64,000 bases of DNA from Flavobacteriales bacterium (GTDB lineage: Bacteria; Bacteroidota; Bacteroidia; Palsa-965), in assembly GCA_040377305.1 (NCBI GenBank), contig JBEIPA010000002.1, forward strand, positions 160,001 to 224,000, read 5' to 3'. Below are positions 1-64,000 of this stretch, one piece after another; the first letter of the stretch is position 1, and the number at the start of each line of letters is the position of its first letter. Made by a program: the position numbers and the translations under genes. The notes under the pieces are model-generated. The model ran no database searches. It saw only the letters and a list, made by a program, of their open reading frames with translations, and was not told the DNA's origin.

Positions 1-265
1 TTGGGATGATGATTGCACCCAGAATGATCAATCCACCCATTGTTGGTGTTCCTTCTTTTTCTTTCTGACCTGCTAATCCAAGTTCACGTACAGTTTCTCC
101 AACCTGTTTACGACGAAGCATGTCGATGATGCGTTTGCCAAACAGCATGGAAATAACGAGCGAAGTAATCAACGCAAACGCCGCGCGGAAAGAGATGTAC
201 TTAAACACTCCTGCTCCCGGAAAATCGAAAGCATCATTCAACCACGTGAAGAGATAGTATAACAT
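1..265 (-). CDS. mraY: phospho-N-acetylmuramoyl-pentapeptide transferase, 5' part (runs off the window start)
   Basis: Manual translation from the ATG at 265: [28 protein letters not shown]...KEGTPTMGG. Contains the MraY TPTMGG motif and overlaps the murE stop (TAATG). Confidence 0.95.
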
Positions 266-1728
266 TATGCGTTGGCGTTTTTCAATGATTCACGTACTAC
301 ATTCATATCGTCGAAAGGATGTTTCACTCCTTTGATCTCCTGATACTTTTCATGACCCTTACCTGCAACAAGTACAATGTCACCTGGCTTAGCCAATGCA
401 ATTGCTGTTCTGATTGCTTCCTTACGATCAACAATGCTGATTACATTGCGTTCGTATTTTACTTCGACTCCCGTTTTCATTTCTTCCAAAATCGCTTCCG
501 GTGATTCGGAACGCGGATTGTCGGAAGTGAATACTACACGATTGCTTAGTTCACAAACAATCGAAGCCATTACCGGACGCTTAGCGCGATCACGATCTCC
601 ACCACATCCCACTACAGTGATCACTTGTTCATTCCCTGTCCGGATATCACGGATAGTTCCGAGTACATTTTTCAAAGCATCAGGCGTGTGTGCGTAATCA
701 ACAATTGCTGTGATTCCGCTTTCACTTCTGAAATACTGAAAGCGACCTTCGACAGGACTGAGCGTGCTCAGCGTTGTAAGCACATTCAGTTTCTCTTGCC
801 CAAGCAAAATCGCTGTTGCATATACGGCCAGCATATTACTTGCATTGAAGCTGCCGATGAGCTTACTCCACATTTCAGTGCCATCAATATTGAGATGCAA
901 TCCTGAAAATTGATTTTCCAGAATGCGACAGTGATAATCTGCAGCAGCACGAATGGAGAAGCTACGTTTTAGTGCTTTTGTATTCTGAACCATCACCGAC
1001 CCATGTGCATCGTCCTTATTCACGAGAGCAAAAGCCGATGAAGGCAACATATCAAAGAATCCCTTTTTAGCTTTTATGTAAGCGTCGAAAGTTCCGTGGT
1101 AATCGAGGTGATCGTGTGTGATGTTGGTGAACACACCGCCCGCGAAATTGAGTGCAGCTATTCTGTGCTGAACAACCGAGTGTGAGCTCACCTCCATGAA
1201 TGCGTATTTGCAACCCGCGTCAACCATCATCTTCAACATGCGATTCACTTCAATTGCATCCGGAGTTGTATGCGTTGCTGGAATTTCTTCCGTGTTGATC
1301 ATGTTGCGTACGGTAGTGAACATTCCCGTTTTAATGTTCAATGCACGGAATAACTGAAACAGAAGTGTTACTGTTGTCGTTTTTCCGTTTGTTCCCGTAA
1401 TGCCGATGAGCTTGAGAGATTCAGATGGCTGGTCGTAATAATTCGCAGCCATGTAACCGAGTGCAACAGACGAATCGTTTACGCGCACGTAACTAATCTT
1501 TTCGTTGAGGTTTTCCGGCAGCTTCTCGCACACAATTGCAATAGCTCCGAGTTCAATTGCTTTATCAATGAACGTGTGACCATCGCTTTGCGTTCCTTTG
1601 ATGGCAACAAACAAAGAATCCTTTGCCACCTTACGTGAATCGAAAGTGATAGAGGTCACGGCAATATTCGTTGACCCGTGTACTTCCTGCAGGTTGGTTT
1701 TATAGAGTATGTCGCGTAACAATTTCAT
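265..1728 (-). CDS. murE: UDP-N-acetylmuramoyl-L-alanyl-D-glutamate--2,6-diaminopimelate ligase
   Basis: [11 protein letters not shown]-loop, [18 protein letters not shown] (meso-DAP specificity) and AGKGHE motifs; dcw position. Confidence 0.97.
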
Positions 1729-3860
1729 ATTGACAATTCGAGCACTACTTCGTTTCCTATTGAGATTTTTTCTCCGGCATTAATCGATTGTTTCTTTACA
1801 GTACCAGCACCTTTCACTTTGACTTTTATGCCGCGATTCTCAAGCAGGAATACAGCATCACTTGCATTCATTCCGCGCACGTCAGGCATAACACCTTTCT
1901 GCAATTGTTCATCGGGCGCAGATCCTTTTACTTCGAGTGAATTTGTTGCCGTCTGAACCACTACGAAATCGGAATTACCAATCGCGCCGTTTCCGTTTAC
2001 TTTCTGCTGGAGAAACGACATTGCCGCGAGTGTTGGAGCCGTAAGGCCTTTCTTCACCACCGGTTGCTGATTCAATGTGTCCTTCGAAAAATTAATTGGA
2101 GTGTGAATGTCAAACTCAGTTGCATAAACCCGATCTGCAATCTGTTTGAATACCGGGCCTGCAACTTTACCACCGTAGTAAACATCATTCGATGGAGCGT
2201 TCACAATTACAATGCAGGTGTACTTCGGCTTATCAGCCGGAAAGTATCCAACGAATGAAGCCTGATACGTTACACCATTTACACCCTTGTACTGAGAACC
2301 GTTTGCTATCTGCGCTGTACCGGTTTTTCCTGCGATCAGGTATACCGTATTCTTCATGCTTTCCGCTGTTCCATTCTGAACAACACCCTCCAACAGCTTC
2401 TTCGCATTCTTAATCGTTTCGGGTTTCGCTATGGCAGGATTCAGAACTACGGGATCGAAGTATTTCACGACCTGACCTTTTTCGCGAATCTCTTTGACGA
2501 ACATTGGTTTCATCATCACGCCATCATTCGCCACTGCATTGTACAGTGTGAGTGTTTGCATGGGGGTGATGAGTGATTCATAACCGATGGAGATCCACGG
2601 CAAAGAAGTTCCTGACCAGCCTTTTTCATTGGCGTTACGAATCATTGACTTGCCTTCGCCTTTGATTTCAATTCCCAGTGAATCGCCGAAACGCAAACGA
2701 TGTAAACCATCAGTGAAGACACGCGGCTCACCTTTGTAAGCGTTCGTGATTAGGCGTGAAATACCCACGTTTGATGATTCCCAAAAGGCTTCTTCTGCAG
2801 TAACAACTTCTTTCTTGGGTTCGTGCGAATCTTTCATTGTACGATCGTAGTACTTGAATGCACCGCCGTTCAGTTCAACTTCATCCGTGAGTGACAATCT
2901 GCCGTCGTCCATTGCAACGAGATAAGAAGCCAGCTTGAATGTTGATCCGGGTTCTTGTGCGTCTGCAATTGCGTAATTGAAATCCTCAACATACTCTCCG
3001 GAATCGCGGCGTGTAAGATTTGCAATGGCTCGAATCTCTCCGGTCTGTACTTCCATCAACACGACACAACCGTATTTAGCGTTGTGTTCAGCGAGTGCAT
3101 TCAGCAATGCATTCTCTGCAACATCCTGAATGTTGATGTCAATTGTAGTAACAATGTCGCGACCGTGTTTCGGTTCAATTTCATTCTCGTTATTGAGCGG
3201 CATCCAAACGCCACCAGCAATTCGGCGCATAAGTCGTTTACCACTCACGCCGGTAAGCACAGAATCGTACGCACCTTCGAGTCCAACACGTACACGCCCA
3301 CTGTCACCGATGTAACCAATGGTGCGCGATGCGAGCATTCGGAAAGGACGTTCGCGTTTGTTTGTTTGCACGTAGATTAAACCGCCTTTGTACTGACCGA
3401 GACGGAAAAGCGGAAAGTCTTTGATTTGTTCGAGTTCAACCTGCGAAACATTGCGTGCCAGCAGGAGATACTGCGCTGTGTCTCTTCGCGCCTTCATAAT
3501 CGAGCGGAAATAAGTGTCGGCATCTTTTGCAGGCAACAATGCAGCAAGCCTTCCGGAAAGGAGACGAACGCTGTCTTCAAATGCGGCATCGTCAATGCTT
3601 TGATTCGCATTTGGATCGATCGCTACTTCGTAATACGGTGAAGAAATTGCGAGAACAGTTGAGCCGTCCACTGCAAAAATATTTCCGCGTACTGCTTCAA
3701 CATCAATTTCACGAATGGTGTGTCTCTCTGCTTCCGCTTTCCAGTAATCGCCTTGTGCAAACTGGATATAACATACGCGACCGATTACAGTTAGTGCAAA
3801 TACACAGCACAAACCGTAAACGATGTACACACGACGCAATATGTCTTTCTTCTCTTCCAT
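1725..3860 (-). CDS. ftsI: class B penicillin-binding protein (FtsI/PBP3) with C-terminal PASTA domain
   Basis: N-terminal TM, RGNI dimerization motif, EPGSTFK (SxxK), SSN, KTGT, and PASTA (MPDVRGM). Confidence 0.95.
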   Translation of the reverse strand: MEEKKDILRRVYIVYGLCCVFALTVIGRVCYIQFAQGDYWKAEAERHTIREIDVEAVRGNIFAVDGSTVLAISSPYYEVAIDPNANQSIDDAAFEDSVRLLSGRLAALLPAKDADTYFRSIMKARRDTAQYLLLARNVSQVELEQIKDFPLFRLGQYKGGLIYVQTNKRERPFRMLASRTIGYIGDSGRVRVGLEGAYDSVLTGVSGKRLMRRIAGGVWMPLNNENEIEPKHGRDIVTTIDINIQDVAENALLNALAEHNAKYGCVVLMEVQTGEIRAIANLTRRDSGEYVEDFNYAIADAQEPGSTFKLASYLVAMDDGRLSLTDEVELNGGAFKYYDRTMKDSHEPKKEVVTAEEAFWESSNVGISRLITNAYKGEPRVFTDGLHRLRFGDSLGIEIKGEGKSMIRNANEKGWSGTSLPWISIGYESLITPMQTLTLYNAVANDGVMMKPMFVKEIREKGQVVKYFDPVVLNPAIAKPETIKNAKKLLEGVVQNGTAESMKNTVYLIAGKTGTAQIANGSQYKGVNGVTYQASFVGYFPADKPKYTCIVIVNAPSNDVYYGGKVAGPVFKQIADRVYATEFDIHTPINFSKDTLNQQPVVKKGLTAPTLAAMSFLQQKVNGNGAIGNSDFVVVQTATNSLEVKGSAPDEQLQKGVMPDVRGMNASDAVFLLENRGIKVKVKGAGTVKKQSINAGEKISIGNEVVLELSI

Positions 3861-4261
3861 TATTCTGGCAATTCCTTCACTGAAATCAGGAACGGAGGAT
3901 CTATTTCAGATTCTTTTAATCCAAGTGGTAATGCACGCAGTTTAACCGCCTGCCGTTCACTAACAATTGTCAGTGCTGATTTTGATGTGATGTAATCTGA
4001 GCGCAGTTGCTTGAGCTCACGTGCTAAATCATTCTGTCTGCGAATCTGTCCTTCACCATAATATCCGTTCGCTATGTAGAGCAAGACAACGAGCGTGAGG
4101 AAGAACATAAACGGCAACGCATTGACTGCTGAATCTTTAGAGAGGAAGGATCCGCTCATTACTGAGCCGATTGTACGGGTGACGACGTTACCGCCGCCGC
4201 CTTTTCCCTGCTTCGGCTTTACTTCTTCTGTTGGCTTCTCTTTTGCTGTATTCTTTGTCAT
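3860..4261 (-). CDS. ftsL: FtsL-like cell division protein (Bacteroidota type)
   Basis: Single TM followed by a coiled coil (LYIANGY...ELKQLRSDYI); lies between rsmH and ftsI. Confidence 0.8.
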   Translation of the reverse strand: MTKNTAKEKPTEEVKPKQGKGGGGNVVTRTIGSVMSGSFLSKDSAVNALPFMFFLTLVVLLYIANGYYGEGQIRRQNDLARELKQLRSDYITSKSALTIVSERQAVKLRALPLGLKESEIDPPFLISVKELPE

Positions 4262-4285
4262 ACCCGCTTCCTGCGGTTTACTTCA

Positions 4286-5203
4286 TCATTCGCGATGGTG
4301 AAGGTTTTTGGTTGCTACTCTCATCTTCGCGCTTCGTGCGCGCGTATTGTGTTCAATTTCTTCGTCCGATGGAACAACTGGTTTTGATTCCAGCGGCTCG
4401 AGCGGTCTGATCAGATTTCCGTAGAAATCTTTTTCCTGATTTCCTTCAAAGCTTCCTGAGCGGAAATAATTCTTCACCAATCTGTCTTCCAGTGAGTGGT
4501 AAGAAATCACCACAAACCTTCCACCATCTACAAGCACATCTGTTGCTTGTGAAATCATCTCACGCAACACTTCAAGTTCTGCGTTCACTTCAATCCGCAA
4601 AGCCTGAAACACTTTTGCCATGTATTGGTTCTCCTTTCCTCTTCTGGAAAGTGGAGTGAGAATTTGTCTCAGCTGCTCAATAGTTTCAATTGATCCATTG
4701 CAGCGCGCTTCAACTATTTTCTTTACCAGTAATCCGGCATTCTCAACTTCACCATACAGTCGAAACATGTGTTTCATATCCTGAGGATCGTAAGTATTGA
4801 GAATTACTTCTGCGGTGAGAGAACTTTGCTGATTCATTCTCATATCCAGCGGACCATCGAATCGGATTGAGAAACCACGATCTGCGGTGTCGAACTGGTG
4901 AGAAGAAACTCCAAGATCAGCGAGTACTCCATTCACGCTTGTGATTCCTAATTCATGAAGAGAACTTTTCAGTTCGCTGAAATTTTTCTTCACCAATGTG
5001 AATCGTGGATCGTCGGGTGTATTCTTCACCGCATCGTCATCCTGATCAAACGCGATGAGCTTTCCAGCTGCACCGAGTCTCTTCAGAATTTCTTTTGAGT
5101 GACCACCGCCTCCGAATGTAACGTCGACGTAAACTCCTTCCGGTAATATGCCCAGGGCTTCCAGGCTCTCATGTAAAAGAACGGACCTATGGTAAGTCGA
5201 CAT
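4286..5203 (-). CDS. rsmH: 16S rRNA (cytosine1402-N4)-methyltransferase
   Basis: DVTFGGGGHS, DLGVSSHQFD, LDMRM, ISYHSLEDR and RARSAKMR motifs. Start moved to ATG 5203 (MSTYHRSVLL). Confidence 0.96.
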   Translation of the reverse strand: MSTYHRSVLLHESLEALGILPEGVYVDVTFGGGGHSKEILKRLGAAGKLIAFDQDDDAVKNTPDDPRFTLVKKNFSELKSSLHELGITSVNGVLADLGVSSHQFDTADRGFSIRFDGPLDMRMNQQSSLTAEVILNTYDPQDMKHMFRLYGEVENAGLLVKKIVEARCNGSIETIEQLRQILTPLSRRGKENQYMAKVFQALRIEVNAELEVLREMISQATDVLVDGGRFVVISYHSLEDRLVKNYFRSGSFEGNQEKDFYGNLIRPLEPLESKPVVPSDEEIEHNTRARSAKMRVATKNLHHRE

Positions 5204-5666
5204 CTTCGGCCTTGTTACCCATGCTACCCATAACATCTTCTGCGAGTGAACCGAAGTCAACAGCCGGATCATTGATGGCTGCCTCGTAACGGTCTTTGTC
5301 CCAGATTTCAATCATGTTCACAGCTGCCGACATCACGATGTTCTTGCCGATACCAGCGAACGTCATCAGATCCTTCGGCACCAGGATTCTTCCTGAGCTG
5401 TCGAGTTCAACCGGCTTAACACCTGCATTGAACATCCGTATGAAGTCCACGTTCTTTTTCTTGAAGCGATTTAATTTGTTCACGTCTTTCACGAGAGCGT
5501 CCCATTCACTCATCGGATATAATTCGAGACACTTGTGAAACACGCTACGCTTCACGACAAATCCTTTATCGAGAACTGGCGTTAACTGCTTCTTGAATGC
5601 AACAGGAAGCAGTAGACGCGCTTTCGCGTCGACACTGCATTCATATACACCGAGAAGACTGGTCAT
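5187..5666 (-). CDS. mraZ: division/cell wall cluster transcriptional repressor MraZ
   Basis: DAKARL and DSSGRILVP duplicated AbrB-like motifs, IEIWD; first gene of the dcw cluster. Confidence 0.95.
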   Translation of the reverse strand: MTSLLGVYECSVDAKARLLLPVAFKKQLTPVLDKGFVVKRSVFHKCLELYPMSEWDALVKDVNKLNRFKKKNVDFIRMFNAGVKPVELDSSGRILVPKDLMTFAGIGKNIVMSAAVNMIEIWDKDRYEAAINDPAVDFGSLAEDVMGSMGNKAEDVDLP

Positions 5667-5704
5667 TTTGTAGCTGTTTCAGTGGCTAAAATTATGCATT
5701 AAAT

Positions 5705-5751
5705 CCCCACTATTTCCCACAATATACCACTTTTGTTGATAACTCTCCCAC
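5705..5751 (-). promoter_or_regulatory. MraZ operator: GTGG(G) direct repeats at 10-bp spacing
   Basis: On the + strand CCAC ends at 5710, 5720 and 5730 (exact 10-bp period), with a fourth at 5751, just upstream of mraZ. This matches the known MraZ binding-repeat layout. Confidence 0.75.
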
Positions 5752-6095
5752 TCTTCACAGATTTTATGTTCTGAAGCTTTGTATCATGCACACGTAAAGC
5801 CCAATGTTATCAATGGCTTCAGCGGTTTTCGTTCCGGTTAAACGCGGTGGGAGGAACTTAAAACCGACTCAGGATTATCAACATTTGAAGGCGCTTTTAT
5901 GTTCCACGAAAAAAGTGACGCCAATCTGCTGTAAGCCCTGCTATTATTACGTTTCAGAGGATCGATCCGGCCAGAAAGCCAGATTATCGCAATTTTGACA
6001 AAATCCACCAAAAAGTAAGATTTTATTGATATTTCAATGATTTTGAAGAAAATCAAACTGATTCGCAAACAGAAAAACACGGTACTTTTGTAAAC

Positions 6096-6929
6096 ATGAG
6101 TTCGCAGAAATTTGTTGATGTAGAAAAGATTATCGGGTCGAAAAACCCGCGGCTACTCAAATGGATGCCGGGATTTCTGCTACGCTATATCAAACGCATT
6201 CTGCATGAAGGCGAGGTAAATGAATTCATGGCGAAGCATGGGCATTTACGTGATTTCGATTTTATTCGCCAGGTGATCGAGTTCATGCGTTTGACGGTCG
6301 TTGTAAAAGGTTTGGAAAACCTTCCTGCAACCGGAGGCTTTATTCTCGCGGCGAATCATCCGCTTGGTGGATTAGATGGAATTGCACTCATGCATGCGGT
6401 CGGAGAAAAACGCAAAGACATTCGCTTTTTGGTCAACGACATTCTGCTCTATCTCGGTACCATGGACAACCTTTTTGTGCCGGTGAACAAGCATGGCAAT
6501 CAACAGGCAAAAGAGAAAATTGAAAAAGCTTACAGCTCCGAAAACGCTATTCTGATTTTTCCGTCGGGATTGGTTTCGAGGAAAAATCAAGGAGTGATCA
6601 GCGATCTCGAATGGAAGAAAAGCTTCATTGTAAAATCACAGCAGTACAAACAACAGGTTGTACCCTGCTTTATTGACGGAAAAAACTCCAACTGGTTTTA
6701 CAACCTGTCGCTTTGGAGACGGAGACTTGGAATAAAAGCGAATATCGAGATGTTCTATCTTGCTGATGAAATGTTCAAACAACGCGATCACACAATTACC
6801 ATTATCTTTGATAAACCGATTCCGAGCACACGTTTTACGCAGATTCACAACCCAAAACAATGGGCGGCAAAAATGAAAGATCATGTGTACGATCTGGGAG
6901 CCGGTAATAAAGGTTTGTTTGCAGAATAG
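6096..6929 (+). CDS. PlsC-family O-acyltransferase (GlsA/OlsA-like)
   Basis: NHPLGGLDG (HX4D) and IFPSG motifs; in an operon with a GNAT N-acyltransferase. Confidence 0.8.
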   Translation: MSSQKFVDVEKIIGSKNPRLLKWMPGFLLRYIKRILHEGEVNEFMAKHGHLRDFDFIRQVIEFMRLTVVVKGLENLPATGGFILAANHPLGGLDGIALMHAVGEKRKDIRFLVNDILLYLGTMDNLFVPVNKHGNQQAKEKIEKAYSSENAILIFPSGLVSRKNQGVISDLEWKKSFIVKSQQYKQQVVPCFIDGKNSNWFYNLSLWRRRLGIKANIEMFYLADEMFKQRDHTITIIFDKPIPSTRFTQIHNPKQWAAKMKDHVYDLGAGNKGLFAE

Positions 6930-6941
6930 CACACTGAACTG

Positions 6942-7892
6942 ATGGAAGACATGAAAGACATCATTGCACCAGTGGACCGTTCACTTCTCTTACGCGAGTT
7001 GAACAACAATACATTTGTGCGTACTGCTAATAACGGCGATAATCTAATCTACATAGTTAACGCGCACAATTCCCCGAACACACTTCGTGAAATCGGTCGT
7101 TTGCGCGAGCTTACATTCCGCGCAGCTGGCGGTGGCACCGGTCTTGATTGTGATCTCGATGATTTCGATACCTGCGAGAAATGCTATGAGCAACTCGTGG
7201 TTTGGAATCCTGATGACCAGGAAATTGTGGGTGGCTACCGCTTCATTCGTTGTGCAGAAGCCCGACAGTCCGATGGAAATTATCATCTCGCCACTACAGA
7301 ACTTTTTTCTTTCAGCGAGAAATTCAAGAACGAATATCTGCCGCATAGCATTGAGCTTGGCAGATCGTTTGTCCAGCCGCAATATCAGCCTTCCGTGAAC
7401 AACCGAAAAGGATTGTTCTCACTTGACAATTTATGGGACGGACTTGGTGCATTAACAGTCGACAATCCGGACATCACTTACTTCTTCGGCAAGGTGACAA
7501 CCTATCGTCATTTCAATATTAAAGCGCGCGATTATATTCTTCGTTTCATGGAACATTATTTTCCGGATGACGAAACATTGTGCTGGCCGCATGCTGTAGT
7601 TCAACCAACAGCTGATACCGCAGCATTCGTGCAGGACCTCGAAGGCAAAGATTATAAGGAAGGTCACAAAACACTCAACACCCTCGTGCGTTCACTTGGA
7701 GAGAATATTCCACCGCTGGTAAATGCGTACATGAATCTCAGTGCTACTATGAAAACTTTTGGCACTGCAGTGAATGATGAATTCGGCGATGTGGATGAAA
7801 CCGGTATCCTTGTGAAGATCGCAGATATTTATCCGACGAAAAAAGAACGTCATGTAAATTCTTACACGCCGGAAAAAAAGGATGGATTGTGA
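6942..7892 (+). CDS. GNAT N-acyl amino acid synthase (GlsB/OlsB-like; often annotated hemolysin)
   Basis: EIGRLRELTFR, IVGGYR, IELGRSFV, LW.G and IPPLVNAY motifs typical of OlsB-like GNATs. Confidence 0.8.
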   Translation: MEDMKDIIAPVDRSLLLRELNNNTFVRTANNGDNLIYIVNAHNSPNTLREIGRLRELTFRAAGGGTGLDCDLDDFDTCEKCYEQLVVWNPDDQEIVGGYRFIRCAEARQSDGNYHLATTELFSFSEKFKNEYLPHSIELGRSFVQPQYQPSVNNRKGLFSLDNLWDGLGALTVDNPDITYFFGKVTTYRHFNIKARDYILRFMEHYFPDDETLCWPHAVVQPTADTAAFVQDLEGKDYKEGHKTLNTLVRSLGENIPPLVNAYMNLSATMKTFGTAVNDEFGDVDETGILVKIADIYPTKKERHVNSYTPEKKDGL

Positions 7893-8491
7893 AAATAAAT
7901 TCAGCTATTTATTTACAGAGTTGTGTAAAGGTGGACACGTGTCCGAAACCTGATAAACCGGAGTTTGCGTTTATCGGACGTTCAAACGTGGGAAAGTCAT
8001 CGTTGATCAATATGCTCACCGGGAAACACGGCCTGGCAAAAGTTGCTACGCGTCCGGGAAAAACTCAAGTGATCAATCACTTTGTAATTAACGACGAATG
8101 GTTTCTCGTCGATTTACCCGGATACGGTTACGCGAAAGTTTCCAAAGACAAAAGAGCCGGGTTCGATCGTATGATCACGGAGTACATTCGCAAGCGCCCG
8201 AATCTGCTTTCTCTATTTGTGTTGATTGACAGTCGTATTCCGCCGCAGGAACTTGATCTCACTTTTCTTCGCAATCTTGGCGACAACCAAATTACATTCA
8301 GCATTGTATTTACCAAGTGCGACAAATTGGGGACGACAAAGCTGAAGAAGCATATCGAAGCCTATAAGAAAGTATTACTCGAAGAATGGGAAGAAGTTCC
8401 CAATCACTATTTGTCTTCAGCAGAAAACGCAATGGGACGTAAAGAAATTCTCGGCTTTATTAAGGAGAGCATGAAGTATTTCGAAATCTAA
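7889..8491 (+). CDS. engB: ribosome biogenesis GTPase YihA/YsxC
   Basis: GRSNVGKSS, DLPGYG and TKCDK motifs; GTG start. Confidence 0.96.
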   Translation: MKINSAIYLQSCVKVDTCPKPDKPEFAFIGRSNVGKSSLINMLTGKHGLAKVATRPGKTQVINHFVINDEWFLVDLPGYGYAKVSKDKRAGFDRMITEYIRKRPNLLSLFVLIDSRIPPQELDLTFLRNLGDNQITFSIVFTKCDKLGTTKLKKHIEAYKKVLLEEWEEVPNHYLSSAENAMGRKEILGFIKESMKYFEI

Positions 8492-8498
8492 AACGCCG

Positions 8499-8527
8499 CA
8501 CCCCAACCCCTTTCCCAAGGAGAGGGA
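8499..8527. repeat. REP-like palindrome (CCCCAACCCCTTTCCCAAGGAGAGGGA)
   Basis: Imperfect hairpin CCCTTTCC/GGAGAGGG between two convergent genes. Confidence 0.5.
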
Positions 8528-8556
8528 ATATTTTTGTGAGCTGTGCCGGATTTTTT

Positions 8557-8976
8557 TTAGTTGCGTTTGCGGGTATAATAGTTTCTGCTTGCACGCACGT
8601 ACGTTCTCTCGCCTTTCGGTCGCGTTAGTACGTCAATGATCAACTCTTCATCTTCTATATTAATAACACGATAGATGAATTGGTCCGGCAGTGCGCAATC
8701 CAACCAAAACTCATTCTTATTGCGATGCCGTGAAGCGCAAATCTGATACTTTCCTGAAGTTAATGTTGTGTGAATTTCATTCGGATAAATTGTAATCATC
8801 GCCTCCTCCGGATTCTCAATCTTGTGTTTACGATCAAACATTCCGGTCAATTTATATTTCCCGGTAAGTGACCACGAGGTGCTGTAAAGCTTCGACACAG
8901 CAAGAGAATCGGGTGTTGATCGGGCCTTAGCAAGCAGTGAAGAGGAAAGGAGGAGAAGTAGAATAAACGTGCGCAT
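8557..8976 (-). CDS. hypothetical exported protein (possibly a lipocalin-like barrel)
   Basis: Signal peptide MRTFILLLLLSSSLLA, a TSWSL motif and a beta-rich sequence. Confidence 0.6.
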   Translation of the reverse strand: MRTFILLLLLSSSLLAKARSTPDSLAVSKLYSTSWSLTGKYKLTGMFDRKHKIENPEEAMITIYPNEIHTTLTSGKYQICASRHRNKNEFWLDCALPDQFIYRVINIEDEELIIDVLTRPKGERTYVRASRNYYTRKRN

Positions 8977-9010
8977 AAAAAAACGGTCTGCATATTAGAC
9001 GCAGACCGTT
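8977..9010 (-). terminator. intrinsic terminator
   Basis: AACGGTCTGC/GCAGACCGTT 10-bp stem followed by a T-run on the - strand, just after the 9028 gene. Confidence 0.75.
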
Positions 9011-9027
9011 AGAAAAGGTTTTCTTAA

Positions 9028-10833
9028 TTATTGCTTAGGCGAACCAATAAGTGTTACAAATCCTGTTGTGCTGTAATCTGTTGAAGGACTGATTGCCGTG
9101 AGGATGAAATAGTAAGTTCCGTCTGTGCACATTGCGCCAGAACTGGTGTGTCCGTCCCAAGTTACGTTCGGCTCAGTTGATTCGAATAATTTAACGCCCC
9201 AACGATCATAAATTTCGAGTTTGTATTCGTTCAAACCTGAAGTTGTGATCATGAATACATCGTTAACACCATCGCCATTCGGAGTGAATACGTTTGGCAA
9301 CAGGAAGTCCTCAGTTACATTGATGATGAGATGAACCGTATCCAAACATCCGTTCGCATTTGTAACTGTAAGAATTACTGTGTACGTGCCTGAAGTTGGG
9401 AAACTGTGTGATGGATTCTGTGCAGTAGAAGTGGTGTTGTCGCCGAAATCCCACAGCCATGTTGTTGCACCTGCAGTAAGGTCAGCGAATACGTAATCGT
9501 TGCCACCTGCTGATGTATCCACAGCAAGAGCAACCGGTGCCGGATTCACAGAAGGTGCACAACTGTCAGCAAGTGAATTACATCCTGTTGCTGAAGTGGC
9601 GTACACTGTAACGAAACCTGTTCCTGTTGTCCAATCAACGAAAACTGAATCTGATCCCTGACCGCTTGTAATGTTACCCGATCCAGGCACGTTCCACTGA
9701 TATCCTGTTCCTGTTCCACCTGTTGCAGTGAACAAGTTTCCAGGTGTGTTTTCGCAAATCGTAGGACAAGAAATTGTTGGTGCAGCCGGACGAACATCAG
9801 TAAGGATGTAAGGATCTCCCGGGTTTGCAAAAGCCCATGCAGCACGATTCATTGTCGTGAATACTCCTGACACACCCATACCAACAGTTGCCATGTCGTT
9901 CCACATTACGTTGGTGGTTCTCCAGTGTGACATACCAGACCAGATTCCATCAGAAGCAGGAATGTAGTTCATACGGATGTCAGCTGTTGTTGCGCCAACC
10001 GGACGAAGAATTGCGTGATAGAATGTGTCGTTAGCGGTACAGATGATTCCGTCGTTAGTTGTACGAAGGAAACCATCGTTATCTGCATTGTGATTGACGA
10101 AACGAACGGTGTAAAGATTCGCAGCAGCAGCAGTAGGTGAAATATCAATAGGACGGTAACGCGTAACGTTCACACTTGAACCGGTCGGAAAGGTGTACAT
10201 GTTTGTTGAGTTCGTCGCACGTGCTAAAGTTCCTGTTGGACCTGTACTGCTCACAAAACCTTCCGAACCCGGAGTGATGTTGTTTGTAACCGCTGTTGAA
10301 GATGGATTGAGAACCGTGAAAATCTGTGTTTGTGTTTCAAGTTCGCGGTCGTTGATTGTAAGAATACCCGTAAGTCCGGTATTTGCATCAACACCTTGCA
10401 AAGTTTTCTTGCGGTTGTTACCTGTGCCGGTACCTGTTAGTGTAAGATCGTTGAACGTTGTAACGGTGCCGTTGTTACTGGTAATGAGCTGTTGCGTGTT
10501 GCCATTCATGGTAACAAGACTCAAATCGCCATTGAACGTTGCGTCGTTAATCCAATCCTGCTCTACATTGTAATCACCATCACCGCTAACAGTAGAACCG
10601 TTATCGATCTGAAAATTACCAGGTGCTGGAAGCGTAGAATTTTTTGTGGTGGTAATGGTACCATCATTCGTAACCTGCGAAGTGTTATCGATTGTGATTC
10701 CACCATTGCAATGAAACACGCCGCCTGCTGTAACAACGAACGTAGCACCATTGCTTGTGAAGATCTGCGCGTCAAGTGAAGTCGCTGCGAACATCAGGAC
10801 TGCGCCAGATAAAGTCAAGTATATCTTTTTCAT
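9028..10833 (-). CDS. T9SS type B CTD (gliding motility-associated C-terminal domain) protein with PKD domain
   Basis: Signal peptide from MKKIYL (10833), PKD motif WDFGD..NPSHSF, and C-terminal LPNVFTPNGDGVND...IYDRWG...GTYYF. Confidence 0.88.
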   Translation of the reverse strand: MKKIYLTLSGAVLMFAATSLDAQIFTSNGATFVVTAGGVFHCNGGITIDNTSQVTNDGTITTTKNSTLPAPGNFQIDNGSTVSGDGDYNVEQDWINDATFNGDLSLVTMNGNTQQLITSNNGTVTTFNDLTLTGTGTGNNRKKTLQGVDANTGLTGILTINDRELETQTQIFTVLNPSSTAVTNNITPGSEGFVSSTGPTGTLARATNSTNMYTFPTGSSVNVTRYRPIDISPTAAAANLYTVRFVNHNADNDGFLRTTNDGIICTANDTFYHAILRPVGATTADIRMNYIPASDGIWSGMSHWRTTNVMWNDMATVGMGVSGVFTTMNRAAWAFANPGDPYILTDVRPAAPTISCPTICENTPGNLFTATGGTGTGYQWNVPGSGNITSGQGSDSVFVDWTTGTGFVTVYATSATGCNSLADSCAPSVNPAPVALAVDTSAGGNDYVFADLTAGATTWLWDFGDNTTSTAQNPSHSFPTSGTYTVILTVTNANGCLDTVHLIINVTEDFLLPNVFTPNGDGVNDVFMITTSGLNEYKLEIYDRWGVKLFESTEPNVTWDGHTSSGAMCTDGTYYFILTAISPSTDYSTTGFVTLIGSPKQ

Positions 10834-10938
10834 GACTGGGAAAAGATTTTGCCATCCGGGGGTTTCACGGATGTTACCAAAATAACGTAAAATCAGGGAG
10901 ATACGCAAGGGTTTAACCCTTGGCACTGGCTGCCTAAA

Positions 10939-11274
10939 TTATTGCGTATCAGCTAGTTGCATTTTCTCCGCGAAATACGCGCAAAAATCACGCATATCAC
11001 CAGCCATCTTCTCTTCACCGGTTGCGCGCTTCAATGTATCTGACATGGTTAACATATTCTGGTGGAAGAATTGTTTCATCTCATCAACGAGCATGGTTTT
11101 GGTCCACAAATCAATACGCATGGTGTGCGCCTGATTTTCGTCCCACATTGCGAGCATGATTGCTTTGCACTTTCCGCTCTCTGTGGAATCAGTTGCATTC
11201 CACTCAATAGATTCCGGAAGATTGTTTTCGTCGAGTGTAATCGTGAAGTTGATTTGTGCTTTGCGCGTTGACAT
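10939..11274 (-). CDS. gldC: gliding motility protein GldC
   Basis: LDENNLPE.I.W.A, RIDLWTK.M.VDEMK.FFHQ and MRDFC.YFAE motifs; downstream of gldB. Confidence 0.93.
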   Translation of the reverse strand: MSTRKAQINFTITLDENNLPESIEWNATDSTESGKCKAIMLAMWDENQAHTMRIDLWTKTMLVDEMKQFFHQNMLTMSDTLKRATGEEKMAGDMRDFCAYFAEKMQLADTQ

Positions 11275-11315
11275 TGGATTGCGTTTGAACCACAAATGTA
11301 CGCTTCGAAGATTCG

Positions 11316-11335
11316 ATCCCGATAATTATCGGGAT
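11316..11335. repeat. perfect 20-bp palindrome ATCCCGATAATTATCGGGAT (REP-like)
   Basis: Perfect inverted repeat; a near-identical copy lies at 42393-42411. Confidence 0.75.
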
Positions 11336-11349
11336 GAAAATCCGAAAAA

Positions 11350-12390
11350 CTAGAACTCAGGCTTATACTTTGATTGAGTAAGCAACAACTGACCGTCGTT
11401 CATTCCCATGAGTTCTTCGAGCGTGGTTTCCGGAAAGCGTTCCATATATGCCTGCACAATTCGCAGACCGATCCACACTCCTACCCGACCCGGAGATTCC
11501 TTCGCAAATCCGGCCGTGAAGGGCGCATCAAATGTCATGTGGTTAATATCCTCTTCGTTTTCCGAATAAACCGTTCCATCTGCTATCATAGCTGCCCACG
11601 CATCTGCTTCATTTGCTTCACACCAGTCGAGTTGCGCTTGTGTAAATCCGGTGAGAATTGAATCATGTTTCTCGCGGAAAAGCGCCTGCTGCAAATACAT
11701 GATTTTGCCTTCGTATACGATACGATTGATCACATCATTCTTTTCGGATTTGAATGGAAATTCGTTCATCATCCAGGCCTTAACAAATCCGGCCGACATG
11801 TACTCCGGTTCGAGCTTTCTTCGCTGGTACATTGGCCAGTTCAGTCCCTGATAATAGATATTGTCTCTACCCAGAAACCAGTCTACTCCAATTGCATAAT
11901 TTCCTTCGCAGGCAATGTAATTGTAGTTAAAGCCGGAGAACACGATGAACACACCTTTCGGCAACTTCCGGTCGGGAAAATGAAATTTGAAATACGTGTA
12001 CGCAGATGTGATGTCGTTCTCAAGAAATGCGAATCCATCTTTATACTTTTCGTTCGCCATTTCCCACGCGCCACGCATGGTATGATCAGCGAGAAACTGC
12101 CCGAGAGTAAAAAAACACGAAGCCGAATCGGGTGCAGCATAGCAGATTACGTTATTCAGAAAACAATCAGTGATGTTGCCATACTTCTTACGGATTTCTG
12201 AAATACCGGAAACGAGTTTTGCCGTGTCGAGATTGAAGAAGTCCTGGTCGATCCGCTGTACTTTAACAGGATCGACTGTAACTGACGAAGTATCAACATC
12301 CAGCGGATTTGAACCGCATGAAGTGCTGAAAACCAGCGTTAAGAATAAAATCGGCAAGATTCTTGTTGCCTTGATCAGCGCTAAATTCAT
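11350..12390 (-). CDS. gldB: gliding motility lipoprotein GldB
   Basis: Lipobox FSTSC, YEGKIMYL, Q..WCE.NE, APFT...ESPGRVGVWIG.RIV.AYM and SKYKP motifs; next to gldC. Confidence 0.9.
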   Translation of the reverse strand: MNLALIKATRILPILFLTLVFSTSCGSNPLDVDTSSVTVDPVKVQRIDQDFFNLDTAKLVSGISEIRKKYGNITDCFLNNVICYAAPDSASCFFTLGQFLADHTMRGAWEMANEKYKDGFAFLENDITSAYTYFKFHFPDRKLPKGVFIVFSGFNYNYIACEGNYAIGVDWFLGRDNIYYQGLNWPMYQRRKLEPEYMSAGFVKAWMMNEFPFKSEKNDVINRIVYEGKIMYLQQALFREKHDSILTGFTQAQLDWCEANEADAWAAMIADGTVYSENEEDINHMTFDAPFTAGFAKESPGRVGVWIGLRIVQAYMERFPETTLEELMGMNDGQLLLTQSKYKPEF

Positions 12391-12424
12391 TATACTTGCA
12401 CAACGTAAAACCCTCATCAAAAGT

Positions 12425-13228
12425 ATGAAAAAGGTACTGATACTTCTTTTCGCTCTGACACTCGGAGCTAAATTCTCATTCGCGCAAGACGAAAACAATC
12501 TCAAGAACTTCCGTTTCGGATTAGTTGCTTCACCTTCACTCAACTGGTACAAGCCGGAAGATGCAAAGAAGATGGAGAATGCAGGAATCAAAGGCGGTTT
12601 TGGCTGGGGACTTCAAATGGAATTCCGGTTAAACAAAGTTGCATCCCTGGTAACTGGCTTGCAAGTGAATTACGATCGTGGTTTCATCAAATTGCTGGAC
12701 ACGGCAACCTATTACTATAATGGAGAGGATGAGGCTTATGTAGCTAACGATGATACTGCAGCTGTTCTTTACACACTGAACAGTCGTATATACAAAACAA
12801 ATTATGTTATGCTTCCGCTTTACCTCAAAATGAAAACAGGTGAAATCGGAATGATGACTTACTATGGTGAATTTGGTTTGATGTCGAGTATCCGTCTTAA
12901 GGCTAAAACCACCGACGATGTTACTTTGTATTCGCCACCAAACAATCCGAAATCGTCGATAGAAGATCTCGACAACACGAAAGACATGAATCTTTTGCGT
13001 TTTCAGCTTCACATTGGCGGAGGATTTGAATACAATCTTGCCGGTACTACTTCAATGTTTGTAGGTGTTGCTTTCAACTACGGCTTCTCGAATGTATTTC
13101 AGAAAGATTCGGAATATCTCATGACTAACTACCCTGGACCAGTAATGCCGCCGAAGGGATCAACTACTCCATTCAAACAGCAGGCTACTGCAAACAACGT
13201 GGCTTTGTCGGTAGGAATCTTGTTCTAA
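12425..13228 (+). CDS. outer membrane beta-barrel protein (PorT-like porin family)
   Basis: Signal peptide MKKVLIL..., alternating beta-strand pattern, NYVMLPLYLKMK and C-terminal VGILF. Confidence 0.85.
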   Translation: MKKVLILLFALTLGAKFSFAQDENNLKNFRFGLVASPSLNWYKPEDAKKMENAGIKGGFGWGLQMEFRLNKVASLVTGLQVNYDRGFIKLLDTATYYYNGEDEAYVANDDTAAVLYTLNSRIYKTNYVMLPLYLKMKTGEIGMMTYYGEFGLMSSIRLKAKTTDDVTLYSPPNNPKSSIEDLDNTKDMNLLRFQLHIGGGFEYNLAGTTSMFVGVAFNYGFSNVFQKDSEYLMTNYPGPVMPPKGSTTPFKQQATANNVALSVGILF

Positions 13229-13246
13229 GCACTGTTATTGATTACG

Positions 13247-13272
13247 AAAGGCGCCATGATGGCGCCTTTTTT
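13247..13272 (+). terminator. intrinsic terminator
   Basis: AAAGGCGCCAT/ATGGCGCCTTT stem followed by a T-run. Confidence 0.75.
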
Positions 13273-13291
13273 ATTTCCGTAAATTTGAAAT

Positions 13292-14971
13292 GTGAAAATC
13301 GCACTCGCACAACTCAATTATCACATCGGCAACTTTCAGTACAATACTGAGAAGATTATTGCCCATGTTGGGATGGCGAAGGAACAAGGAGCAGACGTTG
13401 TAGTTTTCGCAGAGCTTTCTGTGTGCGGATATCCGCCGCGGGATTTTCTGGAGTTCAACGATTTTATTGAACAGACGCTGGAGGCGATTCACGCGATTGC
13501 TGAAGCATCACAGGGCATCACAACAATTGTAGGCGGACCTGCACGTAATCCGCGCGTGGAAGGGAAAAATCTTTTTAATGCGGCGTATGTTTTGCGCGAC
13601 GGAAAAATCGAGAGTGAACATCACAAAGCCTTGTTGCCGAACTACGATGTGTTTGACGAGTATCGCTATTTCGAACCTGCGCGTGAATTTCAGATCGCGG
13701 TCATAGCAGGAAAGAAAGTCGCATTACCGATTTGCGAAGACGTGTGGGACATTGAAGAAGATCTCATGTACACCATCTGGCCGATGGACGAACTGAAGAA
13801 ACAAGGTGCAGAGCTGATCATTAATATTGCGGCGTCTCCGTTTAATTATGGTCACGCAGAGAAACGTCGCGAGGTAATGAAGCGCAACGTGGAGAAATAC
13901 AAAATGCCTCTTGTTTATGTTCAGCATGTGGGTGCGCACACGGAAATCATTTTTGATGGTGGAAGTATGGTGATGAATGTGAAGGGTGAAGTTGTAGAGC
14001 AGTTGGCTTTCTTTGAAGAGGAATTTCGGGTTGTTGAATTGTCGACCTCGACTCCGCCTTTGTCGCCCTCGACTCCGCTCGGTCTGACAAAGGATTCGTC
14101 CCAAATTAATATTGAGGTAGAATTGCCGTCTAAAATGACGCGCATACATGATGCTCTTGTTCTCGGCATCAAAGATTACTTCGGTAAAATGGGATTCTCG
14201 AAAGCGATTCTCGGATTATCGGGCGGTGTTGATTCGGCATTGGTGACTGTACTTGCGGTAGAAGCACTTGGAAAAGAAAATGTATTGCCGGTGCTCATGC
14301 CTTCTGAATTTTCTTCGGGACATTCTGTGGATGATTCTGTAGCGTTGTGCAAAAATCTGGGAATGAGTTACGAAATCATTCCAATCAAAAAAGGATTTGA
14401 CACGACATTGGAAATGCTCAAACCGATTTTTGGTGATGCCCCTTTCAGTGTGGCAGAAGAAAATATACAGGCGAGAATGCGTGCGATTGTCCTCATGGGA
14501 ATCGCGAATAAGAAGAATTACATTCTGCTCAACACTACGAATAAGAGTGAAGCCGCAGTTGGTTACGGAACGTTGTACGGAGATATGTGCGGAGGAATTG
14601 CCGTGCTTGCTGATCTGTACAAGATGGAAGTTTATGCGTTGTGCGATTATATTAACCGCAACGGAGAAGTGATTCCGAAAAATATTCTCACCAAAGCACC
14701 TTCTGCAGAATTACGTCCCGGACAAAAAGATTCTGATTCGCTTCCGGAATATCCTGTGCTCGATAAAATTCTCTACGCGTACATCGAGCAGCGACTTGGC
14801 CCGAAAGAAATTATTGCCATGGGATTTGATGCGGCGCTTGTGAATCGCGTTCTCAAAATGGTGAACAGCAACGAATGGAAAAGAGCGCAGATGGCGCCGG
14901 TGTTGAGAGTGAGCCCGAAGGCGTTTGGAAGTGGGAGAAGGATGCCGATTGTTGGGAAGTACCTAGGATAA
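13292..14971 (+). CDS. nadE: glutamine-dependent NAD+ synthetase
   Basis: Nitrilase-like domain (E..K..ICED) plus synthetase motifs LGLSGGVDS, ENIQAR, NKSE, YGTLYGD and PSAEL; GTG start. Confidence 0.96.
   Translation: MKIALAQLNYHIGNFQYNTEKIIAHVGMAKEQGADVVVFAELSVCGYPPRDFLEFNDFIEQTLEAIHAIAEASQGITTIVGGPARNPRVEGKNLFNAAYVLRDGKIESEHHKALLPNYDVFDEYRYFEPAREFQIAVIAGKKVALPICEDVWDIEEDLMYTIWPMDELKKQGAELIINIAASPFNYGHAEKRREVMKRNVEKYKMPLVYVQHVGAHTEIIFDGGSMVMNVKGEVVEQLAFFEEEFRVVELSTSTPPLSPSTPLGLTKDSSQINIEVELPSKMTRIHDALVLGIKDYFGKMGFSKAILGLSGGVDSALVTVLAVEALGKENVLPVLMPSEFSSGHSVDDSVALCKNLGMSYEIIPIKKGFDTTLEMLKPIFGDAPFSVAEENIQARMRAIVLMGIANKKNYILLNTTNKSEAAVGYGTLYGDMCGGIAVLADLYKMEVYALCDYINRNGEVIPKNILTKAPSAELRPGQKDSDSLPEYPVLDKILYAYIEQRLGPKEIIAMGFDAALVNRVLKMVNSNEWKRAQMAPVLRVSPKAFGSGRRMPIVGKYLG
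14046..14093. repeat. REP-like element inserted in frame within nadE
   Basis: CCTCGACTCCGC twice (14046-14057 and 14067-14078), with inverted repeat CCTTTGTC/GACAAAGG (14057-14064 and 14086-14093). Confidence 0.65.
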
Positions 14972-15017
14972 ACATCCTTAGAGCTGTCGTTCAAATTTTC
15001 CTTAAAGAGACAGTAGG

Positions 15018-15060
15018 TTTTAAACCGCGGAGGCGCAGAGACGCAGAGGCACGCAAAGAA
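15018..15060. repeat. short CGCAGAG-type tandem repeat element
   Basis: ACCGCGGAGGCGCAGAGACGCAGAGGCACGCAAAG; related to 61255-61288. Confidence 0.5.
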
Positions 15061-15103
15061 AACATTCTGGAATATGTCGTCGCCAAACTCTTTAGCTTGG
15101 TGC

Positions 15104-15571
15104 TTACTTCGATTTTATATCTTCAAAGTGCGTTAGTTGATCTTCTAGATTTTTGATTTCCGTTTTCTTCGCTGCGATTTTTTCTTCGTGTGCTGCTTCC
15201 TGAGATGCTGCCTCATCAAAAGACTTGGACGCATCTTTTCCTTCCCAGAATTTGCCATCGCCATCAATCCATCCATAACTTCCACCTGTCGAAACGCGCG
15301 CCCGCACCGTTTCCAGCTTCTTTTTATTTGAAACGTAGACTTGATCATTCAACAAACCATCCAGTTCTGATTGCCTATCGGCAATTTGCGCTTGTATTTC
15401 ATTGACTTCAGTTGCAAGCTTGTCATCCTGCTTCTTTTGTTCCTCCAAAAGAGCTGCATTCACCAAAGAATCCTCTCGATCCTTTTGCTTACGAGCTAAC
15501 TCTTCAGAGGAAGGACCGCAGGAGAAAAACGAAAATGCAAGTATCGAACTTAACAATAACAGGTGTTTCAT
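15104..15571 (-). CDS. hypothetical coiled-coil lipoprotein
   Basis: MKHLLLLSSILAFSFFSC lipobox followed by long charged helices. Confidence 0.7.
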   Translation of the reverse strand: MKHLLLLSSILAFSFFSCGPSSEELARKQKDREDSLVNAALLEEQKKQDDKLATEVNEIQAQIADRQSELDGLLNDQVYVSNKKKLETVRARVSTGGSYGWIDGDGKFWEGKDASKSFDEAASQEAAHEEKIAAKKTEIKNLEDQLTHFEDIKSK

Positions 15572-15599
15572 AGTTGATATAGATATATTCAGCAATGAT

Positions 15600-15632
15600 A
15601 AAAAAACTCCCCCAATTTCTCGGAGGAGTTTT
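15600..15632 (-). terminator. intrinsic terminator of the 3333-aa gene
   Basis: AAAACTCC/GGAGTTTT stem with an A-run on the + strand (T-run on -). Confidence 0.7.
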
Positions 15633-15653
15633 CAAATTTCAAATCTTCAAATT

Positions 15654-18600
15654 CTATCTGTTCACCACCACTCTCTTCGTCAACTGCTGACCATCGTTCG
15701 TAACAACAGTCACCAAATAGATTCCGGCTGCTTCGAGTGACACAGGAGTTATTGCTCCCGCGTTCACTTGCTGGTCGATTACGAGTTGTCCTGCACCGTT
15801 GTAGATGAGCACCTGTACAGTTTCGTTACCGTCGATTGTGATGTTGAACTCACCGTTGTTCGGGTTCGGGTACATGTTGAAGTCGAATGCTACGATTGGT
15901 TCGAGAACGGTGAGACAAGGATCAACAAGGATGCTGTCTGTAACGATTCCGCCACAACCGTTTGTATCGGTGTACATGTATGTGATTTCGAATGTGCCGA
16001 TACCAGCGATCATCGGATCGAACGAGTTGCCGCTAACTGCAGGGCCGCTCCAGGTACCGCCTGCAGGTGACTCGCCACTCAACAGGATTGATCCCATATT
16101 GAGACATGCGGTATCAAGTACCAATGCGAGTGTTACTGTTGGAGGTGTGTGCAACACGAGATTGATCGTATCAGATGCGATACATCCACCAGGCATTGTC
16201 ACTTCAACGAAGTATGTTCCTGAAGTTGTAACAACATTCGTTTGACCCGTGCTCAGGTCATTCCAGATGTACGTACCGCCAACGTTCATTGCATCGAGTG
16301 TTACGGATGTTGCGCAAAGCGTATCATCAGTCCCAAGAGCAACAACCGGTTGCGTGTTAATCGTTACAACGACTGTATCAGAAGAAGTACATCCGTCGCT
16401 TGATGTAACATCGACCATGTACGTTCCGCTTACGGTAGCTGTGATCATTTGTGTTGTATCTGTAGTGTTCCACGCGTAAGTTGAACCAACGTTCTCTGCA
16501 TCCAGCAAGATCGTGCCACACTGCGTTGAATCAGGGCCCAGATCAACAACCGGATTTGGATTCACTGTTACGGTAGCCGTTGCCGTGTTTGAACATCCGT
16601 TGAGATCAGTTCCTGTTACCGTGTATGTATCAGTAATTGTTGGAGTAAACGGAACGCCGTCCACTACTCCACCCGTCCACAGGTAAGTTGCAGCACCGTT
16701 ACCATTCAGAATTACTGAAGTTCCTTCGCACACCGTGTATGCAGGAAAACCAGTAGTAGAAACGATTGGCAATGTATTTACTGCAACTGTGATTGTATCA
16801 GAATCGGTACAGCCATTTGAAGCCGTTCCGACAACTGTGTACGTTAATGTACCGAGCGGTGTAAACGGAACGTTGTTGTTCACGCCACCAGACCACGCAT
16901 AAGTAACAGCGCCACTACCACTGAGTGTAACATTGCTTCCATCACAAATGCTGGTTGCGCTTGCATTCGCAACAACCGTCGGAACTGCATTGATTGTAAC
17001 GTTCACTGCTGTTGCAGATGAATCGCTGCAACCACTTGCGTTCGTTACCCAAACGTTGTACACTCCAATTGTTGTTGCCGTGTACATTGCAGATGTTGCC
17101 CCGACAATCGGTGAACCGTTCATGAACCACTGGTATGCTGTTCCTGCAGATGAAGTAAGCACTGTGTTTCCACCCGAGCAGAATGTGCTGTTACCAGTGA
17201 TCGTTACAACAGGAGCTGCAATTACAGTGATATCCTGTGTAGTTGTGTCTGAACAACCATTGCCATCTGTTCCGATCACAGTATACGTTGTTGTAGCGGA
17301 TGCAGGGAATGCAACATTATCTGTTACACCATGCGACCATACATACGTTGCTGCACCAACGCCCCTCAGAGTAAGCTGGGCGTTTTCACAAACTGTATCG
17401 TTCGGAGAGAATGTGGTAGTTACAACAGGAAGTGTGTCTACTGTGATTATAACGTCAACAGTATCCTCACAGCCATTTCCGTCTGTCCCGATCAAAGTCA
17501 GCGTATCAGTTGTTAAGGGCGTGAAAGGATTTCCATCAATAACGCCATCGCTCCACGTGTAGGTAATTGCTCCTGTTCCATCGAGTGTAAGTTCTGTTCC
17601 GGTACAAACTGTAATGCCCGGAGCAGCGTTGTAACTAACCGTTGGTGAGGTGTTCACCGTTACCGTTGTTGTTGCAGTTGATGAACATCCGTTCGCGTCT
17701 GTTCCAGTTACGGTGTAAGTGTTCGTTGCAGCAGCTGTGAATGGAACGTTGTCCGTTACTCCACCAGTCCACACGTAAGTTACTGCACCGGTTCCGCTCA
17801 ATGTAACCTGCGTTCCTGAACATACAATTGGCGAAGGTGTCGTTGTGTTGCTCACCGTCGGAAGTGGATTAACAGTAACTGTTGTAGTTGCTGTTGCGGT
17901 ACATCCGTTCAATGCTGTTCCTGTAACTGTGTACGTCGTAGTTGCTGCCGGAACAAATGATACTCCGTCCATAACTCCACCTGTCCAGATATAAGACACA
18001 GCACCTGTTCCATTCAGAGTAACAGAAGTTCCTGCGCACACTGCACTCGAAGGAGCTGTTGTTGAAGAAACAGTTGGAGTAGGATTAACTGTGATGGTTG
18101 TTGTTGCCGTGTTCGTACATCCTGATGCATCAGTACCCGTTACTGTGTACGTGCTAGTTGATGTAGGCGTGAATGGAACTCCATTGATTACACCGCCCGT
18201 CCAGGTGTATGTTGCAGCACCTGTGCCACTCAACGTAACTGCAGTTCCGCTGCACACTGTTGTAGCAGGTGAAGCTGTTGATGCAACAGTTGGCAATGGA
18301 TTCACAACAACAGATACAGTTGCCGTGTTTGTACATCCACTGAAATCGGTGCCGGTTACAGTATATGTTGCTGTAGCAAGAGGAACAAATCCAACTCCAT
18401 CCGTAACACCGCAGCACCACGTGTAAGAAATTCCACCGATACCGTTCAATGCCACAGTTGATCCTGCGCAATGTGGACCAGCAGGAGATTGTACAGCATT
18501 GATATTCGGAGATGGATTAACTGTAACCGTAATTGTATTTGTTCCGGTACAACCGTTCATGTCGGTTCCTGTTATAGTGTACGTCGTAGTTGCAGAAGCA

Positions 18601-21600
18601 GCAAACGGAACTCCGTCTGTAACACCACCACTCCACGCATACGAAGAGCCGCCAAAACCGTTCAGAGTTACCATTGTTCCTGCACACACTGTTGCAGAAG
18701 GAGAAACACCAGTTGTAATTGTTGGCGCCGGATTAACTGTGATTGTTGTGGTCGCCGTATTGGTACATCCAACTGCGTCGGTGCCGGTTACGGTGTAGGT
18801 TTGAGTTGACGCAGGAATAAATGCAACTCCATCCGTCACACCTCCGCTCCACGTGTATGAAACACCACCAGTGCCATTCAGTGTGACTGCAGTTCCAGAA
18901 CAAACTGTTGTTGCCGGTGCCGCTGTTGAACTGATTGAAGGTGATGTACCAACAACAACAGTAATTGTTGCTGTACTGCTGCAACCGATTCCGTCTGTTC
19001 CAGTAACGGTATAAGTTTGTGTTGCTGCAGGTACAAATGCCAGACCGTCAGTAACTCCACCCGTCCAGGTATAAGTAATTGCACCACCACCCGTCAATGT
19101 TACCGGTGAGCCGTTACAAACAGTTGTTCCTGGAGAAGCATTTGCAGTTACCGTTGGAGCAGGATTAACTGTAACTGTTGCGGTTGCAGTTCCTGTACAT
19201 CCATTGCCATCTGTTCCAGTTACGGTGTATGTCTGTGTTGATGTCGCAGAGAATGCAACACCATCTGTAATTCCACCACTCCATGTGTAAGTTGTTGCTC
19301 CGTTTCCGCTTAGCGTAACCATAGTTCCGCTACATACGGGTCCAGAAGGTGAAGCCGTTGAACTTACCGTAGGGTTTGGATTTACCGTTATCGTGATCGT
19401 AGCTGTATTTGTACAACCAGAAGCATCTGTTCCATTTACAACGTAAGTAGTCGTTGAAGGCGGAACGAACGCAACACCATCAGTAACACCACCACTCCAC
19501 GTGTACGAAGTTGCACCGGTTCCATTGAGTGTTACACTGCTTCCATTACACACTACCGTTCCCGGAGTTGCGGTTGCGCCCACTGTTGGAAGTGGATTTA
19601 CGGTTACGAGAACTGTAGAAGTGTTTGTACAACCATTCACGTCTGTTCCCGTTACTGTGTACGTTGTTGTTGAAGGAGGTACAAAAGAAATTCCATCGGT
19701 AACTCCACCACTCCATGTGTAAGAAGCTGCACCTGTACCGTTTAATGTAACAGCACTACCACTACAAACTGTTGCAGAAGGAGCTGCCGAAGTTCCTACT
19801 GTTGGAGCAGGATTCACGGTAATCGTTACGGTAGAAGTTGCAGTGCATCCTGCTACGTTTGTTCCGGTAACCGTATATGTTGTTGTTGCCACTGGTGTAA
19901 ACGCAATTCCGTCTGTTACACCACCAGTCCATACGTACGATGAAGCACCGGTTCCGCTGAGCGTTACACTTTCTCCGTCGCAAACTGTTGTGCCCGGTGA
20001 AACTGTTAATCCAACGGTTGGAACCGGATCAACAGTGATTGTAACAGTAGCAGAATTCTGGCAGCCGTTGATATCGGTACCAGTAACAGTATATGAATCT
20101 GTTGTTGGAGGATTGAATGCAACTCCGTCCATTACGCCACCAGTCCATGAATATGTACTTGCTCCGCCTCCACTCAATGTAACTGCATCACCCTGACAAA
20201 TTGTTGTTCCTGGTGTAGCTGTAATTGTTACTGTTGGTGTAGGATTGACGTTGATCGTTACAGTTTCAGTATCGGTACAACCGTTAATGTCTGTCCCCGT
20301 TACTGTATAAGAAGTTGTAGCTGAAATTGTGAATGGTACTCCATCTACAACACCACCTGACCATGCGTAGCTTGATGCGCCTGTGCCGGTGAGGCTGATA
20401 ACGCTGCCTTCACATACTGTAGTTCCCGGAACTGTAACAATTGCAACCGTTGGTACCGGAATTACAGTTACAGAAGCAACCGCAGTATTTGTACATCCAA
20501 GTGCATCAGTTCCAGTGACCGTGTAATCTCCGCTTACCGCCGGAGTAAATGCAACTGCATCGAAAATTCCACCTGTCCAGTTGTAAGTCACTGCACCGCT
20601 ACCTGAAAGTGTAATCGGACTTCCCGCACAAATAGCAAGTGATGGAGCCGCGCTGAAGGAAACAGTTGGTGCCGGGTTTTCTATAAGTGTATGTCCGGTT
20701 GCGGCTGAGTCGGCACAACCTGATGGAGCAGAAACCATCACGTTATAAATTCCCGGAGCGATAGCTGCAATTGTTTGCGCATTTTCTCCACTGATCTGAA
20801 TTCCGTTGAGATACCACTGGTAAGTTGTGCCTACACTTGAGGTAAGCGTGGTGCTTCCACCCTGACAATAACTTCCTGCACCTGAAATTGAAACGACAGG
20901 GCGAGGATTCACAGTGATGGTAATCGTTGCGGTGCTCGTGCAACCACTCAGTAAATCAGTTCCTGTTACCGTGTATGTTGTGGTTGCCACAGGAGCAATA
21001 ATAACGTTCGCACCTGAGAATGAACCTGGCATCCACAAATAGGTGTCGGCACCTGAACCCATCAGCATGCTTGAAGATCCTTCGCAAATTGTTGTTGCGC
21101 TTGCCGAGGCGCTGAGTGACGGAGCGGGATTAACTGTTACCGAAGTATTCGCTGTTCCTGTACAGCCGTTAATATCTGTTCCTGTTACGGTGTAAGTAAC
21201 CGACGACATTGGATTATCAACAACACTTGCTCCACTGAAAGATCCCGGCATCCACAAATAAGTTGATGCACCGAAACCATCAAGTGTAGTTGGTTCTCCT
21301 GCACAAATTGTTGAAGGAGTTGAAGAAGCTGTAACAGTTGGTAATGAATTCACAGTAACCGTTGCCATTGCCTGTCCTGTGCAGCCGTTCACATCAGTGC
21401 CCGTAACAGTATAAGTTGTTGTTGACGTTGGAGCAACTGTAACTGGTGATCCGCTCAGGAAACCAGGGAACCAGAAATAAGAGCTTGCACCGGATGCTGA
21501 CAGAGAAGTATTATCTCCATCGCAAATTGAAACGGCATTTGGAGTAACAACAACTGTTGGCGCCGGATTAACGTTAACACTTACTGTTGCTGTTGCTGTA

Positions 21601-24600
21601 CAACCGGAGCCATCTGTTCCTGTAACGGTGTATGTAGTTGTGCTTCCTGGTGTATCTGTTACACTTGAACCGGAAAGTGATCCCGGCATCCAGGTGTAAG
21701 TTACTGCACCGAACGCATCGAGGAATACCATATCACCTGCGCAAATCGGATCGGGTGCTGCAGTAGCGGAAACAGAAGGAGCAGCAATAACGGTGATGCT
21801 CACCATATCAGTTGCAGTACAACCGGTCGCGTCTGTTCCGATCACGGTGTATGTCGTATTCGAAGTTGGATTGACAGTAATCGGACTTCCGGAAATTGCT
21901 CCGGGATTCCACACGTACGTTGTTGCGCCACTGCCTGTAAGTTGCACAGGTGCTCCAGAACATATTGTTGTGAAATCTGCAGTAGCGGTCACCGTTGGAC
22001 TTGGAGCAACGGTTGCTGTAACCATTGCTGTGTTCGTGCAACCATTCGCATCTGTTCCTGTTACAGTGTAAGTGGTGGTTGATCCGGGTGTGTCCGTTAC
22101 AGGATTTCCGGAAGTAAACATGGGTGCCCAAATGTAAGTGTCGGCACCTGTAGCAGTTAGTGTAACCATTTCGCCGCCGCAAACCGGATCTGGATTAGAT
22201 GTTGCAGCGACTGTTGGAAGTGGATTAACAGTTACTGTAACTGTTTCCGTTCCGATACAACCATCCGTAGAAGTTCCGGTAACTGTGTAGGTTTGAGTTG
22301 ACGCCGGATTTGCATCGGGGTTGTTTATTGTTGAAGATGACAAACCTGTTCCGGGAGACCACACGTATGTATTTGCTCCGCTTGCAACAACGTTAACTGG
22401 AGCGCCGCCCGCACACAGCGAAGGAGCTGCAGGTGCGAAAGAAAGAACCGGAGTTGGATTGATCACGCATGCAACTTCAGTTGAAGTAGCAGACAATCCA
22501 CTTACGGTGCAAGTCACAACGCATACGTAGTACATCGTGTTTGACAACGCAACTGTCGTGTAGGTATCTGATGTTGCACCAACAACGTTTGTGTACGGCC
22601 CGCCAGCAACAGTAGATTCCTGCCACTGATAGGTGAATGGAAATCCTGTGGAGTGTCCGTTCAGTTCGAGATCAAAAGTACTTCCTTCGCATTGTGCAGC
22701 AGGAGAAGTTGTGGATGCTGTTCCGGCAGTTGGTGTGCCTGAGCATACTGCAAGAATACCATCGAATTCATCAGCGCCGATATCCGGAGCAAGTGCGCCA
22801 CCGTTTACTGATCCTACCGGACCTGGACGAGTATCTGCATCCCAGTCTGCAGTGATTCCAACGACTGCAATGCCACCGCTTTCAAGCAATGAAGGGGCTG
22901 CGAAAGGAATGTGCAGGTAGTCTGCATCGTTTCCGTTTAGACTTGAGAATGTAGGGTTAACAGAAACAGATTGCGCATCACGAGCTGGACCAACGCGGGT
23001 TTGATACTGCGCGAGAGTCTGATCGGAATTTGTTCCGTCAAAGAAAATAAAGTTCGATGCAGATGGTACCCCGGCGTAAAAAGAGTTGTTATTTGAGGCT
23101 GCGTTGTAACTGATTAATGAAGTGGTTGTACGTGTGTGAGCTACAACAACACCGGTTCCTGTTTGGGAGGACAAATTCACAACCAGATTATTCCGAAGCG
23201 TTACATCAGGACCAGTTGCAATGCGAATTCCGGATGACCCGGAGTTTGTTCCTCCCGCGATGTTTGCCAGGTATATGGTGTTGTAGGAAATTTCTAATGC
23301 CGTCCCTGCAACTACATTCAATCCCATCACAGCATCGTTCCCATTTGTGAGACCTGCACGTATATCTCCTACATAGTTGTTATAAATGTTGAGCGATGCG
23401 CAGTTAGTAATGTTGATTCCGGTAGCAACTCCGGTCGCGTTAGTATGTTCTAAATCGTAAATTTTATTGTCGTGAATTTCACTTGTGAGTCCGCTGAATA
23501 TTCCATAAATCCCGCAAGTAGGAGAAGCTCCGTTACCTACACCATTCAAGTCGTAAATTGTATTATTGTGAACATTAAAAGGCCCATTGCAATTAAAATC
23601 CATACCGATCGCTCCCAGCGTGAGGCTGGATGTTGATGCATTTCCAACAATATTATTCGCCAACTCGAAAGATGTAAACGCTGGAGCACCCGAGAACAGC
23701 ATGAGTGTCATTAAACCCGTACTCGTCACGCCTGTGATTGAGTTGCTGAACGCAGTTTGATTCCCTGAATTTCCGATCTGATATCGAATTCCAATAAAAC
23801 TATTCGCGCTGATGTTTAAAATCGTGTTACTTGAAACGTTGGTCCCGCTTCCGGAGTTGTTGATATCAATACCAACAACTGATAATCCTCCGCTCCAGTT
23901 CGACATCGTGTTACTCACAATGGTTCTGCTTACTGCCCCTGTTGCAGCACCACCGGTTTCTGTAATTCCATTAATTGTACCTCCTGCAACGGTGATATTG
24001 GAAAAAATATTATCCTGAATTGTTCTTGTCGCACCAATGGCAGACGCCCCGGTTCCCGCTATGCACGTAACTGAACCACCTGCACCTGTTTTTGAAAGAG
24101 CGCCGATAATAGCGTTGTTCGTTATATTAACAAAGCTGGATGCTCCGCCCGCAATTGTGTTGTTGATCAGGTTAACAGCCCCCGTTGTGTTGAGGGTTAG
24201 GTTGTCGAACGTGTTATTATTTATGAAATTGAAATTCATCGCACCGATATGCCGGATCAAGTCGACGGCCGACGATGACGAGGTATTAAAAATAAATCCG
24301 TGAAATGTATTTCCGCTAATTGCTACGCCCGCTCCGGCAGATCCAGAAGGACTTGAGGATATCCCTAAAACAAGACCCGTACTCGCCGAGGTAAAGGTGA
24401 TAGCATTGTTTATTGAATTACCGAGTTGATTGTCGTTAAGCATTGAATTGCCGCTGATAACAGCATTACACTGAATACCCGTAAATCCACCGGAAGGTGA
24501 TGCACTGGTATTATTGAGGATTTGGTTATTTCTAATTAGAAAAGAACTTAACGTTCCTCCAATGTTAATTCCCAGCAATCTTGATGTCGTTCCGGCATTA

Positions 24601-25655
24601 GTGACAGCGCAATTCTGAATAATATTTGAGTCTACAACCAGTGCTTCAAACGAGGATGAACTGGAATGATTAATTGCCTCGAACGTTCCACTTACCGCTG
24701 AGGAAGTCATGCTTATCGTGTTACCACAAATTCTATTCGTGCATCCTGAAGTTGGACTGGAAGTGGAGTAATTTTCAAAAATACCCCGAAACGCTACGGT
24801 CGGATTGACCGTAGTGGAAAGAGAATTGCCACGCACTGCAAAATTCATTTGATGATTCATGAAAATGCAATAACTCGTTCCGGTATTTGAAAAATATCCA
24901 CTTGCAGCGGCAGCACCTCCCCAGTTTGTAATCGTATTTCCCATGGTTCCGGAACCGATGATATTATTCTGGTCCATCATTCCGGGCGCACCGATGAACG
25001 CGATTCCCATGTTCACATTGCTGATAATATTCTGAACGATCGTATTAGCGGAGTTGGCTCCGGCAACCGATGACGCATCATTAACTACTGTAATACTTGT
25101 TGGACTATGACGGGAGTTACTATACACACCCCAGGTGTTTGTGTAGTTACGATTCAGGCTGATCGTGTTTGACATAATGACACAATTCTGCGCGCCGTCA
25201 GTCGGACTTGCATGAAGCAGAGCCACGCCCCACTCGGTCATATTATTACTAGCCGGAGTTGTATTCGCATTCGCTGGATTCTCCTGCATGATATACCCTT
25301 GAATACCGATATAATCAGATCCAATGATTTTGAAAATTCCATCATTCAGTGCCCCTGGTGTTAATGACCCCGAAGCCGTGATCGTATTTCCGCTTCCTGA
25401 AATCACAACCGGATTCGCTGCACTACTCGTGTTCGTAGTGATCTGATATCCTCCTGCTGGGGCAGTCTCCGGGAAACCGGCAAGATGTATAAAGAATACT
25501 CCACCAGGCCCAACACCAACTGTATTCAAATCTGTGATCGCGGTAGCAAGTGTCGGATAGTCGCCCGGGATTAATTTAATTCCCGTTAACTGTGCAGAAA
25601 TTTTTCCGCTAAATCCAATAACTGATAACAACAGGAGTAGTGCTGCTTTTTTCAT
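15654..25655 (-). CDS. giant T9SS type A surface protein: beta-helix head plus about 31 Cys-paired Ig-like repeats
   Basis: Signal peptide; about 950 aa of Asn/Ile-rich parallel beta-helix ending in PDIGADEF; about 72-aa repeats (PTV...C.G..V.L.G.GA..Y.W...YTVTGTD.NGC...V.VNP); CTD MYPNPNNG...GIYLV...KRVVVNR. Confidence 0.9.
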   Translation of the reverse strand: MKKAALLLLLSVIGFSGKISAQLTGIKLIPGDYPTLATAITDLNTVGVGPGGVFFIHLAGFPETAPAGGYQITTNTSSAANPVVISGSGNTITASGSLTPGALNDGIFKIIGSDYIGIQGYIMQENPANANTTPASNNMTEWGVALLHASPTDGAQNCVIMSNTISLNRNYTNTWGVYSNSRHSPTSITVVNDASSVAGANSANTIVQNIISNVNMGIAFIGAPGMMDQNNIIGSGTMGNTITNWGGAAAASGYFSNTGTSYCIFMNHQMNFAVRGNSLSTTVNPTVAFRGIFENYSTSSPTSGCTNRICGNTISMTSSAVSGTFEAINHSSSSSFEALVVDSNIIQNCAVTNAGTTSRLLGINIGGTLSSFLIRNNQILNNTSASPSGGFTGIQCNAVISGNSMLNDNQLGNSINNAITFTSASTGLVLGISSSPSGSAGAGVAISGNTFHGFIFNTSSSSAVDLIRHIGAMNFNFINNNTFDNLTLNTTGAVNLINNTIAGGASSFVNITNNAIIGALSKTGAGGSVTCIAGTGASAIGATRTIQDNIFSNITVAGGTINGITETGGAATGAVSRTIVSNTMSNWSGGLSVVGIDINNSGSGTNVSSNTILNISANSFIGIRYQIGNSGNQTAFSNSITGVTSTGLMTLMLFSGAPAFTSFELANNIVGNASTSSLTLGAIGMDFNCNGPFNVHNNTIYDLNGVGNGASPTCGIYGIFSGLTSEIHDNKIYDLEHTNATGVATGINITNCASLNIYNNYVGDIRAGLTNGNDAVMGLNVVAGTALEISYNTIYLANIAGGTNSGSSGIRIATGPDVTLRNNLVVNLSSQTGTGVVVAHTRTTTSLISYNAASNNNSFYAGVPSASNFIFFDGTNSDQTLAQYQTRVGPARDAQSVSVNPTFSSLNGNDADYLHIPFAAPSLLESGGIAVVGITADWDADTRPGPVGSVNGGALAPDIGADEFDGILAVCSGTPTAGTASTTSPAAQCEGSTFDLELNGHSTGFPFTYQWQESTVAGGPYTNVVGATSDTYTTVALSNTMYYVCVVTCTVSGLSATSTEVACVINPTPVLSFAPAAPSLCAGGAPVNVVASGANTYVWSPGTGLSSSTINNPDANPASTQTYTVTGTSTDGCIGTETVTVTVNPLPTVAATSNPDPVCGGEMVTLTATGADTYIWAPMFTSGNPVTDTPGSTTTYTVTGTDANGCTNTAMVTATVAPSPTVTATADFTTICSGAPVQLTGSGATTYVWNPGAISGSPITVNPTSNTTYTVIGTDATGCTATDMVSITVIAAPSVSATAAPDPICAGDMVFLDAFGAVTYTWMPGSLSGSSVTDTPGSTTTYTVTGTDGSGCTATATVSVNVNPAPTVVVTPNAVSICDGDNTSLSASGASSYFWFPGFLSGSPVTVAPTSTTTYTVTGTDVNGCTGQAMATVTVNSLPTVTASSTPSTICAGEPTTLDGFGASTYLWMPGSFSGASVVDNPMSSVTYTVTGTDINGCTGTANTSVTVNPAPSLSASASATTICEGSSSMLMGSGADTYLWMPGSFSGANVIIAPVATTTYTVTGTDLLSGCTSTATITITVNPRPVVSISGAGSYCQGGSTTLTSSVGTTYQWYLNGIQISGENAQTIAAIAPGIYNVMVSAPSGCADSAATGHTLIENPAPTVSFSAAPSLAICAGSPITLSGSGAVTYNWTGGIFDAVAFTPAVSGDYTVTGTDALGCTNTAVASVTVIPVPTVAIVTVPGTTVCEGSVISLTGTGASSYAWSGGVVDGVPFTISATTSYTVTGTDINGCTDTETVTINVNPTPTVTITATPGTTICQGDAVTLSGGGASTYSWTGGVMDGVAFNPPTTDSYTVTGTDINGCQNSATVTITVDPVPTVGLTVSPGTTVCDGESVTLSGTGASSYVWTGGVTDGIAFTPVATTTYTVTGTNVAGCTATSTVTITVNPAPTVGTSAAPSATVCSGSAVTLNGTGAASYTWSGGVTDGISFVPPSTTTYTVTGTDVNGCTNTSTVLVTVNPLPTVGATATPGTVVCNGSSVTLNGTGATSYTWSGGVTDGVAFVPPSTTTYVVNGTDASGCTNTATITITVNPNPTVSSTASPSGPVCSGTMVTLSGNGATTYTWSGGITDGVAFSATSTQTYTVTGTDGNGCTGTATATVTVNPAPTVTANASPGTTVCNGSPVTLTGGGAITYTWTGGVTDGLAFVPAATQTYTVTGTDGIGCSSTATITVVVGTSPSISSTAAPATTVCSGTAVTLNGTGGVSYTWSGGVTDGVAFIPASTQTYTVTGTDAVGCTNTATTTITVNPAPTITTGVSPSATVCAGTMVTLNGFGGSSYAWSGGVTDGVPFAASATTTYTITGTDMNGCTGTNTITVTVNPSPNINAVQSPAGPHCAGSTVALNGIGGISYTWCCGVTDGVGFVPLATATYTVTGTDFSGCTNTATVSVVVNPLPTVASTASPATTVCSGTAVTLSGTGAATYTWTGGVINGVPFTPTSTSTYTVTGTDASGCTNTATTTITVNPTPTVSSTTAPSSAVCAGTSVTLNGTGAVSYIWTGGVMDGVSFVPAATTTYTVTGTALNGCTATATTTVTVNPLPTVSNTTTPSPIVCSGTQVTLSGTGAVTYVWTGGVTDNVPFTAAATNTYTVTGTDANGCSSTATTTVTVNTSPTVSYNAAPGITVCTGTELTLDGTGAITYTWSDGVIDGNPFTPLTTDTLTLIGTDGNGCEDTVDVIITVDTLPVVTTTFSPNDTVCENAQLTLRGVGAATYVWSHGVTDNVAFPASATTTYTVIGTDGNGCSDTTTQDITVIAAPVVTITGNSTFCSGGNTVLTSSAGTAYQWFMNGSPIVGATSAMYTATTIGVYNVWVTNASGCSDSSATAVNVTINAVPTVVANASATSICDGSNVTLSGSGAVTYAWSGGVNNNVPFTPLGTLTYTVVGTASNGCTDSDTITVAVNTLPIVSTTGFPAYTVCEGTSVILNGNGAATYLWTGGVVDGVPFTPTITDTYTVTGTDLNGCSNTATATVTVNPNPVVDLGPDSTQCGTILLDAENVGSTYAWNTTDTTQMITATVSGTYMVDVTSSDGCTSSDTVVVTINTQPVVALGTDDTLCATSVTLDAMNVGGTYIWNDLSTGQTNVVTTSGTYFVEVTMPGGCIASDTINLVLHTPPTVTLALVLDTACLNMGSILLSGESPAGGTWSGPAVSGNSFDPMIAGIGTFEITYMYTDTNGCGGIVTDSILVDPCLTVLEPIVAFDFNMYPNPNNGEFNITIDGNETVQVLIYNGAGQLVIDQQVNAGAITPVSLEAAGIYLVTVVTNDGQQLTKRVVVNR

Positions 25656-25823
25656 CGACGATAAGGTTAATCTGTATAGGGGCTAGAGGTCCTTGAATCT
25701 CAATTTTTCAAGGACAACGAAAATCGGAAATTTCGGGCGTTTTTCCTTGCAAAATGTACAAGTACAACCCTTGAATTTGGGCGTAATTCGAAGGTTTTCG
25801 GTAACCTGCTTCGGGCAGAATGC

Positions 25824-25858
25824 AAAAAAATCCCGACTCCATTAAGAGTCGGGATTTT
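25824..25858 (-). terminator. intrinsic terminator of the 2-kaa gene
   Basis: AAAATCCCGACTC/GAGTCGGGATTTT perfect stem with A7. Confidence 0.85.
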
Positions 25859-25877
25859 CAATTCATTAATGCCGGAA

Positions 25878-28800
25878 CTAACGGTTCACGACCACACGTT
25901 GTGTAGTGCGTGTTCCATCAGCAGTAACAACTACTACGCTGTACATACCAGAAGCTTCGATGTGAACATTGTTCTGAACACCGCAAGTTGCTTTCTGAGC
26001 AATTACAAGCTGACCAGTTGCACTGTATACATACACATCAACCAATCCTGAACCAGCAGGGATCAATGTGAAGTCACCGTTGTTAGGGTTAGGATATACA
26101 ACTGCACTTCCAACTTCGTTGTTGTCGATGCTGTTGCAGATGTCAACCAACATGCTGTCAATTGCAGCTGCCGAACATCCAGTAAGTGAATCCATGTACG
26201 TGTAAGTGATTGCATGCATACCGTTACCAGCTACACCCGGATCGAATGTATTTCCAGTTACACCAGTACCTGACCAAGTACCACCTGCAGGTGATTCACC
26301 ACCAAGTGTTACAGGTCCGAGCAACAGACAAGCTGTGTCAAGCGGCAACGATACAGTTACGTTAGGAAGTGCGTTTGCAGTGATTGCAAGTGATGCAGTA
26401 TCCATACAACCGTTAGCATCTGTTCCTGTAACGATGAACGTCATAGAACCAGTAGTTGTGTAAGGAACCATATCAGTTACACCATTATCCCAAGTGTAAG
26501 TAGTTGCACCACCACCCATGAATGTGATCTGATCACCAACGCAAACTGTAGAGTCCGTTGAAGATGCAGTTACAACCGGAAGTGGGTTAACTGTTAATGT
26601 AACAGTAGTCGTTGCAGAACATCCGTTAACGTCTGTACCAGTTACAGTGTATGTTTCTGTTGCGGCTGCAGGGAATGCAACGCCATCAGTAACACTTCCA
26701 GACCAAACATAAGTTGAAGCACCGCTTCCTGCAGGAGTTACTAAGTCACCAACGCAAGCTGTTGACGGAGTAACCGAAGCAGCAACGGTAGGAAGTGCAT
26801 TCACTGTTACTGTTACTGTAGCTGTGTTAGAACATCCGTTCGCGTCTGTTCCTGTTACTGTATAGGTATCAGTCACCGTTGCAGCGAATGGCACTGCATC
26901 AGTAAGACCACCGCTCCAAGCGTACGATGAAGCTCCACCACCAGCAGGAGTAACCATATCACCAGCACAAACTGTTGACGGAGTTGCAGAAGCTGTTACT
27001 GTTGGCAATGCATTTACCGTTACCAGTGCAGTAGCTGTGTTTGTACAACCGTTTGCATCAGTACCTGTAACAGTATAAGTTGTTGTAGACATTGCAGCGA
27101 ATGCAACGTTGTCCATAATTCCACCTGACCAAGCATAGCTCGTAGCACCACCACCTGTTGCAGTTACCATATCACCTGCGCACACCGTTGAAGGTGTTGC
27201 AGATGCAGTTACTGTAGGCAATGCGTTAACTGTTACCGTTGCAGTTGCAGTGTTCGAACATCCGTTACCGTCTGTTCCTGTTACAGTGTAAGTCTGTGTT
27301 GACAGTGCACTGAATGCAACACCGTCTGTAAGACCTCCACTCCAAACATAAGTTGAAGCACCACCGCCTGTCGGAGTTACCATATCACCTGCGCACACTG
27401 TAGAAGGTGCAGCTGTTGCAGTTACTGTAGGCAGAGGGTTAACTGTAAGCGTTGTGCTAGCTGAAGCAGAACAACCTGAAGTTCCTGTAACAATAACAGA
27501 GTAAGTTGTTGTAGTCGTCACAGCAGAAGCTACCGGGTCGGAAACGATCGTTGAATTCAGGAACGTTGCAGGTGACCAAGCGTATGTGAAAGCATCTACA
27601 CCACCAACAATTGTGATGATATAGTCTTCTGTTTCACCAAAAGTTGATTGAGCCAAGCAAGGATCCATGTCATTTGTACCTCCATGATCCACGTCGCGTA
27701 CACGCAGGCGTGTAGTACCGTTAACTGCATTCACAGGAACTGTGAAAACAAACGATGTTGATGCAGGCGCAGCTCCGAGGTCATCTGTTTCCCCGAGTTT
27801 TTCGCCGGCATTATTCAGCGTTCCGTTCTGGTTATAATCGATCCACGCAGCTACGTCATTGATAGTGTATGTACCAGCTACCAATGTAATCGTGTAAGTT
27901 GAACCAGCTGTAAGCGTCGTTGTGGTGTTCGCTGCTTGCGGGTACAACGTATAATATGGAGCTGTTGAAGGACCAGTTGGGTTGTTCAAAGTATTAACAA
28001 CAACACTGCTGATATAATCCCCGAAACCTGTTCCGTTAGAGTATACCGGCTGACAATAAGTAAGAACCGGAGCAGCTACTACAGAAAGTGTAGATGTTCC
28101 ATTCTCGCAGATGGTAGCAGGGCTCGCAGATGCAGTAGGCACTGGCGTATCACCGTAGTTAACGAGTGTTGTCGCTGTGCTTGTACATCCGTTGCCATCT
28201 GTACCTGTAACCGTGTAAGTTGTAGTTACTGTAGGTGAAGCTGTAACTGTTGATCCTGTTGTAGACGACAAGCCAGCTGCAGGCCCCCACGTGTATCCGG
28301 TTGATGTACCAGAAGCAGAGATTGCAACACCAGGTCCACCTGAACAGAACAATGCAGAAGTTGGAGACACCGTAAGTGTTGGTGCCGCGTTAACAGCTAA
28401 CGTAAGTGTTACTGTGTTAGTTGCAGCGCAAGCATCTGTAATCACCAACGTATATGTACCAGCTTCAGCCGGAGTTACACCGTTAATAGTCGGGTTCTGA
28501 ACTGTTGATGAGAAACTGTTCGGTCCGGTCCACGCATAAGTATACGGAGCTCCACCACCAACAGGTACAGAGTTCAACGTTACGTTAGTACCCTGACAAA
28601 CAGTTGATGCAGGTGAAATGCTGCCACTCGAGGTAAGCACAGAACCTGTAGTTACAGTTACTGTAGCAGGTGATCCCGGACAACCGCCTGAACTTGGAGT
28701 CACTGTCCATGTAGTCGTTGCCGAAACGTTGTTTGCCATTGGATTCGCAATAGTTGTACTGCTAAGGAAAGTTGCAGGTGACCATGCGTATGTTACAGCT

Positions 28801-31800
28801 GGAGGAGTGAAGGTATAGATTCGTCCACTTGCAGGAGTTGCAATCTGTGCATCGTTCGGTGTAACAATGCTTGCGGTGTTAGAACTCATTGTAACACTTT
28901 GGTAATTCGCAGCCGAAGCAGTTGCGCCAACTGAAGTAGTGCCTGTGTTTGAACCCATAGTTCCATAACGGAATTCGAACACTCCTGAAGTTTCATACAT
29001 CCAACATTGGAATGTAGAGTTTGCAGGTCCGCCAACTGCGCGAGGTACTGTAACAAACCACTGCACCACCAAAATACGGTTAGGTGCTGTTCCTGTTACC
29101 ACATAACTAACGTTTCCGTCTGTTCCTGTCGCAAGGTCATCCCAATAAGGATAAATTTTCGGGATGTTAGTTGTGCTTGTTACAGCGTTTGTGAATTGAT
29201 TTGCAGCCGTTGCGCCACCGAGTAAAATCCAACCATCAGGCGATACAGAGAACTGTGTGTAGTTTGTACCGTTGAATGGGAATGTGAATCCGATTGCAGT
29301 TGGTGCCGCAGTTGGTGTGTCATCGTTACCCGGATTCAGTACCTGAGTTGCTCCCGACATTGGGTCGAGCGTTGCACCAGTTGCTGTACTGAATGAATAC
29401 TGATTCAAAGGAGCACTTGGCGTTGCAACCGCGTTCAGTTGAGAGTTGCCGTTAAGACATATGCTTGCCGGGTTAGCGGTAGCCGTTGTTGCTGAAGGAG
29501 CATAACCAACTGTAACCGTTGTTGTAGCAGAAGCAGTACATCCGATTCCGTCTGTTCCTACCACCGTATATGTTTGGCTGGTCGTCGGACTCGCTGTTAC
29601 ACTAGTTCCGGTAGTTGCGCTAAGACCTGTTGAAGGAGCCCAGTTGTATGACACTGAAGATCCGGACGCAGTCAAGGAAACACCTGGTCCAGGTGTACAG
29701 TACGTAGTTGAAGTAGGAGTAACACTAATTGTTGGTGCCGGGTTAACAGTTAATGTAACGTTAACTGTGAACGTCGAACTACAAGCGTCTGTAACCACAA
29801 CTGTGTAAGTTCCCGCTTCAGCTGGAGTAACACTTGCTACCGCAGGGTTCTGTGATGTAGATGAGAAACTGTTAGGACCAGTCCAAGCATAGGTGTAAGG
29901 TGCGCCGCCGCCTGTTGGAATAACACCAAGAGTTACGCTAGTACCTTGACAAACAGTCGAAGAAGGAGCTATGCTTCCAGTAGCGGTAAGAGCTGCACCT
30001 GCAGTGATAGTCACAGTGCCGGTTGTTGAACATGTACCAGCCGTTGCAGTTACCGTGTAAGTAATGGAAGACGCGATACCTGTTGCCATTGGATTGGCAA
30101 TGTTTGTTGCACTGAGGTAAGTTGCCGGAGCCCAGCTATAAGTAAGTGCTGGTGGTGTAGAATAAATAGCGTTGTATGTTCCGATAGTCTGTGGTGCAAT
30201 CACACTTGATGCTGTCCAGTCACCACCTATGTTGTTATCAACAGGTGCAGTACGAATTGTACCAGCAAAACCAGATGGAGAAGATGCGAAACCTGTCCAA
30301 TTAGCCGCTGTTACACCAGTAGCAGCGTTGAATGTATAACCACTGTTTAAGCCTACTGCATCAACAATAGTAGAACCATTTCTAAGTACAATCCCAACAA
30401 GTGAACCAGAGCCCCAGCTATCAGAAGTACCGCCTGTATTGAAATAACGGTTTGCAATGTCGTTTACACCAGTACCCAAACAAACAACACTTACTCCATT
30501 GGCTGGAATAATCGTTCCAACCGGGAAAGTGAAAGTAGGGTGAGTAGATGTTGCCGAATTTGATGCGTAATCATTAAGCGTATAACCGCTAATATCAATT
30601 GGATTTGAAGAAATATTCGAAATTTCAACTAAATCACCTCCTGTAATATAAGCCGGGTAAGAAACCGTTTGACCCGTTCCTGTGCGGAATAAAGTAACCT
30701 CGGTGATTAAAATTGAAGGCATATTTGCAACAACGTTCAATTGAGAGTTACCACCTACACAAACGTTCGAAGGTGTTGCAGTTACAGCGGTAATCGTTGG
30801 AGTAATAGCCACGGTAATTGTGGTAGTAGCAGTGCCTGTACAGCCATTGCCATCAGTTCCTGTTACTGTGTACGTAGTCGTTGCACTTGGCGACGCATTA
30901 ACGCTAGCGCCTGTAGTTGCTGAAAGTCCAGCTGCTGGTCCCCATGAATAGGTAGTTGCACCTGAAGCTGTAAGAGCAACAGCAGGGTCTCCTTGACACA
31001 TTGTCGCTGAAGTTGGAATTACGCTAACCGAAGCTGGAGGGAATACAGCTGCGGTCACTTCGTTCGTCGTAGCAGAAGAACCACTGTTCGTACATGTTAC
31101 AACACAAACATAATATGTCGTAGATGAAACTGTTCCTGTTGTAAATGTTGGATTAGTTGCGCCGGGCTCGTTCGAGTAAGGACCTCCCGGTACTGCTGAA
31201 GACTGCCACTGATAAGTGATTCCAGGACCAAAGTCATTACCAGTCAGAGACAAGTTGAAAACTCCTGATCCACAAATTGAGACTGGCGAACCAACTGCTG
31301 TTCCAGGGTTTGGTGTACCAGAACATGCCGGAAGCGGCGTCATGATTAGCGTTATGTTGGGACGGCTTGCACTAAGAGTTCCGTTGCCAGTTGGTGCTGA
31401 TCCGTCTGCCTGCCACGTTTGAGTACAACCTGCTACACCATTAGAAAAGCGAAACTGCTTTGCAGTGCTTCCTTCACCACCGGATCCACCGAAGTTGGCT
31501 TCCACAATAATTTCAAGATTGGAAGCATTGTTATAAAGGAAAGGTGCAGTAAGTGTTACGTTGACCCAGGTACCCGCAACAAGCATCGCAGATGTGATGT
31601 TTCCGCTGTAAACCAGCGTAGCGCCAGCTTCCTGAACAGCAACCGTAGAAGCTACCATCGACGCAGAAGCAGTTTGCTTCATGTAGATGTTAATCGGGGT
31701 GCTTGCCGCAGGAGTGGCAACAGTGTTTAAGAAAAAAGCTACATCAGTAATCGTTCCTGAACTGCCAATTTCTGCAGCAGTGTAAATTGCAGCTGTACGC

Positions 31801-31958
31801 TCAAAACCAAAAAAGCACCCGTAAGGTTTACGGTTGTTTGCTGTGTTTGTGTTCGCTGCAGGTATCGTCACCGTTTGCGCCCAGACGCTCGTGACAAGAA
31901 GAGTCGCACCAATTACGGTCAATGCCTTCCTCCACGCGTTCGTAAATAATTTTGTCAT
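25878..31958 (-). CDS. large T9SS type A surface protein with Ig repeats and lamin-tail-like, NIDO-like and GEVED domains
   Basis: Start at MTKLFTN (31958). Motifs: ILITEV...DLVEISN.S..PIDISGY.L (lamin-tail), FTFPFNG..Y...IYPYWDDL (NIDO-like), WIDYNQNG...TRLRV...GETEDY (GEVED) and CTD VYPNPNNG...RVVVNR. Confidence 0.88.
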   Translation of the reverse strand: MTKLFTNAWRKALTVIGATLLVTSVWAQTVTIPAANTNTANNRKPYGCFFGFERTAAIYTAAEIGSSGTITDVAFFLNTVATPAASTPINIYMKQTASASMVASTVAVQEAGATLVYSGNITSAMLVAGTWVNVTLTAPFLYNNASNLEIIVEANFGGSGGEGSTAKQFRFSNGVAGCTQTWQADGSAPTGNGTLSASRPNITLIMTPLPACSGTPNPGTAVGSPVSICGSGVFNLSLTGNDFGPGITYQWQSSAVPGGPYSNEPGATNPTFTTGTVSSTTYYVCVVTCTNSGSSATTNEVTAAVFPPASVSVIPTSATMCQGDPAVALTASGATTYSWGPAAGLSATTGASVNASPSATTTYTVTGTDGNGCTGTATTTITVAITPTITAVTATPSNVCVGGNSQLNVVANMPSILITEVTLFRTGTGQTVSYPAYITGGDLVEISNISSNPIDISGYTLNDYASNSATSTHPTFTFPVGTIIPANGVSVVCLGTGVNDIANRYFNTGGTSDSWGSGSLVGIVLRNGSTIVDAVGLNSGYTFNAATGVTAANWTGFASSPSGFAGTIRTAPVDNNIGGDWTASSVIAPQTIGTYNAIYSTPPALTYSWAPATYLSATNIANPMATGIASSITYTVTATAGTCSTTGTVTITAGAALTATGSIAPSSTVCQGTSVTLGVIPTGGGAPYTYAWTGPNSFSSTSQNPAVASVTPAEAGTYTVVVTDACSSTFTVNVTLTVNPAPTISVTPTSTTYCTPGPGVSLTASGSSVSYNWAPSTGLSATTGTSVTASPTTSQTYTVVGTDGIGCTASATTTVTVGYAPSATTATANPASICLNGNSQLNAVATPSAPLNQYSFSTATGATLDPMSGATQVLNPGNDDTPTAAPTAIGFTFPFNGTNYTQFSVSPDGWILLGGATAANQFTNAVTSTTNIPKIYPYWDDLATGTDGNVSYVVTGTAPNRILVVQWFVTVPRAVGGPANSTFQCWMYETSGVFEFRYGTMGSNTGTTSVGATASAANYQSVTMSSNTASIVTPNDAQIATPASGRIYTFTPPAVTYAWSPATFLSSTTIANPMANNVSATTTWTVTPSSGGCPGSPATVTVTTGSVLTSSGSISPASTVCQGTNVTLNSVPVGGGAPYTYAWTGPNSFSSTVQNPTINGVTPAEAGTYTLVITDACAATNTVTLTLAVNAAPTLTVSPTSALFCSGGPGVAISASGTSTGYTWGPAAGLSSTTGSTVTASPTVTTTYTVTGTDGNGCTSTATTLVNYGDTPVPTASASPATICENGTSTLSVVAAPVLTYCQPVYSNGTGFGDYISSVVVNTLNNPTGPSTAPYYTLYPQAANTTTTLTAGSTYTITLVAGTYTINDVAAWIDYNQNGTLNNAGEKLGETDDLGAAPASTSFVFTVPVNAVNGTTRLRVRDVDHGGTNDMDPCLAQSTFGETEDYIITIVGGVDAFTYAWSPATFLNSTIVSDPVASAVTTTTTYSVIVTGTSGCSASASTTLTVNPLPTVTATAAPSTVCAGDMVTPTGGGASTYVWSGGLTDGVAFSALSTQTYTVTGTDGNGCSNTATATVTVNALPTVTASATPSTVCAGDMVTATGGGATSYAWSGGIMDNVAFAAMSTTTYTVTGTDANGCTNTATALVTVNALPTVTASATPSTVCAGDMVTPAGGGASSYAWSGGLTDAVPFAATVTDTYTVTGTDANGCSNTATVTVTVNALPTVAASVTPSTACVGDLVTPAGSGASTYVWSGSVTDGVAFPAAATETYTVTGTDVNGCSATTTVTLTVNPLPVVTASSTDSTVCVGDQITFMGGGATTYTWDNGVTDMVPYTTTGSMTFIVTGTDANGCMDTASLAITANALPNVTVSLPLDTACLLLGPVTLGGESPAGGTWSGTGVTGNTFDPGVAGNGMHAITYTYMDSLTGCSAAAIDSMLVDICNSIDNNEVGSAVVYPNPNNGDFTLIPAGSGLVDVYVYSATGQLVIAQKATCGVQNNVHIEASGMYSVVVVTADGTRTTQRVVVNR

Positions 31959-32124
31959 GTTATGTGTGTTTGATTTGTGGGTTAAACATCCCATTTTCAG
32001 GGGAAGGCAAATATCGTCAATTCAATCCCTATTTTGGCGAAAAAAATCGTCGAAATGCCGAAACCATCGGTTGAATGGCGAATTCGCGTTGTTAAAGACG
32101 TTCTCAAATGTTAAAATCCTGTAA

Positions 32125-32940
32125 TCACAGAAAAATATCGCTTGCAAGCTCGGCTCCGGGCACAACGCTGTAATTAGATAGATCAGTAATTCCCGCAGAT
32201 GCCAGAATGTCTTCATCGATTACGAGGTTACCGGTGAATTCCGGACCGCGACTAAAGATGATTGCAGCAGCATCTGCAACGATTTCCGGCTTGCGCGACT
32301 TTTGGATGAGCTCTTCCCCACCCAACAAATTGCGGACGGCTGCGGTAGCAATAGTTGTTTTAGGCCACAAAGAGTTAACCGCAATTTTATCTTTTCTCAA
32401 TTCAGCTGCAAAACCTAAAGTCATCATGCTCATTCCAAATTTCGAAAGTGTATACGGAGCGAAATGTGTGAACCATTGCTGGTCGAGTGACAGTGGCGGT
32501 GACAAAGTGAGAATGTGTGCAGATGACGACTTTCTTAAATGTGGAACGCAATGACGTGAAACGAGATACGTTCCACGAGCATTGATATCCTGCATGAGAT
32601 CGTACTGCTTCAATGGCAATAATGATGGTGGTGATAGATTAATTGCACTCGCGTTATTTACAAGAATGTCAATCCCGCCAAACTTTTCAACGGCAGCATT
32701 AACTGCAGCTATCACTTCATTCTCTTCACGAATATCGCACTTCACGGCAAGAGCCTGCCCACCCGCAGAAATCATTTCCTCTGCAGCTGAGTAAATTGTA
32801 CCCTCGAGCTTCGGGTGTGGCTCTGTCGTTTTTGCAGCGATCACAATATTTGCACCTTCCCGTGCAAGTCGCAAACCGATTGCTTTTCCAATTCCACGGC
32901 TCCCGCCTGTGATGAATACTGTTTTTCCTTTGAAGCTCAT
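32125..32940 (-). CDS. short-chain dehydrogenase/reductase (HSDL2/citronellol dehydrogenase-like)
   Basis: TGGSRGIG, AAKT..PHPKL.GTI, NNASAI, YxxxK (YTLSK) and NSLWP.T.IATAA motifs. Confidence 0.9.
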   Translation of the reverse strand: MSFKGKTVFITGGSRGIGKAIGLRLAREGANIVIAAKTTEPHPKLEGTIYSAAEEMISAGGQALAVKCDIREENEVIAAVNAAVEKFGGIDILVNNASAINLSPPSLLPLKQYDLMQDINARGTYLVSRHCVPHLRKSSSAHILTLSPPLSLDQQWFTHFAPYTLSKFGMSMMTLGFAAELRKDKIAVNSLWPKTTIATAAVRNLLGGEELIQKSRKPEIVADAAAIIFSRGPEFTGNLVIDEDILASAGITDLSNYSVVPGAELASDIFL

Positions 32941-32943
32941 GTG

Positions 32944-35049
32944 TTATCGGATTAGTACGTTAATTAATGTCATGTCGTCTGTCTGTTCCATTCCTGCTTT
33001 CCACACGTCCAGTGTTTTGGAAAACAAATGCTGTCTTTCACTAATAGGCAGATTCGTGGAAGTATTCACAAGTTCTTTGAGTCTCTTGGTCATAAACTTC
33101 TTGCGCTCCGGACCACCGAACTGATCTGTAACGCCATCCGAGAACAAGAAGACGCTCATTGGACTATCGACCTGAAATGAATGATCAATGTACGGTGCAT
33201 TCTTAGGAAGTGAAGAACCGATTGAAATTTTATCAGGTTGTAACACAGTTAAATTTCCATTCACGACAATGAAAACAGGTCGGTCTGCAGAGGCGATGAC
33301 TATTTCCTTCTTAGCTGGATCAAACATCAATACCGCGATGTCCATACCGTCGCTTACCTGACGTGTATCTTTTGTTGCGTTCAATGTAGTGAGCAACTCA
33401 TCATGTAAAGCGTCAAGAATTTTCCCGGGACTTGTAATACTCTTCCGCACAATTAAACGATTTAGAATGGATGATCCCAGCATACTCATCATGGCGCCGG
33501 GAACACCGTGTCCTGTGCAATCTGCAACCGCGAGAAATCGCATTCCTCCTCTACCCTCTGCTACCCAGTAAAAATCGCCGCTGATAATATCACGTGGACG
33601 ATAGTAAATGAAATTATCAGGAAACAGTGCGTTTATTTTTTCCGGTGTTGGTAATACTGCATTCTGAATCCGGAGCGCATAACTTATCGAATCAGTGATC
33701 TCTTCATTCTTCGTTTCAATAATTGCCTTCTGCTCTTCAATGGCTTCATTCTGCTCTTGCAATAATTGATTGTCGCGCTTCTTTCGGTAATAATTGCGAA
33801 CCACGAAAGCGGAAAAAATCAGAAGCACGATTACTACGCCAATGATTGCCCACTTCACAATTTGATCACGTTCACGTTGCGCGGCTTGTGCTTTATTGTC
33901 GGCTTCCAGCAGTTCTATTTTCGCCTGATTCTCCTGCGCTTTATACTTCTCCGCAGCATCATCCGCCGCTTTCGTTTTTTCACTATCGAAAATTACCTGG
34001 CGTAAGGAGTCCGTGATGCGGTAGTAAAATGCGGAATTCTCATAATTGCCTTCCGCATAATACGATTCTGCCAAACGGTGCGACGACATTTGTGCATAGA
34101 AATCATTATGCTGACCGACCGCTAAATCATAAACGCGCAATGCGCATAACTGTTCCTGCTTTCTATCGCCCAGAGCACCGTACAATTCACTCATCGTTGC
34201 TAATGCGGTCATGGTACTATATGCGCTGGTTCGCGCTTCAGCCAGGCTCAATGATTTCTCCAGATAAATTTTCGCCAACTCGTATTGCCTGGTGTGCATC
34301 AATGTGCTTCCAAGGTTATTATAACAAGTAATCAAACGACTGGTGTCTTTCATCGCTTCGAAAATTCCCAAAGCCTTCAGTTGGTACTGGTAGGCAGAAT
34401 CCCACAACTCCATATTGCTATAATACAATCCGATATTATCTGTAGTAAGTGCAATGCCGCCTGTGTCATTCAACTTTGTGTAGAACATCAAGGCCTCCTG
34501 TGTTCGCTCAATGGCTTTATCAAAGTCAGTAGTGTAGAAATAGACCAATGCCCACTGCGAATGTAGTATTGCCAACGTCGATGTATCACCAATGGATTTC
34601 GCGAGTTCAATTCCTGCGAGAAAAACAGCCGTTGCCTCGTCGTACAATCCAACACGCGTAAGCAGGACGCCTTTTGCACTGAGAACTTCACCTTCCCATT
34701 CCTTCAGGCCCACATTGTGCGCAACAACAAGTGCCGAATCGATCTGCATCATTGCCGAATCGTTTTCGCCATCGAACCGATACTGCCGGTTCAGATTCAT
34801 GCGCTCCTGAATTTCGGCAGTGTCAATTTCGTGCTCAATGCTCAGGCGAATTGCCGCTTTTAGAAGTTGTACACATAATGCCGGATCAGTTTTGCGCAGA
34901 CTGTACGCGACTGAATCCACAGCATCAATCTGCTGTTTTGGAGAAAGACCCTGAATGATGGCAGCGTACTCCTTTGGAAGCGATTGCGCAAAACACTCCA
35001 CCGAAAAAATCAGGGAAACAAAGAGTAAAAGGCAAAGAGAACGTTGCAT
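32944..35049 (-). CDS. membrane sensor phosphatase: periplasmic TPR + TM + SpoIIE/PP2C domain
   Basis: Signal peptide, TPR helices, TM; SGDFY, ADCTGHGVPGA, DGMD, SDGVTDQFGG and QTDD motifs. Confidence 0.9.
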   Translation of the reverse strand: MQRSLCLLLFVSLIFSVECFAQSLPKEYAAIIQGLSPKQQIDAVDSVAYSLRKTDPALCVQLLKAAIRLSIEHEIDTAEIQERMNLNRQYRFDGENDSAMMQIDSALVVAHNVGLKEWEGEVLSAKGVLLTRVGLYDEATAVFLAGIELAKSIGDTSTLAILHSQWALVYFYTTDFDKAIERTQEALMFYTKLNDTGGIALTTDNIGLYYSNMELWDSAYQYQLKALGIFEAMKDTSRLITCYNNLGSTLMHTRQYELAKIYLEKSLSLAEARTSAYSTMTALATMSELYGALGDRKQEQLCALRVYDLAVGQHNDFYAQMSSHRLAESYYAEGNYENSAFYYRITDSLRQVIFDSEKTKAADDAAEKYKAQENQAKIELLEADNKAQAAQRERDQIVKWAIIGVVIVLLIFSAFVVRNYYRKKRDNQLLQEQNEAIEEQKAIIETKNEEITDSISYALRIQNAVLPTPEKINALFPDNFIYYRPRDIISGDFYWVAEGRGGMRFLAVADCTGHGVPGAMMSMLGSSILNRLIVRKSITSPGKILDALHDELLTTLNATKDTRQVSDGMDIAVLMFDPAKKEIVIASADRPVFIVVNGNLTVLQPDKISIGSSLPKNAPYIDHSFQVDSPMSVFLFSDGVTDQFGGPERKKFMTKRLKELVNTSTNLPISERQHLFSKTLDVWKAGMEQTDDMTLINVLIR

Positions 35050-35147
35050 AATGGGTTTGATAAGCAAAGTTACAATTTACTCAGGTGCTGAAAACAGGAT
35101 CTCAATTGCTGGTAAATTGTAGTTTTGCACGATACAATTTCAAATCA

Positions 35148-36209
35148 ATGAGCAAACCAATTATTTCAGGCATTCAACAGGTGGGAATCGGAATTCCGGA
35201 TGTACACGCTGCATTCAAGTGGTACCGACAGAATTTTGGAATGGACGTTCCTGTTTTTGAAGAAGCTGCAGAAGCAAATCTGATGCTTCCTTATACAGGA
35301 GGCAAACCACATAAGCGTCACGCAATTCTTGCGGTGAACATGAAAGGTGGGGGAGGATTCGAGATCTGGCAGTATACGAGCCGCGTTCCGGTTCCGGTTG
35401 CATTTGAAATTCAATTGGGCGACATCGGACACTTTGTTACGCGAATGAAGTCTGATAATGTTGAGGCTTCCTACAATTTTCTGAAAAGCAAAAAAGCGGA
35501 TATACTTGGCGGGTTGACAAAATCTCCGGATGGACACTCGAATTTCTTTGTGCGCGATCCGTGGGGAAATATTTTCGAAGTTGTTCCGGGTGAAGAATGG
35601 TTTGGAAAAGGAAAACAACACACCGGTGGACCTGCAGGTGCATTGCTCGGTGTAACTGATATTGAGAAATCGAAAAAATTCTATTCCGACATTCTTGGCT
35701 ACGATACAGTTATCTACGACAAGACCGGAAAGTTTGACGACCTGAAAAATCTTCCGGGAGGAGATGTTGAATGTCGCCGCGTGTTGTTGAAACATTCAAA
35801 GCCACGTGCGGGCGCATTCTCCCGTTTGTTAGGTGCGAGTCAAATTGAGTTGGTGCAGGTCCTGAACAAACCACTTCGCAAAATTTTCGAAGGACGCTGG
35901 TGGGGCGATCGCGGATTCATTCACCTGTGTTTCGATATCATCGGCATGAAAGAGATGAAAGAACTTTGTGCCGTGAAAGGACATCCATTCACCGTTGATA
36001 GTGGAAATCAATTCGACATGGGTGAAGCTGCAGGACATTTCAGTTACATTGAAGATCCGGATGGAACGCTCATTGAATTTGTTGAGACGCACAAAGTTCC
36101 CATCCTGAAAAAAATCGGATGGTATCTTGATCTGAGAAAACGTGATGCTTCGAAACCTTTGCCGAATTGGATGGTGAAGAGTATGGGGATGAATAGAGTT
36201 AGTGATTAA
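35148..36209 (+). CDS. tandem VOC (glyoxalase-superfamily) protein
   Basis: IQQVGIG, RDPWGNIFE, IHLCFD and EDPDGTLIEFVE motifs; TAGTTTTG promoter at 35120-35127. Confidence 0.85.
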   Translation: MSKPIISGIQQVGIGIPDVHAAFKWYRQNFGMDVPVFEEAAEANLMLPYTGGKPHKRHAILAVNMKGGGGFEIWQYTSRVPVPVAFEIQLGDIGHFVTRMKSDNVEASYNFLKSKKADILGGLTKSPDGHSNFFVRDPWGNIFEVVPGEEWFGKGKQHTGGPAGALLGVTDIEKSKKFYSDILGYDTVIYDKTGKFDDLKNLPGGDVECRRVLLKHSKPRAGAFSRLLGASQIELVQVLNKPLRKIFEGRWWGDRGFIHLCFDIIGMKEMKELCAVKGHPFTVDSGNQFDMGEAAGHFSYIEDPDGTLIEFVETHKVPILKKIGWYLDLRKRDASKPLPNWMVKSMGMNRVSD

Positions 36210-36248
36210 GCAGTCGGCAGTTGGGCAGTAGTGCAGTTGGCAGTCAGC
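36210..36248. repeat. GCAGT-core short tandem repeats
   Basis: GCAGTCG GCAGTTGG GCAGTAGT GCAGTTG GCAGTCA between two convergent genes. Confidence 0.55.
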
Positions 36249-36299
36249 CGCGTGAAATAATGTGCCGATATGCCGATTGTGTTAGGTGCTGGCTGCGGA

Positions 36300-37667
36300 T
36301 CAATTCTTCGAGCGTAGCATCTGCATATCCTGAGTGATTCCCGCACGTAGAACAACTGCACGTTCAATGTCAGCCCGATTCTTTTTGAATGCGCGAATGA
36401 GGCTTGTTCTTCCCTTCGATTTTTTCATGCGCACCCAATACTCCTGTGCAATGACGCCACTGATCGGCATGAGAATCATGAATCCGGCGAGTATCCACCA
36501 ATCGCGGAAGATGAGTGCTACCGCAAGGCTTTCGAGTCCAAAGAAAATCTGCCACAGAAATACACTTATGGTTCCGTTCACTGATGCGTGCCATTCAATG
36601 TGCTTCACAATTTTTTGCGCAATGAGGTACGGAATTTTGTAGGGAAGGTAATTCGTGATTACACCAAAAATCCACAGCGGAAACAGGAAGAAGAAATAGG
36701 CAAAATCTTTCAGCAGAGAACCAGCACCCATTCCTTCAATGTTCTTTGGACGAAGTAACCAATCGCGAAGTTTATATTTTTCCAAAAGCGTTTTATACTC
36801 CACGACATCTTCTTTCAGCGAATGCACAACCTCCGGATTATTATTGGTGGTAACATTGATGATTTCAGCAATTTCTTTCGAGACAACGTGCGTGTCCTTG
36901 TGATTCTTCACATCCAACTTCTTCTCTTCGCACCACTCTTCCAGAAACATCTCCTCCAGAATATTTACAAGCTCATCGTTCTCCTTGTGCTCAATGATGA
37001 CCAACGTTTTTCTCATCCGCTCTTCGAGTTCGCGGGTAAAAACATTCATTGCACGTGGTTTGTCCTGCTGATAAAGTTCTTTGTATTTCGAAAGGGAAAA
37101 AGGTTCTCCGTATTCTATGTACAATCCGCTGCGGAATTTCCAGGGCGTTTTGGAATAGTTAATGCCAACCGGAATTATGGTAAGATCAAGATCAAAGTTG
37201 TTTCTCTCTTCAGAACCAAATGCAATCCGAGCTGTGCCCTTTTTTAGTTTTCTCAAGCGACGTTCCTGAATGCAGAGTCCTTCTGAGAAAATGATGATTG
37301 CTTTTTTCTCTTCGAGCATTTTACTGCACTTGTCGAATGTCTCGTCGTTCTTCTGAAGGTTTTCTGCACCCTCGAGCAAACGGTAAATCGGGATGATGCC
37401 GATGAACGTCAGAAAATTGGCCAGCCATTTTTTGCGGAACACATCTGAACGCGCGAGAAACCAGGTTCTACGTGTTACAGCAGAGCCCACCATGATTGCA
37501 TCCATGAATGCATTCGGGTGATTCGAACAGAATATTACCGGTTTGTCAGTCGGAATTCGTTCAATTCCACTCGTGTGCTTTTTACGATTAAAGTTGTAGA
37601 AATATCCCAGCCAGACATTGAATGAATGCCACAAGTATGTGTAGAAAAGAGAACCCAGAAATCGCAC
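36300..37667 (-). CDS. lysophospholipid/glycerol-3-phosphate acyltransferase with C-terminal TM helices
   Basis: NHPNAFMD (HX4D), FLARSDVF, IFSEG, LKKGTARIA and IPVGINY motifs; GTG start. Confidence 0.88.
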   Translation of the reverse strand: MRFLGSLFYTYLWHSFNVWLGYFYNFNRKKHTSGIERIPTDKPVIFCSNHPNAFMDAIMVGSAVTRRTWFLARSDVFRKKWLANFLTFIGIIPIYRLLEGAENLQKNDETFDKCSKMLEEKKAIIIFSEGLCIQERRLRKLKKGTARIAFGSEERNNFDLDLTIIPVGINYSKTPWKFRSGLYIEYGEPFSLSKYKELYQQDKPRAMNVFTRELEERMRKTLVIIEHKENDELVNILEEMFLEEWCEEKKLDVKNHKDTHVVSKEIAEIINVTTNNNPEVVHSLKEDVVEYKTLLEKYKLRDWLLRPKNIEGMGAGSLLKDFAYFFFLFPLWIFGVITNYLPYKIPYLIAQKIVKHIEWHASVNGTISVFLWQIFFGLESLAVALIFRDWWILAGFMILMPISGVIAQEYWVRMKKSKGRTSLIRAFKKNRADIERAVVLRAGITQDMQMLRSKN

Positions 37668-37755
37668 GCGGCAAAAGTACGGAAATAGAGATTAGTGGAT
37701 TAGGGATTAGAAGGCAGGAGTTGTAAATTTGAGTTTAGACAATTACCCTGCCCAC

Positions 37756-40431
37756 ATGAGATTACTACTACTTTTTCTGGCATTGAATTTCGCGACTCAG
37801 CTGAACGCGCAACGATTTATCCAAAATCATGAAACACGCGATGTGACATTCACTGAACTTCAGCGACAGTTCGCTGCGTGGAAAGACACAACTGATCTTA
37901 CACAAACAAAAGGCTGGAAATTTTACAAGCGTTGGGAAATGGAAGTGCTCATGCACACCGATGGCAGTGGTGAACCGGGCGATCCCACAGAATATTTCCG
38001 GGCCGCGACAGCTGAAGCAACACATCGTCAGCCTGCAGGAAATGAAGTTCAGTTTAACGCATGGTATCCTGTTGGTCCGGATTATGTGCCGAACAATCTC
38101 ACCGGTTATATGGAGAACGGAATCGGAAGGATCAACTGCATTGCATTTCATCCGACCGACGTGAACACCTATTACGTTGGAGTTGCGCAAGGTGGCATGT
38201 GGAAAACAACCAACAACGGTACTAGCTGGACTCCCCTCACCGATCAGCTTCCGATTACGCGCATAAGCGACATTGCACTTGATCCCAATGATCCGGATAG
38301 CACGATGTACATTTCGGTGTGCGATTTCGCGTACATAGGCGTTGGATTGGATCTCAACGGACGTAAACGCCACACGCATTATGGAGTTGGTGTGTTCAAG
38401 ACAACTGATGCGGGTGCGACCTGGCAATCAACAGGACTATCGTTCTTGCTCACTGATGGTGATGGTTCACTCATCCGAAAAATTTATGTGAATCCGGCCA
38501 ACAGCAATGAAGTTGTTGCGTGCGGCGTTACCGGAATGTATCGATCAACCGATGCCGGGCAATCGTGGACGATGGTGCAAGCTGGATTATTCTGGGACAT
38601 GATTCAGGATCCAACAACACCGTCGACGTTATACGGTGCTACAGGTTGGGTAATGAATGCAAACGCCGGAGCAACCGGAATTTATAAGTCAACAAATTTC
38701 GGTCAGACGTGGACCGCATTGAACACAGGAATGCCGGGAACAGGAACAGTGCAACGCGTTAAGCTGGCGATTGCCCCTTCCGATCCGAACTACATTTATG
38801 CAATCACGACTGATGTCTTCAGCGGACTGCATGGTATTTACAAAACCACGAATGCAGGTGCTAATTGGAATTTCATTTCTCCTGCATTGAATATTCTTGA
38901 ATACGATGATGGCTTCAACCAGGGTGGTCAGGGAAATTACGACCTCGCGGCAGTAGTGAGTGCAACTAATCGCGATGTGATTTACGTGGGTGGAGTAAAC
39001 CTTTGGGGTTCTGCCGACGGTGGAGTGACGTTCGAACCAGCAAGTCACTGGACGTTGAATTTCGGACCGACGATACACGCCGACATTCATTACCTCGCGC
39101 AACAACCGGTGAGCGGAAATTATTTCGTGTGTAATGATGGTGGAGTTTACAGAACCAGCACGATTCAGACACAAAGCTGGAATGCTGCAAACGGAGGAAA
39201 TCCCTGGCCGACAAACTGGTTGAACATCAGCAATGGCATGCAGGTGACTTCATTCTACCGTTTATCAAGTTCAAGAAATGCGGCAGATCGTCTCATCGCA
39301 GGTGCGCAGGACAATGCATCCTTCTATTTCGATAATGGTGTGTGGAGCACGGTTTACGGCGGAGATGGAATGGATAATTATCTTGATCCTTTGGATGATG
39401 ATATGATATTCGCATCAAGCCAGTATGGAAATTTTGCGAATTCAAATGACGATGGAGCGAGTTTTGGGTGGATGAATGCCAACGTTAATAACGAAGCCGG
39501 TGAGTGGGTTTCTCCTATCGTTGCAGATTACAATAATCCCGGCACCATTTACATTGGATTCGAAAACGTAGTACGTTCAACCAATAACGGAAACACATGG
39601 AATGCAATTTCCAATTTTTCGTTCCAGAATCAGTCTGTTGAAATATGTGCGCTCGCTGTTTCGAATTCGAATTCACAAGCACTGTTGGCAGCTAAACGTG
39701 TTCGCTACGAAGCCAATGAACCTGCGCGCTTGTACAAGACCGTGAACGGTGGTGGATTGTGGACCGACATCACACCCGGATTGCCAGATTCACTTTATTA
39801 CACAGGAGTTGAATTCGATGAGACCACACACAACACAATTTATGTTTGTATGGCTGGGTTCTCTTCCGGCAATAAAGTTTTTCGAAGCACTAACGGCGGA
39901 ACAACGTGGCAGAATATTTCATTCAACCTTCCGAACATTCCTGTGAATTGTATCAAGTACATTCCGGGAGGAAGTGGTGATGTGATGATCGCAACCGACC
40001 TTGGAATATATCTATTGCAATCATCCAGCTCAACCTGGGTGAATCAAAGTCTCGGATTGCCGAACGTTATCTGTAGTGATATTGATTTCAATGTTCCGCT
40101 CAACAAAATTTACGTGAGCACATTCGGGCGCGGCATTTGGGCGACCGATCTTGATGTGTTTACCGGGACGCTCACCACAACAACTTCGGCTGTGACGATG
40201 AATTTGTTTCCATCGCCGAACAATGGAAGTTTCACTTTAGAAATGAATGGTGAAGCCGCAACTGATTTGTACTCACTTGAAATCCGAGATGTGATGGGCA
40301 AGATTGTTCACACGCAATCGTTGCAAGGAAGCAACCGGTATAATGTGCAATTCACTGCTGCGCCGGGAATGTATTATGCGCACATACGCGGGAAGAGTTA
40401 TTCAGGGGTGAAGAGTTTTGTGGTGAATTGA
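37756..40431 (+). CDS. T9SS type A protein with BNR/Asp-box (VPS10/GH74-like) beta-propellers
   Basis: Repeated [KR][ST]T[ND].G.[ST]W Asp-boxes, HADIH, GGDG, STFGRGIW and CTD LFPSPNNG...GMYY...KSFVVN. Confidence 0.88.
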   Translation: MRLLLLFLALNFATQLNAQRFIQNHETRDVTFTELQRQFAAWKDTTDLTQTKGWKFYKRWEMEVLMHTDGSGEPGDPTEYFRAATAEATHRQPAGNEVQFNAWYPVGPDYVPNNLTGYMENGIGRINCIAFHPTDVNTYYVGVAQGGMWKTTNNGTSWTPLTDQLPITRISDIALDPNDPDSTMYISVCDFAYIGVGLDLNGRKRHTHYGVGVFKTTDAGATWQSTGLSFLLTDGDGSLIRKIYVNPANSNEVVACGVTGMYRSTDAGQSWTMVQAGLFWDMIQDPTTPSTLYGATGWVMNANAGATGIYKSTNFGQTWTALNTGMPGTGTVQRVKLAIAPSDPNYIYAITTDVFSGLHGIYKTTNAGANWNFISPALNILEYDDGFNQGGQGNYDLAAVVSATNRDVIYVGGVNLWGSADGGVTFEPASHWTLNFGPTIHADIHYLAQQPVSGNYFVCNDGGVYRTSTIQTQSWNAANGGNPWPTNWLNISNGMQVTSFYRLSSSRNAADRLIAGAQDNASFYFDNGVWSTVYGGDGMDNYLDPLDDDMIFASSQYGNFANSNDDGASFGWMNANVNNEAGEWVSPIVADYNNPGTIYIGFENVVRSTNNGNTWNAISNFSFQNQSVEICALAVSNSNSQALLAAKRVRYEANEPARLYKTVNGGGLWTDITPGLPDSLYYTGVEFDETTHNTIYVCMAGFSSGNKVFRSTNGGTTWQNISFNLPNIPVNCIKYIPGGSGDVMIATDLGIYLLQSSSSTWVNQSLGLPNVICSDIDFNVPLNKIYVSTFGRGIWATDLDVFTGTLTTTTSAVTMNLFPSPNNGSFTLEMNGEAATDLYSLEIRDVMGKIVHTQSLQGSNRYNVQFTAAPGMYYAHIRGKSYSGVKSFVVN

Positions 40432-40512
40432 TGATGTTGGTAAAGCGCCGGTTCGGAGAGGTTGGTGAATTTTTGTGGAGTAAATAAACTAGTTACCGGT
40501 AATTCGACCCTC

Positions 40513-40872
40513 GTGAGAACACTACTCTTTTTTGTGCTGATATACTCGATGAATTCTTGTGCTGAAAAGCAGAATTCCAATTTTCTAATTGGGAGTTGGA
40601 AGCTGCGAGATGTAGTGAATAATACTGGACAGAACGTTTCCGATAAGATGACTTTTTTCGAAAATGATTCGATCTCAATCGAGATATTGCAGGATGGAAA
40701 AGTCATCGAACAGTATTCAGGTAAATTCCAATTAGACACTGTTCGAAACGAGCTTACAGCGATTTATCGGGACAGTATTGCAACAACATTTCAAATTGAG
40801 CTTCTGTCGGAATCTGAACTCGAGCTTTATAATCCCAATACAAAAAGAGTAGACCGCTACCTGAAATATTGA
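40513..40872 (+). CDS. lipocalin-like lipoprotein (putative cassette gene 1)
   Basis: GTG 40513 gives MRTLLFFVLIYSMNSC (lipobox); LIGSWKL lipocalin-like motif. Confidence 0.7.
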   Translation: MRTLLFFVLIYSMNSCAEKQNSNFLIGSWKLRDVVNNTGQNVSDKMTFFENDSISIEILQDGKVIEQYSGKFQLDTVRNELTAIYRDSIATTFQIELLSESELELYNPNTKRVDRYLKY

Positions 40873-40968
40873 ACTACCGGTAACAGCGCATTGGCTCCAC
40901 GCGCTTTTCAAGTATATTTATCAGAAGGAAAAGCGCGCGGAGCCAATCCGCAAAACGTTAGTAGCAAT
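40873..40968 (+). mobile_element. attC-like recombination site (intact)
   Basis: Starts right after the stop codon: ACTACCGGTAAC, a 20-bp arm ATTGGCTCCACGCGCTTTTC, an 18-nt loop, GAAAAGCGCGCGGAGCCAAT, then AAAACGTTAGTAG. Confidence 0.6.
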
Positions 40969-40972
40969 AACC

Positions 40973-41779
40973 ATGAGTAGGGTTCTTCTATTCTTATTAT
41001 TCATATGTTCAAGTCGAATGGCTTGTGGTTCCAATCCATTCTGGGTACGATTGGATAAGAAGTTGATTTCTCAAGTAGTGAAACTTGACAAGAACAATCC
41101 AGTTGAAGTAGAATCTTTTTACAGGCATCGTACCCGAGATACTACCAAACAAAATCTTGGTTTCGGATGGCATATGTGGGAGACAAGGATTGGAGGCGGT
41201 TACATCAGTATTGCTGCGTGCTTCTACTACTTTAATGACACTATTGCGAGTTATTCTCTCTCGCCACAAATGCCTGACGAAGGCAATCTTGTCGTCAAGT
41301 ATTCAGAATGGTACGCACCATCCTTCAAAGTTGATTCCAATAGAGTAACACCGTTCGAATACAATATGAAACGCATTATCTCACCACTTGACAAATATGC
41401 TGGCGACTTAGCACCCGATTCAGTTCCAATGAATATTCGGGAATATATGTCGCCAAGCTCAGGAATCATGTATGGATACCGTGGCGGTTATGGCATGTCA
41501 TTACTGCAAAATCGAGCCGAATTCATGTCGCTGAATGAAAAACTAACTACAGATCAAGTTGTGATTATGATGTATTCGATTAATCCAGCCAGTAGATTTA
41601 CTGCCATAGAATATTACATAACAAATAAGTCTCAGTTCACGGATACACTCAAGATCGATCAATGGATTAATATTTGTTTTGCTGAACTCCCAGAGGTCAC
41701 CACTTTAATGGGCTGCTTTGTTACAAAAATGGATTCACGCTCGCTGGTTTACTTACTCGTTGGAATAAAACCCTACTAA
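40973..41779 (+). CDS. hypothetical exported protein (putative cassette gene 2)
   Basis: Hydrophobic N-terminus, AT-rich, no family I recognise; bounded by the two attC-like sites. Confidence 0.7.
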   Translation: MSRVLLFLLFICSSRMACGSNPFWVRLDKKLISQVVKLDKNNPVEVESFYRHRTRDTTKQNLGFGWHMWETRIGGGYISIAACFYYFNDTIASYSLSPQMPDEGNLVVKYSEWYAPSFKVDSNRVTPFEYNMKRIISPLDKYAGDLAPDSVPMNIREYMSPSSGIMYGYRGGYGMSLLQNRAEFMSLNEKLTTDQVVIMMYSINPASRFTAIEYYITNKSQFTDTLKIDQWINICFAELPEVTTLMGCFVTKMDSRSLVYLLVGIKPY

Positions 41780-41860
41780 CTACCAACGCTAACAGCAAAT
41801 TGGCACAACTCGCTTTCCTCGCATATTTATTAGAGAAAAAGCGCGGATTGCAACCCATTA
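41779..41860 (+). mobile_element. attC-like site (degenerate second copy)
   Basis: TAACAGC..ATTGGC...CGCTTT...ATATTTAT.AGA..AAAAGCGCG aligns with 40881-40938; the right end is eroded and abuts the CYTH stop codon. Confidence 0.5.
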
Positions 41861-42325
41861 CCACGTCGTAAACGGCCTCAACACCAAATTAGCGTTCGTG
41901 TATTGCTTTTCTGTCGTGACGTTGCGATCAATCCAATCGGGCAACAGATACTTCTCATCGATACTGCTCAATTCAATTTCAGCGACAATTAATCCGGAAT
42001 TTAATCCGTGAAACTCATCCACTTCCCAGGTGTGTTCACCGTGTTGCACGTAGTGGCGTGTCTTTACAATGTCCTCGGAACAGAATTCTGCCAACATTTC
42101 TTCGGCATCTGAAAGCGGAATCTCGTATTCGAACTCAAGACGTGATGCGTTGGTCGATTTTCCTTTGATGGTTACGTATCCTTGATCCCCCATGACGCGA
42201 ACGCGTACGGAACTCACAGGTGTTGCAGCTATGTATCCTTGCTTAACGGGCTTACTGTAATCCGGAACAATCTGTTTCCATAGATCAGTTTTGACAAGAT
42301 ACTTGTGTTCGATTTCGGTGGGCAT
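41858..42325 (-). CDS. CYTH domain protein (triphosphate tunnel metalloenzyme)
   Basis: EIEHKYL (ExExK), QGY, VRVR, TIKG, EFEYEIP, WEVDEF and AEIEL motifs. Confidence 0.93.
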   Translation of the reverse strand: MPTEIEHKYLVKTDLWKQIVPDYSKPVKQGYIAATPVSSVRVRVMGDQGYVTIKGKSTNASRLEFEYEIPLSDAEEMLAEFCSEDIVKTRHYVQHGEHTWEVDEFHGLNSGLIVAEIELSSIDEKYLLPDWIDRNVTTEKQYTNANLVLRPFTTW

Positions 42326-42392
42326 AGATGTTGCTTGTTTTTCAAGACGATTTATAACTGCTTGCGTTGGATGTTAATCTATACGCGGGTTA

Positions 42393-42473
42393 ATCCCGAT
42401 AGCTATCGGGACCACGTAGCTCATGTCCTTTTGGGGCTACCTCGCATTTATCCGCGCGATAAATCGCACGGCT
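42393..42473. repeat. cluster of REP-like palindromes
   Basis: TCCCGATAGCTATCGGGA (perfect, 42394-42411), GTAGC...GCTAC and ATTTATC-CGCGC-GATAAAT. Confidence 0.6.
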
Positions 42474-42486
42474 GTCAAATGCTCGG

Positions 42487-43818
42487 CTAGACACTAAACG
42501 TCATTCGCATTCCCGGCGTGAAATCTGAAATACGTCCGTGGTCGTAAGCGACATTTCCATTGACAAATGTTTTCATGACTTTCGCGTGAAACGTAGTTCC
42601 TTCGAACGGCGACCAACCACACTTGCTGAGCACGTTGTCTTTAGTAACTGTCCACGGAGAATCCAGATCAACCAACACGAGATCGGCGTAATATCCTAAG
42701 CGAATGTAACCCCGTTTTTCGATACGGAATAAATCTGCCGGAGCGTGCGCCATCTTCTCCACTACTCTTTCGATGGTAATTTTTCCTTCACGCGCTTTTT
42801 CCAGCATGGCTACAAGTGCGTGCTGCACAAGCGGACCGCCAGAAGGAGCATCGAGGTAAGGTTTCTCTTTCTCTTCGATAGTATGCGGAGCGTGATCGGT
42901 TGCGATTACATCAATGCGGTTATCAAGAACCGCTTCCCAGATTGCTTCACGATCGCGTGGTTCTTTCACGGCAGGATTCCATTTGATGTAGTTGCCTTTG
43001 GTTATGTAATCCTCACTGGAAAACCAAAGATGATGTACACAAGCTTCTGCGGTGATCTTTTTATCCCTCAACGGAATTGAGTTGTCGAACAAGTCAAGTT
43101 CCTCCGCAGTCGAGACATGGAAAATGTGTAAGCGCGTTCCGAATTTCTTCGCGCGTGCAATGGCTTTCGAGGATGAAGCGTAACATGCTTCACGGCTTCG
43201 GATGAGCGGATGTGTTTCAACCGGAACATTGTCGCCGTACTTTTCTTTGTACGCAGCCAGATTCTGTTTGATCATCACGTCATCTTCTGCGTGAACAGCG
43301 ATGAGCATTTTTACATTCGCGAAAATTTTATCGAGCTGTTCTTCACGGTCGACGAGCATGTCGCCTGTTGACGAGCCAAGAAAAATCTTCACGCCGCATA
43401 CTTTCCGCGGATCAAGTTTCAGTATTTCTTCGAGGTTATTATTCGTAGTTCCCATGAAGAACGAATAATTTGCCGGAGAAACTTCTGATGCGCGTTTGTA
43501 TTTCCACTCCAGCAATTCGATTGTAGTTGCCGGTGGAGAAGTATTCGGCTGCTCCATGAATGAAGTAATTCCTCCGGCCACCGCAGCACGGGATTCAGAA
43601 GCAATGTCTGCTTTGTGTGTTAATCCCGGTTCGCGAAAATGAACCTGATCGTCGATGCACCCAGGCAGAAGATACTTTCCGCTTGCGTCGATCTCGAGCA
43701 AACCTTCTGCAGGGAGATTTTGTCCGATTGCTGTAATTTTTCCGTCACGTATGGCAACATCACCTTCGAACGTTTTTCCTTCGTTGACAATATTTGCGTT
43801 GCGGATCAAGTAGTTCAT
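42487..43818 (-). CDS. pyrC: dihydroorotase
   Basis: DDQVHFREPG, AVAGGITS, KWNP, ATDHAPH and ADLVLVD motifs. Confidence 0.92.
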   Translation of the reverse strand: MNYLIRNANIVNEGKTFEGDVAIRDGKITAIGQNLPAEGLLEIDASGKYLLPGCIDDQVHFREPGLTHKADIASESRAAVAGGITSFMEQPNTSPPATTIELLEWKYKRASEVSPANYSFFMGTTNNNLEEILKLDPRKVCGVKIFLGSSTGDMLVDREEQLDKIFANVKMLIAVHAEDDVMIKQNLAAYKEKYGDNVPVETHPLIRSREACYASSSKAIARAKKFGTRLHIFHVSTAEELDLFDNSIPLRDKKITAEACVHHLWFSSEDYITKGNYIKWNPAVKEPRDREAIWEAVLDNRIDVIATDHAPHTIEEKEKPYLDAPSGGPLVQHALVAMLEKAREGKITIERVVEKMAHAPADLFRIEKRGYIRLGYYADLVLVDLDSPWTVTKDNVLSKCGWSPFEGTTFHAKVMKTFVNGNVAYDHGRISDFTPGMRMTFSV

Positions 43819-45053
43819 CAGAATGTAACGTCGAGCGTAAGAATTTCTGTACCGCGCTGAACCTTCACGGTCGTTTTATCGCCTTTGGTAAATTTCGTGA
43901 GTTGTCCCATGTAGTCTGTCATGGAATTAATTGCAACTCCGCCAAGTTCAATGATGATGTCTCCTTGCTTGATTCCCGCACCGAATGCAGGTTTACCTTC
44001 AGTGACACCATCCACACGCAATCCTTTTCCTTCGAATGCGTAGTCAGGCATAATCCCCAGTGTAACCTTGAACTTGGTTTTACCCATGTCCGGATTTTTC
44101 GTGGTGAGAAATTGCAACTTCGGTAGTTCTTCTGTTTTACCGATGATGTTAATCATGTATTCTAAGACCATCTTTTCGCCCTCGTAGTTCACTTTATCCG
44201 CATCATCAGTTGGTTTGTGATAATCCGCATGCTGACCAGTGAAAAAATGGAGAACCGGAATGTTCTTAAGATAAAACGAAGTCTGATCAGAAGGTCCAAC
44301 TCCTGAACTATCCTGTTTGATGCGGAACACCGTACGGAAGCTGCTGATCATCGGAACCCAATCGGGTGCAGTTCCAACACCGTAAATGATGAGCTGCTTT
44401 GTTGAATCATTCAGGCGACCGATCATATCCATGTTGAGCATGTAATTCACTTTCGTGAGATCGATCGTTGGATTTTCACAGAAACGTTTTGAACCGATCA
44501 ATCCGAGTTCTTCTCCCGAAAAACAGATGAAGAGGAAATTGAATTTCTCCTTTGTTCCGTTCGAAGCATAATAGCGCGCTAGTTCCAGTACACCTGACGT
44601 GCCAGAAGCATTGTCATCGGCACCGTTGTGAACTTTTCCATCCGGATTTGCATCCAGGGAATTGTGATCGTGTCCTTGTCCGAGGTGATCGTAGTGCGCT
44701 CCGATAATTACGGTGTATTCCGAACCATTGTCGAGGTATCCGATCACGTTTTTCCCTTTGCGTGATTTCATATTCGCGGAAGAAGTGTCGTGGGGATTCG
44801 GATTAAACTTAAAGTCGAATGATTGGTAATAACCATCCGTTCCCTTCGGAGCGAGTCCGGCTTTCTCGAACTCCTTCGCGATATACGATGCCGCTTTCTT
44901 CTCGCCTTTTGTTGACGTGCCGCGACCTTTCAACTTATCTGAAGCGAGGTACGTAACGTCCTTCTTGATTCGGTCGACCGAAATTTCTGCCGTTTGAGCG
45001 AAAGTGGAAAGGGAGAAAAAGGAAAATGCGAGAACGGAAAGTGTGCGAAGCAT
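43818..45053 (-). CDS. M28 family aminopeptidase with C-terminal PDZ domain
   Basis: GAHYDH, GADDNASG, GEELGL, NMDMIG, SDQ, YHKPTD motifs and PDZ LGIMPD; signal peptide. Confidence 0.92.
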   Translation of the reverse strand: MLRTLSVLAFSFFSLSTFAQTAEISVDRIKKDVTYLASDKLKGRGTSTKGEKKAASYIAKEFEKAGLAPKGTDGYYQSFDFKFNPNPHDTSSANMKSRKGKNVIGYLDNGSEYTVIIGAHYDHLGQGHDHNSLDANPDGKVHNGADDNASGTSGVLELARYYASNGTKEKFNFLFICFSGEELGLIGSKRFCENPTIDLTKVNYMLNMDMIGRLNDSTKQLIIYGVGTAPDWVPMISSFRTVFRIKQDSSGVGPSDQTSFYLKNIPVLHFFTGQHADYHKPTDDADKVNYEGEKMVLEYMINIIGKTEELPKLQFLTTKNPDMGKTKFKVTLGIMPDYAFEGKGLRVDGVTEGKPAFGAGIKQGDIIIELGGVAINSMTDYMGQLTKFTKGDKTTVKVQRGTEILTLDVTF

Positions 45054-45136
45054 GAGCGTGTTTTTGCGTTGACAAAGATAGGAAATCAATGCGCAGTGCT
45101 CAATAGACAATGCGCAATAGAACTATGTTTACTGCC

Positions 45137-45202
45137 GTTGTCAGCTCTCGGTACGTCTGGATTTAGGCAAACTAGATTTTGGCGACTACTCGACCTGACA
45201 AC
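45137..45202. repeat. 66-bp REP/MITE-like element with terminal inverted repeats
   Basis: GTTGTCAG (45137-45144) ... CTGACAAC (45195-45202). Confidence 0.45.
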
Positions 45203-46278
45203 TATTCTACCCAATCAGCGACAAATACGTTTGTATCGTGTGTGCCGCCGTTCAGACGATTTGATGAGAACGCGATTTTCTTTCCGTCGGGAGAAAACAT
45301 CGGGAAAGAATTGAATACGCTTTCGTATGTGATCTGCTCAATGCCTGTACCGTCAAGGTTGACAGTAAAGAGTTGAAAGTTGAATCCTTTTTCTGCTTTG
45401 TGATTAGACGCGAAAATGATTTTCTTGCCTGATGGTGTGAAATACGGAGCCCAGTTTGCTTTACCGAGCGTTGTAATTTGCTTCATTTCTGTTCCGTCGG
45501 CATTGATGGTAAAAATTTCCATCGCTGAAGGAGCAACAAGATTCAGTGCGAGATAGTCTTTATACTCTTTGATTTCGGCTTCTGTTTTCGGGCGTGATGC
45601 GCGGAAAACAATTTTAGTTCCATCGGAATTGAAGAATGCACCTCCGTCGTAACCAAGTTCATTTGTCAATTGCTTCGGTTCAGATCCGTCAATGTTCATG
45701 ATCCACAAGTCGAGATCACCACCGCGCGTTGATGTGAACAGAATTTTGTCGCCTTTCGGAGAAACAACTGCCTCTGCATCGTATCCCGGAGAATTTGTGA
45801 GCTGCTTTGTGACGTTGCCTTTCAAATCGTACACGAAGATGTCGTACGTGTCGTAAATCGGCCAAAGGTATTTTCCATTCTGACGGAGATCTCCGGTTGG
45901 AGGACAAGATTTACCACCCACGTGTGTCGATGCAAACAAGATGTGTTTGTTGTCGGGCATAAAGTAGGAACACGTTGTTCTTCCTTCTCCGTTGCTCATG
46001 CGAATCGCCTTGTAAGTTGAGTCTTTCACCTTCGCAATTTCCATCATATAGATTTGATCGCATGAGTTACCCCACTTTGCGTAGTCTGATTGAAACGTAA
46101 GCATCTTTCCGTTTGGCGACCAGTAAGCTTCTGCATTGTTGCCCCCGAACGTAAGTTGGCGTAAGTTCTTCAGGTGTTTTTCCTGTGGGCTATCGATTGA
46201 CGGTTTTGGCGCTTTGCCAGCAGTGATGAATAAGGCACAAATAAGAGCAAAAGGGAGAATCACAGCGGATTTTTTCAT
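45202..46278 (-). CDS. TolB-like PD40 beta-propeller protein
   Basis: Repeated SP.GK/FSPDGKKIAFSSNR, NAEAYWS, GYDAEA and GYDGGAFF motifs; upstream of the M28-PDZ peptidase. Confidence 0.88.
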   Translation of the reverse strand: MKKSAVILPFALICALFITAGKAPKPSIDSPQEKHLKNLRQLTFGGNNAEAYWSPNGKMLTFQSDYAKWGNSCDQIYMMEIAKVKDSTYKAIRMSNGEGRTTCSYFMPDNKHILFASTHVGGKSCPPTGDLRQNGKYLWPIYDTYDIFVYDLKGNVTKQLTNSPGYDAEAVVSPKGDKILFTSTRGGDLDLWIMNIDGSEPKQLTNELGYDGGAFFNSDGTKIVFRASRPKTEAEIKEYKDYLALNLVAPSAMEIFTINADGTEMKQITTLGKANWAPYFTPSGKKIIFASNHKAEKGFNFQLFTVNLDGTGIEQITYESVFNSFPMFSPDGKKIAFSSNRLNGGTHDTNVFVADWVE

Positions 46279-46430
46279 TTCGCAAAATTAGAAATACACG
46301 AATCTTGCTGTGTCTGAGCAATGTCAACTCGTTAAGTGAAAGCCGCTAAGAGCCAGAACTTTAACAATTTGGAGAGTTGTTCCGCACTGGTAATGAGTAC
46401 CTTTGCACCCTAACAAATTTTGACTTATAA

Positions 46431-49400
46431 ATGAGAACAAATCTACTAGTAACCCTTGCCTTAGTGTTGTCAGCATGTTCGCTAACTGCACAAAGCAAAC
46501 AAGCAGCGCAGGCCATGGAGCAGCGCTCCACAAATTTTGTACAGGCGCCGCTTTCAGGTCCTACAATCCAATCGCTTCAGCCACCAGTTAGCACTCAGGC
46601 TGTATCCGGCTATATTCAGGAAGGTTTTGAAAACGTAATCTTTCCTCCGGCTGGCTGGCAGGTGAGAAATGTTAATGGTCCTACTTATACCTGGGCTCGT
46701 TCAACAGCACAAGCTCACTTAAGTACTGCATCGGCGTTCATTCGTTATGATGCAGTTGCAGGTGGTGGACTTGATTGGTTAATTGCACCGCATTACACTG
46801 TAACAGCAGCAACAGATTCCGTTGTATTCTGGATGCGCCTTGCATTCGCAGGCTACCAACCGGATTCTTTGGCAATCAAAGTTTCTACGACAGATTCTTT
46901 GCTTACTTCTTTCACTACAACCTTGTTGTTACTGCGTGAAGGAACGAACTACCCGCCAAATAATACAACGTGGTATCGTTATGCAGTAAGCCTTCAGAAC
47001 TATGTTGGTCAAAACATCTATGTGGCCTTCAAACATTACAATGTTGACGGCGACGGCTTGTACATTGACGATGTATCAATGGGCACACGTCCTGCGAATG
47101 AAGTCTCAACAACTGCGATGATTTCTCCGACGACTACGGTTGCTCCCGGAGCAGTTACTCCACAGGGAACTTTCTTTAATGCGGGAACAGCAGCGCAAAC
47201 ATTCAACGTAACCACCACGATTAATCCAGGGGGTTACACTTCAACAACTTCCGTTTCACTAGCATCAGGCGCGAGCAGCAATGCAAGCTTCACTGTATGG
47301 AATGCGACTGCTGGCACGTACACAGTAAAGATGTTTACAGAATTGCCTGGTGATGCGAACGTACTCAATGATACCATTACGCGAACAGTATTTGTTCCTG
47401 TAGGTTTCGAGCAGTACGGATGGAGCAACTCAACTGCAATTCCTGCAGGTCGTTGGGCAACTGCACCGGTATTTGTTAATCCTTGTAACTCTTTAACAGA
47501 CACAGGATTCATTTATCTGATTTCGGGTGCAGATGCTGCGTTTGCAAACACAACTTTGAACACACGCTACAATGTTACTACAGGCGTGTACACTGCAAGG
47601 GCTCCGATTCCACAGTCTCGCACACAAGTGACGCCGCTACATGTTAATGGTAAAATATATGTGATTGGTGGTTATGGCGGAAGTTTTAGTCCGGTAACCA
47701 CAAACAGCATCTATGATATTGCAACAGACTCATGGACAACTGGAGCTACAATTCCAACTGCAGTAGGTGACTATGCAGCAAGCGTATACAACGATTCTTT
47801 GATCTACATTGTTGGTGGCTATACCGGAAGCGGTGACGTGAACACTGTTCAGATTTACGATACATATCTGAATACATGGACAACAGGAACCCCTAAAACA
47901 GGAACTGCAGTTGCAGGTTGCCGTATGGGAATTGTTGGAAACCAGATTGTATTTGTTGGTGGATACTCACAAACTCTTGCAGCTACACAATCACAGGCAC
48001 AGCTTGGTGTAATCAATGTTGCTACTCCTACAACAATTACGTGGTCTACACTCCCGAACTATCCTGCAGGAACAACGGGCCGTCACGGTGCCGGAGTTTC
48101 ATTAGAGAATAACGGACTTGTTTACTTCGCGGGCGGAGATCCAAACGGCCAAGGGACAACAACTATCAACGCTGTTTACGCTTACAACACTATTTTGTCT
48201 CAGTGGGAAATTGGTCCACAGATGCTGCAGGGTGTGAGTAATATTTCTGGTCTTGCTGGTGCAGTTCGTAACGATTCACTCTTCATTGTTACAATGGGTG
48301 GTTATAACGGAACAGCTGTTACATCAAACAATGCATGGCTGAACATCGGCGCAGCAATGGCTCCTTATGCACAAGTGAGTGCTGCTGTTTGCGCGGGTAA
48401 CTCGGTTATGATTCACGGTTACGATGCATTGTCGTATTCATGGACTCCAGCAGCTACATTGAGCAATCCGAACGTAGACATGCCAATGGCATCTCCACTG
48501 GCTACTACAACGTACACCGTTTCAATGGGTGTGGGTTACGGATGTCCGATTGTAGACTCTACAGTAGTAACGGTAAATGCTCTTCCGACAGTTACAGCGA
48601 ATACAACTTCACCTGCGATATGTGCAGGCGATAACGTAACGCTTAGTGGCGGTGGTGCTGCAACGTACGTGTGGACGGGCGTTGTAACAGACAACGTTCC
48701 ATTTACTCCGGCTTCAACTGACTCATATACAGTTACAGGAACAGATGTAAACGGTTGTACTAACACAGCATCAGTAACAGTAACAGTAAACGCGCTTCCT
48801 ACAGTTACAGCAAGCAGCACTGCGAGCACAGTTTGTTCAGGTGATGCAGTTACTGTAAACGGTGGCGGTGCTTCGTCTTATGTATGGACTGGTGGCGTTA
48901 TGGATAACGTTGCATTCAATCCAACTGCAACAGACACGTACACAGTAACAGGAACTGATGCGAACGGTTGTTCAAATACAGCGAACGTTACAGTTACTGT
49001 AAACAACCTGCCTACAGTTACAGCGAACACATCTGCTGCTGCGGTATGCGATGGATCGCCCGTAACACTTAGTGGTGGCGGTGCAACATCGTACACATGG
49101 ACTGGACTTGTAACAGATAACGTTGCGTTCACTCCGGTAGCGACAGACACTTATACTGTAACAGGAACAGACGCTAACGGATGTTCTAACACTGCTTCGG
49201 TAAGTGTTACAGTTAACGCATTGCCGACAGTTACAGTTACTTTACCGATGGACACAGCATGTCAGACAGCAGGAATCATCACACTTGGCGGAGAATCTCC
49301 TGCAGGTGGAACATGGAGCGGACCTGGTGTAACCGGATCTAACTTCGACCCAACGACATCTGGCCTCGGCACAATCGGCATTGACTACACTTATGTTGAT

Positions 49401-49715
49401 GCGAATGGTTGCAGCGCAATGGCAACAGATTCAATCTGGGTTGGTTTGTGCACAGACATTGTGAATGCAGCAAACAACAATGGTGTTGCTGTTTATCCTA
49501 ACCCGAACAACGGACAATTCAACCTTGTTCTTGGAGGTATGCCATCTGCACCAGTTCAGGTAGAAATCATGAATGAGCTTGGTCAGGTAGTGAATACATT
49601 CACAATGACTGGAACTCAACTTGAAGTGAACATGAATGCATTCGAAAGCGGAGTTTACTTCGTTCGTATCACTAATGTTGATGTAGTTAACGTAACACGT
49701 TTCGTGAAGCAGTAA
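46431..49715 (+). CDS. T9SS type A protein: cleaved-adhesin-like domain + Ig + Kelch propeller + Ig stalk
   Basis: EGFE..FPP.GW, DWLIAP, IYVAFKH...LYIDDV; Kelch motifs KIYVIGG/IYIVGG; YTVTGTD.NGC repeats; CTD VYPNPNNG...GVYFV. Confidence 0.88.
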   Translation: MRTNLLVTLALVLSACSLTAQSKQAAQAMEQRSTNFVQAPLSGPTIQSLQPPVSTQAVSGYIQEGFENVIFPPAGWQVRNVNGPTYTWARSTAQAHLSTASAFIRYDAVAGGGLDWLIAPHYTVTAATDSVVFWMRLAFAGYQPDSLAIKVSTTDSLLTSFTTTLLLLREGTNYPPNNTTWYRYAVSLQNYVGQNIYVAFKHYNVDGDGLYIDDVSMGTRPANEVSTTAMISPTTTVAPGAVTPQGTFFNAGTAAQTFNVTTTINPGGYTSTTSVSLASGASSNASFTVWNATAGTYTVKMFTELPGDANVLNDTITRTVFVPVGFEQYGWSNSTAIPAGRWATAPVFVNPCNSLTDTGFIYLISGADAAFANTTLNTRYNVTTGVYTARAPIPQSRTQVTPLHVNGKIYVIGGYGGSFSPVTTNSIYDIATDSWTTGATIPTAVGDYAASVYNDSLIYIVGGYTGSGDVNTVQIYDTYLNTWTTGTPKTGTAVAGCRMGIVGNQIVFVGGYSQTLAATQSQAQLGVINVATPTTITWSTLPNYPAGTTGRHGAGVSLENNGLVYFAGGDPNGQGTTTINAVYAYNTILSQWEIGPQMLQGVSNISGLAGAVRNDSLFIVTMGGYNGTAVTSNNAWLNIGAAMAPYAQVSAAVCAGNSVMIHGYDALSYSWTPAATLSNPNVDMPMASPLATTTYTVSMGVGYGCPIVDSTVVTVNALPTVTANTTSPAICAGDNVTLSGGGAATYVWTGVVTDNVPFTPASTDSYTVTGTDVNGCTNTASVTVTVNALPTVTASSTASTVCSGDAVTVNGGGASSYVWTGGVMDNVAFNPTATDTYTVTGTDANGCSNTANVTVTVNNLPTVTANTSAAAVCDGSPVTLSGGGATSYTWTGLVTDNVAFTPVATDTYTVTGTDANGCSNTASVSVTVNALPTVTVTLPMDTACQTAGIITLGGESPAGGTWSGPGVTGSNFDPTTSGLGTIGIDYTYVDANGCSAMATDSIWVGLCTDIVNAANNNGVAVYPNPNNGQFNLVLGGMPSAPVQVEIMNELGQVVNTFTMTGTQLEVNMNAFESGVYFVRITNVDVVNVTRFVKQ

Positions 49716-49724
49716 GTTTCCCGG

Positions 49725-49769
49725 AATAAAAAAAGCCGTACCGATGAAAATCAGTACGGCTTTTTTATT
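49725..49769. terminator. bidirectional intrinsic terminator
   Basis: AAAAAAGCCGTAC/GTACGGCTTTTTT between convergent genes. Confidence 0.85.
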
Positions 49770-49777
49770 TGTGCCCG

Positions 49778-50113
49778 TTATTGTTCCCGGTATCCTCCGG
49801 CATGAATGCTGAACTTGAAGGAATACCGGGTGAGGAAATGATTTTCCATGCGGCAGAACACGGCGCTTTCTTTGAAAGGGATTCCCGAATAACCTGATAC
49901 CTTCCTGTATGGAGCTACGGGAGTATGAAGTCCCGGCAATGCGAATTCAAAAATGCCTTTCCTAAAGCCCGGATAGAATGAAGGAATCCGGTACTGATTG
50001 TAGGTGCTGAAAAAATCCAACTGCTGCACACGCAATTTTGCTACAGTGGGTTCGCACGCAAAACAATACTGCGTACAACATATCATAAGAACGGCTACCA
50101 CAATTTTGCGCAT
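49778..50113 (-). CDS. small hypothetical exported protein
   Basis: Signal-like N-terminus and C-terminal AVFCRME...F...G motif; fills the gap without overlap. Confidence 0.55.
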   Translation of the reverse strand: MRKIVVAVLMICCTQYCFACEPTVAKLRVQQLDFFSTYNQYRIPSFYPGFRKGIFEFALPGLHTPVAPYRKVSGYSGIPFKESAVFCRMENHFLTRYSFKFSIHAGGYREQ

Positions 50114-50145
50114 AGTTCAATTACGAGATTGCCGAAAGAAAAGTT

Positions 50146-50871
50146 CTACTTCTTCGGCTCGATTTTCTTGAAGCGCATTTGCAAAACGCCTAAGAATGCT
50201 TCCTTGAAAATTTTCGAGCTCATTTTTGAAACACCTTCCACGCGATCGATGAAAGTAATGGGAACTTCTTTGATCTTAAATCCAAGTCGATGTGCCGTGT
50301 ACTTCATCTCAATCTGAAATGCATAACCCACAAAGCGGATTGCATCGAGATTAATTGTGTCCAGCACATTTCGCTTGTAACACTTGAATCCCGCTGTAGT
50401 GTCTTTCACATTCATCCACAACACGATTCGCACGTACACAGAAGCGAAGTAAGACATCATGAGTCGCCCCATTGGCCAATTCATCACTTTCCCACCTTTC
50501 ACGTAGCGTGAGCCAACAGCGACATCAGCACCTTCACTTGCGCATGCATTGTGCAAGCGGATCAGATCATCCGGGTTATGCGAGAAGTCGCAATCCATTT
50601 CGAAAATGTAATTGTAATTTCTGGCGAGTGCCCATTTGAACCCGTGAATGTAAGCCGTGCCCAGTCCGAGCTTGCCTTTGCGCTCTTCCATGAACAAGCG
50701 ATCGGGGAATTCTGTCATCAAACGACGCACAATTTCCGCAGTTCCATCTGGAGATCCGTCGTCCACAATGAGCAAATGGAAGTCTCCCTGGAGAGACATC
50801 ACTTTTCTCACCATCTTCTCGATGTTCTCTTTTTCGTTGAACGTTGGAACGATGACTACTTTTTCAGGCAA
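50146..50871 (-). CDS. polyprenol monophosphomannose synthase (GT2, DPM1-like)
   Basis: PTFNE, VDDGSPDGT, GLGTAY, MDCDFSH, GSRY and FQIE motifs; TTG start. Confidence 0.92.
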   Translation of the reverse strand: MPEKVVIVPTFNEKENIEKMVRKVMSLQGDFHLLIVDDGSPDGTAEIVRRLMTEFPDRLFMEERKGKLGLGTAYIHGFKWALARNYNYIFEMDCDFSHNPDDLIRLHNACASEGADVAVGSRYVKGGKVMNWPMGRLMMSYFASVYVRIVLWMNVKDTTAGFKCYKRNVLDTINLDAIRFVGYAFQIEMKYTAHRLGFKIKEVPITFIDRVEGVSKMSSKIFKEAFLGVLQMRFKKIEPKK

Positions 50872-50999
50872 TTTGGGCGCTTATTGAGCCAACGAAGATA
50901 GCAGTGTGGTGTATATCCTCCAATTGGACTTTGGTTATTTTGGCATAATATCTGACTGTATAATGATCGAACAGTGAAAAAGATTCATTAAATTACAGT

Positions 51000-51512
51000 A
51001 TGCGAAAAACGATAGTCATTATCACCATTTTCGCTGCCAGCACAACCCTCTGGTCGCAGATTACCGATTCTACCAAATCGCCTGCGATCGTGACACCAGT
51101 TGATTCTGTGTTTGTAGTTGCCGATACCGCAAGCAATCTTCCTGTGGTTCCGGATTACACACTGTATTGCGATAGCGGTGTTGCAAGCTGGTACGGTCCT
51201 GCCTGGAAAGGAAGACTTACAGCGAGTGGTGAGTACTTTGACCCGGACAGCATGACGGCTGCACACAAGTGGCTGCCCTTTGGAACCATTGTGCGTGTTA
51301 CGAATCTGACCAATGATTCTGTAGTGTACGTTCGTATTACCGATCGCCTTCCAAAATCTTCAACACGTTCTATTGATCTCACGCCAACAGCTGCAAAACG
51401 ACTTGGGTTTTATTCAAAGGGATTGCAGAAAGTGAAAATGGAAACGTGCGGAATGATACGTGTGAAAAGAAAAACGACAAGCGTCGGACCGGGTCACTTT
51501 TCCTCCAGGTGA
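51000..51512 (+). CDS. rlpA: RlpA-family lytic transglycosylase (DPBB domain)
   Basis: GVASWYG, TASGE, TAAHK.LPFGT.VRVTN and IDL motifs; no SPOR domain. Confidence 0.88.
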   Translation: MRKTIVIITIFAASTTLWSQITDSTKSPAIVTPVDSVFVVADTASNLPVVPDYTLYCDSGVASWYGPAWKGRLTASGEYFDPDSMTAAHKWLPFGTIVRVTNLTNDSVVYVRITDRLPKSSTRSIDLTPTAAKRLGFYSKGLQKVKMETCGMIRVKRKTTSVGPGHFSSR

Positions 51513-51526
51513 CGGAATAGATCATC

Positions 51527-53500
51527 TTACTGAATTCTGAACCCAATGATGCAGATATCATCTACCTGCTCTAACGTTCCGCGCCATGCTTCATGCGTTT
51601 CAGAGAGCACGTTGTGCATCTTTGATAAAGGCAAGTTTACGTTTGATTCAAGCAATGTATACAGTTGTTTATACTTAAACTTCTTCCCCTTCGGACCACC
51701 AAACTGATCAGCGTAACCATCGGTGAAAATGAAAATGGTGTCTCCTTTTGTAAATTCGAGATCGTGTGTTGTGAATGGTTCTGATCGGCCCGCTCCTGCT
51801 CCCACCGGCATTTTGTCTGCCTTCAGCTCGTGTAGAATTCCGTCTCTAACGATTACCGGATTATTATTGGCAGCAGCATAGGTGATTTTTCCTTGTGTAA
51901 ACCGCAACAAGATTCCATCCATTCCATCCTGCGCACCTTCTTTCGAAACCGAATTTATCAAACGGTCCCGAACGTAATCCAGAATTTCGCCGGGCTTTCG
52001 GATACCTTTCTCGGTAATTGCTTCATTGAGAAAAGATGTATTCAGCAGGCTCATGAACGCACCCGGTACGCCGTGTCCCGTTGAATCGCAAGATGCCAGA
52101 TAAAAGTCCTGTTCAATGGACGTGGCCCAATAGAAATCGCCGCTCACTATATCCTTCGGCTTGAAATAGACAAAATGCTCCGGTAGTTCCTTATTCAACA
52201 ATTCATCATTCGCAAGCAGCGTGTATTGAATCCGTTTTGCATAAGTGATGGAATCGAAAACCTCTTTGTTCCTTACTTCGAGCTGAGCCTTTTGTCTGGA
52301 GATCTCCTGATTTGCTCTTTGCTTCTGCCGATACGCATACAGGAAGTACACGCCTCCCGCAAGTGCGAGAACGAGGCAGCCAACTACTGAATAATTCAGG
52401 AGGTCTTTGCGACGAATGCTCTCGGCCTGAATGTCGTTTGCATTCTTCAGCAGTTCATTTTCGCGCTGCTTCTGAGAAGATTCAAATTTTTCCTGCAACT
52501 CCAGTATTTCACTCGACTTTTCATCATTGAAAATAGAGTCGCGATAAACAGTGTACATCTGAAACATGTCGTATGCGTTCTTATAATCTCCTTTCATCTT
52601 GTATACATCAGAAAGCGTATAATACACTTCACGAAGCAAGAATTTGTTTCGCATGGCGTTCGCAAGTGCAAGCGCAATGTTGAGGTTATCAATTCCCTTT
52701 TCGAAATCACCGAGCATAGCATACGACTCACCAATGTTTGCATACGAAGAAATCAATCCCTTGCGATCGTTGAGCGAATCTTTAATTGCTTTGCTTCTTT
52801 CGAACCATTGAATGGCATTGGTATAATCTTTTTCATCAAAGTAGATTGTCCCCATGTTGTTATACCCATAAGACAAAATACGCGGGTCGGTAGTATCCGT
52901 TACTGCCTCGATGGACTTGAGTGCATAATATCGCGCACTATCATACTGTGCTTCATTAGAAAATATCGTGCTTAAGTTGAGATATGTGCTGGGCAACTGC
53001 TTGTCGTGATTCTTCTGACGAATAACCAGTGCTTTCCGGTAGTACTCCTTTGCGCGCTCACCTTGATTGTCTTGTTGGGTATAGATGCGTCCGATATTGG
53101 TATAACACGAAGCTTGTTGAAACTCATCACCAATAATCAATGCCAGATCAAGTGCACGCGTTTGACATTCCAGTGCGGATGCGTATTCTGCAAGATGAAA
53201 CAAGGCTATTCCCTTTGCAACGTTGCTCTCAATAGTCAGGGCGGTGTCGTTTAATCGGGTTGCAATCTTCGTTGCTGAATCAGCATAGGCAATTGCATCG
53301 AACGGTTTACTCTCGTTCAGGCGCGAGGCCAGTTGACGGTAGATTCGGCCCTTTGTACTATCATCCTTAGTGGTGATCAGTAAATTCTTTAGCGAATCAA
53401 CTTTCGATTTCTTCGCTTGTGAATTACTTTCAAAAGGGAACGCACACAGAAGCGAAACCGAAAATAACAGCTTTGTTATGCTCAACGACAAATTCCTCAT
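51527..53500 (-). CDS. membrane sensor phosphatase: TPR + TM + SpoIIE/PP2C domain
   Basis: TPR repeats, TM; VSGDFYW, DSTGHGVPGA, DGMD, TDGYADQFGG and QVDD motifs. Confidence 0.9.
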   Translation of the reverse strand: MRNLSLSITKLLFSVSLLCAFPFESNSQAKKSKVDSLKNLLITTKDDSTKGRIYRQLASRLNESKPFDAIAYADSATKIATRLNDTALTIESNVAKGIALFHLAEYASALECQTRALDLALIIGDEFQQASCYTNIGRIYTQQDNQGERAKEYYRKALVIRQKNHDKQLPSTYLNLSTIFSNEAQYDSARYYALKSIEAVTDTTDPRILSYGYNNMGTIYFDEKDYTNAIQWFERSKAIKDSLNDRKGLISSYANIGESYAMLGDFEKGIDNLNIALALANAMRNKFLLREVYYTLSDVYKMKGDYKNAYDMFQMYTVYRDSIFNDEKSSEILELQEKFESSQKQRENELLKNANDIQAESIRRKDLLNYSVVGCLVLALAGGVYFLYAYRQKQRANQEISRQKAQLEVRNKEVFDSITYAKRIQYTLLANDELLNKELPEHFVYFKPKDIVSGDFYWATSIEQDFYLASCDSTGHGVPGAFMSLLNTSFLNEAITEKGIRKPGEILDYVRDRLINSVSKEGAQDGMDGILLRFTQGKITYAAANNNPVIVRDGILHELKADKMPVGAGAGRSEPFTTHDLEFTKGDTIFIFTDGYADQFGGPKGKKFKYKQLYTLLESNVNLPLSKMHNVLSETHEAWRGTLEQVDDICIIGFRIQ

Positions 53501-53502
53501 AC

Positions 53503-55392
53503 CTACAACCGATTCTTCACAATTTCCTCCACCACAGTTGGATCCAATAGGGTTGAAGTATCGCCCAAATTACTGATTTCTCCTTCAGCAACCTTACGTA
53601 AAATTCTACGCATAATTTTTCCGGAGCGGGTTTTCGGAAGTCCGCTCACAATCTGAATCTTATCAGGCTTGGCAATTGCACCAATAATTGCAGTCACTTT
53701 CGCGAGAATTCCTTCACGCAGTGTCTTTTCATCTTCCACTTTTCCTGTCGCAATTACATACGCGTAAATTCCCTGCCCTTTAATATCGTGTGGATAAGCC
53801 ACGACCGCACTTTCTACAATATCCAGATGCTCGTTGATGGCACTCTCCACTTCAGCTGTACCAATGCGGTGGCCGGAAACGTTCATGACATCATCTACAC
53901 GACCTGTGATTCTGTAATTCCCTTGCAAATCGCGACGACAACCATCGCCCGTGAAATACAAATTGTGGTAGGTAGCGAAATAGGTTGTGCGGCACCGTTC
54001 GTGATCGCCATACGTTGTGCGGATGATAGAAGGCCATGGAAATTTAATGCAGAGATTGCCTTCCACTCCATTGCCTGTGATTTCATTTCCCTTCTCATCC
54101 ACAAGAATTGGTTGTATTCCCGGAAGAGGAAGCGTTGCAAATCCGGGAAGCGTTTTTGTAATTCCCGCTAACGGAGAAATCAAAATTCCACCTGTTTCAG
54201 TCTGCCACCACGTATCAACAATCGGACATTTTTCTTTGCCGATGTTTTTGTGATACCACTCCCATGCTTCCACGTTAATGGGCTCACCAACCGATCCGAG
54301 TACACGCAAAGAATCGAGCTTGTAGGGTTTTACAAAATCCAATCCGGCAGCTTCAAGTGCGCGAATGGCAGTAGGTGCAGTATAGAAAATATTCACCTGG
54401 TGCTTGTCGATGACCTGCCAGAATCTTCCCGCGTCAGGAAATGTTGGTATGCCTTCAAATATCAATGAAGTTGCGCCAGACAACAACGGACCATAAACGA
54501 TATACGAATGACCGGTTACCCAACCAATGTCGGCAGTACACCAGAACAAGTCACCCTCGTTGTACTGAAATACATTCTGAAAAGTGTACGCAGTATAGAC
54601 CATGTATCCGCCGCACGTATGCACAACTCCTTTCGGTTTTCCGGTCGAACCAGAAGTGTAGAGTATGAACAACATATCTTCTGCGTCCATTTCTTCAGCC
54701 GGGCAATCGGCAGAAACAGATTTCATTTCTTCGTGCCACCAGGTGTCGAGCCCGGGTTTCATCACTACATTATCTCCGGTTCTTCTGAGTGTGATCACGT
54801 GTTGCACTGTCGGACATTGTTCAATGGCTTCATCAACGATTCGTTTGATCGGGATTGATTTCGCACCGCGATAAGCACCGTCGCTGGTCACAACTACCGA
54901 ACATTTGCAATCCCTGATTCGGTCTACAAGCGATGATGCAGAGAACCCTGCAAATACAACAGTGTGAATTGCACCAATGCGCGCGCAAGCTAAAGCGGCA
55001 ACTGCAAGTTCCGGCACCATTGGCATATAGAGACAAATCCGATCGCCTTTCTTTACGCCTTTTGACTTGAGCACGTTTCCAAACCGGCAAACATCCGCAT
55101 GTAGTTCGCGATATGTAATCTTCCGCGATGCCTCATTCGGATCATTCGCTTCCCAATGAAACGCAACCTGCTCACCTCGTGTTGCAAGATGTCGGTCCAG
55201 GCAATTTTCTGTGATGTTCATCTTTCCGTTCACGAACCATTCGATTTTCGGTTCAGTGAAATTCCATTCGAGAACTTTATCCCATTTCTTCCTCCATTGA
55301 AAACTGGTTGCAACATCCGCCCAGAATCCTTCGGGATCACTCACGCTTTTTGCATAAGCCTTGCTATACTCTTCCAAATTTTTTATCCGCAT
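53503..55392 (-). CDS. acs: acetate--CoA ligase
   Basis: YTSGSTGKPKG, DTWWQTETG, GRVDD and PKTRSGKIMRR motifs. Confidence 0.97.
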   Translation of the reverse strand: MRIKNLEEYSKAYAKSVSDPEGFWADVATSFQWRKKWDKVLEWNFTEPKIEWFVNGKMNITENCLDRHLATRGEQVAFHWEANDPNEASRKITYRELHADVCRFGNVLKSKGVKKGDRICLYMPMVPELAVAALACARIGAIHTVVFAGFSASSLVDRIRDCKCSVVVTSDGAYRGAKSIPIKRIVDEAIEQCPTVQHVITLRRTGDNVVMKPGLDTWWHEEMKSVSADCPAEEMDAEDMLFILYTSGSTGKPKGVVHTCGGYMVYTAYTFQNVFQYNEGDLFWCTADIGWVTGHSYIVYGPLLSGATSLIFEGIPTFPDAGRFWQVIDKHQVNIFYTAPTAIRALEAAGLDFVKPYKLDSLRVLGSVGEPINVEAWEWYHKNIGKEKCPIVDTWWQTETGGILISPLAGITKTLPGFATLPLPGIQPILVDEKGNEITGNGVEGNLCIKFPWPSIIRTTYGDHERCRTTYFATYHNLYFTGDGCRRDLQGNYRITGRVDDVMNVSGHRIGTAEVESAINEHLDIVESAVVAYPHDIKGQGIYAYVIATGKVEDEKTLREGILAKVTAIIGAIAKPDKIQIVSGLPKTRSGKIMRRILRKVAEGEISNLGDTSTLLDPTVVEEIVKNRL

Positions 55393-55470
55393 AATTCCGA
55401 TTACTTACCTCTAAAATTAGTTGGTTTCGTGGTGAAAACAAATGGTTAAATTGGCAACATAAATCTCTAT

Positions 55471-56001
55471 ATGAAAAATACAATTCTTGCCACAGCATTT
55501 GCAGCTATAGTGTTGTCATCCTGCGGATCACCGAACAACGAACCCAGGATTGTTATCGACTCAGTTGTTGAGAAGAGAGAAACCATTGATCTTCTTTCAA
55601 ATGAAAAACCGGAGTTTGACTCTGCATTAGCTGCGGCGACCGGGGCGGATGAATATGGAATGAAGCAATATGTAATCGCCTATCTTAAGCGTGGTCCAAA
55701 TCGGGATCAGGATTCTGCGACAGCCGCTGAGTTACAGAAAAAGCACCTCGAGAATATTGTGCGTATGGCAGATGAAGGAACTTTAGTGGTTGCGGGTCCG
55801 TTCATGGACGATACCGAGGTACGGGGGATTTACATTTTCAACGTTGCTACAATTGAAGAAGCAAAGAAACTTACTGAATCTGATCCCGCAATTCAGGCAG
55901 GACGACTTGAAATGGAATTACATCCGTGGTATGGCAGTGCAGCACTCCTATTTGTGAACAACCTACATCATCGTCTTGAAAAAACCAGTGTTGCAGAATA
56001 A
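55471..56001 (+). CDS. YciI-family lipoprotein
   Basis: Lipobox LSSC; H....., AGPF, GIYIF and DPAI..G motifs. Confidence 0.8.
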   Translation: MKNTILATAFAAIVLSSCGSPNNEPRIVIDSVVEKRETIDLLSNEKPEFDSALAAATGADEYGMKQYVIAYLKRGPNRDQDSATAAELQKKHLENIVRMADEGTLVVAGPFMDDTEVRGIYIFNVATIEEAKKLTESDPAIQAGRLEMELHPWYGSAALLFVNNLHHRLEKTSVAE

Positions 56002-56088
56002 ACTGAACACGTAAGAAGTTCACTATCCGCAGTCGCGGGCCTATTGGCTTTGAGGTAATTTTACACACAAACCTAAAACCAATCCTGC

Positions 56089-57015
56089 ATGATGAAACTC
56101 TACTCAACAATTGTTTGTTTTCTGATTCTTTCTTTCTCTGCAAAAGCTCAAGGCTATTGGCAGCAATACTTCGATGGCGATGATACTGTAGGATCACCCC
56201 TTGCTTTGATTGTTGAAATAGATACGGCTGGCGGAAACGTGTGGCAGGTCGGACCGCCTCAGAAAACCATTTTCAACGCACCAGCAACTGTGCCCAATGT
56301 CATTGTAACAGATACAATCAATGCGTATCCGGCGAATGACACTTCATCGTTTTACTTCGAAGTTCCTGTTTGGATAAACTGGGGAATCTTCGCTGTTCAA
56401 TGGAAACAGAAGCTTGATCTCGATTCCGCAATGGATGTGGGAACACTTTCCTATTCCGGAGATGGTGGAGCTACCTGGACTGAAGTATTTGGCGATCCTG
56501 CGCTCTACAACTTCTACGGTTTTCAGCCAACGAATGTAGATACAGTTCAGAACGGTATGACTGGATTTACCGGCACCGATACAACCTGGAGAGACATCTG
56601 GTTGTGTTATCAGATGTCGTGGTTACAGCAGTTTTCGGTGAATGACACCATCACATTCCGCTTTACAATCACTTCAGATTCATTGAACAATCAAAGTGAA
56701 GGCTGGATGATTGACAACCTGATGTGCCACCTTACCATGACACACACTGCGAAAGGTGAACAAAGAGATGCTTATCAGAAAGTGTTTCCTTCCGTAACAA
56801 CCGGTGTTGTAAACATTGAGACCATGGCATTGACGGAATATCATATCATCGAAAACATGCAGCTCATTGATGGAGCCGGACGCGTGGTGAGAGAATGGAA
56901 AAATGTTCCAACGCGTTATTGGATAGACATTGCTGATCAGCCTAATGGCAATTACACATTGAGAATTCAAACGAACAAACAGGTGAATACTTTTCCTGTT
57001 ATTCTTCAGCACTAA
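56089..57015 (+). CDS. small T9SS type A protein with jelly-roll (MAM-like) domain
   Basis: Signal peptide; YSGDGGATW and FRF...SD...EGWMIDNL motifs; CTD VFPSVT...GNYTLRI. Confidence 0.78.
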   Translation: MMKLYSTIVCFLILSFSAKAQGYWQQYFDGDDTVGSPLALIVEIDTAGGNVWQVGPPQKTIFNAPATVPNVIVTDTINAYPANDTSSFYFEVPVWINWGIFAVQWKQKLDLDSAMDVGTLSYSGDGGATWTEVFGDPALYNFYGFQPTNVDTVQNGMTGFTGTDTTWRDIWLCYQMSWLQQFSVNDTITFRFTITSDSLNNQSEGWMIDNLMCHLTMTHTAKGEQRDAYQKVFPSVTTGVVNIETMALTEYHIIENMQLIDGAGRVVREWKNVPTRYWIDIADQPNGNYTLRIQTNKQVNTFPVILQH

Positions 57016-58086
57016 ATGCGTCGCACTTTTGCAGCCATAGCGTGTATCATTCTGATTACAGGAGTGCTTTCCGGATTCAAAGAAGAACCAGGAAGCACTC
57101 CTTATGTTTTTCCGAAGCTGATCTTCTTCCCCCAGATGCCGGTGAGTGTAGAAAATCCGGTAACGGTTGAAGGTGCAGAATTGGGTCGCTATCTTTTTTA
57201 CGATCCCATCCTGAGCGACGATAGTACCATGTCGTGCGGAAGCTGTCACAAGCAGGAGTTTGCTTTCAGTGATGCGCCCAATGCGTTTAGTAAAGGTCAC
57301 GATGGAAAGTTAACCGCGCGCAACACGATGCCCCTGTTCAATCTCGCATGGTGTAAAGAATATTTCTGGGATGGGCGCGCATCGTCCATAGAAAATCAAA
57401 TCTTCGAACCGGTTCGTTCACACGATGAAATGAATCTATCGTGGGATCAGGCTGCGGCTCGCATTAACCGGAATGATTTTTACAAAAGTAAATTCCGGCT
57501 TGCATTTGGTGAACAGTCAATCGACAGTGTGCTGATTTCAAAAGCCATTGCACAATTTCTACGCACGATGATTTCTGCCACGTCGCGTTACGACAGCCTC
57601 GGAATGAGCCTCATCACATTCACAAAAGATGAAGCTGATGGTTATGTGCTCATGAACGACATGACGAAAGGAGATTGTTTGCATTGCCACACAACAGATG
57701 CCGATGCTCTCGGAACCACGAACAATTTTTCTAACAATGGTCTCGATGCATTTACCGATGCGCATCAATGCAAAGACATTGGTCGCGGAAAAGTGAGTGG
57801 TGCGTTGAGAGATTACGGACGGTTTCGCATTCCATCATTGAGAAACATTGCGCTAACTGCACCTTATATGCACGACGGGCGATTCAAAACGCTGGAAGAA
57901 GTTCTCGATTTTTACAGTGAAGGCGTGAAGATGAACGCAACAATTGATTCGAAGATCGGTTCAGCGCCACATGGTGGTGTTCATCTGACTCCGGAAGAAA
58001 AAAGAAAAGTAATTGTGTTTCTGAACACGTTAACCGATCATGCATTTGTGAGTGATCCGAAATTTGCAAATCCAACGCGCAAGTAA
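57016..58086 (+). CDS. diheme cytochrome c peroxidase family protein (MauG/MbnH-like)
   Basis: Two CxxCH motifs (CGSCH, CLHCH), LGRYLFYD..LS, RNT, FWDGR and PSLRNIALTAPYMHDGRF. Confidence 0.9.
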   Translation: MRRTFAAIACIILITGVLSGFKEEPGSTPYVFPKLIFFPQMPVSVENPVTVEGAELGRYLFYDPILSDDSTMSCGSCHKQEFAFSDAPNAFSKGHDGKLTARNTMPLFNLAWCKEYFWDGRASSIENQIFEPVRSHDEMNLSWDQAAARINRNDFYKSKFRLAFGEQSIDSVLISKAIAQFLRTMISATSRYDSLGMSLITFTKDEADGYVLMNDMTKGDCLHCHTTDADALGTTNNFSNNGLDAFTDAHQCKDIGRGKVSGALRDYGRFRIPSLRNIALTAPYMHDGRFKTLEEVLDFYSEGVKMNATIDSKIGSAPHGGVHLTPEEKRKVIVFLNTLTDHAFVSDPKFANPTRK

Positions 58087-59328
58087 TTACTGTGGATCGT
58101 AGCCGTGGATAATAATTCCGCCGGCAATAATTTCCTTCATCTGTGCAATACCCTGTACTTCGCGATGACGGCCATATTCCCAGAATGTAAAACGATCGTT
58201 GGCGGTATCGAATTCTTCGACTGTAATCCAGTGCGTTCCCCAATACAAATGCTCCAAACCGCGTGGTGCAACATATTCTGAATCAGCACCTGAAATTGTA
58301 TCCAGTACGCTGCTGTTTACCAAAAGAAACACGCGCTTACCGGTTGAAGTATCGGCAGCGGCTTTAAATTTCTCGAACTGGTGATCAGTGATGCCGCGAA
58401 TATTATTTCCAACTTTCTCGGCATCGAATCCCATGTTACGGAACAGACGCAGTTGTGGATTAATCGCAGTTGCAGACCACAATCCATTCTCGTGATGCAA
58501 GTCGGGATCGTATGGCGTTAATGTGAACGGAAACGTTCGATATGCCGAAGTAAGTGTGAGATAGAAAACCATGTCCATCCCTGTTGGCATTTCTTCGTTC
58601 TTGAATCTTACTTTCTGGTTCGGATCCCACTGAATTTTATTCTCGTTCACTGCGACAATCACTTCCGGAGGCGTTACGAATTCTGCACCATTCCAGATAG
58701 CGCGACCTGTGTAGTACAGATCTGTCATGAATCGTTTGTACTCGGAAGAATCCTGTTGAATCCACAAGCGAGCCAAAGCCGTCTTCCCGCAAAAACTAGT
58801 CGAGTGCGATTGAAATAAACTGTCGCCACGATTCTTAAGATTCATGCGCAACTGTGATCGAAACGCTGAACTTGAAATGGATGTAAAAACCGTCGAGTTA
58901 GAATCAACAACGCCCATGGCTGAATTCAGATGCCGGGTGACTTTGTGCATCTCTCGCTCAGGAAGAAAAGAATAGTTCTGTGTAAACCCACGCACCGTCA
59001 TGCGCATAGAATCGAGCAACACAGGAATATCTCTCGCGGGTGTTTTCACAACCACATTTACAATCATTTTATTGCGCTCGTCGGCATCAGCAACATACGG
59101 CCAAACGGTATCCGCAACAGCTTCGGAACGGGCAGAATCAAGAATGGACCTTCTTTCATCGATGGACAGCTTTCGAAGTTTTTTTACCCGCTTTGCCTTC
59201 CAGTAAATAGCGTATGGGTCACGAATAGCTTCCGAATCTGTACCATTCAGCGCTTGTGCAGGCAATTGAATTCCACTTACTGCAAATAACAGTAAAAACA
59301 GGGTAAAGGAAATTCGCCATGAGATCAT
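58087..59328 (-). CDS. hypothetical secreted protein, putative papain-fold cysteine peptidase
   Basis: Signal peptide; FQSHSTSFCG (Q..C) followed later by THWITV and FWEYG. Confidence 0.6.
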   Translation of the reverse strand: MISWRISFTLFLLLFAVSGIQLPAQALNGTDSEAIRDPYAIYWKAKRVKKLRKLSIDERRSILDSARSEAVADTVWPYVADADERNKMIVNVVVKTPARDIPVLLDSMRMTVRGFTQNYSFLPEREMHKVTRHLNSAMGVVDSNSTVFTSISSSAFRSQLRMNLKNRGDSLFQSHSTSFCGKTALARLWIQQDSSEYKRFMTDLYYTGRAIWNGAEFVTPPEVIVAVNENKIQWDPNQKVRFKNEEMPTGMDMVFYLTLTSAYRTFPFTLTPYDPDLHHENGLWSATAINPQLRLFRNMGFDAEKVGNNIRGITDHQFEKFKAAADTSTGKRVFLLVNSSVLDTISGADSEYVAPRGLEHLYWGTHWITVEEFDTANDRFTFWEYGRHREVQGIAQMKEIIAGGIIIHGYDPQ

Positions 59329-59414
59329 CGTACAGAACTATAGACGGTAGTTGTACGAAAAGCGTGCCGGATGTATTCTTAAAAAGTCTTAAGAAAATAG
59401 GACCATATCAACAA

Positions 59415-59585
59415 CTACTCCACCTTCGGCTCATCCTTCTTCGCTACCTGAATTATCCCAACAATCAGGAGAATCACACCAGTAGCCGTATTTAACGTAG
59501 GACCAATCATCAGGGAAATTACAAGAATGATCACCGAACAAACGATCAGTACTATGCCGAGGATTTTTCGGGTCTGCGGTTTCAT
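59415..59585 (-). CDS. small two-TM membrane protein
   Basis: 56 aa from MKPQTRK with two hydrophobic helices; starts 1 nt after the regulator stop codon. Confidence 0.6.
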   Translation of the reverse strand: MKPQTRKILGIVLIVCSVIILVISLMIGPTLNTATGVILLIVGIIQVAKKDEPKVE

Positions 59586-59586
59586 C

Positions 59587-60747
59587 CTAGTCCTTGCGTG
59601 TCGCGTATGCAATCACATCCTTATCCGTGATCACCTTCTCTCCAAGAATAATCAAACGCTCGATCACGTTACGGAACTCACGAATGTTTCCGGTCCAGTT
59701 GATCTTCTGTAATTCCTTGATCGCTTCTTTGGAAATCGTTTTCAGGTTGCCGCTTTCTTCACCAATCATCTTCAGGAAGTGCTCCGCAAGCACAGGAATA
59801 TCTTCCTTACGATCGTTCAGTGAAGGAACGTGGATCAGAATTACACTCAAGCGGTGATATAAATCTTCGCGGAATTCTCCTTTGTGTATTTCACGCTTGA
59901 GATCTTTGTTAGTCGCCGCAAGTACGCGTACGTTCACTTTGATCTCTTTGTCGCCACCAACGCGGGTAATTTTATTTTCCTGCAACGCACGCAATACTTT
60001 AGCCTGTGCAGAAAGGGACATATCGCCAATCTCATCCAGGAAAATTGTTCCGCCTTCTGCAAGTTCGAATTTGCCCTTACGCTGTGCGACTGCAGATGTG
60101 AACGCACCTTTTTCGTGCCCGAACAATTCCGATTCGATAAGCTCAGATGGAATTGCAGCGCAGTTCACTTCTATAAGCGGCGCTCCTGCTCTACCCGACT
60201 TCTCGTGCAACCAGCGTGCAACTAATTCTTTGCCGGTTCCGTTTTCACCTGTGATAAGAACACGTGCATCTGTCGGAGCAACTTTCTCAATCATTTCTTT
60301 GATCTGAGAAATCGCCGGAGAATCGCCGATCATATCAAATGTCTTGCTGATTTTCTTTTTCAGCGAGCGCGTTTCACCAATAAGTTTTGATTTATCGAGG
60401 GCATTGCGGATCGTCACCAGCAAACGGTTAAGATCAAGCGGCTTCTGAATAAAATCATAAGCGCCCTTCTTCACGGCTTCAACTGCGGTTTCGATGTTTC
60501 CGTGACCGGAGATCATAACAACAGGAGCATCGATCGCAGCTTCCATGAGCTTATCGAGCGCTTCCATGCCATCCATCTTTGGCATTTTGATGTCGCAAAG
60601 AATGATGTCGAACTTTTCCTTCTGGGCCATAGTAAGGCCTTCAAGTCCGTCCTGGGCTTCCTCCACTTTGAAGTTTTCGTATTCGAGAATTTCACGAAGT
60701 GTGCGACGAATACTTTTTTCGTCGTCGATGATTAGAATTCGAGGCAT
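59587..60747 (-). CDS. sigma54-interacting response regulator (NtrX-like; receiver + AAA+)
   Basis: IIDDE, DIKMP, GENGTGKE, ESELFGHEKGAFTSA, FLDEIG, FREDLYHRL and W.GNIRE motifs. Confidence 0.92.
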   Translation of the reverse strand: MPRILIIDDEKSIRRTLREILEYENFKVEEAQDGLEGLTMAQKEKFDIILCDIKMPKMDGMEALDKLMEAAIDAPVVMISGHGNIETAVEAVKKGAYDFIQKPLDLNRLLVTIRNALDKSKLIGETRSLKKKISKTFDMIGDSPAISQIKEMIEKVAPTDARVLITGENGTGKELVARWLHEKSGRAGAPLIEVNCAAIPSELIESELFGHEKGAFTSAVAQRKGKFELAEGGTIFLDEIGDMSLSAQAKVLRALQENKITRVGGDKEIKVNVRVLAATNKDLKREIHKGEFREDLYHRLSVILIHVPSLNDRKEDIPVLAEHFLKMIGEESGNLKTISKEAIKELQKINWTGNIREFRNVIERLIILGEKVITDKDVIAYATRKD

Positions 60748-60750
60748 ATT

Positions 60751-60962
60751 CGATTAGCTGATTTCCGATTTCCCTGCCCGACTGCGTCATTCAGGCGGGC
60801 GATTAGCTGATGCTGATCAGGGTAAAAATACGAATTCCCCTCAGTTTCCGGTTCCCTGTTCCTGTTTGCAGTTGGTAAAAACTCGCTTATACTTGAAATT
60901 ACATCGCGATTTCGAACATTCGAAGCATTAACCGGGACGGGAACTGGGAACTGGGAACCGAT
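60751..60962. repeat. repeat-rich intergenic tract
   Basis: CGATTAGCTGAT direct repeats (60751-60762, 60800-60811) around the hairpin CCTGCCCGA/TCAGGCGGG; inverted GGGAACT heptamer runs at 60849-60862 and 60939-60960. Confidence 0.55.
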
Positions 60963-61119
60963 TCCACTTATCAGCCAACCTTTCCTTCTGTCCCGCGTTC
61001 ACATTTCGTTAAGAATTTCTTTAACAAAGTCATCCGGTTGAAAGCCGAATTCAAATTACAAATGGCACCGCTCGTGTAAAACATCACGGCATGCTGAATT
61101 GCACTTCTCACCTTTGTCT

Positions 61120-61254
61120 CGCTACGTGTGATGAGAAGCACGAAGAATAATAATTGGGGGGATTACTTCCGGGACGGGAAACTGAGGGATAGATACGGAT
61201 TGGTCAAGGTGTTGAGGTGTTAAACCGTATTTATTGTTTCCCGTCCTTACTTTT
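61120..61254 (+). ncRNA. candidate structured small RNA (unassigned; ends uncertain)
   Basis: Nested stems GGACGGGAAAC/GTTTCCCGTCC and ATAGATACGG/CCGTATTTAT followed by TTACTTTT, in a 550-bp gap with no credible ORF. Confidence 0.35.
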
Positions 61255-61296
61255 ACCGCGGCAGCGCAGCGTAAGCTGCGACGCGGAGAAAAGTAA
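61247..61296. terminator. strong hairpin after ppx (terminator or repeat-derived)
   Basis: TTACTTTT-CCGCG-CGCAGC gtaa GCTGCG-CGCGG-AAAAGTAA. Confidence 0.6.
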
Positions 61297-61299
61297 AGT

Positions 61300-62232
61300 T
61301 CAACCTGATTTCTTACTGAGAAACTCTTGCAAAACACCTTCTTTCAGTGCGTACGATGACATGCGCATGTGTTCGATTCCGAGATCACGGATGATGAAGT
61401 CCACCAGAATTGCTGAGATGACTATCATGTCGACACGCATAGCAACGAGACCTTTGATGTGTAATCGTTGTTCCCGTGTAGAAGACAGAAGTTGTTTGTG
61501 AATGACAGCGGCTTGTCCGAGATCAAAGACGAATTCAGTTCCTTCGAAAACTTCATCGGCGTAATAACGGGCGAGAATCATTTCTGCAAGTGAATCGAAC
61601 GAACCGGAAGCTCCGATTAATTCGTGTACAGGAAATTCTGCCACGGCATCGCGTAATGTGCCCAATGCAAATTCAAGAAACTTCGTGATCTCTGCGATCT
61701 CATCTTGTGTTATCGGATCAGAAGGTTTGAATCGCTGCAGCAAACGTGAAGCACCAATTTCAAAACTCTGTTTCCAGACACAGCCTGTGTTGTTGGCGAT
61801 GATGAACTCTGTGCTTCCGCCACCGATGTCAATGATGAGTGAATTCTGCTCTTTGAATTCAAGCGCTTGCCTCACTCCTTCATAAATGTACTGTGCTTCC
61901 TGATCTCCTGAGATGATGTTGATCTTAATTCCACAACGCTGAAACACATCGTCCGCAAATTGTTGACCGTTCCCCGCATTACGCATAGCGGATGTTGCAA
62001 ATGCCAACTTCTTATCTACCCGCCACTGCTTGATTGCTTCTGCATACGTGTCCATCGCTTCAATTCCGCGCATGTATGCCTCCGGTGCGATAGTGCCACT
62101 GTTGATTCCGCCTTCTCCCAACCGAACAGGTAGCTTCTCGTTGTAGATCGTCACAAAACCCTCTTCCGATTTTGCTTCCGCAATCAGAAGATTGAAAGTG
62201 TTTGTTCCGAGATCTATAACTGCGACGCGCAT
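61300..62232 (-). CDS. ppx: Ppx/GppA exopolyphosphatase
   Basis: IDLGTNT, ATSAMR.A.N, ISG..EA, DIGGGSTE and ALKEG motifs. Confidence 0.92.
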   Translation of the reverse strand: MRVAVIDLGTNTFNLLIAEAKSEEGFVTIYNEKLPVRLGEGGINSGTIAPEAYMRGIEAMDTYAEAIKQWRVDKKLAFATSAMRNAGNGQQFADDVFQRCGIKINIISGDQEAQYIYEGVRQALEFKEQNSLIIDIGGGSTEFIIANNTGCVWKQSFEIGASRLLQRFKPSDPITQDEIAEITKFLEFALGTLRDAVAEFPVHELIGASGSFDSLAEMILARYYADEVFEGTEFVFDLGQAAVIHKQLLSSTREQRLHIKGLVAMRVDMIVISAILVDFIIRDLGIEHMRMSSYALKEGVLQEFLSKKSG

Positions 62233-62233
62233 C

Positions 62234-62794
62234 TTATTGTCGTTTCATTTCCTGGTTGCATGGATTGCAGATGAAATGTATTGTAACATCCGGAGTCCTG
62301 AAGTCAGGTTTAATTTTCACCTGACACAAAACCTGATTCAGCCACAAGCTGCATTTCGGATCGAATCCTGTGGAAAGTCCGGAACTAATATCTTTTGTCA
62401 GAAAGACATCGTACTTGCCTTCTTCCATCTTAGTGGAAACAATTCCGTTGGCGTCTGTCGTGAGAAAATACTCCGTTCCGCTAAAGTGATTTTTGAATTT
62501 CAGCGTTGACGAAGTAAGCAATTTTGGGGTCGCCTTTTCCGCTATCATTTCTTCGGAAGGCCTCGCACCACCACAGTAATTAGAAGTATACAACACTTTC
62601 AGCTGAACCGGAAACTCCACTAAAGGCGTAGTCTCAGCAGGCATCTCTACAACCGGAGTAATTGAATCGGGAACAATGGCAACAGTGTCAGCAATCGGAG
62701 AATCGACCGCCACCGAATCAGTTTTTGCTTCTGTGGATTCACTGCAGGAAATCATCCACACAGAAATCACAGCGAGAATGAATACCTTTTGCAT
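62234..62794 (-). CDS. hypothetical lipoprotein
   Basis: Lipobox MISC, YCGGARP and CNPC motifs, prealbumin-like TTDANG..GKY. Confidence 0.7.
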   Translation of the reverse strand: MQKVFILAVISVWMISCSESTEAKTDSVAVDSPIADTVAIVPDSITPVVEMPAETTPLVEFPVQLKVLYTSNYCGGARPSEEMIAEKATPKLLTSSTLKFKNHFSGTEYFLTTDANGIVSTKMEEGKYDVFLTKDISSGLSTGFDPKCSLWLNQVLCQVKIKPDFRTPDVTIHFICNPCNQEMKRQ

Positions 62795-62804
62795 GTGAAT
62801 AGAT

Positions 62805-64000
62805 TTATCCTTTATAGAACAACCACTTCCCGAGTTCTCTCCAACTCACTTTCTTTCCGTACATGAGAATACCTACACGGTAAATTCGTCCGGCAAGCCA
62901 TGTCATGAGGAAGAATGATGCAACGAGAATTCCCATTGAAATCGCAAGTTCAGTTGTGCTTATACCTCCATACGGAATACGCATAATCATTACAACCGGA
63001 GAAGTAAACGGAATCATAGAAAGCCATTTTGCAACAGCGCCGTGTGGATCGTTTGCAACCACTACGAACGAAGCCATTGAGATCATAAGAGGGACTGTAA
63101 CCGGAACGGAGAACTGCGCAGTATCAGTATCAGAATCTGCGGCTGATCCCATTGCTGCGAAAATTGCTGCATACATGAGGTAACCGAAAATAAAATAGAA
63201 CAGGAAAATTGGAATCACATTTCCCCAGGGAATTGACCCGATAGTGTCCATGGCCTCAATCGTCTTTTCGTTGATCTCCATGTTCATCACAGTGCCACTT
63301 CCTGATGTTTCATTCACCATCGCCATAGTCACCGAGTTGTTATCCTTGAGCTTTGTGAAATCCAGCTTCTTGTCATTAATTGCACCAACAACCGGTAACA
63401 ATATCAGGAGCGACAATACAATCCACGCGGTAAACTGTGTGAGCGCAACCAGTGCAACCGCAACAATTTTCCCCATCATCAATTGGAAAGGACGTACGCT
63501 GGAGATAATCACTTCAACGATTCGGGTGGATTTTTCCTCCTGCACACTCTTCATGACGCGTACACCGAAAATGAGGATGTACATATATATGGCGAGTCCA
63601 AGAACCAATCCCGCCATAAACTTCACGTCCGCGTCACTTACCTTGTTGTCTACCTGACTTTCAATTGCGACTTTACGTTTCGACAATTCGAGAATTTCCC
63701 GTGTAAGCCCGTTTCTTCCGAGGATATCAAGTTGTACCTGATTCGTCATCACGGCCTCAAGCAAGTTTGTGGTGTTCATTCCCGGCTCTGTCTTCGAATA
63801 CAGAATACACGACAGTCCAACACTGTGCTCATAGTTCGTGTCGCAACCACCCATGAAATTCTCAGGAATGTACAAGACTGAAACGTTATCGGAATCACGG
63901 TAGAACTTTTCGACTTCATCAATTGGCTTATACACCATTCCGTAATCGAACTTCAGGTTAAGTGTGTCTTTGAATATGAAAGCATATCCAATTGAATCAG
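62805..64000 (-). CDS. ABC-2 type transporter permease (NatB/YhaP-like), 3' part (runs off the window end)
   Basis: EEKSTRIVEVIISSVRPFQLMMGKI, IPFTSP.VM and IYRVGILMYGK motifs; the frame stays open to the window end. Confidence 0.9.
   Translation of the reverse strand, partial: DSIGYAFIFKDTLNLKFDYGMVYKPIDEVEKFYRDSDNVSVLYIPENFMGGCDTNYEHSVGLSCILYSKTEPGMNTTNLLEAVMTNQVQLDILGRNGLTREILELSKRKVAIESQVDNKVSDADVKFMAGLVLGLAIYMYILIFGVRVMKSVQEEKSTRIVEVIISSVRPFQLMMGKIVAVALVALTQFTAWIVLSLLILLPVVGAINDKKLDFTKLKDNNSVTMAMVNETSGSGTVMNMEINEKTIEAMDTIGSIPWGNVIPIFLFYFIFGYLMYAAIFAAMGSAADSDTDTAQFSVPVTVPLMISMASFVVVANDPHGAVAKWLSMIPFTSPVVMIMRIPYGGISTTELAISMGILVASFFLMTWLAGRIYRVGILMYGKKVSWRELGKWLFYKG

Follow-up and report, generated by a model that had tools for sequence, protein, structure and literature searches.

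Within the 64,000-nucleotide window of Flavobacteriales DNA analysed here, all the motifs behind the original prediction of a plug-in adhesin fall in a single 2038-residue open reading frame on the minus strand, flanked, among the genes scanned, by an SDR gene and an NAD synthase gene. An ATG at 31958 is the likelier start and gives 2026 residues, the length also of the database form. The encoded protein carries the tail that marks a T9SS type A substrate, and the genome also holds a gene for the SprA translocon that scores above its cut-off. A likely terminator separates the stop codon from the downstream gene, which encodes a 3333-residue protein; a consensus terminator scan did not call this hairpin. 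The features of the locus are as follows, from the N to the C terminus of the protein.

25878..31994, minus strand: host gene, T9SS type A substrate, 2038 residues from the first ATG
31878..31958, minus strand: likely Sec signal peptide, judged by eye from the sequence (basic N-region, hydrophobic core, end ...VWA-Q)
31329..31877, minus strand: N-terminal tip head, remotely related to the "class 4" inserts that sit within sockets of other proteins (class-4 profile hmmsearch, E=1.4e-8)
31038..31328, minus strand: first Ig-like repeat, with an extra Cys (residue 224) ahead of the repeat
30804..31037, minus strand: A repeat 1 (GLSATTG), intact, Pfam Ig_7
30723..30803, minus strand: socket 1 N-half, strands A, A' and B, Cys412
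30147..30722, minus strand: insert 1, lamin-tail domain, residues 425-616 (PF00932, LTD, E=7.4e-10)
29991..30146, minus strand: socket 1 C-half, from TYSW, Cys655
29739..29990, minus strand: B repeat 1 (GPNSFSS), intact
29502..29738, minus strand: A repeat 2, intact
29421..29501, minus strand: socket 2 N-half, Cys846
28797..29420, minus strand: insert 2, NIDO-like domain, residues 859-1066, by homology to RemA 22-228
28638..28796, minus strand: socket 2 C-half, Cys1105
28386..28637, minus strand: B repeat 2, intact, 73% identical to B repeat 1
28152..28385, minus strand: A repeat 3 (GLSSTTG), intact
28071..28151, minus strand: socket 3 N-half, Cys1296
27591..28070, minus strand: insert 3, GEVED domain, residues 1309-1468, with its own Cys1314 and Cys1446 (Pfam E=1.5e-16)
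27432..27590, minus strand: socket 3 C-half, Cys1508
26130..27431, minus strand: proximal stalk, five intact 71-residue repeats and a last repeat ending in an extra Cys (residue 1953)
25881..26099, minus strand: T9SS type A sorting domain (PF18962; TIGR04183 above its cut-off)
25824..25860 (approximate), minus strand: likely terminator, a stable hairpin (z=-5.4) followed by a U run

One contig of sequencing run X1 spans the whole gene with zero differences; that contig may be the source of this very DNA, so the match is not independent. In one RNA run, only scattered short pieces of the gene are covered. Reads or contigs joining the flanks so as to skip or replace exactly one insert were found in none of four runs, which proves nothing, since X2-X4 consist of short, low-depth pieces.

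The gene reads as a chain of Ig-like repeats in which three homologous repeats, the sockets (S), are each interrupted at the same loop. The socket halves share 38-49% identity among the three sockets and 17-42% with the intact repeats compared, and, once joined, they can be aligned end to end with intact repeats. The units follow the order A-S-B, A-S-B, A-S, so the higher-order unit of the original prediction holds for its first two copies; the third A repeat reads GLSSTTG and no B repeat follows the third socket. The proposed insert limits proved accurate to within about 11 nt. A GC dip had also been claimed for the first insert, with 33-42% in its 60-nt lines; its actual GC content is 0.418, with lines ranging from 0.28 to 0.52. 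We reject GC content as a sign of foreign origin for this insert: at third codon positions it is no different from the C-terminal stalk (GC3 0.245 and 0.242), and a dip is expected from the amino-acid composition by itself (0.452 versus about 0.48 for the scaffold).

The three inserts are mutually unrelated (best blastp E=0.98), and their proposed identities agree with our searches. Inserts 1 and 3 are assigned by Pfam, with the GEVED model spanning only the C-terminal half of insert 3. Insert 2 has no Pfam match; it clusters with the insert of homologue P0097, which passes the NIDO (PF06119) cut-off at E=6.2e-7, it matches RemA 22-228 at E=1.9e-20, and 14% of the members of its Atlas neighbour cluster carry NIDO. 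A PDB sequence search gave nothing significant for inserts 1 and 3, a class-4 insert or an insert class that we call "MAM-looking", and the N-terminal tip head matched nothing in Pfam or the PDB. Fold searches were filled by Ig matches, which places the insert folds outside their reach. We know of no ligand for any of the three heads.

AlphaFold2 predictions assemble the two halves into one Ig domain at all three sockets. In the model of the socket2-B2-A3-socket3 segment (pLDDT 85.4), two-Ig crystal chains align over up to 164 residues (8bw0_C, Z 9.9, rmsd 4.5) between model residues 2 and 372, where the C-half and the next repeat alone would offer only 137, and four-Ig chains align over 312-316 residues between positions 1 and 690; these ranges denote the first and last aligned residues only. 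In the socket-1 model, Ig chain alignments begin at residues 79-80, the first of the N-half, and cover 160-162 residues as opposed to the 136 possible without it. The models have pTM values of 0.50-0.54, just two of five for the socket-1 construct exceed pLDDT 66, and the LTD insert is poorly modelled, largely below 60. In both models the insert follows strand B, and strands A, A' and B are predicted to pair with strands C-G, so that the insert would emerge at the upper end of the Ig domain, through its B-C loop. By sequence and predicted models, each socket is therefore an Ig domain that is begun, interrupted by a complete other domain and then completed. With both halves predicted to form a single Ig again, we would expect a secreted surface fibre that bears three side arms.

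Among relatives, we parsed 279 sockets in 110 proteins and found seven insert classes: NIDO-like (150), GEVED (79), LTD (28), proprotein-convertase P (9), the unnamed MAM-looking class (6), class 4 (4) and LamG (3). These counts are lower bounds, because the sockets apparently missing from P0025, P0043 and P0046 are parser misses; P0173, too, carries an LTD according to a precomputed Pfam list. Before counting, we dropped 6 of 197 rows for length or quality and 2 more judged to be missed repeats, as well as 89 of 149 rows in a second set, one judged a missed repeat; among the locus rows we excluded exact duplicates and those matching a counted insert at 99% identity or more. Homologues that always carried the same three inserts would have spoken against exchangeable heads; the relatives instead display 40 distinct insert orders, and LTD-NIDO-GEVED occurs in one of the 110 parsed proteins, the host protein itself. 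The heads come from a small number of Bacteroidota families, about seven to eight, and are not arbitrary cargo. Relatives with other domains in the same slots point to a likely branched adhesion fibre.

Heads are exchanged between near-identical homologues, in which identity breaks either exactly at the loop or around a whole unit. P0074 and P0109 share 70-100% identity up to residue 960 and after 1160 and 10-40% across the insert (961-1160), P0053 and P0045 share 82-99% identity outside about 781-1220, and the differences between P0025 and P0104 are confined to about 1361-1720. The same-genus genomes G008 and G023 encode a NIDO-NIDO-MAM-looking protein between the same SDR and NAD-synthase genes; the locus studied here has two genes where they have one, and the pair is therefore not a clean one-to-one ortholog comparison. 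NIDO-like heads also occur as free N-terminal domains: RemA has one, as do 34 of 242 proteins.

On a tree built from sockets only, insert class changes 45 times, compared with 114 when shuffled and a minimum of 6; insert class mostly follows the socket, so that most of the spread reflects the copying of a socket together with its insert and not the arrival of a new head. The C-half subtypes of sockets also vary with insert class. Among homologues, an empty socket of the strict type accounts for one of 4012 intact repeats. By its C-half alone, the 81 top matches across the class comprise 48 intact repeats, 29 split ones and 4 others, and a search of shorter proteins with a 53-residue socket half returned no match at E<=0.001. 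The uninterrupted sockets proposed for the 1094- and 3333-residue proteins in the window do have socket-like C-halves; their N-halves score -18.5 and -3.0 against a fifth percentile of 12.7 for true sockets, and by sequence these repeats are relatives rather than strict empty sockets.

The original prediction had each discontinuous Ig closed by its own Cys pair. The halves do fold together in the models; the cysteines, by contrast, likely staple neighbouring domains. Closure within the split domain is disfavoured by the 95 repeats lacking the first cysteine (Cys1), all of which keep the second (Cys2). Repeats directly before the sorting domain lack Cys1 and retain Cys2 in 35 of 46 cases, as opposed to 60 of 4742 internal repeats. 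The Aureispira grappling-hook protein GhpA has a published disulfide between nearby domains, Cys2988-Cys3140 (bioRxiv 10.1101/2024.01.29.577165), and stalk alignment coordinates map it approximately to Cys1 of one repeat and Cys2 of the next. The first Cys of each repeat would accordingly bond the F-G-turn Cys of the following repeat, in which case each insert would be spanned by two disulfides, for example 333-655 and 412-738, that could carry tension past it. Against such a bypass, five of the eight repeats without Cys2 retain the upstream partner Cys (for example P0031/P0032); a direct co-loss test over adjacent repeats found just three losses and is weak.

We therefore propose, with a probability of roughly 0.75, that the protein is a secreted surface fibre of Ig-like repeats whose three side arms likely bind different surface ligands. 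In this Ig-repeat chain with a T9SS tail, whole foreign domains split three repeats at one loop. Homologous recombination, acting within the conserved halves of the sockets or in adjacent repeats, may exchange the heads, which would be drawn from a pool also represented among free N-terminal tips. The arrangement could serve multivalent attachment along the fibre. The branched fibre with exchangeable heads first suggested for this gene is thus supported in its architecture, with cargo drawn from few families; adhesion itself is something we infer.

That inferred step is where an alternative enters: the arms could be structural or scaffolding elements that lack any ligand on a host or surface and instead self-associate to build a mesh or sheath, or tether substrate and secreted enzymes. 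The same heads do sit on many other T9SS proteins of the genome (NIDO-like heads in 13 ORFs), GEVED has been treated as a stalk-type domain (PMC10952558), and the stalk homologue GhpA assembles into heptamers. We regard this as unlikely, given that close homologues exchange heads while keeping the stalk, as do RTX ligand-binding regions, that insert 2 is homologous to part of a gliding adhesin, and that other inserts belong to LamG/concanavalin and P-domain families. Less probable still, a head may have fallen into a permissive loop and been spread by tandem duplication and gene conversion, with no selection for exchangeability; the socket tree, the class-specific C-half subtypes and the many intact repeats with socket-type C-halves would fit this history, which accounts poorly for at least seven unrelated head families in the same loop, for a strict socket type that is almost never empty among the homologues and for a swap that breaks at the loop edges. 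Finally, a plain string of beads, with the halves forming part of the insert or of adjacent domains, is very improbable: the pairing of the halves comes from predicted models, yet both models complete an Ig, the joined halves align with intact repeats, and both halves are kept around unrelated inserts in 279 cases.

Beyond the branched adhesive fibre itself, we tentatively consider a stronger version, which we hold to be possible though doubtful, namely a dedicated Bacteroidota socket. This specialised repeat subtype would take up seven or more unrelated head folds in its B-C loop, have inter-domain disulfides on both sides that shield the passenger from load, pass the T9SS pore as a folded branched chain and be reloaded by recombination from a genome-wide pool of tips. 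If so, surface fibres would be diversified by one system across the class, and the T9SS could display several domains at once on a scaffold already at hand. The branched fibre by itself would extend from RTX adhesins to T9SS proteins the rule that a split domain marks a binding domain, making the NIDO-like, bacterial LTD and full-length GEVED domains and the two unnamed classes candidate ligand-binding modules, whose true boundaries are given here. How a stalk domain that is split can withstand tension has a testable answer in the predicted double disulfide bypass, and a branched substrate would be a natural probe of the width of folded cargo taken by the T9SS pore.

Several known systems share parts of this design. 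The stalk matches GhpA at E=3e-121 summed over 20 stretches, and the top eight Foldseek matches are GhpA fragments; GhpA (PDB 9FLP and others) likewise consists of homologous Ig-like repeats in a T9SS substrate. It is a 5898-residue heptamer with an N-terminal hook and has disulfides between nearby domains, which are predicted in the host; the passages on GhpA considered here mention no split repeats. The GhpA type combines a heptameric stem with type B anchoring and PorP/PorE neighbours, in contrast to the type A tail found here and to the SDR and NAD synthase genes in the flanks scanned. RemA of Flavobacterium johnsoniae (PDB 8GL6 chain D), a T9SS gliding adhesin, bears the domain homologous to insert 2 as a free N-terminal head rather than inside a socket; its lectin activity is reportedly assigned to other RemA domains. 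Insert 3 passes the cut-off of the CshA/B GEVED family (PF20009), whose members, close to the tips of adhesins, form a tandem array behind the adhesive domain NR2 and are handled as a stalk-type partner of an adhesive domain in a study whose main text never uses the word "inserted" (PMC10952558). In the literature searched, split-repeat architecture is not described for T9SS proteins, though the main split-domain survey, Graham et al. 2024, may cover such cases.

The closest parallel is provided by the split Ig-like domains of the RTX (type I secreted) adhesins AhLap, FrhA and MpIBP (PMC12077191; bioRxiv 10.1101/2025.09.30.679566), where, as in the host, the chain starts a stalk domain, leaves it to form an entire second domain and then comes back to complete the Ig; both have several split domains per protein with intact extenders between them and heads swapped between near-identical proteins. 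The host does not belong to the RTX family: its Pfam and NCBIfam matches include no RTX family, and it ends in a T9SS type A tail where RTX adhesins use the T1SS and a beta-roll. Its repeat is Cys-bearing and CHU/PKD-like, unlike those of RTX adhesins, its inserts exit after strand B in the models, where RTX heads project either behind the first strand or ahead of the final two, and the heads of its group are NIDO-like, GEVED, LTD and P-domain modules in place of CBM, vWFA, peptide-binding and RTX-roll domains. The split-domain design, including swaps, is thus already published for RTX adhesins; what is new here is the host repeat of a T9SS protein, the choice of loop, the head repertoire and the predicted disulfides bypassing each insert.

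The whole of the stretch described in the original prediction falls within a single open reading frame (25878-31994, minus strand), whose 2038-aa product has a C-terminal T9SS type A sorting domain and whose named relatives belong to the Bacteroidota. The stalk of this host protein is built of 71-84-aa repeats, each with a first cysteine (Cys1) near its start, a YxW motif and then a second cysteine (Cys2); the Cys1-to-YxW spacing is 12-19 residues in intact repeats versus 175-223 in three split repeats, the sockets. Once rejoined by script, the socket halves can be aligned along their entire length to intact repeats. They share 38-49% mutual identity, and sequence comparison finds no relatedness among the three inserts. 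The proposed plug-in architecture of Ig repeats with unrelated inserts was correctly seen and is well supported as real. With A and B denoting intact repeat types and S a socket, the order is A-S-B, A-S-B, A-S, preceded by an N-terminal tip remotely related to the class-4 inserts, a class without a family name. Pfam labels insert 1 as a lamin-tail domain (LTD) and insert 3 as GEVED; insert 2, NIDO-like, matches residues 22-228 of the gliding adhesin RemA (E=1.9e-20) and clusters with other inserts, one of which passes the NIDO cut-off. The sockets supply the natural boundary of the GEVED domain, beyond its Pfam span:

27591-28070, minus strand: GEVED insert (insert 3), ~160 aa with two cysteines; PF20009 spans the last 80 aa only

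Two other early readings fared less well. The low GC of insert 1 (0.418 versus 0.452 expected from amino-acid make-up) loses its force as a foreign sign, as about half of it is explained by that make-up and the insert has the same GC3 as the native proximal stalk. The repeats reported as uninterrupted sockets in the 1094- and 3333-aa proteins have the C-half type of the split sockets, and their N-half type differs from it. The former (46431-49715, plus strand) is a T9SS protein in which a Kelch propeller precedes a short stalk made of such repeats, and the latter (15654-25655, minus strand) is a socket-free T9SS neighbour. Past the host stop codon lies a strong hairpin with a U tract (25815-25880, minus strand; z=-5.4), likely a terminator and not called by a consensus terminator scan; two genes upstream, a 707-aa TPR protein (32944-35067, minus strand) contains a SiaA-like phosphatase stretch.

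To judge Ig completeness, we used the residue ranges of structural alignments to two predicted models. For aa 832-1521 (31 homologues; pLDDT 85.4, pTM 0.50), two-Ig crystal chains reach from residue 2 to residue 372 and align up to 164 residues (Z 9.9, rmsd 4.5), where the C-half and next repeat could supply 137 at most, and four-Ig chains span residues 1-690 with 312-316 aligned. In the socket 1 model (aa 320-752, 11 homologues; pLDDT 69.6, LTD part poor), two-Ig crystal chains begin where the N-half does, at residue 79-80, and align 160-162 residues versus 136 possible without it. Since the aligned residues exceed the C-half plus next repeat, each of the three sockets is predicted to form a whole Ig domain whose insert follows strand B, in line with the expectation that the halves fold together. 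Fragments of GhpA, the Aureispira grappling-hook fibre, are the top 8 Foldseek matches, and they also match by sequence.

The expected closure of each split Ig by its own cysteine pair is disfavoured, and we infer that the cysteines are instead inter-domain staples. Cys1 is absent and Cys2 kept in 35/46 repeats just before the sorting domain versus 60/4742 internal ones (kin not being independent), and the host protein has a spare cysteine ahead of its first repeat and another past its last. Furthermore, the GhpA report describes disulfides joining nearby domains (Cys2988-Cys3140; bioRxiv 2024.01.29.577165), a pair that in alignment coordinates corresponds approximately to Cys1(n) and Cys2(n+1). 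Cys2 is kept in 249/249 sockets checked, with the upstream partner present in 245/249; counter to the staple reading, the upstream cysteine persists in 5/8 repeats without Cys2. Inter-domain staples, if real, would place two bonds across each insert (333-655 and 412-738 for socket 1).

The insert repertoire was sampled with the three-socket region as query (120 homologues, biased toward the host protein's inserts), with a scaffold-only query (120 longer proteins, giving 60 sockets in 18 proteins) and at 64 loci. After parsing, 279 sockets remained in 110 proteins, the host protein counted and relatives not dereplicated: 150 NIDO-like, 79 GEVED, 28 LTD, 9 proprotein-convertase P, 6 of an unnamed class here called MAM-looking for its apparent resemblance to MAM, 4 class 4 and 3 LamG, with family labels from Pfam. 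Homologues thus carry other inserts, as an exchangeable display would have it, with seven classes in 40 orders among the 110 proteins and 1-8 sockets per protein; the LTD-NIDO-GEVED order occurs in the host protein only. A profile without inserts was run against 401 genomes of the class, including the unpublished G012, G115 and G196, which enter this and one other tally and support no further claim. It matched 282 genomes, the majority of matches probably being ordinary intact repeats; its best 81 socket-type C-halves comprised 48 intact, 29 split and 4 unresolved, and 28 followed-up loci yielded 24 sockets, all of known classes and none of a new one. Empty sockets are rare, as 1/4012 intact repeats among homologues is socket-like in both halves, with one more clear case at locus L127. 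A NIDO-like head forms a free N-terminal tip in 34/242 proteins.

In 20-residue blocks, P0074 (LTD) and P0109 (NIDO-like) share 70-100% identity in both flanks and 10-40% precisely across the insert; in P0053/P0045 and P0025/P0104 the exchanged tracts are longer and include the socket and neighbouring repeats. In two genomes of the same genus (G008, G023), one gene flanked by the same SDR and NAD-synthase genes carries NIDO-NIDO-MAM-looking; the host genome has two genes in that place, and orthology is therefore not 1:1. The single socket-bearing gene of G008 is 45% identical to the first 971 aa of the 3333-aa neighbour, and the sequences suggest duplication or reshuffling at this locus. A low-resolution socket-only tree (FastTree, ~75 columns) requires 45 insert-class changes, where shuffled labels give 114 and the minimum is 6; socket and insert therefore usually co-move, with repeated exchange.

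Further split repeats occur elsewhere in the host genome: in a 1772-aa T9SS protein, with a class-4 head at ~aa 1005 (L084, G000:C35:12633-17948(+)), and at L085 (G000:C38:9986-11713(-)), with an unnamed 165-aa insert that has relatives close to the N-terminal end of two other ORFs. At L086, two adjacent large proteins (G000:C43:50701-55905(+) and 56109-67517(+)) have their first repeat apparently split by a NIDO-like domain; SprB repeats are confirmed in the first, and SprB-like proteins may have the socket as well. P0021, P0097, P0139 and P0172, which bear as many as 8 sockets, show a dockerin-like match at the C-terminus; their Pfam matches include no T9SS tail, and they are possibly anchored differently.

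We propose a model in which the host protein, with its sorting tail and a signal peptide judged by eye, would undergo Sec export and then T9SS secretion, SprA being encoded in the host genome, to form a semi-rigid, stapled fibre. Its B-C loops are predicted to bear three side heads and its tip one, heads that by RemA homology and RTX precedent may bind ligands and could be renewed through recombination in the conserved halves and neighbouring repeats, swaps being seen at the protein level.

In work on RTX adhesins, Ig-like split domains project ligand-binding domains and single heads are swapped (PMC12077191; bioRxiv 2025.09.30.679566); "Bacteroid", "type IX" and "T9SS" are all absent from the main text of the latter. 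For T9SS proteins, no description of this architecture turned up in the literature searched, whose coverage did not extend to the main split-domain survey. The host protein would work in the manner of a split-domain adhesin, yet is not itself an RTX adhesin: its design is the known split-domain design in a new form.
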